Below, piece by piece: positions 1-64,000 of a stretch of DNA of 64,000 nucleotides. The DNA is from Nitrospirota bacterium. GTDB lineage: Bacteria; Nitrospirota; UBA9217. Below the pieces are notes generated by a model. That model saw only the letters and a list, made by a program, of their open reading frames with translations, was not told the DNA's origin and searched no databases. The DNA lies in contig CAWFSF010000005.1 in the NCBI GenBank assembly GCA_963818475.1, forward strand, positions 733,035 through 797,034, in the 5' to 3' direction. The translations under genes and the position numbers were made by a program. Each line of letters starts with the position of its first letter. The stretch's first letter is position 1.

Positions 1-630
1 GTACCGGGCTACGGCCCGCTGCAGCGCAAAGATGGGCTTGAGCAGATAATGCCCGACAAGCGCATTGAGCAGCATGACGGCAATGATCGTCAGCAGGACC
101 GCAGCGAGGATGTTTTTGAGAACGGTATTGCGAATGGTCTGATTGACCGGCTCGGTCGAGATCCTGAGCCGCACGAAACCGATCAGAATTTCCTTGATCC
201 TGACGTCATGGGTGTCAAGAAATATGGGGTGATAAATATCGATCCAGGGATCTGTCTTGATGAAGTAGTTGGCGGACGGCTGCTGGTTCTTTTTGAAATA
301 TTCCATGGCGTCGGGCGCCGGCGGAACATTCAACTGGTCGATGGGAGCGGAAGCCACGCCGAGCCATACCACGGAAAAGACCTGGGTAAGCAGAACATCG
401 TCCGTATGGACGATATCCGAGACGTTCTTGATAAGGTTCAGATTTTCCGCAGCGAGACTGTCATCCACGGACCGGGCAAGCGCATCGGACAAGGCAATGC
501 CCCGGGCAATGACCTCGCGCTCACCGCTGTTCCGCTGGGCCGCGATAAAGAGGGCTGTACTCACCGCGCTCGCCGCGATCATCACCGCGGTAATGAACAG
601 CGTCACCTTTGTCTTTAAGGACAGGGTCAT
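1..630 (-). CDS. Membrane sensor protein (TM-periplasmic-TM-HAMP), probable histidine kinase or cyclase; runs off the window
   Basis: Read manually: ATG at 630 overlaps the upstream stop (ATGA). MTLSLKTKVTLFITAVMIAASAVSTALFIA..., then a second TM segment followed by HAMP-like LLKPIFALQRAV. Confidence 0.7.
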   Translation of the reverse strand, partial: MTLSLKTKVTLFITAVMIAASAVSTALFIAAQRNSGEREVIARGIALSDALARSVDDSLAAENLNLIKNVSDIVHTDDVLLTQVFSVVWLGVASAPIDQLNVPPAPDAMEYFKKNQQPSANYFIKTDPWIDIYHPIFLDTHDVRIKEILIGFVRLRISTEPVNQTIRNTVLKNILAAVLLTIIAVMLLNALVGHYLLKPIFALQRAVARY

Positions 631-1445
631 TTCATATCCGCGAGTGATGGCAGGCCGTAGGAGGAGATCAGTTTCTGTCCCTTCTTGCTTAGAACAAAAT
701 CAACGAACTTTCGGATCTCGGGTTTGGCGTTCTTTTTTATCACGAGGAACAACGGCCTGCGAAAGGGATACTTGCCCGAGATGATGTTCTCTTTCGTCGG
801 AGCGACGCCATCGACTTTAAGCATTTTCACGTTCCGTTTCCGAGCGCTGCCGAAGCCGGTGCTGGCGAACCCTTCGCGCATCTCCTCCACGATCTGCTCC
901 CAAATGGCGGGAGACGACGCCTGCAGGGTGGAGTTTTTTTGCTGTTGCGGCCGCTGTCCGTTCAGGACCATGGCGCTCAGGGATTCCACGACGCCGCTGG
1001 TTCCCTTCGTAATGACGGAGATGAGGTTCAGATCGGGGCCGCCCAGCTGCTTCCAGTTATTGATCTTTCCCTCGTAAATGCCCCGCACCTGCTGCGGCGT
1101 GATCGAATCGATCGGGTTGGACCTATGCACAATGAAGACCAGAGCGTCCCAGGATGCAGTAATATACTCAAAATCCCCAGGGTCGTCGGCAGCCTTTGAC
1201 TTGCACGAGGCCGCGAAATCCATCCTGCCCTCTTGCAGGTCCACAAGACCCCTGCTGCTGCCCCCGCCAAGAACGATCATCTTGATGCCCGTCTGTTTTT
1301 CGTATTCCCTGGCCAGGTCGGACAGGTATCCCGGAACGCTGACGGAACAGCCGCTCCCGATCAGGGTCCCCTGGGCAACAGCAGGAAGAGGCGAAAGTAG
1401 CAGGCAGACAAGGAACAGCGGCATGCAGAGGTCGTTGATTTTCAT
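627..1445 (-). CDS. PstS-family phosphate-binding periplasmic protein
   Basis: Signal peptide; GGGSSRG, DALVFIVHRSNP, IYEGKINNWKQLGG and YPFRRPL motifs typical of PBP_like_2/PstS. Confidence 0.8.
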   Translation of the reverse strand: MKINDLCMPLFLVCLLLSPLPAVAQGTLIGSGCSVSVPGYLSDLAREYEKQTGIKMIVLGGGSSRGLVDLQEGRMDFAASCKSKAADDPGDFEYITASWDALVFIVHRSNPIDSITPQQVRGIYEGKINNWKQLGGPDLNLISVITKGTSGVVESLSAMVLNGQRPQQQKNSTLQASSPAIWEQIVEEMREGFASTGFGSARKRNVKMLKVDGVAPTKENIISGKYPFRRPLFLVIKKNAKPEIRKFVDFVLSKKGQKLISSYGLPSLADMK

Positions 1446-1646
1446 ATGCCCTCCTCAAAAACCATTTTAATAATATCATATTTAATGTCACACAGGAACC
1501 GATACAGCAGAAACATGGGCAGGATAAACAGGATAAAGTGGAGGCACCTGCAACGAGAAAAACCGGAAGAAGAATATCGTTTTGCTTCGGAGATGGAACA
1601 CGGCTAGAGGCACGGAGAAAGGCGTGGAACAAAGGAAGTGAATAAA

Positions 1647-1723
1647 TGGCGGGGCGGACGGGACTCGAACCCGCGACCTCCTGCGTGACAGGCAGGCGTT
1701 CTAACCGACTGAACTACCACCCC
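1647..1723 (-). tRNA. tRNA-Asp(GTC)
   Basis: Reverse complement GGGGTGGTAGTTCAGTCGGTTAGAACGCCTGCCTGTCACGCAGGAGGTCGCGGGTTCGAGTCCCGTCCGCCCCGCCA; full cloverleaf with encoded CCA. Confidence 0.97.
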
Positions 1724-1788
1724 ATTTATTTGACGAGCGTGCAGCGCGGAGTCACTGTAGAATTCCTGAACTCCGTATTATGTGTTAA

Positions 1789-1864
1789 TGGTAGGCGGAA
1801 CAGGGATCGAACCTGTGACCCCAGCCTTGTAAGGGCTGTGCTCTCCCAGCTGAGCTATCCGCCC
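1789..1864 (-). tRNA. tRNA-Val(TAC)
   Basis: Reverse complement GGGCGGATAGCTCAGCTGGGAGAGCACAGCCCTTACAAGGCTGGGGTCACAGGTTCGATCCCTGTTCCGCCTACCA; TTGACA upstream at 1912-1917. Confidence 0.97.
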
Positions 1865-1963
1865 GGTTCCAACCAGTTGGAGACTGGTAATATCTATTAT
1901 TCCCGCCAAAATGTCAAGCTAAATTTATCCTTTTTCATGGCACGTTCGCGGGAAGATGCGGCT

Positions 1964-2440
1964 TCATTTTTTCAGCCCCGGCGCAACCACGATCAGAATG
2001 ATCCCATCGACAAGAAGGAGAAGGTTGAGCGATGCGCTCAACGCGTGGAGCCGGGCAAACCGTTTTCTCGCCGGAGAATCGGATGATTCCCGCTCAAAGG
2101 ATGCAACGTTTCTTTTAACCCCGACCGTGGTCGGGTGGACCCAGAAAGCAACGAACAGTGCAACCGCCAGCGAGAGCAGGAGCAGCGAAAGTGAGAGCCG
2201 ATAGGCCGGCAACGAGCCGTCCCTTGCTGCCAGCAAAAACAGGAACAGTGCCAGAAGCGTCAGGACCAGCGTGTAAACGAAATAACCGGGAAAGAGCTTC
2301 CCCACGATCTCACCGGCCTGGTCTCGGCCATAGGATTTGAATATGGCCGGAGTGACGATGAAGGTGAAGATCGAAATGCCTCCTACCCAGAGCGCAAGGA
2401 CCAAACTGTATAATGAAAACCAGGGAACTTTCATGTGCAC
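1964..2440 (-). CDS. DUF4149/TMEM205-like membrane protein
   Basis: Four TM helices; WVGG..F..IVTPAIF, AGEIVGKLFP and FARLHALS motifs. Confidence 0.8.
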   Translation of the reverse strand: MHMKVPWFSLYSLVLALWVGGISIFTFIVTPAIFKSYGRDQAGEIVGKLFPGYFVYTLVLTLLALFLFLLAARDGSLPAYRLSLSLLLLSLAVALFVAFWVHPTTVGVKRNVASFERESSDSPARKRFARLHALSASLNLLLLVDGIILIVVAPGLKK

Positions 2441-2508
2441 CTCCTTCCCAAAATAAAACCACAGAGCGCAGTGAGGACGGCTCGACTAATTGTCAGTCCC
2501 TCGAGCAC

Positions 2509-3114
2509 TCACCGCGGTGAATTTGATAAATAGAGATAAACGTTTGCGTCCGCAGATCTGTTCGTTGTATTGTACAGGTACATTTTATAGCGGGAAAAGG
2601 CGATGCGCTGCTGAACCTGTTCGGATTCAAAATAGATCGAATCTCCGCTCTTCGTTTGCGCCTTGCATTCAATGGGAAATTGAACGCGCTTTGCGTCACG
2701 AAGAACGCGCAGGATTGACCCTTCTGCGGGAACGAGAAGGACTCCGATGGTGCCTGAGGAGAAAACCTCGCTTCTCATTTCGCCTTGCAGGCTGATCAAA
2801 AGAGAGGTGAATCCTTCAGTTTCGATGGTCCCGGCATAGACCATTTCAGTCATTTCCGCGCGTTGTGAAGTGGGCACCACCAAACCTTCTTTGGCAATGG
2901 ATTTCGTCGTACCTTCTATCGATACTGAACCCTTGATTTGTTGCAGCTCGGGAAAGTTCTGTACGTGCACATCGCCTCTGATCTGCTGGGTCTCGGGAAA
3001 ATTATTTACGCGCACATCCGAAGGTTGGGAAACCTGCGCTTGAAGGGATCGAGGAGCGACTGCAGGCAAAAGAAAGAACTGAAGGAGCATCACAGAGATC
3101 AATGATTTGTACAT
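2509..3114 (-). CDS. Exported hypothetical protein
   Basis: Signal peptide; duplicated V.NFPE.QQI.G.V motif; GGAGG RBS. Confidence 0.65.
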   Translation of the reverse strand: MYKSLISVMLLQFFLLPAVAPRSLQAQVSQPSDVRVNNFPETQQIRGDVHVQNFPELQQIKGSVSIEGTTKSIAKEGLVVPTSQRAEMTEMVYAGTIETEGFTSLLISLQGEMRSEVFSSGTIGVLLVPAEGSILRVLRDAKRVQFPIECKAQTKSGDSIYFESEQVQQRIAFSRYKMYLYNTTNRSADANVYLYLSNSPR

Positions 3115-3426
3115 TGTGTCCTCCGAAATTAAAAACCCGAGTGCGAATCACAGGTCTATAGTAACTAAAGAATAAAATTCTTCTCAAAATCGCAGGAAAG
3201 TTTACGACGAAGAACACGAAGCGCTAAGTTAAAATCAATATTTTGATATTGCCTTTTTCAACTTTTTAGTGATCTTCGTGCCCTTCGTGGTGAAAAGGCT
3301 TTTTGGCTCCGGCTTGTCCGGGTTAGGTAAAGGCAAAAGATCGGGGTAATTTCATCGAGAAAATACCTTTGCCTGAAACGTGGAGGTGAGGCCGCCCATG
3401 GCTTCAATGAAAAAAAGCGCCGATGA

Positions 3427-3786
3427 TCACTGACTGACCAGCCACTCTTTTGCCAGGTCGGGCGTATCGAACACGACCAGGTTCCGGCCGGAAAACTTAA
3501 TGACCGCGTTGTAGATGATCTGTTTGAGGCCGGTAATGCCCACGACAGCGCCCGCTATTACATAGGGCGTGTTATGTTTCGCAAGTTCCTTCAAGGCCTG
3601 CGTTGACTCCGTGTTGAAGTTCATGTTCGTAACATCGGTCAATGTCCTTATGGATTTTGCCGGCTGTTTCGCGATCACACCCATTGCCGCCTTGCTGGCC
3701 TCGACCACTTCCTCAGGTTTCGCAAAGGTGAAATCGAGATGCAGTATCTGCTTCCCCTTGTGCTGAATGAATTGAACACGTTCCAT
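3427..3786 (-). CDS. Small STAS/SpoIIAA-like protein
   Basis: 119 aa alpha/beta pattern (ILHLDF, TLTDVT, GAVVGITGL, F...AKEWL); AGGAG RBS. Confidence 0.6.
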   Translation of the reverse strand: MERVQFIQHKGKQILHLDFTFAKPEEVVEASKAAMGVIAKQPAKSIRTLTDVTNMNFNTESTQALKELAKHNTPYVIAGAVVGITGLKQIIYNAVIKFSGRNLVVFDTPDLAKEWLVSQ

Positions 3787-3994
3787 AGGTACTCCTTTTC
3801 ATTATGGCATTCCTGTTCCCTGATGCATGATTATACAGACAAGGATAAATAATAACATACCCCGGTCAGGGTATTTTCGGGGGATAGGGATGGAAGGCCG
3901 GGCAGCTCAGTTCCTGGACACCCGCTTGCCTGGCGCATTAAATGATGGGTGATTTCATGCATGATGGTGCGCAAAAATGCCTGGAAACACGACG

Positions 3995-5301
3995 TCACTT
4001 TTCTGACGGCGTCCTTTTCTTCTTCTTTTTAGCGGGACCTGTTTTTTTCTTTGCCGGCGCCGAACGTTCCTTGCTCTGCTCGACCAGGACCGATGACGAT
4101 TGCGCAGTGCTTACCACTGAACTGATAGTCGATGGCAGCACAGGGTGCGTGGTGGTGGCTGTCGAGGTCTCGGTCTCGCGCAGGACCGATGGCGGCGCTG
4201 TTTCCAATGGACGCGTCACCAGGGGCGCTCCGCTCGACGGCAGCGCGGGGACGACCGCGCGGGGCCGCATTAGCGTCCCGTCCGATTGCGTCCAGACGTA
4301 GAGTGCCGTCGCTCCCCCGGCAAGGAGCAGGGCTATTGCCGCTGCGGTAAAATACCTCCTGAAGCGCGCCATCGCCGGAATCTTCGAGGTGATGATCATG
4401 GTTTCCTCTTCCAGCGCCGCTTCGAACACCTTCATGCGCCACGAGGTAGTCCGCGATCCGCGTCAGTGAGGCGGCCTTCGTTGTCCTGCCGGCCAGCCGT
4501 TTTCCCAGTTTTTTCTCGACCTCAAGCATGGAATCGTAGCGCCGCTTCGGCTTCTTCCGGAGGCTCTTCTTGATTAGGCGCTGAATTGACCCGGGGGATG
4601 TCGCTGTTGACCCGGCGGGGGGCGCGGAACTTGTCCTTCAGGATCCTGGCGCTCACCGACCGCTCATCGTCGTCAGCGAAGGGCTTCACGCCGGTCAGCA
4701 TCTCGTACAGGACGATGCCGAAGGAAAAGATGTCGGACCGGGCATCGAGCTGCTGGCCGAGGATCTGTTCGGGCGACATGTACGCGGGGGTCCCGATAAG
4801 CGTGCCGGGCATGGTCAGGGATTCGAGGTTCCTGCTCTGGGCGATGCCGAAGTCCATGAGCTTGACCTCGCCGTTCCGCTTGATCATGATGTTGCTCGGC
4901 TTGATGTCGCGGTGGACGAGCCCGCGCATATGCGCGTAGTCGAGGGCGTGGCATACCTGAATGGCGATCATGATGCCGACATCGACGGGCAGCGCTCCGA
5001 TCTTCTCGATGACATCCGCGAGGTTGGCGCCATCGACGTATTCCATCACGATGCAGTAGGTCGGCTTCTTCCAATAGTCATAGATATGGACGATGTTCTC
5101 GTGCTGGAGAGAGGCGGCCATTTTGCTTTCGCGTTCGAACCGGCGGACGATCTGGCCATCGGCATGGTAGGCCTTCTTCAGTTCCTTGATGGCCACCGAC
5201 CGGTCGAGGGACTTTTGGACAGCCTTGTACACCGTCGCCATGCCGCCTGAACCGAGCTCGCCTTCTATTTTATATTCATCTGATAGCTGTGGTCTTGGCA
5301 T
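3995..5301 (-). CDS. Membrane-anchored Ser/Thr protein kinase (PknB-like), split by two single-base indels (~4590, ~4436)
   Basis: GSGGMATVY, VAIK, HRDIKPSN, DFG, YMSPEQ, SDIFSFG. Continues in a second frame (SIQRLIKKSLRKKPKRRYDSM) and a third frame with a TM helix and Pro/Thr-rich tail. Confidence 0.85.
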
Positions 5302-5476
5302 AAGAAAACCTATAGCACCAAAAGGCGTCTCACGCGGAATCGCGGAGTACGCGGAGAAATAATATCTTTGATTTCTGGTTTTAAATCCATACGCTTAGCC
5401 GTTGAAGTTCTCTGCGATCTCCGCGTCTCCGCGTGAAATATTCTTTCCTGTTTGAGTAGAATTTGACTCCTTAGTA

Positions 5477-6238
5477 CTAAACCTCGGTCACCCATACCAC
5501 CACCGCGGTGATATTGTCCACCCCTCCCCGCTCGTTTGCCGCGGCCAGCAGCTTTTGAACAGCCTCTTGGGGAGAGGATGTCGCGAGGACCCTGCTGATA
5601 TCCGCATCTGCCACCATCTCCGTCAGGCCGTCGGTGCACAGGAGGAACCGATCGTCCTTTTTCAGCGCATGGTTCGTGAGGTCCGCTTTCGCTTCCTCCG
5701 CGATGCCCAGCGCCCGGGTGATCACGTGGCGGTAGGGGCTCGATCGCGCCTGTTCCGGCGTAAAGGTCCCGGCACGGACCTGCTCAGCCACGAAGGAATG
5801 ATCATTCGTCAGCTGGAGAAGCTTCCCTGCCCGGAAAAGATAGGCCCGGCTGTCGCCGATATGGGCAATAAATGCTTGTTTCTCCCTGAGGAGGAGCGCC
5901 GTCAGCGTGGTCCCCATGTTCGCAAGCCCCGGGTCCTGCGACCGTTGCTGATTGATCGCGCGGTTTGCCAGGGAGACCGATTCCCTGAGCGCGGATACTG
6001 ATGGGGTGTCAGTGCGCACGCGTCCCATTGGCGGGGTCCGGTCTTTTTCGCCGAGCAGGTCCGGCATCGCCTTAGCGAGCGTCTCCACGGCGATGCGGCT
6101 CGCGACCTCGCCGCCCTCGTTTCCCCCGATCCCGTCGGCGACCGCGTAGAGGCCCATCGCGTCGTTCAGGAGCAGGGCATCCTCGTTATTGGCCCGCTTC
6201 TTTCCGGGGTCCGTCCCGCCGAAGGCTGTCTTCTTCAT
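5477..6238 (-). CDS. PP2C-family Ser/Thr phosphatase (Stp1/PrpC-like)
   Basis: NEDA, VADGIGG, MGTT, HIGDSRAY, DHS, LCTDGL, GGVDNIT. Confidence 0.93.
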   Translation of the reverse strand: MKKTAFGGTDPGKKRANNEDALLLNDAMGLYAVADGIGGNEGGEVASRIAVETLAKAMPDLLGEKDRTPPMGRVRTDTPSVSALRESVSLANRAINQQRSQDPGLANMGTTLTALLLREKQAFIAHIGDSRAYLFRAGKLLQLTNDHSFVAEQVRAGTFTPEQARSSPYRHVITRALGIAEEAKADLTNHALKKDDRFLLCTDGLTEMVADADISRVLATSSPQEAVQKLLAAANERGGVDNITAVVVWVTEV

Positions 6239-6639
6239 CAGGCGATCTCGTAGGTTCTGTCCCTGCCTGCGTCTTCGAGAATGAACTGGAGGGTGGTGTC
6301 CCCGACGCGGAACTTGTCGCCGTGGCGCAATTTTCTCTGCCGTATGGAGGCCCCCCCCATGTGTGTGCCGTTCGTGCTGTCCAGGTCCTTGAGAAGAAAA
6401 ACGCCTTCATGATACATGATCACTGCGTGTTCCCGGGAAGCGAGGGGGTCCTTGATCCGGACCTGGGCGTTCGCGCCCCTGCCGATCACCGCGTATGCCT
6501 TGGCGATCGGATATTCCATTCCTTCACCATACCCCTGGGTGATCACCACCGAGGCCTGAAACCGCGCGGGTACTTTTTTCGTCGTCGGGGAAGGCTGCAG
6601 GATCTGCGTTCTGTCACTCTTTGGTTGTGGGTCAGTCAT
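6238..6639 (-). CDS. FHA domain protein
   Basis: IGR, SREHA and [11 protein letters not shown] motifs. Confidence 0.9.
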   Translation of the reverse strand: MTDPQPKSDRTQILQPSPTTKKVPARFQASVVITQGYGEGMEYPIAKAYAVIGRGANAQVRIKDPLASREHAVIMYHEGVFLLKDLDSTNGTHMGGASIRQRKLRHGDKFRVGDTTLQFILEDAGRDRTYEIA

Positions 6640-6958
6640 CGGTTCCCTCCGGGGTTGTCATGGGATAGGTGAAATCATAGGATAATACCGGATAAACGTC
6701 AAGTTCAAAGCATGGGGTCCTGGCGTGCTGTCCACGCACAGATTCAACTTAAAAGGGCAAGATTGTTTCTCGCAGAGGCGCAGAGAACGCGGAGAAATTC
6801 AACTGCTAAGCTAAGGTTTTAAAACTGAAATAAAAAAGATACTGCTTTTCTCTGCGCACTCTGCGTCTCCGCGAGAGACGCCTTTTCGCTTCGGCCTTCG
6901 GGTCCGGCTTGCCGGTTTAAGTATTATCATTTCTACCGTCTTATGATACAATCTCGAT

Positions 6959-8305
6959 ATGAAAAAATCAGCCTCAGGGAAAGCTCGCCCGGGGAGCAAG
7001 GCCGACCAGACCCAGGTGTTGTCCGGGCCGAGCCAGAAACCGCTCATCCTCAAGAAGGCGCGGTTCAAAGTGACCAGCGGCAGGGACGCGGGCAAAGAGA
7101 TGGTGCTGCAGAAAACCCATATCTCGATCGGCACGTTCCCGGAGAACGACCTTGTTCTCACCGATGCCACGGTATCGCGAAAACACGCCGTAGTTGAAGA
7201 ACGGCCTGACGGCTACCTGTTGCGGGACCTCGACAGCACGAACGGCACGTTTCTCGACAACGTAAGAATACGCGAAGGATACATCACCCCGGGTTCGGTC
7301 ATTCGCCTTGGCCAGACGGAGATCTCTTTTTCGCCGCTGGAAGAGCGCTTCGAGGTCCTGAAGAGCTCCTCGGAACACTTCGGCGGGCTCATCGGATCTT
7401 CTCCGCTCATGCGGGAGGTCTACGGCTTTCTCGAACGCATCGCGCCCACGGATGTGACCGTCCTGCTCGAAGGCGAGACCGGCACGGGCAAAGAGCTTGC
7501 GGCGCGGGCCATCCATGCCCACAGCCGCAGGGCCAACAGCCCCTTTGTCGTGTTCGACTGCGGTGCTGTGGCGCCGAACCTCATTGAAAGCGAGCTCTTC
7601 GGCCACGAGAAAGGCGCATTCACGGACGCGGTCAAGGCCCGGCAGGGTTCCTTCGAGCTTGCGGACAACGGCACGCTCTTTCTCGACGAGATCGGGGAAC
7701 TCTCCCTCGACCTTCAGCCGAAGCTCCTGCGCGCCCTGGACCAGCGCGAAACCAAGCGGGTGGGCGCCGACAAACCCGTGGCAGTGAATGTCCGCGTCAT
7801 CTCCGCCACGAACAAAGACCTTGAACAGGAGGTCAAAGCCGGACGGTTTCGCGAGGACCTGTACTATCGCCTCTCGGTGGTGCGCGTGAACATGCCTCCC
7901 CTCCGGAAGAGGAAAGAGGACATCGAAACGATCGCCGTGCAGGCGCTCGCGGGTATCTCCGCGGAGATACACAAAAAGATCACCGGCCTCTCCCCCGAGG
8001 CCGCAACAGCGCTCACGGCCTATTCCTGGCCCGGCAACGTGCGGGAACTGAAAAACGTCCTGGGACGGGCAGCCGCCCTCTCCGACAGCGGCAGGATCGA
8101 GCCCAAGGACCTGTTCCTCACCCAGGGAAAGAAAACAAACACGCTTGACGGACTGAGCGGCAAGACGCTCGAAGAGGTCGAAAAAGCCGCCATTTCCGCC
8201 ACGCTTCAGTCCGTGTCGGGCAACAAGACCGAAGCCGCAAAAATGCTCGGCATCGCCTATTCAACGCTGTATGAGAAGATGAAGAAGTACGGCATGCGGG
8301 AGTAG
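6959..8305 (+). CDS. Sigma54-dependent enhancer-binding protein with N-terminal FHA domain (FHA-AAA+-Fis HTH)
   Basis: FHA ([14 protein letters not shown]), [30 protein letters not shown]-terminal HTH. Confidence 0.93.
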
Positions 8306-8505
8306 ACGCAAAGAAATAAAGATAATAATTAGACCAAAGCTTCGTCTCTCGCAGAGGCGCCAAGGTCGCAAAGAGAAGCAAAGCCTTCGGGTGAAAACCA
8401 AGACTTAGAGATTTCCTTTGCGTCCTTTGCGCCTTTGCGAGAAAACGCTTTGCTTTGTCCCGTCCCGCCCTTAGTCAACTGTATCCGGCAAGACCCGAAC
8501 TTCCC

Positions 8506-9693
8506 CTATCGCATCATCACCAGAACCGCGATCACCGCTGCAAGTACCGTTGCTTCGATCAGCATCCACGGCCATGACCTTCTGAGCACCAGGCGGGGCC
8601 TCACGGTGCCCGCATCGGTCCTGACGATAATATGCGTCTGGTACTCCCGTCCCGGCCTGAGCATGCTGCTCTCCACGCGGAACAGCAGCCGGCTGACCTC
8701 AGGGCCGAACGAGACCGGCTTCGGCCGTATCCAGCGATCGTCACTGGACAGCGTCCCGGTCGTCCCGCTCAGCCCGAGGGCCATCACCGGAACGCTCACC
8801 CAGGAGGTCTTATTCCACCACGGGAGCCTGATCAGCTTTCCCGGTCTGGCGTAAATGATCTTTCCTTTTCCCTTTCCCTGCTCCGGCCGTTTCAGCAAAA
8901 CTTTCTGGATGGCAAGCTTCATCTCGAGAGCGCTCTGAAAACGCTTTTCAATGTCCCGTGCCAGCGCATGTTGGATGAGCGCCGCGGTCTCGCGGCTGAG
9001 GCGGGGGTTCAGGCTCCCGGGTGCCGGAAAGTCCAGCGGGTTCTCCGCGGGGTTTCTGCCCGTAACACAGCGGTGCAGGGTCGCGCCGAGGGAGAAGATG
9101 TCCGAGCGCGCGTCGGTCTGGCCCGTGCCGTATTGCTCGGGCGCGGCATATCCCGGCGTGCCGTACACATAGGTATCTTCCTCCTTGTCCTCCTTGAAGA
9201 ACCGCGCGATGCCGAAATCGATGAGCTTTATCCTGTTGTCGCGGCTGATCATGATGTTTGCGGGCTTGAGGTCCCGGAATACGATCGGCCGCGGCCTCTG
9301 CACGCTTAAGAAATGCATGGCCCTGCAGATCTGGAGCGCCCAGGACAGCGCGAGCCGCTCGTCCACGGGTTTCCCGCGCCGTGCGGAAAGGACCTGTTCG
9401 AGCGTGCTGCCCTTGATGTACTCCATCACGATGTAATGCGCTCCGGTCAGGGAGAAGTAATCATAGACCTTCGGCAGGTTCGGGTGCGTGAGCCGCGCCA
9501 GGATCTGCGCCTCGGTCTGGAACTGGATCAGCGCTTCCCGCGACTTCTCTTCGGACAGCTTGCCGGGCCGGAGCTCCTTGATCGCCAGGACCCTGCCTCC
9601 CTGCTGACGGTCCAGGACCTTGTATACGCATCCCATCCCGCCCTTGCCGAGGACCCCGATGATCTCGTATCGTTTTTTGAGAAGTCGTTTCAT
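8506..9693 (-). CDS. Ser/Thr protein kinase with C-terminal Ig/BACON-like region and membrane anchor
   Basis: GKGGMGCVY, FRDLKPAN, IDFG, GTPGYAAPEQ; terminal TM helix. Confidence 0.9.
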   Translation of the reverse strand: MKRLLKKRYEIIGVLGKGGMGCVYKVLDRQQGGRVLAIKELRPGKLSEEKSREALIQFQTEAQILARLTHPNLPKVYDYFSLTGAHYIVMEYIKGSTLEQVLSARRGKPVDERLALSWALQICRAMHFLSVQRPRPIVFRDLKPANIMISRDNRIKLIDFGIARFFKEDKEEDTYVYGTPGYAAPEQYGTGQTDARSDIFSLGATLHRCVTGRNPAENPLDFPAPGSLNPRLSRETAALIQHALARDIEKRFQSALEMKLAIQKVLLKRPEQGKGKGKIIYARPGKLIRLPWWNKTSWVSVPVMALGLSGTTGTLSSDDRWIRPKPVSFGPEVSRLLFRVESSMLRPGREYQTHIIVRTDAGTVRPRLVLRRSWPWMLIEATVLAAVIAVLVMMR

Positions 9694-9924
9694 ATGCGTG
9701 TGCGGCTATGATCGCAGCCGATCCCCCCTCACCTCGGTCCTCTCCCTCGTCGGGGAGAGGAGCCCCTGACCCGGACAAACCGGAATATGAACCTTTGAAC
9801 CGCGAGGGCGCGAGGGACGCGAAGGAAATCGTGTAGATCCTGTATTAAAGCAAGTCCTCCTGTTTTTGACGTCCTCGCGACCCTCGCGCCTTCGCGGTAA
9901 ATGTTCTTGCCGTTTTGGGTAGAA

Positions 9925-12224
9925 TTAGATTCCTTTGTAACTAACATCAGCCGCCTTCACCCCGCACTGCCAGCAGAATTTTGCGCCCACTCTCAGGGAA
10001 CTGCCGCAGCCTGCGCAGGTCCTTTTGCTTTGTTCGCTGAACACGATCGTGGAATTGCCGACATTGATGACATCTCCGTCTTCGAGCACCTGCCTGTATG
10101 CAACGGGTTTTTTGTTCACCAGGGTGCCGGTCTCGGAGCCCTTGTCCTCAATAACGTAGCGGCCGTTCTCCAGCATGACCTCGGCATGGTGCTGCGAGAT
10201 GTCCTGGTCCTTGAAAAGACCGAGCGTGTTCTGCTCGTCCCTGCCGATGGTAACGGTCGAGCCGATGTCAATGTCCTTCTTCGTTCCCTGGCCCCGAACC
10301 AGGCTCAGGTGGCCCGTCTGGTACTGTTGGTCGATCTTCCTGAGCGACAGCTTTACGAATCCCAGGATGCTCATAAGCGGGATGGCAAAAGCCCAGGTTG
10401 GCGGCTTGGCGCCCGCGCCAAAGAGGGACGACTCAGGCTGGAAATAGGCGCGCACCGTGCGTTCTCCGGTACCGAGCACGATCGTCACGCTCCTGAGATA
10501 GTCGGCCCGCTTCTGCGTACGGTAGGTGATGACGTACTCGTTATGTATCCTGTTGCTGATGGTCGAATAGATGTCGGCCAGTCCGTCGGCCAGGGGCGTG
10601 TAATAATAGGTGCCGCCTGTGTTTTTGGCGATCCCTTCAAGCCGCGCGGTCCTGACGTCATTTCCGAGGCCGATCACGGAAACCGAAACGTATGCCTTGG
10701 TCGCCGTCTCGATCGCCTGGTTAAGGTCGATGGCGCCGCGGTTCGCTATCCCATCGGTCAGAACGATCACTGCCCTCCGGCCCGAGACGCCGCGGAGCGA
10801 TTCCACACCGCGGGCGATCGCATCAAAGAGCGCCGTATGGCCGCCTGGCTGAATGTTCAGCACGACGCTCCGGAGATCTTCCTGGCTGTTGGCCAGAGGC
10901 TCCAGCGCGTCCACCTGATCGCTGAATGAAAAGAGCGCCACACGGTCGCCGGGTTCCATGAGCGAGATGAAGCGAAGCACCGACTCCTTTGCACGCTCGA
11001 GCTTTTCGCCGGTCATGGATCCGCTCCGGTCCAGCACGATCGCAAGGCTGAGCGGATCGCGAAGGCCGCCCGCCCCGGCCGGCTGCAGACTGTCGATCGC
11101 AACGTCCTCCTTATTTTCAGTGATCGTCACCTGCTCCTTCGCCAGCCCCCGGACCGGTTTGCCGTTCGCGTCAAGCACGGAAACATAGGCCTTGACCTGC
11201 GGAAAATTTCCCAGATCGAACTGCGTGATCTGGAGCGATGCCGGCCCGTCCGCCTGCGCCGCCATTCCACCTCCGGCCATCCCGAAGAGGGTGATCAGCA
11301 ATATCGCGGCCATTGCCGCGGCTTTCTCGGCAACCCTGACTGCCGCCTGCTTGACCGCGGTGAACAGGAGGAGGACGCTGCCCACGCGCACCACATCGCC
11401 GTCCGTGAGACTGCTGCTGTGCGTCATTTTCTGGTTCACGTACACGGCCGTTCCCCGCTCGTCGGTCTCGATGGAGAAGCGACCCTTGTTCCGCTTGATG
11501 ACGGCGTGCTGCAGGCCCACACCTTCCGCGCCGGAAAGGCATACATCGGAGCGGTCGTCCCGGCCCACCGCGTTCAGGTCCTTCAGGAGCGGGAAGGCCC
11601 TGCCGAGGTGCCTTCCCTTGACGACCTTCAGGGTCGCCGAAACAAAGGCCTCTTCAACAAGGCTGATGAATGCTCCGATGGACATCCCGAGAAACATGAG
11701 CCCGGCAAGGGCCGACCACAGGGAGGTCGCGGACAGCTCATAGAACAGCGCCCCGCCGAACAATCCGCCGAGCGCGCCGCCGAGGAACCCGTAGAAGGCC
11801 CGCTCGCGGGAGCGTATCATCAGGCCGCCGGTCAGCCCCACTATTGCGCCGAGAATGGCCCAACCGAGAGCCACCGAAAGAGCCATGCCGAGCGACGCAG
11901 TGAATCCGCCATATTCGGCCACGATCATGCCGAGTGCGGCGAAGGTCGTATTACCCAGGGCCGCGCCTGCCGCGCCGCCGCAGAGGCCGGCAGCAGCGCC
12001 GTATGCCGCGCGCTTCATCGCTGTCCGGAACTGCCTGCCGGAAAGCGCCTCGTGGCTCCAGATAAAGGCGCCGATGAACATGCCCGCAAGCGCGCCGAGC
12101 ATGATCTCCGTCGCAGCCCTTGATCGGCTGCCGCTGACAGCCAAAGAATGAATATCCAGGCAGCCGAGCCGCCGAGACCGCCCGCAGCGCCGTACAGGAT
12201 CGTTTTATGTGAGAGTCTGTTCAT
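9925..12224 (-). CDS. Multi-TM FHA-VWA-FHA-zinc ribbon protein (indel near 12115)
   Basis: Gly-rich TM helices, FHA-like domain, VWA MIDAS (DRSGSM, TALFDA, LTDG), second FHA (GR, SQHHA), CAGC...CWQC ribbon. True N-terminus MNRLSHKTILYG lies in the adjacent frame from 12224. Confidence 0.85.
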
Positions 12225-12360
12225 AGTGGCTCCTTTGCACATCAGTAGCAAGTAGCAAGGGTCAAGTAGCAAGGGGAGCAGAATTCTGTAGCAAGTAGCT
12301 GGAAATCCCTTGCTACTCGCCCTTACCTTGCCACTTGCTACTTGCCACTTGCCCCTGCCC

Positions 12361-12804
12361 TTACGCCGCCTGCAGCGTCAGCGCCAGTTTGCCGAACCTG
12401 AGCTCATCGCCCGCCTTGATCGTCTGCGGAGCGTGGGGCTGGATCTTCTTCTTGTTGAGGTAGGTCCCGTTGGTGGACCCCATGTCCTCGACCGTATAAG
12501 CCGCGCCTGCGCGATGAATGACCGCATGTTTGCGCGACACGCCTTTTTCCATGCCACCGAGTCCGGTCAGATCCAGATCCGGGAACATTTCGCTGATCGG
12601 GTCTTCCCTGCCGACAACGATCTCATCCTTGGCCGGCATCTCCAACCTGCTCCCGTCCGAGGACGCGAGTACCAGGGTTGTCCCTTCGCCTTCCGATTCA
12701 ACGGCGCTATCCTTACTGTCGCTCATTGCTTCAAGCTTTACGCCGCACTCCTCGCAAAAGAGCGCACCTTCTATGTTTTCCGTCTGACATGCTGTGCATT
12801 TCAT
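12361..12804 (-). CDS. Zinc ribbon + FHA protein
   Basis: CTAC...CEECG ribbon; VGR, VSRKHA, DMGSTNGT. Confidence 0.9.
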   Translation of the reverse strand: MKCTACQTENIEGALFCEECGVKLEAMSDSKDSAVESEGEGTTLVLASSDGSRLEMPAKDEIVVGREDPISEMFPDLDLTGLGGMEKGVSRKHAVIHRAGAAYTVEDMGSTNGTYLNKKKIQPHAPQTIKAGDELRFGKLALTLQAA

Positions 12805-12908
12805 GGTAGTTTCCTCCCGTTTTTAATTTCGGATTTCGGATTATATTTGCCTTTACTGGACACTGAATCCTGGCCCCTGGACCCTGCCCCCCCGAACCTT
12901 GCTACTTG

Positions 12909-14197
12909 CTACTTGCCCCTACACCCGCACCCCGTACCCCGGACCGCCTGAACCCTGCCCCCCAGCTTCCGCGTGCCGTATTCCAGCTTCTTGGTCCCCG
13001 CCGCCGTGAGCGCACCCGTCTTCCTGAGCGAGAGGATCTCCCTTTCCGCTGCCGCTGCCAGGTCGTCCTCTCCCAGGTTCAGCAGCACCGTTGCCGCTGA
13101 CTGCAGCTTCTGCGTCGCTGCCAGCAATGTTGCCCGCTTCTAACTCGGTAAGCGCTCTGGTCTGGAGCTTGAACGCGCTGATCTTCTCAACAAGGTTCAT
13201 GACCTCTGCGTTCACTTTTGCCGCAGCCGCGGCGTCGGCGCTCACGGTGATGAACAGGTCCGTTTTTACGCTTTGCCCCTTGACGCCCTGCGACGGTATG
13301 TCATAGGTGGCCTCCACCTGGCCCAGTTGGAACTTGCCCGCTTTCCGTGCCGGTATGCGCGATTCGATCAGCAAGAGCCTGGCCTTTTTTGCCGTCCAGC
13401 GATCCGAGGTCGGCGATGATGGAACCGCTGCTCACTACTTTACGGGTCACATCGGAGATCATCGGAACCGTCGAGTGCACCTTGAACGGCCTTACCCCGG
13501 CGCTCATGCGGGCCGTGATCTTGAGGTTCGTTGCAGCAACGGCCTGCATGCCTTCCATCTCTTGCTGAAATGCATCGAGGACGGCGATGGGGTTCTGGAT
13601 CCAATGCGAATTGCCATGAGACCGCTCCGCAAGCTGGAGCAGGAGCTTCTCGTTCCATTCATTGCCGATGCCGATGCTCGTGATCGCGATGCCCTGTTTT
13701 CCCGCCTCTTCGGCAAGCTTGAGGCAGGCGTCCTCGTCATCCCAGGTCTGTCCGTCCGTAAGCAGGAGGATCCGGTTCACGCGGTCCTTGGCATACCCCT
13801 TCATGACCTCGGCCAGTCCGGCCTTAAGCCCGTCCGATATCTGCGTGCCGCCCCGCGGGATCACGTTGGCAATCGCTGCCTTGATCGCTTCGCGGTTCTT
13901 CGCCGCCTGGTTCGGTATCAGCGTCTCGACCTGGTCGTCGAAGATCGTGACGGAGACAAGGTCGGCATCGCTCAAATGGTCCACGACGTAGCCGATCGCT
14001 TCTTTCACGTTGTCCATCTTTTCGCCGTCCATGGACCCGCTCCGGTCCAGCACCAGGGCGAAGTTCGCCGGCATCATGCCGAGCAGTGCCCCGCCCTTGG
14101 ACTTGATGTCTATCAGCGTGTAGATCGCCTGTTCCGTTTCAGTTGCCGATACAGTGTCCTTGCTCATAACGCACCGTACGTTCAATTCGTTCTTCAT
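12909..14197 (-). CDS. VWA domain protein (YfbK-like), split by two indels (~13378, ~13120)
   Basis: DRSGSM, GGTQI, LLTDG; the C-terminal part continues in ORFs 12919-13374 and 12909-13127 (ATQKLQSAATVLLNLGE...TKKLEYGTRKL). Confidence 0.82.
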
Positions 14198-14400
14198 GGT
14201 AAATACCTCCCTTTAATTTACAGTGCAGCCTGAAGTCTTCGCTGCAAGCCGCGCATTCCGCGATGCCCATTGCGCATTTTTTTATCCCCAATACCCATTT
14301 CCCGATCCGCATTACATATTCCGCATTCAGCATTTTCATCTCCATATCCCGGACCCTGTCACCTTGCTCCTTGCTACTCGCCCCTCCCGGACCCTGGACC

Positions 14401-15321
14401 CTACCCCACCTTCACCACCACAGCCGTAACGTTGTCCTTGCCGCCCTTTTCGTTCGCCATGCGCAGCAGCCTCGCGCAGATCTTCTCGCTTTCCTTTTCC
14501 GTCGAGCATATCCCATGGATCTCTTCATCGCTCAGCTCTCCCCAGAGCCCGTCGGTGCACAAAAGAAGACTGCCGCCTTTTTCCAGGTTTACCGTGAAGG
14601 TGTCCACCTTGATCGTCTCGTCGTTGCCGATAGTGCGGTACAGCAGATTGGACTTGGGATGGTTCCTCGCCTCCGCTTTCGTCAGCTTCCCGGTCGACAC
14701 CAGCTTTGCCACCAGGGAATGGTCCTCGGTTATCTGGGTAATGGACCCGTTCTCGATCCAGTAGACCCTGCTGTCTCCCACATTCGCGATATGCGCCGTA
14801 CTGCCCTCGACCAGCGCGAGGCTGAGCGTGGTGCCCATGTTCGATCCCCTGAACCCGCCTTCTTTTCTTACTTCCACGTTTGCAAGCCGGACGACGAGCT
14901 CAACAAGGCCCTTCGGATCATCGGCGTGCGTCGCGTGCCTGCTGACCTCCTTGCATACCGTTTTCACCGCGATCTTGCTTGCGATCTCTCCCGCATCGTG
15001 CCCGCCCATGCCGTCGGCCACGACAAACAGCGACCGGCTTCCAAAATCCTGGCACGCAAAGTTGTCTTCGTTGTGCGGCCTCACCATGCCGGTGTCCGTC
15101 ATCCCGTACCAGGCGAGAGCGAGCGAAGCAGCCTTCGGCGGGCCTGTTTCGGCGTCAACCGTTCCTTCCTGATCAGGCCTCAGCCTACTCGTGTAGGCCG
15201 GCTGGAGCACGCGGGTCATTGATGCGAATCCTGCCGCCTTTACTGCTTGAGGAATTTCCCGCGCTTCCTGCAGAGTAAATATGTTCTTCATGCAGCCCAT
15301 CCAATCACGTGTCATGATCAT
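14401..15321 (-). CDS. PP2C-family Ser/Thr phosphatase
   Basis: NEDN, VADGMGG, MGTT, NVGDSR, DHS, LCTDGL, GGKDNVT. Start placed at 15321/15315 from the RBS and the sigma54 promoter. Confidence 0.9.
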   Translation of the reverse strand: MIMTRDWMGCMKNIFTLQEAREIPQAVKAAGFASMTRVLQPAYTSRLRPDQEGTVDAETGPPKAASLALAWYGMTDTGMVRPHNEDNFACQDFGSRSLFVVADGMGGHDAGEIASKIAVKTVCKEVSRHATHADDPKGLVELVVRLANVEVRKEGGFRGSNMGTTLSLALVEGSTAHIANVGDSRVYWIENGSITQITEDHSLVAKLVSTGKLTKAEARNHPKSNLLYRTIGNDETIKVDTFTVNLEKGGSLLLCTDGLWGELSDEEIHGICSTEKESEKICARLLRMANEKGGKDNVTAVVVKVG

Positions 15322-15372
15322 CTCCAGCCCCCTGCTTTTGGGATTAACGTCCGCATGCTTTGACCTGTATTT

Positions 15373-15388
15373 TGCATCTGTTGTGCCA
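15373..15388 (-). promoter_or_regulatory. Sigma54 (-24/-12) promoter of the PP2C-VWA-FHA-kinase operon
   Basis: Minus strand TGGCACAACAGATGCA = GG-N10-GC, about 50 nt before the start codon. Confidence 0.65.
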
Positions 15389-15609
15389 AAGTGAGGGAGG
15401 AGGATCGAGATGGGGCTCAAGGGAAAGAAAAGCGTTAGGTTACGGATGGTTGTGTTTTTGATGAACAGACGGCACTATGCGGCCGGGATAGGCCAGGGGG
15501 AACAATGCATATGATTATCGTAAGGAGGGTATTCGATTTTCGAATAGCTGGGGGAACTGCGGATGGGCTTGCCGGTCGGCTAAAAGGAACGCAGCGTAGC
15601 CGAAAACAC

Positions 15610-15656
15610 ACCTGTCACTATTGACAGGTGACAGAGAACAAAAAATCAAATACAAT
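15610..15656 (+). promoter_or_regulatory. lux-box-like palindrome + sigma70 promoter (copy 1), upstream of the Rhs gene
   Basis: ACCTGTCACTATTGACAGGT overlapping GTGACA-N17-TACAAT. Confidence 0.7.
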
Positions 15657-15865
15657 CTCGCATCAAATTGTCGAGGGCACTTCGATCTAGCGAACTTGGC
15701 GAAAAATCTAGCGTATGGCAAGATGATTCAATGGGAGTAGGCGATTTTGCAGAATAATTCATGGTTTCAGTCTGACCGCTATCTGCCCGGGTGAGCTTGA
15801 AACAGCTCGATGTACGATACATGAACAGATCCGTCGGGAATTCGTGGATATTTAAGGGGGGCGTC

Positions 15866-18800
15866 TTGAACAAACAACTCATATTTTTACCCGGTTTTCT
15901 GCTGGTGGCTCTCTGCGCGAACGCATGGGGCGCAACTGGAACGGTCTCGATAACGAATCCAAAGGACGATATTACAATTACGGATAATAATGTTGTGGTC
16001 AATGGGACTTATTCCCTGACCTCGGACGCCACTCCAAGAGGATATGGCCCGAATGGCTTCCCCTGCTCGGATGGAGTTGGGGGAGTATATCGACTTCCTT
16101 ATCAACCTGATGAACATAACGCGAATACCGGTGTGTATGCCAAACTTCAATATACTCTGGACGGCCAGGTAATCACCAGCTCGCATGTCATCAGGGGAAT
16201 CGGGACAGGCTCTTTTGGTAAAACTTTTTACGGCCTTGCTTTTGGTGTCAATCATACGATCACGGTTTCATTAATAGACATATGGGGCGCAACGTGCGCA
16301 GGAAATGGGTGGACCGGCAGTCCCGTGACAGGGGACCAGATTGGACAGGATTCGCATACCTTCCTCATATGCGCCCTGACGATCAGTAGTTTTACCAGCG
16401 ATGTAAGTCAAATCGACCCGGGAGCGGGAAATATAGCGAACTTGCGCGGTACGATAGCAGGCGCCGGAACTTCCCCAACATGGACCCTGGATATTAAAGA
16501 TCAAAGCGGAAAGGTCGTGCAATCGTTCGCGGGTTCAGGATCTGCTGTATCCGCTCAATGGGACGGCAAAGACGGCGCAGGCCAATCGGTACAGGATGGA
16601 ACGTACACGGCAACGCTTGTCGCAAAAGCGGGGAGCGATGCCTGCACGCAGAGCAAAAGCCTTACGATCAACGTCAAGAACTCCTGTCAGCTTAAAATAA
16701 CAACCATCAGCGGCTCGAGCGAAACTATAGACCCGATTGCCGGTGGAAGCGTTAAGGTTTCCGCCGATATCTATGATATCCCGGGCGCGTCTTACACCTG
16801 GGAATTTACTTTGCCGAACGGGAAAAGCGTCAGCGGCAGCGCTTCCGGCAGCACTAAGGCTTCGGCGACGTGGGATGGCCGTAACGCGAATGGCAAAATC
16901 ATGAAACCGGAACCGGGGCAGACAATCTCGGCAACGATTATTCTAAAAGTCACGGACACAAAAAACCCCGGCTGCGCCGACAGTGAAACAAAGAACGTAA
17001 CCATATCATGGACCAATGATTGTAAACTTCAAATAACTTTCGGGTCTTCGGCCAATGCGGCATCCGGCAATCTTTCTCACAGCCAGCCGGTGTTTTCGAC
17101 AAAAGGCGCAAGTCTCCCCACAAGTATCACTCTTTACTACAATAGTCTTGATTCGTATAACGGTCCGCTTGGAATCGGGTGGACCCATAACTACAATAGC
17201 GCAATCGGCGAGAGCAGCGATGGTTACGTGGTCTTACAAGAAGGTGACGGCGGAAGAAATGTCTACACGAAGAGCGGCAACGGATATATTTCTCAATCGG
17301 GGGATTATTCCGTGTTGTCAAGAAATACAGACGGAACGTTTGTTGTTGCCCAAAAGGACGGAACGACGTACAACTTCGGAACCAACGGCAAGATCGCGTC
17401 CATCGTCGACCGAAACGGTAATGCCATGTCGTTCGCTTACACTAATGGCAATCTGATAACGATCACCGATTCTGCCGGAAGGGTCACGACGATACGCTAC
17501 GATATGGCCAACCATGTCGCCTCGATCACCGATCCGAGCGGCAACGTCAATTCGTTCACAGTAAACAATAACACGCTGACGAGCGTTGCCTATCCCGGCG
17601 GAGGAACATGGTCCTACGCCTATGACGCCGCCTTCATGCTCACCAAGACCGACCCGAACGGCAATACGACGACATACACCTATGACGATCAGCACCGGGT
17701 AGCCTCGTCCCTTGCCGAGGGAAATACAAGACTCATCAGTTATCCCACGAATACCGGCACTACGAAGACCACGACTTTCACGGAAACAGACGGCGGCGTG
17801 TGGCAGTACACCTACGACACCCAGGCAGGCACGCTCACGCAGAAGACCGACCCCCAGGGCGGCGTTACGAGTTACACCTATGATGGTAACCGGAACACGC
17901 TCTCAACAACTGAACCCGATGGCAGCGCTACGACCTACACCTATGATGCAAGCGGTAATATGGCCTCAGTCACTGACGCCCTCGGCCAGACTACGAGCTA
18001 CACGTACAATACCTTTGGTCAGGTTTTGACTGTCACTGATAGCCAGGGGAACACCACGACCAACGGCTATGATGAAAAAGGCAATCTCACGTCAACGACC
18101 GATGCGACCGGCGCAACCACGAGTTACGAGTATGACACGCAGGGACATGTCACAAAAATGACAAATCCCGTCGGCCAGTCAACCGAATTCACTTATGACC
18201 AGAGCGGCAATCTCTCCTCTGTCACCGATCCCACCGGAGCAACCACATCTTTTACGTACGACGCTGCAGGCAATGTCACAAGCCAGACCGATGCAAATGG
18301 CAACACCACCCGCTTTGAATACGACAGCGATAACCGCCTGACCAAAGTCACTGACCCGGCAGGCAATGTCACGACCTTCGGCTACGACAAGAACGGCAAC
18401 CGCACATCCCAGACCGACGCCAACGGGAACGTGACCCGCTTCGAGTACAATGCCAAAGGGCAGTTGATAAAGGCCATTGACGCCCTTGGCAACAGCACAA
18501 CGTACACCTATGGCGGCGCCGGCTGCCCCTCGTGCGGAGGCGGCGGGGATAAGCTCACCTCCATAATTGACGCGAACGGCAACACTACCAGCTATGAATA
18601 CGATCAGCTCGGCCGGAAGACTAAAGAGATCGATGCGCTCGGCAATGCCACGCTGTATTCGTATGACGCAAAAGGGAACATCCTCACCAAGACCGACGCA
18701 AACGGCCATGTAACATCGTTCGTTTATGATCCGCTCGGCAGGGTAAAGGAGCAGACCGATGCGCTCCTGGGAGTGGTGAAATTCGAATATTCCCCAAAAG

Positions 18801-20668
18801 GTCAGGTCACCAAGGTCGTCGATGCTCTTGGCAATGCCACGGACTATGAATATGACACAGCCGGTAGAGTGATAAAGACCGTCTCGCCCGACACCGGCAC
18901 AACCACTTACACGTACAACTCAACCGGCACCCTTGCCACGATAACCGATGCGGGCAACGTAACCATTTCGTATCGGTACGACGCATTGAACAGGCTGACA
19001 ACCATAGACTTTCCGACGGATGTCGATATCGCCTATACCTACGATGACTGCTCAAACGGCAAAGGCCGCGTCTGCACCATGACCGATCAGGCGGGAACGA
19101 CAGAGTACGAATATGAGAAGCGCGGCCGGATCGTAAAAGAAAAAAAGACGATCCTCGGCGTTACCTACACAACAAGCTACTCATACGATAAAGCCGGCAC
19201 GCTTAAAAGCATTACCCTGCCAAGCGGCCGTCAGGTAACCTATACCTACGACAAGGTCAACCGGCCCGCAGGCGTTACCACGAAACTCAAAAACACGACG
19301 GTTCTGGCGAGCAGCATGGCCTACGACCCGGCCTCCAATCTCGCATCCATCACCCTGGGCAACGGTCTCACCCCGTCCTATACGTACAACGCGGCTCGAA
19401 GGATCAGCACGATTGCAGTCCCTGGCGTCATGTCGCTATCATACGGCTATGATCCAATCGGGAACATCACGAACATCACTGATGCGGTCGATCCCGCGAA
19501 GTCAAAAACGTATGCGTATGACTCGCTTGATCGTCTAGCAAGCGCGATGGGGCCATGGGGCACGCTCGCCTGGACCTATGATGCCAACGGCAACCGCCTG
19601 GTTCAGGGGAACGGTGTTCACTACGCTTACACGTATAGCGCAAACCGCCTTGCAACAGTGAGCAACGGCCATATCGATTATTATCAGTACGACAATAACG
19701 GCAATACCACGAATGACGGGCAAAAGGATTTCGTGTATAATCAGAACCAGCGATTGATCAGGGCGGAGCTGGACGGCAAGACCCTCGTGGAATACACGTA
19801 CAACGCCAACGGTCAGCGGGTCATCAAGAAAACGGGGCCGGCAACAACGAACAGCGCCAGCAGTCAGAACATGGTGTACCATTTTGATCTGAACGGAAAA
19901 CTCATTGCGGAAACCGCAGGCAACGGCAAGATGATCGCCGAATACGTCTATCTGAGCAGCCAGCCCCTCGCGATGATCTCGAAGCAGGCAAACAACGAAA
20001 GGACCTATTACTACCACAACGATCATTTAGGTACCCCGCAGAAACTTACCGACGCGACAGGCACCGTTGTATGGTTTGCTGACTACAAGCCCTTTGGTGA
20101 AGCGACGATCACCGAATCCACGATCACGAATAACCTCCGATTCCCCGGACAGTACTACGATGCCGTGACGGGGCTGAATTATAACTATTACAGAGATTAT
20201 AATCCGACGATTGGAAGATACATAGAGAGTGACCCGATCGGAATCCGACGTGGAAAGAACCATCTCTATGTTTACGTCGCGAACAACCCAGCCAAGTTTA
20301 CGGATCCTTGGGGGCTGAAGAATTATTCGAATCCTGATCTAGGTCAATTCGGTCCAGTGCCGAATGCGATATATGATTTTATCGATAATTACTTGAAGAT
20401 GCGGGATGCCAACACTATTGGGGCAGATAAATATTTTCACTGCATGGCAAATTGTCAGGCTGCTAAAGAAGGGCCTGTAGGAAGTGGGATAGCTGGATTG
20501 ACAAGCGAATGCCGCGAGCTTTCTGATGAGCATATAAAGGGAGACCCTCGTTCTGCTTGTGATGCAGATAGAAAAGCAAACCGTTGTGGGAGAGAGGGCA
20601 ATCCAGACGTACCATGTAAAGAAACCTGTTCCCCGTTCCGGCCTGCTGGTCTTGACTCTAAATATTGA
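15866..20668 (+). CDS. Secreted Rhs/YD-repeat polymorphic toxin with serum amyloid A-like C-terminal domain
   Basis: TTG start with RBS and Sec signal; FlgD-Ig-like WDG repeats; DUF6531-like GPLGIGWTHNY; many YD repeats; Rhs core (NLRFPGQYYD...YNYYRDYNP...DPIG); cleavage motif DPWGL at 20303-20317. Confidence 0.92.
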   Translation: MNKQLIFLPGFLLVALCANAWGATGTVSITNPKDDITITDNNVVVNGTYSLTSDATPRGYGPNGFPCSDGVGGVYRLPYQPDEHNANTGVYAKLQYTLDGQVITSSHVIRGIGTGSFGKTFYGLAFGVNHTITVSLIDIWGATCAGNGWTGSPVTGDQIGQDSHTFLICALTISSFTSDVSQIDPGAGNIANLRGTIAGAGTSPTWTLDIKDQSGKVVQSFAGSGSAVSAQWDGKDGAGQSVQDGTYTATLVAKAGSDACTQSKSLTINVKNSCQLKITTISGSSETIDPIAGGSVKVSADIYDIPGASYTWEFTLPNGKSVSGSASGSTKASATWDGRNANGKIMKPEPGQTISATIILKVTDTKNPGCADSETKNVTISWTNDCKLQITFGSSANAASGNLSHSQPVFSTKGASLPTSITLYYNSLDSYNGPLGIGWTHNYNSAIGESSDGYVVLQEGDGGRNVYTKSGNGYISQSGDYSVLSRNTDGTFVVAQKDGTTYNFGTNGKIASIVDRNGNAMSFAYTNGNLITITDSAGRVTTIRYDMANHVASITDPSGNVNSFTVNNNTLTSVAYPGGGTWSYAYDAAFMLTKTDPNGNTTTYTYDDQHRVASSLAEGNTRLISYPTNTGTTKTTTFTETDGGVWQYTYDTQAGTLTQKTDPQGGVTSYTYDGNRNTLSTTEPDGSATTYTYDASGNMASVTDALGQTTSYTYNTFGQVLTVTDSQGNTTTNGYDEKGNLTSTTDATGATTSYEYDTQGHVTKMTNPVGQSTEFTYDQSGNLSSVTDPTGATTSFTYDAAGNVTSQTDANGNTTRFEYDSDNRLTKVTDPAGNVTTFGYDKNGNRTSQTDANGNVTRFEYNAKGQLIKAIDALGNSTTYTYGGAGCPSCGGGGDKLTSIIDANGNTTSYEYDQLGRKTKEIDALGNATLYSYDAKGNILTKTDANGHVTSFVYDPLGRVKEQTDALLGVVKFEYSPKGQVTKVVDALGNATDYEYDTAGRVIKTVSPDTGTTTYTYNSTGTLATITDAGNVTISYRYDALNRLTTIDFPTDVDIAYTYDDCSNGKGRVCTMTDQAGTTEYEYEKRGRIVKEKKTILGVTYTTSYSYDKAGTLKSITLPSGRQVTYTYDKVNRPAGVTTKLKNTTVLASSMAYDPASNLASITLGNGLTPSYTYNAARRISTIAVPGVMSLSYGYDPIGNITNITDAVDPAKSKTYAYDSLDRLASAMGPWGTLAWTYDANGNRLVQGNGVHYAYTYSANRLATVSNGHIDYYQYDNNGNTTNDGQKDFVYNQNQRLIRAELDGKTLVEYTYNANGQRVIKKTGPATTNSASSQNMVYHFDLNGKLIAETAGNGKMIAEYVYLSSQPLAMISKQANNERTYYYHNDHLGTPQKLTDATGTVVWFADYKPFGEATITESTITNNLRFPGQYYDAVTGLNYNYYRDYNPTIGRYIESDPIGIRRGKNHLYVYVANNPAKFTDPWGLKNYSNPDLGQFGPVPNAIYDFIDNYLKMRDANTIGADKYFHCMANCQAAKEGPVGSGIAGLTSECRELSDEHIKGDPRSACDADRKANRCGREGNPDVPCKETCSPFRPAGLDSKY

Positions 20669-20684
20669 TCACGAGGTGTTAACC

Positions 20685-41934: not shown

Positions 41935-42261
41935 TTACGCCGCCGCCTTGTGCGCTTCCACGCGGAGTTGCACGCGCTCGTTCGTCTGCAGGATCTTGAT
42001 GATCTCCAGGATGTTGTCCGCACGAGGATTGCCGCGCGGCCCGAGCATGCGGTGCACGCTCTTGTCCGTCTTCTTGAGCTTCTTCGCAAGTTGCTGGAAG
42101 GTGATGGTCGCGTTGATGTAGTCGCGGAGCATGGCCTTGCCCGCATCCAGGTCCCCTGCCAGCAGCTCATTGACCGCTTCGGTCAGCATCTGTCTTCTGA
42201 ATGCAGGATCGCTTATGGCTCGTTCCATAATAGTCGTTCTGAATTTACGCGTAATAGGCAT
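41935..42261 (-). CDS. HTH antitoxin (addiction-module antidote)
   Basis: LRDYINATITF..LA...KSVHRMLGPRGNP; directly downstream of the RelE-like toxin. Confidence 0.85.
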   Translation of the reverse strand: MPITRKFRTTIMERAISDPAFRRQMLTEAVNELLAGDLDAGKAMLRDYINATITFQQLAKKLKKTDKSVHRMLGPRGNPRADNILEIIKILQTNERVQLRVEAHKAAA

Positions 42262-42270
42262 GGTATTACC

Positions 42271-42603
42271 TCATTTCTTTTTTGCTCTGACTTGCTTATA
42301 CTCCACCCATAGCGTGTGGGCGATCTGAATGTCTTTTTGCTGGGTCTTCTTGGCCCCGCCTCCCAGCAGGATGACCAGCTCAACGCCCTCCTGGCCGAAA
42401 TAGATCCGGTAGCCGGGACCGAAATCAATCTTATATTCTGACACCCCTTTTCCAACAGATTTTACCTGCGAAAAATTTCCCTGTTCCAGCCGATAGAGCG
42501 CTACAGCCACCTTCGCTGCGGCGTGCGCATCAAGCGCCGAGAACCACCCAGCGAACGGTGATGATCCTGCCTTCACATATTCGATGACTTTTCGGTTGGC
42601 CAT
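42271..42603 (-). CDS. RelE/ParE-family toxin (addiction-module killer)
   Basis: SPFAGWF, GNF..KSVG.GVSEYKIDFGPGYRIYF, LLGGG.KK.Q.KDI. Confidence 0.9.
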   Translation of the reverse strand: MANRKVIEYVKAGSSPFAGWFSALDAHAAAKVAVALYRLEQGNFSQVKSVGKGVSEYKIDFGPGYRIYFGQEGVELVILLGGGAKKTQQKDIQIAHTLWVEYKQVRAKKK

Positions 42604-42616
42604 CCACGCTCCCTAA

Positions 42617-42643
42617 GGTAACACATATGTTACCAATAGTCAA
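42617..42643 (-). promoter_or_regulatory. Toxin-antitoxin promoter with operator palindrome
   Basis: GGTAACACATATGTTACC palindrome within TTGACT-N17-TACCTT. Confidence 0.6.
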
Positions 42644-42699
42644 CAGACTACTTTTTCTTTCCGGCCCCGAACTGCTTGTTCACAACCTTCTTCACGATC

Positions 42700-43585
42700 T
42701 CATTCGCCGTTTCCTTTGACCGCAATCTTCTTCACACCGTACTTTTTTGAAGGATCTGCCTTCTTCGCTAATTTAATATCCATCTTCAACTGCTGTTTGA
42801 GGACCTTCCGCACATCTGCCATGCGAACGCTCTCCGGTGTTTGTATTTCAACGGCGCTAGCCGATGTTGCCGAACCTGTCGCTTGCTCACGATCGGCACC
42901 TCGCGCAGCGGAGCGATGAGCGTTGTCAATCATCCGGGAACTCTTTTGCGAAGTCTTTTGGAGAAGCTCCGACCTCTTGCTCGATACGGGACCTTTGATC
43001 AGGTCGGACATGGCAACACCTCGAAGCGTAAAAAAGAGCGTCGGGTCTTCGTCGAGCCTGGCGCCGATGCCATAGAGCGTCGCTGCAATGTGCTTGCACA
43101 TGCTCGCCCAGTCCGGACAGGAGCACTCGAATTCGATCTCCCTGGGTGACGGGAACAAGCCTGTCTTTGGCTGCATGAACGCTTCTTCGACTGCCTTGGG
43201 GAATTTTCCGGCCAGCAGTTCTTCGAGCGGACGCCAGTTTGCCTCGGCACGCGGAGGCGACCAGGTTCCAGGTGTTCTTGTTCAGCTTTTGTATCCTGAT
43301 CAAGACCTGATAGGGCTTCGCCCGGGAGCCCTGCACCAGTGCCGTGATCTCTCCGGCGCTGACCTGGAGGTCCAGGATTGCTCCACTCCCGACAGAGCTT
43401 CTGCCCCGTCCGATCCGGCTCGCGTACTCCGCGTAGGATTCAAGGTTCCTGTTCCACGCCTTGCCCCACCAGGTTCGCGCAATGACGCCGCCATCGATGA
43501 TCACCGGCCGAAGGTCCTGCTTTTTCTTCAGCTGATCCAGCTTCCCGGCCTTGCGGATATGTTTCGAAAAACTCCAGGCTGACAT
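42700..43585 (-). pseudogene. SWIM zinc-finger protein, frameshifted and probably decayed
   Basis: TWWGKAWNRNLESY...RIGRGRS, ALVQGS..PY; CSCPDWASMCKH in a different frame. Confidence 0.75.
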
Positions 43586-43758
43586 GATCTCCTTGATGTG
43601 GCGCTTCAATATTGGTGAAGTCTTAATAACTGAAGATGGCCACAAAATGCACAGAAAGCACAAAAGTAAAGCATTAGAAAACTAAATATTTTTTCTGTCC
43701 CTTTTGTGACTTATGTGGCTAAAAAGACTTTTTAGACGTAGTTTCCGGATCGTATCGT

Positions 43759-44154
43759 TCAGGTCTTGCCTTTTGACATTTCCGGTTTCGAACGAGCACC
43801 CTTGCTGATAACACGCTTTGCGTGATACGGCGCAGACGCTTCCGCCACACGCATTCCCGCCGTTTTTTTCTCCGGCTCGAAGGTTACTCGCACCCGCGCA
43901 TGTAAAACCTTGGCGACGCGCCTCAGGGTGCTGAGTGAATGTCCTTCGTAGCCAGGTGATTCCAGCCTGCTGATCTGCTGCTGGGATATTTTAAGGAGCT
44001 TTGCGAGGTCCTTCTGGGAAAGCCCCGCCTTGTTCCGAAGGGCGGCGATCTGGAGCGCCACATCCCAGGCTTCTCCAGCGCGCTCGAAACGGGCGGCAAA
44101 CGACCTGTCTTTCAATTGTTCTTCCAGAAATTTATCGAAATTCGTCTTTTTCAT
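43759..44154 (-). CDS. XRE/HigA-like HTH antitoxin; cognate toxin reduced to a remnant
   Basis: MKKTNFDKFLEEQLKD..F; LRNKAGLSQKDLA...SQQQISRLE; SLSTLRRVAKVL. Confidence 0.85.
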   Translation of the reverse strand: MKKTNFDKFLEEQLKDRSFAARFERAGEAWDVALQIAALRNKAGLSQKDLAKLLKISQQQISRLESPGYEGHSLSTLRRVAKVLHARVRVTFEPEKKTAGMRVAEASAPYHAKRVISKGARSKPEMSKGKT

Positions 44155-44301
44155 CGTCCTGCCATTCTGATCAGAGCTCTTCAACTCTTCCAGAAAATCC
44201 CGCGCACAGGGCAAGCCCCTGTTTCCATCCCATAGAATTCTACGATAAAATCCATAATCATTCAACAACAATATTGTTGTATAGGTCATCGGCTCATCAC
44301 G

Positions 44302-44433
44302 GGAAACTTTTTGAATTAGGGCGGGTTTGGAACCCGCCCCTACATAACGTTACGCCGGCCTGATGGACTGCCTCTTGCCCGCCGCCATATTTTCCGCGTG
44401 TCACGCAATGCCGCTCTTTTTATCTGAAGGATG
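44302..44433. repeat. Intergenic module A, second copy at 47827-47959
   Basis: Shared ttgaattagg.cgggtttg.aacccgcccctacataacgttacgccggcctgatggactgc...; partial copy at ~49912. Confidence 0.85.
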
Positions 44434-44463
44434 TATCCCTGAAGCCCAACAAATTATTGCAGG

Positions 44464-44510
44464 ATTTTACACGATTTATTGTCCGCTGTCACCTGTCAGA
44501 AGTGACAGGT
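44464..44510 (-). promoter_or_regulatory. lux-box-like palindrome + sigma70 promoter (copy 3)
   Basis: ACCTGTCACTTCTGACAGGT; GTGACA-N17-TAAAAT. Confidence 0.7.
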
Positions 44511-44522
44511 GCTTTCTTTCCA

Positions 44523-44622
44523 GCCGGGATTTACGGTATCATCGAGTTTAGCAATGAACGTGCCGCGCTATTCGCTGCATGCTTCACGAATAGTATGCCC
44601 TATTCAAAGTGATGTCAACGAT
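44523..44622 (-). promoter_or_regulatory. Repeated ~100-bp promoter module C (also 55379-55472, 60760-60855, 63300-63388)
   Basis: TTGACA-N17-TACTAT/TATATT with a GAATA(G)-N-CTATTC palindrome; sigma54-like CGGCACGTTCATTGCT at 44550-44565. Confidence 0.65.
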
Positions 44623-44989
44623 AACGAACGGGGGCGCGGCCGGCCTCTCAGGACTAAATGAGGCGCTGCGGTTTTTTTTAGCTACAGACCATGAGGTCGT
44701 TTTGCATAGTTGCTCACATTGTTCAAGGTGCCCGCAACCGGCTTTTTTGGCTTATTCCGAAATCATTTGTAAAATCTCATTGAATAAAATCGGCTCTTAT
44801 TATATACTTGTTCAAGTACGCAAGGCCGTTACTGCATTCAAACCCCGCTGGCCTCCGTTTTCCCGGTTCGACAAGATCGTGATGCTGGGCGGCATGCGGA
44901 CGTTTCAGCGTATCACGCTGCAGCGCAGCTGGTCTATGCATCGGCTGGTTCGTTCCGGTCCTTGTGCCGTACCAGAGAGAGAGTTCGAC

Positions 44990-45316
44990 ATGATGAATTC
45001 GACAATGGCAAACACAGTTCGCAGTTTTCTCGCATGCAGCATGATCCTTCTGGCGCTGTCCGGCTGTGCCCGTCTGCAAAAAGGCCCGAAACCGGCTGCC
45101 CGCTCGCAGGCGAAACCGGTCGATGCCAAAGCCCAGCAGCACTACTACGACCTGGGCCTTCAGCAGTACTCCAAAGAGAACTACGGAAAAGCCAAGGAGT
45201 CGTTCCAGCAGGCCGTTGAGTTCGGGCCGAATACTGCGCTGGGACTGAAGGCGCAGGATAACCTGAAAAAGATACAGAAGATCCTGAAAACACTTGAGGA
45301 GTTCGAATCAAAATGA
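44990..45316 (+). CDS. Small TPR-like lipoprotein
   Basis: Lipobox LSGC; YYDLGLQQY..ENYGKAKESFQQAV; stop overlaps the next start. Confidence 0.75.
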   Translation: MMNSTMANTVRSFLACSMILLALSGCARLQKGPKPAARSQAKPVDAKAQQHYYDLGLQQYSKENYGKAKESFQQAVEFGPNTALGLKAQDNLKKIQKILKTLEEFESK

Positions 45317-47172
45317 CCGACGACCCTGTCCGCATCGAGGCCGATCCTGCGCCGGAACCAGAGGCAGCCGCAGCACCGCAACCGACCCAGCCTGAGAAAA
45401 AGAGCGTTGCTGCTGCGGCGCTCCTGCCGAAACCGGAAGCCCCCGCTGCTCCTTCCTGGCTTCTCCATCGCATCAATTCCGTGAGCGTTCGCTATAAGAT
45501 CGCGGGCACGCTCCTCATCATCCTGAGCCTGGCCGTCGCCTCCCTCGGCATCGTGACCTTTGCACGCCAGAACGCGATCCTGCGCAATGAAATGAAAAGC
45601 CGCGCAACGACGCTTGCCCATCAGCTGGCGAACGTGGGCAAGGAAGGCCTGCTTACCAAACAGGAAATGCCGGTCTACTCCACCATTACGGACATCCTGA
45701 AACGGGATGATGTCGTCTATGCCATGGTCCTGGATGCCGAGGGGAGGGTCTTTGCCCACAGCGATCTTTCCAAAAAAGGCTCGGTTCCCCACGAAGCCTC
45801 GGACAGGGCGGCATTAAAGGCCGGGGACCGGCTGTTCCAGGAGACGCTCTTCAACAACGACGCTGTTCTGGACACCACGGTCCCGATCACCCTGAAGGCG
45901 ATGAATATGAAGCTCGGCGTGGCCAGGGTCGGCCTGTCGGAGAAAACGCTGAACGAATCCATCCGCAAGCAGAAAGCCATCTATCTCTGGGTCGCCCTGG
46001 GGTTCGTTGGCGGCGGCCTGCTGGTCTCCTTTGCCCTTGCCCGCATGATCACGAAGCCGCTCGATTCGCTGGCCGAAGGCATCAAGGTCGTCAGCCGGGG
46101 GGATCTGCGCAAGCTGGTGGCGGTGTACTCCGACGACGAGATCGGCAACCTGACCAACGCGTTCAATAAAATGATCCTGAGCCTGCGCGAGAAGCTCCTT
46201 ATGGAGAAGTACCTGTCGCAGTCCACGGTCGCAAGCATCAAGGAGCACCGTGACGTGACGCAGCTGAAGCTGGGCGGCGAGCGGAAGTACGTGACCGCCC
46301 TGTTCTCCGATGCACGCGGCTTCACGTCCCTGTCGGAGAAGATGAGCCCCGAGGACGTGGTCCGTCTCATGAACGTCTACCTGAACCTGCAGGCACAGGT
46401 CATTCACCAGTTCGGCGGGACCATCGACAAGTTCGTCGGCGACGAGGTCATGGCCATCTTCGAGGGCAGGGGGAATGAGATCAATGCGGTCAGGGCAGCC
46501 GTGGAGATCCAGAGCTACTGCAGGGAGCTGAACGCGGCCCGAGCAGCGGCGGGCGAGAAGACCATCTCCATCGGCATCGGCCTCAACAGCGGCGAGGTCG
46601 TCATGGGGAACATGGGCTCCGAGGACCACATGGACTATACGGTCATCGGCGACAACATCAACATTGCGGCGCGCATGTGCGGCATTGCCCAGCCGGGGCA
46701 GGTGCTGGCCGGCAAATCCATTGCCGATGCGATCGGCGAGAACGCAACGATGATGGAAATGCACCCGGTCATAGTGAAGGGCAAGGACCAGCCGATCGGC
46801 GTTGCCGAGGTGGTGAGCGTCAAGGGCGGAGCGCGGCGGTACATGCGGAAGTCAACGGACGCCACGGCAACGTACACGCTCGAAGGGTTCTCCGACGAAA
46901 CCTACAACGCCTACATTAAGAACATCAGTCCGGCCGGATGTCTTTTGATGGTCGACGCGGCGGTGGCCATCGGCTCCAAATTGAACCTGGCCATGAACCT
47001 GCTGGCGCTCGATAACATGACGGTCCGCGCCACGGTCTATCACGCCAGAAAGCAGGAGCGGGCCTACTACGTCGGGCTTTGCTTCGAGGACCTGGAGGTG
47101 GAGGCCCGGCACCGCATCATTCAGTGGACGCACCAGGTGAACTCGGAGATCGTGGAAGGGCTGCTGCTGTAA
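45313..47172 (+). CDS. Membrane class III adenylate cyclase with HAMP and C-terminal PilZ domain
   Basis: TM-periplasmic-TM-HAMP; LFSDARGFT, DKFVGDEVM, YTVIGDNINIAAR; PilZ RRYMR...NISPAG. Confidence 0.9.
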   Translation: MTDDPVRIEADPAPEPEAAAAPQPTQPEKKSVAAAALLPKPEAPAAPSWLLHRINSVSVRYKIAGTLLIILSLAVASLGIVTFARQNAILRNEMKSRATTLAHQLANVGKEGLLTKQEMPVYSTITDILKRDDVVYAMVLDAEGRVFAHSDLSKKGSVPHEASDRAALKAGDRLFQETLFNNDAVLDTTVPITLKAMNMKLGVARVGLSEKTLNESIRKQKAIYLWVALGFVGGGLLVSFALARMITKPLDSLAEGIKVVSRGDLRKLVAVYSDDEIGNLTNAFNKMILSLREKLLMEKYLSQSTVASIKEHRDVTQLKLGGERKYVTALFSDARGFTSLSEKMSPEDVVRLMNVYLNLQAQVIHQFGGTIDKFVGDEVMAIFEGRGNEINAVRAAVEIQSYCRELNAARAAAGEKTISIGIGLNSGEVVMGNMGSEDHMDYTVIGDNINIAARMCGIAQPGQVLAGKSIADAIGENATMMEMHPVIVKGKDQPIGVAEVVSVKGGARRYMRKSTDATATYTLEGFSDETYNAYIKNISPAGCLLMVDAAVAIGSKLNLAMNLLALDNMTVRATVYHARKQERAYYVGLCFEDLEVEARHRIIQWTHQVNSEIVEGLLL

Positions 47173-47481
47173 AGACCGGGGAAGCGAAGGGGCAGGACTT
47201 CGGGTTTTGCTTGCGCTCTACCCGACCTATGAAACTTGTACGATAAAGAGCCGATAATTATCAAAAGAACGCAAAAAAAAGTATCAACTGCATCAGGGTA
47301 TTTCTCAGGAGGAGCAAAGACCGCACAGAGAAGAAACATGCCGAATACAATTGCAACAGTGGAGCCCCAGAATTGTTTATACATGGTTTCCTCCATCACT
47401 CCTACTCCGTTCCTCCGAACGGGATGGATGCTAGCAGGGATATCCCGAGTGCATTTGGGCTCACTTCAGCGCCTATTCCTT

Positions 47482-47724
47482 TTATACGGAGATCTTCCGT
47501 CTTGGAGCAGCTGGCCCTTGCCTTATCGCCGACTCAAGTTCAGCGGTAAAAAAACGTCCGTTGGACGGCCGCATTCTCGGACTGACATGAAGTCCCTCCG
47601 GAACGAATTCTCCGCATAAGCACTCCCATCCTCCGTCTGCAAAGAATTCGTCGTGAAGTGTTCTTCCGCAGATAGGACAGAGACATTCTTCTTCATGACG
47701 TAAAGTGTTGTCTCTTGCAACCAT
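47482..47724 (-). CDS. Small Cys-rich (zinc-finger-like) hypothetical protein
   Basis: GAGG RBS; CPICG...WECLCGE. Confidence 0.45.
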   Translation of the reverse strand: MVARDNTLRHEEECLCPICGRTLHDEFFADGGWECLCGEFVPEGLHVSPRMRPSNGRFFTAELESAIRQGPAAPRRKISV

Positions 47725-48014
47725 ATGCCGGCACCTCTTTCTTTCATCAAACTTTCGGCGTTGTTCGGCATAGAGGCGTCGGGTTTCACAAAGAAACGTT
47801 CTACCTGACCTACCCGGCTCATCTCAGGAACCTTTTTGAATTAGGACGGGTTTGAAACCCGCCCCTACATAACGTTACGCCGGCCTGATGGACTGCCGCT
47901 TGCCCGCCGCCATATTCTGCGCATGTCCCGCAAGGCCGACCTGCTTTAGCTGGAGGATGCAGGCCCGCCTGTCCGAGCGCAGGACAAATCCGATGACCTA
48001 GTGCATCTTAACTT

Positions 48015-49312
48015 CTACGGATTGGGCGCCTGATAACTTCCGGAGCTCGATTTCGACATACTTCCTTCATAAGCATACGTGCTCACGGAAAAATAATCGA
48101 CCTTGTTCGGTCTGAATGCTGCAAGGGAATCGGGCAGCTCCGGATATCTGAAACTGGTCCTTGAGCGCATTAAATTGCCAAGAGATAAATACAAGTAGGT
48201 TTCCGCGGAATGGAAACCCGCATTGATATAGATATCGGTCGCAGCCGGATCCGTTCCAGACCAGGACAGAGTCGGTGTGGCCGTATTTGCACCGATTACG
48301 GTGACCGAGGGGGCCGAGAGCGCTTTACTGAGATCAAAGCTTTGATCCGAGGGCGCGCTTCCTGACGTTTGCAAATGTAAGCTTTGGTGAGAATCTGCGA
48401 TACCATCGTGGTCCTGGTCAAGCTCTGCATCAATTCCATAGCTGACTTCGCTGCCAAACCCGGGGATGTAAGCCACCGCGAGGGTTGTGGAGGACAGACC
48501 GGATAGAAGTGAATATGATTGACCAGACCAGAAACCCGGAATGCCGTTGTAAATGCTCATGGAAGGCTGGAGCGTGACAGCGGTGGCCGGTATGTTCGAG
48601 ATCTGGTACTGCACGAAGCTCATAGGCTCCATCGGTATGTCTACGATCATCCCATCAGTGAACGTCTGACCCGTCAGAATACCATAAGCGATAGTATTAT
48701 ACTGAGCGTCCTTGCCTTGCACGAAAATGGAAAAGGTGCCGTCGTTATCAAGATCGCTCTCTCGCAGGGTAATGGTTTGCTTGGTTAGCAGGCTTTATAC
48801 CCAAGCGAATATCTGTGACCGACCGATATCTGATTCCGAGTAACTCCGATCGGCGTATTGGTCACGTTCACGGTGATCGTACCTAAGGGGAGATCACTCA
48901 CCGGAGGCAGGATCGAAGGACCTGCTGCCGTAGCTGCACAATTGTTCAGGGACAGAACGGCCGAACTATTAACGTCGAACTGGACGGTGATGGAATACGT
49001 CGTTGTCGTCGATCCCGACCGTAGGCACGTGATGGCCGCGGTAACGGTCGCATCGGCCGGCGCATGGTCGAAGGTGATCTGCCCTTCGGCGTCGGTCACG
49101 CCGGAGGCCTTCATCGCACCGTTGCTGTCGCCCAGGACCACCGTTGCATTCGGCACGCGAATGCCTGAATAGTCGGTTACCGTAACGATGGCTGATGCGC
49201 CTTCGTTGTCGCTGCCGGCGCTGCCATCGTTTCCGCCTCTACAACCTGACACTGATGAAGATAGTACGACCACGAATAACCAAAAGCAGATCTTTCTCGT
49301 GCGCTTAATCAT
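48015..49312 (-). CDS. Lipoprotein with carboxypeptidase-regulatory/Ig-like domains (indel ~48790)
   Basis: Lipobox VSGC; VPNATVVL...GVTDAEGQITF; continues in ORF 48015-48722. Confidence 0.7.
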
Positions 49313-49422
49313 TGGCCAGCCCTCGATCTTTCAAATGCAAAATAGTTGTTCGTCCTGTCCCCGCAGTCTTGAAAAGCATTGACAAAGCCGGGGCCGAAGT
49401 GCTCCCGACAAATTATTACAGG

Positions 49423-49469
49423 ATTTTACATGATTTATTGTCCGCTGTCACCTGTCAGAAGTGACAGGT
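49423..49469 (-). promoter_or_regulatory. lux-box-like palindrome + sigma70 promoter (copy 4)
   Basis: ACCTGTCACTTCTGACAGGT; GTGACA-N17-TAAAAT; homology to copy 5 extends over 49411-49543 and 51567-51699. Confidence 0.7.
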
Positions 49470-49540
49470 GCTGTTCCTCCAGCCGTCTTGTGGTCGCAAT
49501 CATCGGGGTCGTTGTGGCCCCGGATTCTTTTGGCTCTCTC

Positions 49541-49778
49541 AGCAGGTGATGTGCGTAAAAGCATTACGCAAACACGAAGTTACAGGAAAGCGTTTCAAAA
49601 GGCAAGTTTCATGATGGGGTATTTTCAGGGTAGTGACGGTGGGGTTCAGGGGCACGTCCGACCCTTTACGGCCTCGGGCAGAACCGGCGCTACCTTCTTT
49701 CTCCGGCTTTCCGCAAGGGGTGAACCGCAGAGAACGCCAGGGAGAGGATCACCGTGTACGCAGAAAGCGCGAAGCACG
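49541..49778. repeat. 238-bp near-perfect duplicate of 52763-53000 (3' end and downstream region of the membrane protein gene)
   Basis: Direct comparison; one visible substitution. Confidence 0.92.
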
Positions 49779-50091
49779 GGGGACTTTGGGGACGTTGTTA
49801 CTTACGTTGCGTTATGGCTCCACACCCAATCTTTTCACGCCTGTGTTCTGTAATACCGTCAGGCGTTTTGATGGGGACCGTGTTCCTAACTGTGCTTTAC
49901 TCCGAATGCTATGCCGGTCTGATGGACTGCTCTTGACGTGGCTAGTCTGTTAAAAGCATATATGGAGACAACGTTAGGCTCCCTATCGTCGTATCGAAAA
50001 AGGCCGGAAAAAAATTATTTCCGGCCTGGGATTATAAGCAGTGATCGCATTGTGAGGACGCAGACCTGTCCCTATAGCCTACTGTCGCAAT

Positions 50092-51210
50092 TTAAAGGCG
50101 AATCATCTTGGATAGAATAATATTGCCGTTGGCGTCATGCCCGAGGATGAATACGGCATCATCTGTTCCAAGCGCCATGTCGTCTATCGGTCCCACGGGA
50201 TAGGAATCGTTGATGCGGAAGGCGGTCTTGTTCTTGATCTTGTAGAGCGAGCTCGAGTTGGCGTAGCTCCACTTCGACACGATGATGTTGTCCTTCCTGT
50301 CGATCTCCAGGGCGCCGAATCCTGAATTCCATTCATATCCTCCCCTGGAATCGGGATAGAAGGGGAGCTTCGACTCAAGCACCACGCCGTCGGGAGAGAA
50401 TTTTATGATATAGGGCGTCGCTTCCGCGCCGCCCCTGCAGTACATCAGGATATACTTATAGCCGGATACGATGATGTTCCCGGAAGCGTCGGTCTTGACT
50501 TCGGCAATGGAAGTGTTATTGCCGCACACACCGCCCTGATATCCCGCGTAATCGATTGCGGTCAGAACGAGAGCGCCGTCCGGGCTGTACTTCTGGATCT
50601 TGGCGAAAGTCCGGTAATAGTCTGACGTCAAGGCAAGGACGACGCTGCCGGTACCGTCCACGGCGAGGTCCGACGTTAGCGACGAAAGCGAGGGTAAGTT
50701 CCAGGCAAACGTGCCCGCGCTGTCGTATTTGGTCAGCGTGTACGCGCCAAGCCGGAGCGAAAAGACCAGGAGTTCGTCGGAGGGACCGGTAACGACCTTC
50801 AGGATCCTGTCGTTCGGAAGGGTCTTTTCCCAGGCGACCGTTCCGTCCGGATTGTGCTTGATGATGATGTCCATGAGACCGACATAGAGGCTTCCGGACC
50901 GGTCGATGGCTGCCGCCGGCCTGCCGGGATCCGCGAGGTTTTGAAAACTCTCGCGTGAGATGCTGCTGTCCCACCTGGCAACGCCGTCCTCATCAGTAAC
51001 GATCAAATGCAGATTCACGATGCCGGTTGGGTCGGCGAAGGTCGAGACGACGGCGACCGTCCCTCCCTTGGTAACGACCTGCGTGGCTTCGCCCTGGCCG
51101 ATCGTTTTTTCCCAGAGCAGCGGGTTCTGCCCGCCGAATGCCGTTCCGGCCAGAACAATGAAAGCAAGAAGAGAAAGAATAACTGTTTTGTTCATCGAAC
51201 TTTTTTTCAT
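50092..51210 (-). CDS. Secreted beta-propeller (SBBP/NHL-like) protein
   Basis: GGAGG RBS, signal peptide; repeated AID.SG.LYV, KY..DG...W and D.SGNIIVSG blades. Confidence 0.75.
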   Translation of the reverse strand: MKKSSMNKTVILSLLAFIVLAGTAFGGQNPLLWEKTIGQGEATQVVTKGGTVAVVSTFADPTGIVNLHLIVTDEDGVARWDSSISRESFQNLADPGRPAAAIDRSGSLYVGLMDIIIKHNPDGTVAWEKTLPNDRILKVVTGPSDELLVFSLRLGAYTLTKYDSAGTFAWNLPSLSSLTSDLAVDGTGSVVLALTSDYYRTFAKIQKYSPDGALVLTAIDYAGYQGGVCGNNTSIAEVKTDASGNIIVSGYKYILMYCRGGAEATPYIIKFSPDGVVLESKLPFYPDSRGGYEWNSGFGALEIDRKDNIIVSKWSYANSSSLYKIKNKTAFRINDSYPVGPIDDMALGTDDAVFILGHDANGNIILSKMIRL

Positions 51211-51578
51211 GTGGACCTCCCCCTTGATTTGTATTTTTGCGGATTGCCGCACTTAAGATTAGGTTTCTTATTTATATGGGGATGTTTATTTGGGACGTGT
51301 GCTTTACTCTGAATCAGCATCTATGCCGTGGCTAGTTTGTTAGAAGCATCCATTGAAACAATGCCCTCTCGATTTTCCCAATATCATCCACCGGTGACGA
51401 TGACATCAAATTCGACAAGAGCGTCGAAGTGGTTTTTCAAAAAAAACGCTTTCGAAGATATGCGCCCGGACATGCCCGTCAATTAAGATTCTGCGCAATG
51501 TACTTCCCCAGCATGCCGTAACTATTGACCGTAGGATGGATTCTGCTGTGACGCGTCCCCGGACGGAATTATTACAGG

Positions 51579-51625
51579 ATTGTAAATGATTTATTGTCCT
51601 CTGTCACCTGTCAGAAGTGACAGGT
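51579..51625 (-). promoter_or_regulatory. lux-box-like palindrome + sigma70 promoter (copy 5)
   Basis: ACCTGTCACTTCTGACAGGT; GTGACA-N17-TACAAT. Confidence 0.7.
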
Positions 51626-51749
51626 GCTGTTTCTCCGGCAGTCTTGTGGTCGTTATCATCGGAGTCGTTGTGGCCCCGGATTCTTTTGGCTCTCTCAGCT
51701 TCATTTCTACCTGGCGATCGGTTAAATGATAGCCATGGCCAAGGATTCC

Positions 51750-52703
51750 TCACAACGATCTCGTTGCCCGGTAAAGCCCGGTGACCACCTGATTCATCCT
51801 CTTGAAATCGAGCTTTTCCCAGGTATCTCCGGGCTCATGATAGTGAGGGTTTCGGTTAAAGGCGGTATCAGTGACCATGAACGCATCGAAGCCGAATTTC
51901 CAGAAATTTCGATGATCGGAAAAATCCACACCGGTCATTGAAGAAAACGTATTCAACGTTTCCACGGGGAAGTCGGATGATTTTGCAAAAGACTTTCTCA
52001 CTTTTTGGGTGAATGACCGCGATGAGATATTCCCGACAAAGGAAATAAAATTGCCCTGATCCGGAAAGAGCCATCCCACGCCCGGCGGATATGCCTGGCA
52101 GCCTTTCTCTTCGCAGAAATACCCGATCATCTCAAGCGCTATCATGCCGTAGACCTTTACGCCTTCGTGAGCCGTCCGTTCGGCGTATACGTAGCTTCCC
52201 ATGTCCCGTGTCCCGAATACGGGCGGCTCTTCCAGGCTGAAGGCCACGAAGCGGATGGTCCGCTCAGCAGGACCGAGCGCGGCCAGACGGGCCAGTTCGA
52301 GAAGGCCAGCGACTCCGCTCGCATTATCGTCCGCGCCCGGCGTCCCGACCGCGGTATCATAATGCGCGCCGATGATAAGGATCTCTTTCTTGTCCGGCTG
52401 CGATCCCTTCACTTCACCGACCACATTGTAATACGTCCTGCCTCCATAGGTGAAAGCCTGCCTCGAAACAAGACAACCGAAGGACTGCAGTGAGCTTTCA
52501 ATATGATCGGCTGCCTTATTCAACGCCGGAAGATCGGGAAAGCTTCTTGCTCCGATATCCTCGGACAAATACCTGACCGTTGAAAGGAGATTTGCCTCAT
52601 CGCCTTCCGGGGAAGGGACCTGCGCAGCAACCGCAAAAGACATAGTCAAAGGAAGGAGGATCATGACGAGCAAACCGCAATATGTTTTGAAGTTATAGTT
52701 CAT
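51750..52703 (-). CDS. M28-family metallopeptidase
   Basis: IGAHYDT, GADDNASG, FSLEE, LEMIG, SDH, YH...DT; signal peptide from the ATG at 52703. Confidence 0.9.
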   Translation of the reverse strand: MNYNFKTYCGLLVMILLPLTMSFAVAAQVPSPEGDEANLLSTVRYLSEDIGARSFPDLPALNKAADHIESSLQSFGCLVSRQAFTYGGRTYYNVVGEVKGSQPDKKEILIIGAHYDTAVGTPGADDNASGVAGLLELARLAALGPAERTIRFVAFSLEEPPVFGTRDMGSYVYAERTAHEGVKVYGMIALEMIGYFCEEKGCQAYPPGVGWLFPDQGNFISFVGNISSRSFTQKVRKSFAKSSDFPVETLNTFSSMTGVDFSDHRNFWKFGFDAFMVTDTAFNRNPHYHEPGDTWEKLDFKRMNQVVTGLYRATRSL

Positions 52704-52911
52704 TTGTCTCAGGTTTTTTGAATGACATTCAGGATACCGTTTAGGGGCTCCACTCTTCCTTAAGCAGGTGATGTGCGTAAAAGCATTACGCAAACACGAA
52801 GTTACAGGAAAGAGTTTCAAAAGGCAAGTTTCATGATGGGGTATTTTCAGGGTAGTGACGGTGGGGTTCAGGGGCACGTCCGACCCTTTACGGCCTCGGG
52901 CAGAACCGGCG

Positions 52912-53676
52912 CTACCTTCTTTCTCCGGCTTTCCGCAAGGGGTGAACCGCAGAGAACGCCAGGGAGAGGATCACCGTGTACGCAGAAAGCGCGAAGCACG
53001 TGACCCATTCCCAAAAATCAAAGCTCAAATACACGGGCACCCCGCGGTCGCGCCAGGAGAGGCTTACCCAGCGGAGTTCCGGGTGCGCATAAAAGACATA
53101 CAACTGGGCCAGGGCCGCCAGCAAGATCGGGAACGCTGCTGAGCCGGCCAGGAAGGATGCAAGCCACCGTGCGTGGCCGGTGAACCTGCGCATGCGCTTC
53201 CTCAGGGTCCGCTCCATGGTCTGGAACATAAGACGGATCATCCCGACGCACAAGCCGGCAAACGCCAATAGCGTGAGGAACTCATGCCCTCGTTCCAACC
53301 GGAGCAGCCACTGGGGAAGTACAGCAGCGCATATCGCGAAGATGTAACCAAACTGCAGTGCCCGGATCCCCTTTGGCCGGTCTTCCGCCCCTTCATGGTT
53401 CCCGCGCCGGGCCAGGAACGTTGCCCAGCAGAACCCGCCGAGGCTATAGAGCACGATGCCGGTCCACGCCCACAGGTAGCCGGCGGGGTCGTGTTCGGGA
53501 GAGAGCAGACGGGTCACCGGCATGTACCGCCAGTCGTATTCCGAAGGATACCGCCGCGCCGCCATCACCATGCCTGTCCAGAATGCGAAGACTCCAAACA
53601 ACGCCGCCGCGGGTGGGGCCCACCGTAAGAACGACGTGTCCGTAATTTCTTTTTTGGGTTCGCGAACAGGAGTCAT
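52912..53676 (-). CDS. Multi-TM membrane protein (DUF998-like)
   Basis: Six hydrophobic helices; YP..YDW.Y..V..L.SP; WEW. Start uncertain. Confidence 0.6.
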   Translation of the reverse strand: MTPVREPKKEITDTSFLRWAPPAAALFGVFAFWTGMVMAARRYPSEYDWRYMPVTRLLSPEHDPAGYLWAWTGIVLYSLGGFCWATFLARRGNHEGAEDRPKGIRALQFGYIFAICAAVLPQWLLRLERGHEFLTLLAFAGLCVGMIRLMFQTMERTLRKRMRRFTGHARWLASFLAGSAAFPILLAALAQLYVFYAHPELRWVSLSWRDRGVPVYLSFDFWEWVTCFALSAYTVILSLAFSAVHPLRKAGERR

Positions 53677-53728
53677 TATGCCGTATTTTCCATTGAGGGA
53701 ATTTTTTGACTTTTTCACGGAGAACCAG

Positions 53729-54127
53729 TTAATAACGGGTGACGGTAATGGTCGCCGGAGTGAAGGTGTGGCCGCCATTCCCCTGAGCCGAAACAGTGAT
53801 CATATTGTCTCCTATAGCCAGCGGGATCACCGACGTCTGCCAGTTGATCCAGCAGCCAATAAGGCAAATAACACTGACCGGTGCGTCTCCACTGCTGCCG
53901 TTTGCGGCGTTGCTCCAGGTGACCGAAATTTGAGAGAGCGTGCCATTGTCGGTATAATTTACACCGCCGGCCAGAGAGACTGAGCTGTAAGCGGTCGTAT
54001 AAATGGGCTCAGTGGTAGGATCTGAGATAAAGACTTCACCTTGATAGGTGGGACTATCTTCGCCGCAGGCTGAGATCAAGAGCACCCCTAACAGAAACGC
54101 AATGCCTAGAGTGAAGTTCCGATTCAT
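53729..54127 (-). CDS. Ig-like lipoprotein
   Basis: Lipobox ISAC; PL..GDN.ITV.A...G.....TITVT. Confidence 0.7.
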   Translation of the reverse strand: MNRNFTLGIAFLLGVLLISACGEDSPTYQGEVFISDPTTEPIYTTAYSSVSLAGGVNYTDNGTLSQISVTWSNAANGSSGDAPVSVICLIGCWINWQTSVIPLAIGDNMITVSAQGNGGHTFTPATITVTRY

Positions 54128-54258
54128 GGTCCCCCCCCTTTGCCGCAGCCGCGTATTGTCAAAATCTAACCACAGAGAACACAGAGAATATTTTGCCCCG
54201 CAATGCCGATCTTCTTTGTCTGAGAGATGCAGGCCCGCCTGTCCGAGCGCAGGGTTGG

Positions 54259-55335
54259 TCAATTAACACCATCCCCAACAAACACGGTAGTTAAACTTGA
54301 CTCCGGGCAGGCGAGTTCAACCCGGTTGCGGCCGTTCGCTTTTGCTCGATAAAGGGCTTCGTCAGCACGGTGGAGCCACTCGCTGATCGATTCCGGCGGA
54401 GCGTATTCCGCCACGCCCAGCGAGATAGTGATCCCGGTCAGTCCGCCCAGACTGGCACTCTGTACGGCGTTGCGCAGGTCCTCGGCAAGGATCCGTCCCC
54501 CGCCGGCAGTCGTTCCGCCGGCCTGCAGAAGAAACTCTTCGCCGCCGTAGCGGTAAAGACTATCGGTGGCGCGCAAGCGTTTGCCCATCAGTTTTGCAAT
54601 TTCCACCAGTACTTCGTCGCCTTTGATATGGCCGTGTGCATCATTAATTTTTTTGAAAAAATCGATATCGAGGACCAGCAGCGTGACGGGGGTGCCTGAG
54701 CGATTTTGTTGATTGCAAGCCTTCAGTAGTTCGAGCTGCAGTTCGTGCCGGTTGCGGACCCCGGTAAGAGGGTCGATAGTTGCCATTGCCAACAGGGTTT
54801 GTTTCTGGCGGTCGATATTCGATGAAAAAATATGGCTGAAAAAGGCTGTGGCAGTCATGGTAACTACGATGCGCGTCAATTGCTGCCAGTCTGCCCAGGT
54901 GCTGACCAGATACGAAACCGACAGGAAAAGGGTGATATTCGCCCAGACGGCCGCCCGCGTCCCCACCAGTGAGTAATTGAAGATAAGAGCCGGATAGACC
55001 CAGAAAATTCCGCCAAGTTTCAGATGATAGGTTGTCAGCAACATGGCAATGTTGCTCAGCAGGCAGGTGATCAGCATCGGCAGCGGCGGAGCAACTTTCT
55101 TGCGCTGGATCTGGATGGAATTGGCGGTGGCAAGAAGAGCAAGTCCGCCAACGATCGTCATCATGAAGAAGTTGCCGGCAATAAAGTGGTGAAGCGCAAA
55201 AGGCCACAGGACAAGGGAACCTATGACCATCAGCCCGAATGTTGTCCTGGCATCGAACCCGGTTTGCGACGTAGCAGTATAATTATTGACCTTCTTACTG
55301 ATACGTTCTGAACATGACTTAAGGAAGAACATCAA
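54259..55335 (-). CDS. Membrane diguanylate cyclase (GGDEF)
   Basis: TM helices; DPLTG, DIDFFKKIND.HGH..GD, I-site RATD, YRYGGEEF, AD.ALY.AK..GRN. Confidence 0.93.
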   Translation of the reverse strand: MMFFLKSCSERISKKVNNYTATSQTGFDARTTFGLMVIGSLVLWPFALHHFIAGNFFMMTIVGGLALLATANSIQIQRKKVAPPLPMLITCLLSNIAMLLTTYHLKLGGIFWVYPALIFNYSLVGTRAAVWANITLFLSVSYLVSTWADWQQLTRIVVTMTATAFFSHIFSSNIDRQKQTLLAMATIDPLTGVRNRHELQLELLKACNQQNRSGTPVTLLVLDIDFFKKINDAHGHIKGDEVLVEIAKLMGKRLRATDSLYRYGGEEFLLQAGGTTAGGGRILAEDLRNAVQSASLGGLTGITISLGVAEYAPPESISEWLHRADEALYRAKANGRNRVELACPESSLTTVFVGDGVN

Positions 55336-55475
55336 TCCAATCGTCCTCGGAAGTGAACTGGCAGCACCCTTGGCAACACCGGATTTCCGGCGTTGTCGAG
55401 TTCAGCAAATGAACGTGCCAAGCTATTTGCAAACTTCAGCATGAATATATTCCCTATTCCGAACGGTGTCAAGAA

Positions 55476-55515
55476 TGTCGAATGGGCGTGTCGAATGGGC
55501 GTTGTCGAATGGGCG
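55476..55515. repeat. Three tandem 13-bp repeats TGTCGAATGGGCG
   Basis: Exact copies at 55476, 55489 and 55503, upstream of the GGDEF gene. Confidence 0.85.
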
Positions 55516-55842
55516 TGATGTGATTTGAAGCTTTTCACGTCCCCCAATAGCCTTATATGACGCTGAAGAGCGGCGTCGGATTCTGCATGACTGATTTATA
55601 GTGTTATACTTAATTAAAGTCGATTCTACAGGGCGATAAGCAGCGCAAACTTGCACCTCCATTCATTACGGTGAACAGCTCAAAAACGCTCGTCTGCAAC
55701 AACTTGCAAAAAACAGTACTTTCAGGTTCCTCAAAATGGACAGAGCGCTTCTGCACCGCTTAGAGGGTCGGCACATCTCATATGTCCATGTATGACATTC
55801 GTAGGTGACGTTTCATTAAACGGAGAACGAACGGAGATAAAG

Positions 55843-56853
55843 ATGATCACTGCTCAATCAGAAAAGAAAGTCTTCCGCCTGGAGAAGCCGGAGATCACCG
55901 TTGTCATCCCCGTCCATGATGAGGCGGATAACGTCAAGCTTCTCGCGAACCGGCTCCTCGCAGTGCTGTCTTGCCTGGAAAGACCGTTTGAGATCATTTT
56001 CGTGGACGACGGTTCACGGGACGGAACTGCCGGTGCGCTCCAGACGATAACCGGGAAAATACCCCAGGTCAAGACCATCCGGCTCAGAAGAAACTTCGGG
56101 CAGACGGCGGCGCTGGCCGCCGGTTTCCAGTATGCAGCAGGGGACATCATTGTCACGATGGACGGCGATCTCCAGAACGATCCCGAGGACATCCCGAAGG
56201 TCATCGCCAAGCTCAGCGAAGGATACGACGTGGTGAGCGGCTGGCGCAAGGACCGCCAGGACGCGTATCTGCGTCGGACGCTGCCGTCGAAGATCGCGAA
56301 CAAACTGATCAGCATGGTCTCCGGCGTGTCCCTCCATGATTACGGCTGCTCGCTGAAAGCCTACCGTGCAGATATCGCGAAGTCATTGCATCTGTACGGA
56401 GAAATGCACCGGTTCCTCCCCGCGCTTGCTGGGATCGAGGGCGCGCGCATCGCGGAGCTGCCGGTCCTCCATCATCCGCGCCGTTTCGGCAGGAGTAAAT
56501 ACAATCTCACGAGGACGTTCCGGGTCGTCCTGGACCTCATGACCGTGGTGTTCCTGCAGCGCTTCATCACGAGGCCGCTGCATATCTTCGGAGGGTTCGG
56601 CCTGCTGTCCCTTGCCGCCGGCATTTTCACCTGCGCCTATCTTACCGTGGACAAGCTCGCCTTCGGACATCCCATTGGGGATCGGCCGCTGTTCGACCTG
56701 GGGATCGTTCTTCTCATCATGGGCGTCCAGTTCATCAGCACCGGCATCATCGCCGAGATCCTGATCAGGACGTACTACGAATCGCAGCATAAGGCCGTGT
56801 ACCGGGTGAGGGAGCTCTACGGTCTCTGGGGAGACGGGCGTGATAAAGCGTAA
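55843..56853 (+). CDS. GT2 polyprenyl-phosphate glycosyltransferase (ArnC/GtrB-like)
   Basis: VVIP..DE, VDDGSRDGT, RNFGQ, MDGDLQNDP, two C-terminal TM helices. Confidence 0.92.
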   Translation: MITAQSEKKVFRLEKPEITVVIPVHDEADNVKLLANRLLAVLSCLERPFEIIFVDDGSRDGTAGALQTITGKIPQVKTIRLRRNFGQTAALAAGFQYAAGDIIVTMDGDLQNDPEDIPKVIAKLSEGYDVVSGWRKDRQDAYLRRTLPSKIANKLISMVSGVSLHDYGCSLKAYRADIAKSLHLYGEMHRFLPALAGIEGARIAELPVLHHPRRFGRSKYNLTRTFRVVLDLMTVVFLQRFITRPLHIFGGFGLLSLAAGIFTCAYLTVDKLAFGHPIGDRPLFDLGIVLLIMGVQFISTGIIAEILIRTYYESQHKAVYRVRELYGLWGDGRDKA

Positions 56854-57790
56854 GACGGCTGCGCTCCTGATAAAGACCTGCATAAGCGTCACGCTCATCG
56901 TCATCCTGGTGAAGAGCGCCGACGTCCATGACACGGTACGCGCCGTGCTCCGGCTGGGTCCCGAGGTGTGGATCTCGTGCGTCCTTCTCTATGTCCTCGG
57001 ACAGATGATCAGCGCCTACCGGTGGAAACTGCTCTCCGGCGAAGCGGGGTTCAGCGCTCCGCTCCGCGATCACATCTCGTACTATTTCATCGGGATGTTC
57101 TTCAACCTGTTCCTCCCGACGTCGGTGGGCGGGGACGGGGTCAAGTGCTGGTATCTCTCCAGGACCGACCCCTTGGGGAGAACGGCGCCGGCGGTCTATA
57201 CCGTACTGGCGGAGCGTGCCACCGGTTTTATCGTCATGTTCTGGATAGGGACCCTGGCGCTGTTCCTGGTTCCCGGCGCCCGCCTTCCGGCCGCGGTATA
57301 CATGCTGGCAGCGGCGGGCTCTGCGCTGAGCATACTGGTCACGCCGTTCATCCCGTCGCTCATGATGCTGACGCTGAAGCGCCGAGCATGGGCCCGGACC
57401 ATGGTGCAGGATATCTCGGCCTATTGGCGGGCGCCGGGCATTATTTTCAGGGCACTCGCCTGGTCCCTTGTCTTTCATGTACTCCTGATCGCTATTCACG
57501 TCGTCATTGGAAAGGCGATGGGGCTTCCGATTCCGGCGACCTATTACGCTGTCGCCTATCCGGCGGCATCGCTTGCGGGATTCATCCCCCTTTCCTTGAG
57601 TGGTATCGGCCCGCGTGAGGGGACCTACCTCTATCTATTCACGCTCATCGGGATCGGACGATCGGACGCGCTGGCCTTCGGCGTTTGCTGGCTGGGGATC
57701 ATCATCGTTGCCAGCCTTCCGGGCGCCGTGCTGTATCTCAAGGGCGTCAGGCACACTGGTGCGGGGGTGAAGGAGGGCGCTCTGCCCTGA
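56840..57790 (+). CDS. Lysylphosphatidylglycerol synthase TM-region/flippase-like protein
   Basis: RW, FFNLFLPTSVGGD, ER, P.SLSGIGPRE. Confidence 0.85.
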   Translation: MIKRKTAALLIKTCISVTLIVILVKSADVHDTVRAVLRLGPEVWISCVLLYVLGQMISAYRWKLLSGEAGFSAPLRDHISYYFIGMFFNLFLPTSVGGDGVKCWYLSRTDPLGRTAPAVYTVLAERATGFIVMFWIGTLALFLVPGARLPAAVYMLAAAGSALSILVTPFIPSLMMLTLKRRAWARTMVQDISAYWRAPGIIFRALAWSLVFHVLLIAIHVVIGKAMGLPIPATYYAVAYPAASLAGFIPLSLSGIGPREGTYLYLFTLIGIGRSDALAFGVCWLGIIIVASLPGAVLYLKGVRHTGAGVKEGALP

Positions 57791-57836
57791 AGGGACGAGA
57801 AGCTCTCGCCGACTGATCTCTCTTCATCGGAACGAT

Positions 57837-59345
57837 CTAGGGAGACTCCTGCCGCACCCACAGTGCCATGCTCCGCCCATCACGCACCTGCCGCAGCCCT
57901 GCACCCGCCTCTGAGACCAGCAATGGTCGGTGGTCCTTGCGCCCCAGGATGTAGACCCTCTTCCGCCGGTCTGCGAGAAGTTCCTTGAACTGCTCGTGTT
58001 TCATGATTGCGGTCCCCGCCCCGCTTGCACTCTCGCCTTCCTTCATCGGAAAATTGCCGTTGATGATCCTCGCGTTGCTCGTGACGATAGGGACCCGCTC
58101 GCCCATATAGAAAAGGAAAGAAGTAGGGAACGTTTCATAGGTCACGACCGCGTCGCCCGGCCTTCGCTCCGCCAGGACGCGCTCGGCGAATGCTTTGGAC
58201 GACCGCTGGGCCGAGACGGCGTCCACGGCCCAGAGTCCGGCAGCAAAGGTGAGGAAAGCGGCGGCGAGAGCGATGACGAAAAAATTCGCTTTTTTCTTTT
58301 GCAAGCAGTCGTCCCAGAATGCACCGATCATGAGCGACAGTGCGGGGAAGAGGGGAAGGACATACCCGGACTGTTTTGAACGCGAAAGGGTGAAAAAGAC
58401 AAAGACGAACCCCGCCCAGAGTGCGAGGAAGAGCAGAGAGTACCTGTCCGGACCCCGTTCCCGCTCTTTTTGTCGGATTGCCCTTACTGCCGCCGGCAGG
58501 AAGAGTATCCAGGGGAGCATCCCGCCGATCACGACCAGGAAGTAATACCAGAACGGTTTGACGCGGGAAAAGAGATCGGTCGTGTAGCGCGAGATATGTT
58601 CAGTAACAAAGAAATAGCGTGGGAATTCGGGGTTGTTGATGCTCACCAGGGTGTACCATGGCACTGCGATGATCAAAAAGAGAAACGGACCCCTGGCGAC
58701 CTCCATTTCCCTGAAGCGGCCCAACTGCCCGGTTGAAAACAGGTACAAGCCGAGAACAGCGACAGGGATGACAGCGCCGATGGGACCTTTTGTCAGGACC
58801 GCGAGTGCTATGGCAGCGTAGAAAAGAAGATTGAACGCTCTCTTTCTGCCGGGATCGTTTTCGCTCGATCCCGAATAGGCGAAGAGCATTGCCAGGGTGA
58901 TGAGGGCAGTGAGCAGCATGTCGAAGATCACGATCCTGCTGAAGGCGATATAAACAGGACTCGTTGCAAGGACAAGGCCCGACAGAAGCCCCGCCCGCCC
59001 GCCAAACATGCGGCGGCCGAGAAAATAGACCGCGATCACGCCCACGGTCGCGGCAGCAGCCGAAGGGAACCGCGCCGCGGCTTCGTTCACCCCGCCCAGT
59101 TTCATCGACAGGGCCGCCGCCCAGAAGAACAGGACCGGTTTGTTCAGCTTCCTCTCGAAATTCAGGTGCGGGGTCACCCAGTCTCCGGTCACGAGAATTT
59201 CGCGCGCGACCTCTGCGTTCCGCCCCTCATCGGGCTCCAAAAGCGGAACAGCGCCCAGGCGGAAAAAGAACAGAAGCGCAGACGCAAGGATAAGAAGAAC
59301 GATATGGATGGAGGTCGTTTTCATGAGTTGATGCAAAGCGTGCAA
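57837..59345 (-). CDS. ArnT/PMT-family (GT-C) glycosyltransferase
   Basis: EPDEGRNAEVAREI...GDWVTP.LN..KP.L..W; LTKGP; PWY; K...Y.LP..P. Confidence 0.9.
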   Translation of the reverse strand: MHALHQLMKTTSIHIVLLILASALLFFFRLGAVPLLEPDEGRNAEVAREILVTGDWVTPHLNFERKLNKPVLFFWAAALSMKLGGVNEAAARFPSAAAATVGVIAVYFLGRRMFGGRAGLLSGLVLATSPVYIAFSRIVIFDMLLTALITLAMLFAYSGSSENDPGRKRAFNLLFYAAIALAVLTKGPIGAVIPVAVLGLYLFSTGQLGRFREMEVARGPFLFLIIAVPWYTLVSINNPEFPRYFFVTEHISRYTTDLFSRVKPFWYYFLVVIGGMLPWILFLPAAVRAIRQKERERGPDRYSLLFLALWAGFVFVFFTLSRSKQSGYVLPLFPALSLMIGAFWDDCLQKKKANFFVIALAAAFLTFAAGLWAVDAVSAQRSSKAFAERVLAERRPGDAVVTYETFPTSFLFYMGERVPIVTSNARIINGNFPMKEGESASGAGTAIMKHEQFKELLADRRKRVYILGRKDHRPLLVSEAGAGLRQVRDGRSMALWVRQESP

Positions 59346-59479
59346 AGCCTCTTGAGGGAATTATAGCATGAGCAGTGTTGGGAGGAACCGCGGCAGCCGC
59401 GGCAGATCGGGTCCTTCATCGTTGCCAGAACTGCACTGCGCCCTCCGGGAGCCTGGCAAGGACGCGGTCGAGTTGATCA

Positions 59480-60037
59480 TTACGATATTTCTATGTCGTA
59501 TTTATCTAAGAGGCCGATTATTCCCGCTTGGGAAAATCTGGCTTTTTTTACCCGGTTTAATTCCAGGTCGATGGAATAATTGAATGCGGTCCGAAAGTCC
59601 GCTTTTTCCAATATCGTGTTCTCAAAGGTTGCTCTTGTTAATTCGCAGTTGTCAAAAACCGAACTGCTCAGATCACTTTCTGTAAAATCCACTTCTTCAA
59701 GCTTTGAATTTTTGAATGTTGTTTTTTTCAGTTTCTGCTTGCAAAATGAAGAATGGTTAAGCGTGCAATGACAAAAGCCGACCAAAAAGCCGAATTGATT
59801 GCAGTTTTCAAAGTGCAGTCCCAGCATTTTGCAATCTTTAAATAGAACGTCTCTAAAAGCCGTTTTGTTCAGCCTGGCTAAACTCAAATTACATCCCAAA
59901 AATTCGCATTCTGAAAACTTTATCTCTGAAAGGTCGGATCCTGAAAAATTGCAGTCGCTGAAAGTACATTTTTCATACTCTCCCTTTGCCAATGCGTTTT
60001 GAGTATAGTCAATTTTGTCATACGAAGTTTCTTCCAT
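59480..60037 (-). CDS. Pentapeptide repeat protein
   Basis: Tandem (C/A)xFxx and (S/A)DLxx five-residue repeats. Confidence 0.9.
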   Translation of the reverse strand: MEETSYDKIDYTQNALAKGEYEKCTFSDCNFSGSDLSEIKFSECEFLGCNLSLARLNKTAFRDVLFKDCKMLGLHFENCNQFGFLVGFCHCTLNHSSFCKQKLKKTTFKNSKLEEVDFTESDLSSSVFDNCELTRATFENTILEKADFRTAFNYSIDLELNRVKKARFSQAGIIGLLDKYDIEIS

Positions 60038-60208
60038 ATCTTCCCGTTCTATTCTCCAGTCAATTGCAACCCTCAGCCACCCTCGGCGGATACCGGTGGT
60101 TCAAAGAAAGGATTCGTAGCCTGTGCGAATAGCCGCCTTACCGACGATCGGCTGCTGATTTTTAGGTAGCAGCACTGCATCGTCGGCGTAGAAGTCCGCA
60201 CTACCGGA

Positions 60209-60658
60209 CTAAATTACACCAAGTGTACCAGTCAATATATTGGACTGTGAGCCGGTGCTGTCAGTGATATAGATCTTGAACGTGTAATTTCCCGCGACAG
60301 TCGTATCCATACCAGCAGTAAAAGCAATTAGACCCGGCAGGCTGGGATCGCCAAAACGGTCGCTAAAATAACCGGAGGATATTGGATCGGTTGAAGTGTG
60401 AATTGCATTTCCAATCGAGTCATAGGAAGTGAATGTAATTGTTGACATATTGCCATCTATATCGACGGCGTCAACGGTTCCGTAGATCGTTACGGTACCG
60501 CTTCCCGAACCCTGCGTTGCTTGATTGGGGGCATAAGAAAGATTTGAAATAACCGGCGCGTTTTGCGATGCAGACGATCCTCCGCCACAACCGAGAAGTA
60601 GAACCATGAGAACGAATGAAGCAGCTAACAAAACTTTGCGAGCAATTTTCATATGCAC
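60209..60658 (-). CDS. Ig-like lipoprotein
   Basis: Lipobox LLGC + GGGSS; APVISNL; G.YTF...TDS.G..SN.L. Confidence 0.75.
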   Translation of the reverse strand: MHMKIARKVLLAASFVLMVLLLGCGGGSSASQNAPVISNLSYAPNQATQGSGSGTVTIYGTVDAVDIDGNMSTITFTSYDSIGNAIHTSTDPISSGYFSDRFGDPSLPGLIAFTAGMDTTVAGNYTFKIYITDSTGSQSNILTGTLGVI

Positions 60659-61093
60659 CTCAATAAGTGAATTAGTGGCTAATGCAAAGCAATGCCGCTT
60701 GCGATTGCAGCAGTTGGAAACCTCGGTTCAAATACTCTCAGGACATTTCCCGCTTTATACCGGATTGCGGCATAATCGAGTTCAATTCACCGTGCTGATC
60801 TATTCGTAGAATTCTGCATGAATAGTATGCCCTATTCAGAATGATGTCAACGATATCGAATGGTATTTTAAACGGAGGCGAATGAATGTAAAACCGATGT
60901 GTTATGCTTTACCTATGTCGGATTATGGCAAAACAAGGGATTGCATTTTCCCGTGAAATAGTAGTACTATAGTTGCATTGTATTGAAGCAGGCAACTATG
61001 AAATAGGCGTCCCTGGATACTCGATACCTGCTATGGTTCTGAATCGTTCCTGCACCGGTCCGGCGTTTCCGGCTGGCGCAGAAGGGGGGGCAA

Positions 61094-61711
61094 GTGATGA
61101 AGGATGCATTGAAAAACGTAAACCGGGCAGGGCGCATCATCCTGTTTCTGGCAGCGCTCGGGTCGCTCGCGGGCTGCGGGGTCCACAAACCTTTCGAGCT
61201 CTTTGACGACAAGGCCGTGATCAAAAGCGGTACGATCGCGGTCATCAGCGCCGACGGCTCCGAGGCGACGGTGCGGCTGGCGGAGGCGCTCACCAGGGAG
61301 CTCGGGGTGCGGAGCACCTTCAAGGTCTGGAGCCAGGCAAAGATCGGTCTCCGCCTGGGGAAGTATCCCGTTACCATCAAGGAAGGGCAGCCCGAGAATC
61401 CGGACAAGCCGGTCTGGTTCAGCAAGGGAGAGAAGGCCAAACTGGACGCCATACAGGCACAGCTCAAGGTGCGCTATCTCTTCGTGGTCTGGACCGGGTT
61501 CTCCCGGACCGGCACCTCGGACTCCTACAACGTGAGCATGAACGGCAACGTGATGGAATACCCCAAGGGCCGGGTGATCGGTTACTCGCTCCTCTCCGGC
61601 AGCAGCCGGTCGGCGAAAGGCGATGACATCAGCCAGATGTTGAAGGATTCAGCGGCTGCGATGGCAGACAAATTCATCAGCGCTGCGAAGGCTGAGAAGC
61701 CGGGCAAGTAG
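61094..61711 (+). CDS. Hypothetical lipoprotein
   Basis: Lipobox LAGC; high-GC3 codon usage. Confidence 0.7.
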   Translation: MMKDALKNVNRAGRIILFLAALGSLAGCGVHKPFELFDDKAVIKSGTIAVISADGSEATVRLAEALTRELGVRSTFKVWSQAKIGLRLGKYPVTIKEGQPENPDKPVWFSKGEKAKLDAIQAQLKVRYLFVVWTGFSRTGTSDSYNVSMNGNVMEYPKGRVIGYSLLSGSSRSAKGDDISQMLKDSAAAMADKFISAAKAEKPGK

Positions 61712-61814
61712 GCCCGTCCGGAGGAGAGAATCCGGCGGATATTCCCGCGGCTGCCCGTTGTCTCTCGGCAGCTGCTTCAAACAAGAAGTTGGGCAAGCAA
61801 TCCAACCTTGAAAT

Positions 61815-62042
61815 TTAAAAAAGTGAGCCGCCATTCAGGCCTTTGATGACCAACACGATCCCGAACAAGACGGGGATTGCGGTATAGGCAACAAAGTGGA
61901 TGGCATTGCCGGCTTTCTCTCCCCAGAACTTTTTCATTGGCTCCAGTTTCTTAAGCTGCTCAGGTTTTGCAACCCTTGCCCGCGCTGTGTACGCACCAAC
62001 GCCAATTGCCAGAATTCCTGTCAATACGGTCAATGGATTCAT
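61815..62042 (-). CDS. Small two-TM membrane protein
   Basis: GGAAGG RBS; two TM helices; a paralogous fragment lies at 26138-26240. Confidence 0.65.
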   Translation of the reverse strand: MNPLTVLTGILAIGVGAYTARARVAKPEQLKKLEPMKKFWGEKAGNAIHFVAYTAIPVLFGIVLVIKGLNGGSLF

Positions 62043-62070
62043 CGATTTTTCCTTCCTTTTATTTTCTTCG

Positions 62071-62754
62071 TCAGATTTCCTGTCTGCGGCGGAACGGTAT
62101 CCACGTCAGTCCCGGGTCAAGCTCGCGGGTCTTGATGTACCAGAATGCGCTGAACGACCAGATCCCGAAAGCCTCGAACCAGAAGATCGCGTGATGCCGG
62201 CAAAGGGTCCTGATAAAATCGGCTGAAAGGAACCGTGATGCGACGGCCAACGCAAGCGAGGTGATCATCACGCCCGAACACAGACCATAGAGGCGCTGGA
62301 AGTGCGCACGTCTTTTTTCGTCAGGGATCTCCTTCAGCGAGTCCTTTGACATGAAGATGCACACGATGAAGATGCACGTGAAGAAGAGAACGGCAAAGAC
62401 GCCGTGCGCCGAAACGGAAGCCCCACTGCAGTCGCCGTTTCCGGTCAGGGGAAAGAAGGCGACCCCCGCTGCGCATATTCCCGCGGCGTCCAGGAGGCGA
62501 TCTTCGGTCGTGCTTCGGCCCTTGTACAGGAACAAGAAGGCGGCAACTGAACACAGCACGCCAACGAAGAAGTTTCGCTCCGGTTCCAGCGTCCAGTAAT
62601 AGGCACTGATGGACGTCTGAAAGGCCGTCCTCCCAAGGAGAAAGCTGGAGATCAGGAATGCCAACGGCAGCGCTGCCGCGAGAAGGGCCATCCCACGGCG
62701 CTGTATGAGATAGGAGCGTTCCAGGTAGGATGGGCCAGCCATAGGGTTTTGCAT
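62071..62754 (-). CDS. Multi-TM membrane protein (DUF998-like)
   Basis: SISAYY, FVG.L.....FL.LYKG, VAFFP, H..FA..FF, WFE. Confidence 0.7.
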   Translation of the reverse strand: MQNPMAGPSYLERSYLIQRRGMALLAAALPLAFLISSFLLGRTAFQTSISAYYWTLEPERNFFVGVLCSVAAFLFLYKGRSTTEDRLLDAAGICAAGVAFFPLTGNGDCSGASVSAHGVFAVLFFTCIFIVCIFMSKDSLKEIPDEKRRAHFQRLYGLCSGVMITSLALAVASRFLSADFIRTLCRHHAIFWFEAFGIWSFSAFWYIKTRELDPGLTWIPFRRRQEI

Positions 62755-62813
62755 AACGCCTCCTTGGTTACTTGTCCCGGCGATGCCGTGTGCGGGTGCG
62801 AAGCAGTTTTACT

Positions 62814-63155
62814 CTATGCCTTCTTGACAAATTCCGATTTCAACTTCATTGCTCCAAAACCATCGATCTTGCAGTCAATGTTATGGTCGCCTTCGACCAG
62901 ACGAATGTTCCTTACTTTGGTTCCTACCTTAAGCGCCGACGATGCCCCCTTTACCTTCAGGTCCTTGATCATGGTAACGGTGTCACCGTCCTGCAGCACA
63001 TTTCCAAAGGCGTCACGAACAACGAGCTTGTCGTCCGTGCTCTCCGCGACCTGCTCTTTTGACCATTCATGTGCGCATTCCGGACAAACATACAACGCTC
63101 CGTCCTCATACGTGTATTCCGAATTGCATTTCGGACATTTTGGCAAACTGCTCAT
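62814..63155 (-). CDS. yjdM: PhnA/YjdM zinc-ribbon protein
   Basis: [15 protein letters not shown]...CPECAHEW...[13 protein letters not shown]...LKSEFVKK. Confidence 0.93.
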
Positions 63156-63397
63156 GCTGCACCCCCTGTTTCTGATTGACTAATGATGAAAGTTACAACG
63201 TTGACACAATGTTAATCCAGCCATTTCCATTTCAGAATTTTGTATGATTTATTCGTTCGCATGGCGATGTAAATGCTACGGTATTTCAGCCGCTACCATA
63301 ATACCGGCCTTCCCTTATCAATGAGTGTGCCGCGCCAGCGAGAGTTCGGATGAATATATGCCCTATTCAGAGCGATGTCAACGATATCGGAGGGTAT

Positions 63398-64000
63398 TGT
63401 CAACCCAAAGTAGAAATGTCCTACTCTTACCAAGATAGAAATGTCCGCTTTTAGGAAGCAATTGGAAATTGTACATTTGCTCTGCGGAGTCTCTTCCATG
63501 GATGATCTGATGGTTGATACCGACTTGTCGGTTTCTTATTGACTGCCGGTGTTTTAGGGTTTTCTTTCGCTGGCCGTGTTTTGATCTCCCGATATGTTAA
63601 TTCCAAGCCCCTGTGAGTGATATGCAGAGATCCATCGAGTCGTTCTTCCACTGCGACCTTTTGAGTCTTTATAGCGTCTTTGATCTGGTACAGTTTGCCA
63701 TTATAAGCTATGGTGAAATCGTTCCGTAGCGTACGCTCCTCTCGAATGCAGAAGATCTTGTCGAGTTCCCTTATGGATAGCGCGCGTTGGTGTACATCGG
63801 CTGCAGAAACGGGTTTTACCTTGAATTTCGCATTGTATATTGGATGATACTTTATCAGGAATTCGTTTGCCTGCACAACACTGTTTACCCTGGCAAGCCT
63901 CATCTCTTTAACCGTCGATCCTGGAGCGTTCGAAAACTTCTTTCTATCCTGCCTTTTGCCTGGGGTGAATTCGCATGGATGACCGTTACCCCCAAGTTCG
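63398..64000 (-). mobile_element. IS1202/ISNCY-type insertion sequence, right end and transposase C-terminus
   Basis: Terminal TGT with subterminal direct repeats TAGAAATGTCC (63411, 63436); transposase text ANSPQAKGRIE, AN.FL..Y...YN.KF, P..DHPW; frameshift ~63915. Confidence 0.8.

Follow-up and report, generated by a model that had tools for sequence, protein, structure and literature searches.

A copied lux-type promoter cassette and a truncated LuxR derivative as its candidate regulator in a Nitrospirota genome

The lux box of Aliivibrio fischeri is a dyad, ACCTGT-N8-ACAGGT, located at position -42.5. Lux boxes and LuxR regulators are already textbook material, and Nitrospira provides a validated example (PMC8553950). 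According to that report the Nitrospira box, ACCTGGCGGTTCCGCCAGGT, is common to nspI and a divergent GGDEF/EAL gene and is activated by NspR1, which binds it in EMSA only when RNA polymerase is present; NspR1 is full length and C8-HSL dependent, with two or three confirmed targets. V. fischeri LuxR lacking its N-terminal domain is described as a constitutive, autoinducer-independent activator, the engineered deletions being delta 2-156 and delta 2-162 (PMC2845093, citing Choi and Greenberg 1991). LuxR solos, LuxR-family genes without a cognate LuxI, keep the autoinducer-binding domain by the definition given in PMC4338825, and TrlR and CerN are described as lacking the DNA-binding domain (PMC11655674). 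In Sphingobium, "N-terminal truncated LuxR-like" genes next to luxI solos were read as remnants, with no regulon reported (PMC4288048). Promoter reuse, in which near-identical segments stand before unrelated genes of one genome as putative mobile promoters, has also been described in prokaryotes (PMC3575422).

The system described here resembles that of A. fischeri in its 20-bp dyad, whose ACCTG...CAGGT arms touch the -35 region, and in a candidate regulator with a GerE-type helix-turn-helix (HTH). It differs in the inner bases TCA-N4-TGA, in keeping a good -35 element, GTGACA, in its 28 cassette copies, and in having no LuxI and a candidate regulator without an autoinducer-binding domain.

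Lux-type boxes and their promoter cassettes

The window, by which we mean the whole 64,000-nt stretch that was analyzed, comes from an uncultured Nitrospirota organism. It contains five copies of the dyad ACCTGTCA-N4-TGACAGGT, at 15610, 28820, 44491, 49450, and 51606, each with 0 mismatches; 0.02 copies are expected, and none of 100 dinucleotide shuffles gave five. The final two bases of each box are also the first two of a GTGACA hexamer, after which come exactly 17 nt and then TACAAT or TAAAAT. The copy at 15610 lies on the plus strand and the other four on the minus strand, and an ORF begins 89 to 353 nt downstream of each. The palindromes, their promoter geometry, and their orientations had all been put forward in the original prediction, and each was reproduced here. 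The cassettes and the genes behind them are as follows.

15607..15675 (+): cassette 1; box 15610-15629, -35 GTGACA 15628-15633, -10 TACAAT 15651-15656; predicted start ~15663
15791..20668 (+): Rhs-repeat toxin-like ORF of 1625 aa after cassette 1; RHS_repeat, RHS core, and C-terminal SAA-like domain
28774..28842 (-): cassette 2; box 28820-28839, -35 28821-28816, -10 TACAAT 28798-28793; predicted start ~28786
26546..28730 (-): 374-aa secreted protein and 322-aa protein, after cassette 2
44445..44513 (-): cassette 3; box 44491-44510, -10 TAAAAT 44469-44464; predicted start ~44457
43759..44289 (-): Xre-type HTH_3 ORF after cassette 3, listed at 176 aa, with the true start possibly internal
49404..49472 (-): cassette 4; box 49450-49469, -10 TAAAAT 49428-49423; predicted start ~49416
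48015..49312 (-): 175-aa lipoprotein (lipobox, weak Ig-like matches) and 235-aa ORF, after cassette 4
51560..51628 (-): cassette 5; box 51606-51625, -10 TACAAT 51584-51579; predicted start ~51572
50092..51252 (-): 386-aa secreted protein with a signal-like N terminus, after cassette 5

Cassettes 4 and 5 have a further 74 bp upstream in common. Among the earlier gene assignments, those of the Rhs protein, the lipoprotein, and the secreted proteins stood, whereas the metallopeptidase came down to a weak Reprolysin_5-like (M12-family peptidase) match in the 322-aa protein (E 1.3e-4), which falls under Pfam's cutoff. The 374-aa protein has a signal peptide, and its proposed tail-fiber/beta-helix identity was not confirmed, the phage-tail-repeat match being subthreshold only; nor was a beta-propeller confirmed in the 386-aa protein, for which a Pfam search matched no family.

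A scan of the genome found 28 boxes, of which 22 are exact and the other 6 differ at one position; the same scan gave no site with two mismatches, and a reversed-pattern control gave 0 matches. GTGACA or GTGACG follows all 28, on one side only, and in 27 it is followed by a 17-nt spacer and a TAnnnT -10 element; at the exception, C6:579644, an 18-nt spacer would fit, as read from the printed sequence. The core promoters lie close to consensus, with the 17-nt spacer, a -35 element matching at 5/6 positions in 26 of the 28, and a -10 element matching at 5/6 or better in 22. All 28 sites are oriented and lie outside long open frames, none falling within an open frame of more than 142 codons; a genome-wide motif scan had been proposed earlier as a check. 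The dyad is centered ~43.5 bp before the predicted start, with two bases overlapping the -35 element; judged from the predicted -10 element, a box position of ~42 to 44 bp upstream fits 27 of the 28 sites. LuxR-family proteins use such a placement of dyad and -35 element in class II activation.

The copies also resemble one another beyond the box. From about -3 to +65, counted from the start of the palindrome, they share a module at 75 to 93% identity, a ~70-bp cassette made up of the box, the -35 element, the spacer, the -10 element, and the first ~12 predicted transcribed bases. The earlier statement that the spacer sequences differ is therefore wrong as a sign of independent site evolution; by sequence, the box promoters are copies of one cassette, not independent sites. 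The strict geometry is thus partly inherited by copying and is weaker functional evidence than 28 independent sites would be. Compared with the reused promoters described in PMC3575422, the cassette brings with it a defined operator, one whose regulator family can be identified, so a whole regulon may have been built by copying.

The genes headed by boxes are mostly accessory, including the Rhs toxin, HNH and NS-type nucleases, phospholipase A1, transglutaminase/CHAP proteins, large adhesins, a SIR2-like protein, and GGDEF and kinase genes. A sample of 400 other Nitrospirota genomes gave at most three box matches in any one. The orthologue of the gene at 49312 in G001 has a different promoter, without a box.

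The same box beside luxI and luxR in relatives

Two other genera of the same family (genomes G006 and G019) each have a single exact box, 18 to 57 bp from a luxI-type ORF (PF00765) and adjoined by a convergent gene for a full-length LuxR (PF03472 plus GerE). GACG, 21 nt, and TATAGT are retained at this box although the spacers are unrelated, and on the luxI side both genomes have TATTGA at this 21-nt offset. In a further genome, G032, ACCTGGCGGATCCGCCAGGTgaca adjoins luxI/luxR and is followed by GACA. Across 74 loci of this LuxR clade, ACCTG-N10-CAGGT with at most one mismatch gave 72 matches in 56 loci, an approximately four-fold enrichment over 50 shuffles of the same loci (mean, 17.5; maximum, 27), and 43 of the 71 tallied matches lie in the 17% of bases just beyond the 3' end of luxR.

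These arrangements are close to the NspR1/NspI system as described in PMC8553950, which belongs to the same phylum and has a box with the same outer arms that luxI shares with a divergent gene, an arrangement also seen in G006 and G019; the G032 box is nearly the same as that of Nitrospira. Unlike the full-length NspR1 and its few targets, the genome analyzed here offers a truncated receptor and 28 putative targets. The identical box at luxI in two genera, taken with the reported binding of a LuxR protein to the Nitrospira box, supports reading the 28 sites as lux-type boxes for a LuxR-family regulator whose gene lies outside the window. The original prediction had proposed as much and had asked for this box upstream of luxI; it was found there in G006 and G019, the genome itself being without luxI, and the clade-wide enrichment points the same way.

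LuxR-delta and the missing signaling parts

The best match to the G006 LuxR in the genome (G000) is a short protein, which we call LuxR-delta.

G000:C6:886445-886951, outside the window: LuxR-delta, 168-aa LuxR derivative

The match has an E value of 3.4e-31, with 50% identity over residues 125 to 249, and residues 45 to 124 of the G006 protein are missing from LuxR-delta. Its only domain is GerE (E 1.5e-19), with neither PF03472 nor a receiver domain; in the alignment the autoinducer-pocket columns are deleted, and the first two helices, the last sensor-domain helix, and the GerE HTH are kept. The HTH is nearly identical to those of the G006 and G019 LuxR proteins, and the signature GK(S/C)TW(D/E)IS...ERTV is common to LuxR-delta and the G006, G019, and G215 proteins. 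A structure model is all helical, with no beta-sheet and a disordered stretch at 42 to 70; its closest relatives of known structure are the AHL receptors CviR, RhlR, SdiA, and LasR. Twelve further GerE-only proteins of 114 to 210 aa are 58 to 81% identical to LuxR-delta (11 of the 12 were included in the alignment), which indicates a conserved protein and not a one-off wreck.

Upstream in the putative LuxR-delta operon a box at C6:883021 is followed by genes for a receiver (REC) protein, a 401-aa ORF, a PAS histidine kinase, and LuxR-delta, in that order. A 324-bp gap within the operon contains no terminator-like or promoter-like site on that strand, and a terminator-like site follows LuxR-delta. 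A PAS histidine kinase/receiver adjoins LuxR-delta in four of the five loci examined (this genome, G004, L145, and L146); the fifth, metagenome locus L148, encodes a 59%-identical LuxR-delta with an exact box 35 bp past its stop codon, then GACA, 21 nt, and TATAGT. From the sequence comparisons, LuxR-delta is the protein most likely to bind the box in its own genome.

Completeness of the assembly is 91% and contamination 6%; within it neither Autoind_bind (PF03472) nor Autoind_synth (PF00765) had any match, and a LuxI protein query also gave none, the synthase search covering LuxI-type enzymes. PF00765 is found in none of five same-genus genomes, in which there is no full-length LuxR of this clade and the best matches are C terminal only. 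The short form is kept within the genus, in this genome and in G004, and LuxR-delta is the sole quorum-sensing-type LuxR of this genome as assembled. The earlier call for luxR and luxI homologues was thus answered in part, with a luxR-type gene found and luxI not. At this level of completeness and contamination, a full-length luxR/luxI pair could be missing from the assembly.

Considered as an AHL-responsive receptor, LuxR-delta has the C-terminal HTH of such proteins, but PF03472 is absent, the pocket columns are deleted, and no LuxI-type synthase was found in the 91%-complete assembly. With the pocket lost and no LuxI, the circuit probably no longer senses density, and the density-dependent control originally proposed is not supported here. 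LuxR-delta resembles the solos in having no cognate LuxI, but it is not one, as it lacks the autoinducer-binding domain that solos keep (PMC4338825). Its truncation is opposite to that of TrlR and CerN as described in PMC11655674 and resembles that of the Sphingobium genes, though those are reported without a regulon (PMC4288048). The deleted LuxR of PMC2845093, placed in a positive-feedback loop behind a two-component sensor, resembles the LuxR-delta operon; the LuxR deletions cited there are laboratory constructs, whereas LuxR-delta is natural and conserved and still has two N-terminal helices together with the final sensor-domain helix.

A proposed mechanism and its alternatives

We propose, with somewhat better than even confidence, that a ligand-blind LuxR-delta activates the copied lux-operator/promoter cassette that heads ~28 accessory operons. 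At each site a lux-type operator would be joined to a sigma-70-type core promoter, and LuxR-delta would bind the box and activate without ligand. The regulon would then be set by the amount or state of LuxR-delta and not by cell density. LuxR-delta would be made from a box-headed operon, giving positive feedback, and the same operon encodes the receiver protein and the PAS histidine kinase. The ~70-bp cassette has been copied before ~28 unrelated, mostly accessory operons. More tentatively, and with appreciable doubt, a quorum circuit may have been rewired into a cell-autonomous, kinase-linked switch, its cassette copied to ~28 horizontally acquired toxin, nuclease, adhesin, and defense-like operons so that a single master switch with positive feedback would govern them; the LuxR would have lost its AHL pocket and LuxI, kept the box, and become coupled to the PAS kinase/receiver, and a sister family has this HTH fused to a receiver domain. 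Box and LuxR-delta co-occur imperfectly within the genus. G004 has a LuxR-delta orthologue with no box on its contig, and its assembly (74% complete), searched at up to two mismatches, gave no more than one weak box match; G001, G003, and G005 (65%, 71%, and 92% complete) have one box each and no LuxR-delta at E <= 1e-15. No box lies within the flanks of L145 and L146, which encode a 209- to 210-aa subtype.

The imperfect co-occurrence bears on the idea that another GerE-type regulator binds the box, the regulon being the output of a two-component system. Two candidates were considered.

C6:250932-251765: 277-aa REC-GerE protein, with orthologues in G003 and G005
Ending 116 bp before the box at C6:859684: NarL-type protein

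G003 and G005 have the box and the 277-aa type without LuxR-delta, and the order of regulator gene and then box is seen again at C6:859684. Family f27 (G215 and G235) has REC-GerE proteins of the NarL/FixJ type with a quorum-sensing-type HTH, and in G215 a box lies 48 bp past the REC-GerE stop codon, so receiver-domain proteins can apparently serve the box; LuxR-delta differs in having no receiver domain and merely adjoins kinase and receiver genes. The HTHs of both candidates, however, fit the box-associated LuxR proteins worse (E 8e-17 and 1.8e-9, versus 3.4e-31 for LuxR-delta), and both lack the GK(S/C)TW(D/E)IS...ERTV signature; we consider their control of the box unlikely. About as unlikely is canonical AHL quorum sensing, in which the 28 boxes would be controlled by a full-length LuxR and a LuxI encoded in the unassembled 9%, or by such a LuxR sensing the AHLs of neighbors, with LuxR-delta as a side player or a competitor for the sites. 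The identity of the box to that of the full-length pairs in G006 and G019 and the 91% completeness of the assembly would allow it, but the lack of PF00765 in all five same-genus genomes, their C-terminal-only LuxR matches, and the short form kept in this genome and G004 make it improbable.

The remaining alternatives concern the site itself. Core promoters so near consensus might fire without an activator, and a protein bound at the box might even hinder sigma; a strong promoter could then be on by default and shut off by LuxR-delta acting as a repressor or roadblock. Besides the near-consensus elements and 17-nt spacer, the 2-bp overlap of box and -35 element is compatible with this, and LuxR is reported to repress when its box is placed within the core promoter (PMC4444344). 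In the repressible designs described there, however, the box lies between the -35 and -10 elements, whereas here it is upstream of the -35 element and merely touches it, and the same geometry occurs at the luxI promoters of relatives, which are activated in known systems; repression appears quite unlikely. That the sequence is the terminal repeat of a mobile element (a MITE or an IS) and plays no part in regulation is very improbable. Such an element would account for the high copy number here and the low numbers in relatives, but all 28 are single, gene directed, and intergenic, an all-against-all comparison found no partner end, and the similarity ends at -3 and +65. In the single orthologous comparison made, the whole promoter region had been replaced, not interrupted, with no target-site duplication seen, and the single copies of relatives sit at luxI/luxR.

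Activation by LuxR-delta thus remains the reading that we prefer. LuxR-delta is unusual as a natural, conserved LuxR with the DNA-binding half and dimer-side helices but no ligand pocket, a natural counterpart of the laboratory N-terminal deletion. Also unusual are a putative 28-promoter regulon derived from one copied cassette, in one species among 401 Nitrospirota genomes sampled, and the use in related lineages of the same HTH and box with three input modules: an AHL pocket, a receiver domain, or none. A lux-box regulon should therefore not be annotated as quorum sensing until its receptor has been examined. If LuxR-delta binds and activates, it would be a clear case of a density-sensing circuit converted to other control, and it would show how accessory genes come under one switch.

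Promoter cassettes in the window and across the genome

The five copies of the dyad ACCTGTCA-N4-TGACAGGT that were originally predicted in the window lie exactly at 15610, 28820, 44491, 49450, and 51606, with no mismatches, and on the predicted strands, the copy at 15610 on the plus strand and the remaining four on the minus strand. Only 0.02 dyads are expected in the window, and five or more were reached in none of 100 dinucleotide shuffles. The flanks were read and tabulated, and the claimed geometry holds in all five cases: the final GT of the dyad opens GTGACA, which is followed by exactly 17 nt and then by TACAAT or TAAAAT. The claim that the spacers differ was right only in part, since the copies have in common a module, extending from ~3 bp 5' of the dyad to ~65 bp past its start, with 75 to 93% identity. 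The dyad (the box), the -35 and -10 elements, the spacer, and the leader together form a cassette; cassette 1, for example, covers 15607-15675, and cassette 4 covers 49404-49472. Transcription is predicted to begin near 15663 on the plus strand and near 28786, 44457, 49416, and 51572 on the minus strand. The features of the window are as follows.

15791-20668, plus strand: Rhs protein, downstream of cassette 1
Downstream of box 28820, minus strand: secreted protein of 374 aa, then a protein of 322 aa whose match to Reprolysin_5 (M12-family peptidase) is no more than weak and falls under the Pfam cut-off
Downstream of box 44491, minus strand: Xre-type HTH protein
48785-49312, minus strand: 175-aa lipoprotein, downstream of box 49450
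Downstream of box 51606, minus strand: secreted protein of 386 aa, belonging to no Pfam family
1650-1723 and 1792-1864, minus strand: two tRNA genes

Residues 1528 to 1625 of the Rhs protein, its C-terminal tip past the RHS core motif, match PF00277 (serum amyloid A; E = 2.9e-23), which is unusual as a domain at the variable toxin end of such proteins. Similarity between cassettes 4 and 5 extends for another 74 bp on the upstream side of the box, with 93% identity (49470-49545 and 51626-51700), and takes in a G+C-rich hairpin and then a T-rich tract on the plus strand. Short stretches at 43500-43760 and 52740-52880 match many scattered places in five of five same-genus genomes, at 75 to 90% identity, and are probably small dispersed repeats. 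The Xre-type protein and a weak-HTH protein behind box C6:867287 were considered as paralogous autoregulators, and rejected on finding no similarity between them.

Twenty-eight sites, 22 exact and six with one mismatch, were found across the assembly (4.66 Mb in 7 contigs, 91% complete, 6% contamination), of which the window is C5:733035-797034; there were no two-mismatch sites, and the nine with three mismatches are random in appearance. This genome-wide scan, proposed with the original prediction, showed that the motif is not randomly oriented: GAC[AG] is found on one side only at 28 of 28 sites, with TAnnnT exactly 17 nt past the -35 element at 27, and no site is contained in an open frame of more than 142 codons. 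The core promoters are near consensus, and the cassette consensus is gCACCTGTCAcTTcTGACAGGTGACAg.gaacaaaaAatca..TAcAaTc.tgcAa.aaattgt.gag. The downstream genes are heterogeneous, and encode the following.

Rhs; HNH endonuclease; trypsin-like/NS-endonuclease fusion
Phospholipase A1; two transglutaminase-like paralogues, one with a weak CHAP match as well
2384-aa Ig-repeat protein; NHL propeller
TonB-dependent receptor; DUF6765; DUF2339
SIR2_2 protein; Ser/Thr kinase; GGDEF; HD; LysE; DsrE; RNase T; receiver protein

The TonB receptor and OMPLA matches identify the organism as a diderm, and a Firmicute, first suggested by strong Shine-Dalgarno sites, was rejected on their account.

The first ~12 to 25 transcribed bases of the leader are conserved (AAATTGTCGAGGGCACTTCG-like) in 14 of the 28 cassettes, for example at 15663-15690 (plus strand) in the window; this exceeds what a promoter needs, and TTGTCGA within it resembles a box half-site. 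A structured RNA was considered for this leader and rejected, as the two tRNA genes are the sole Rfam matches in the window at the gathering threshold, and the 14 copies with AAATTGTCGAG-like starts fold differently, with no common fold. On the opposite strand, the dyad and the T-run after it score as an intrinsic-terminator-like hairpin (15017-15044, minus strand, in L011, the C6 locus around box C6:883021; also in the flanks upstream of several boxes). Several cassettes carry an A-tract at 4 to 10 bp from the upstream edge of the box, and an UP-like element or a bend would explain it equally well.

The common spacer and leader, the lack of sites of intermediate quality, and the sharp module borders indicate that the regulon arose by copying of one cassette rather than by independent evolution of sites. 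Comparison of the lipoprotein gene with the same-genus genome G001 showed that homology begins ~40 bp before the start codon; farther upstream, the box is missing from G001, where a different, sigma-70-like promoter is found. PMC3575422 describes promoter reuse of a generally similar kind. Among 401 Nitrospirota genomes sampled, most of them fragmented MAGs in which accessory regions may be under-represented, none besides this one had more than three matches. Four cassette pairs lie within larger duplications (90 to 98% identity), the similarity extending ~620 bp downstream, for the transglutaminase-like paralogues, or upstream by 240 bp to at least 400 bp over the extent examined.

C5:292180 and C6:1641667
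C6:280692 and C6:874065
C2:833478 and C3:157251
C6:737656 and C6:741061

The box at luxI and luxR loci of relatives

Among 40 relatives, the box pattern occurs zero or one time per genome. A box upstream of luxI, which the original prediction had proposed looking for, is present in G006 and G019, from two other genera of the family: an exact copy lies directly upstream of an autoinducer-synthase ORF (PF00765), adjoined by a convergent gene for a 251- to 252-aa protein with an autoinducer-binding domain (PF03472) and a GerE HTH. In the direction away from luxI, GACG, 21 nt, and TATAGT come after the box, which reproduces the window geometry with unrelated spacers; toward luxI, both genomes have TATTGA at this 21-nt offset, and it seems from this that two divergent promoters are served by the dyad. 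Such an arrangement is reported as shown experimentally in Nitrospira (PMC8553950), where the regulator NspR1 needed RNA polymerase in order to bind. The luxI/luxR locus of another Nitrospirota genome, G032, carries ACCTGGCGGATCCGCCAGGTgaca.

A wider survey covered 74 LuxR-clade loci from Nitrospirota, Geobacteraceae, and other Desulfobacterota-type MAGs. ACCTG-N10-CAGGT, with at most one mismatch, gave 72 matches in 56 of the loci, compared with 17.5 in shuffles, and 43 of the 71 matches tallied by position fall just past the luxR 3' end, which makes up 17% of the sequence. With this enrichment, and the identical box at luxI/luxR in G006 and G019, the reading of the box as a lux-type operator stands; judged by sequence and setting, it is a member of the lux-box kind. 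Inspection of 81 loci by eye gave no clean determinant linking recognition-helix residues to the box type (TGTCA or TGTAA).

A short LuxR and its neighbors

Neither PF03472 nor PF00765 was found in the 91% complete genome, and the LuxI of G006 had no matches there, so density-dependent control was not borne out; the observation behind the original prediction holds, and its interpretation holds in part, for the lux-type box. A search for luxR homologues, also proposed there, gave one strong relative of the G006 LuxR, at C6:886436-886942, matching residues 3 to 44 and 125 to 249 of the query with 50% identity, and with about four codons in place of eighty. This 168-aa ORF, LuxR-delta, has GerE as its only domain. 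Alignment with five full-length LuxRs showed that the block holding the pocket is absent. LuxR-delta retains roughly the first 45 residues, along with the segment SRAEIIMNYALPHLRQAL and a recognition helix that hardly differs from its G006 and G019 counterparts. The AlphaFold model (pLDDT 75.6) is all-helical, with residues 42 to 70 disordered, and the nearest solved relatives are CviR, RhlR, SdiA, and LasR. Prediction of a homodimer gave a score of 0.28, against a mark of 0.42.

The same-genus genome G004 encodes a 210-aa orthologue, and the protein database holds, besides LuxR-delta itself, 12 further GerE-only proteins of 114 to 210 aa with 58 to 81% identity; because of these, we judge from sequence that LuxR-delta is not an accident of this assembly. 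When 11 of the 12 were aligned with LuxR-delta and three full-length LuxRs, the ends were conserved and the middle was short, variable, and degenerate. LuxR proteins from which the N-terminal domain was deleted in the laboratory are reported to be constitutively active without autoinducer (PMC2845093), and LuxR-delta is therefore most simply read as a ligand-independent activator.

Box C6:883021 stands at the head of a co-directional gene run, made up of a receiver gene, an ORF of 401 aa, and the genes for a PAS histidine kinase and LuxR-delta. Between the last two genes, over 324 bp, there is no terminator-like or promoter-like site on the same strand and, by eye, no box; a terminator-like hairpin follows the LuxR-delta gene. 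LuxR-delta may thus be autoregulated from this box. A group II intron reverse transcriptase/maturase ORF (RVT_1 and GIIM; L011 13322-14656, plus strand) ends ~365 bp before the box. A metagenomic locus, L148, has an exact box with the same geometry 35 bp past the stop codon of a 59%-identical short LuxR. Within the genus, co-occurrence of box and short LuxR is patchy, which speaks against a strict link between the two: G004 has the short LuxR and no box on that contig, with one weak two-mismatch match in the 74%-complete assembly, and G001, G003, and G005 have one box each and no short LuxR in their assemblies. The flanks of two further short-LuxR loci, L145 and L146, contain no box. Ten other Nitrospirota genomes in which the box is of the TGTCA type were compared: a LuxR-clade match at E <= 1e-20 is present in six of them and absent from four (G198, G311, G369, and G131). 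A LuxR-clade gene lies within ~1 kb of the box in three of these genomes, at ~0.6 to 0.7 kb in G350 and G395 and ~50 bp in G215.

At four of five loci (all except L148), the gene immediately 5' of the short LuxR gene, and co-directional with it, encodes a PAS kinase.

L011 16889-18121, same strand as LuxR-delta: PAS histidine kinase
L145 7533-9491, L146 45-2003, and G004 L049/L144, same strand as the short LuxR: hybrid form of the PAS histidine kinase, carrying a receiver domain (in G004, apparently so)

G215 (L152, G215:C124:485-1057, minus strand) and G235 (L156, G235:C74, 1153-1725 in the locus) encode 190-aa REC-GerE response regulators with a quorum-sensing LuxR-type HTH, 59 to 63% identical to the C terminus of G006 LuxR. 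In G215 the same lux-type box lies 48 bp past this gene, and a receiver domain thus takes the place of an AHL pocket alongside this HTH and box. The upstream PAS kinases and the receiver-fused HTH suggest that input to the short LuxR may now come from a phosphorelay.

Mechanism and relation to known LuxR proteins

The most likely mechanism, which we hold with slightly more confidence than doubt, is that cooperative binding of a LuxR-delta dimer and RNA polymerase, at the dyad and the -35 element next to it, would activate the box promoters without AHL, under positive feedback on LuxR-delta expression. This reading is weakened by the patchy co-occurrence of box and short LuxR in the genus and by the near-consensus core promoters, at which activation may be unnecessary or the box-bound protein may repress; repressible LuxR designs are reported in PMC4444344. 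A full-length luxR/luxI pair could also lie in the missing 9% of the assembly, or another GerE regulator could bind the box. It is very unlikely that the cassette is the end of a mobile element: the module borders are sharp and, at the single orthologous locus compared with G001, that of the lipoprotein gene, the promoter was replaced and no target duplication was seen.

Two kinds of truncated LuxR-type protein were found in the literature. TrlR and CerN, as described in PMC11655674, have the opposite truncation, and the N-truncated LuxR genes beside luxI solos in PMC4288048 are interpreted there as remnants. A conserved LuxR that lacks the pocket and has an expanded box regulon did not turn up in word searches of the open-access literature, which do not prove absence. 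LuxR-delta is without the binding domain that defines AHL-type LuxRs and LuxR solos, yet its descent from them is clear.
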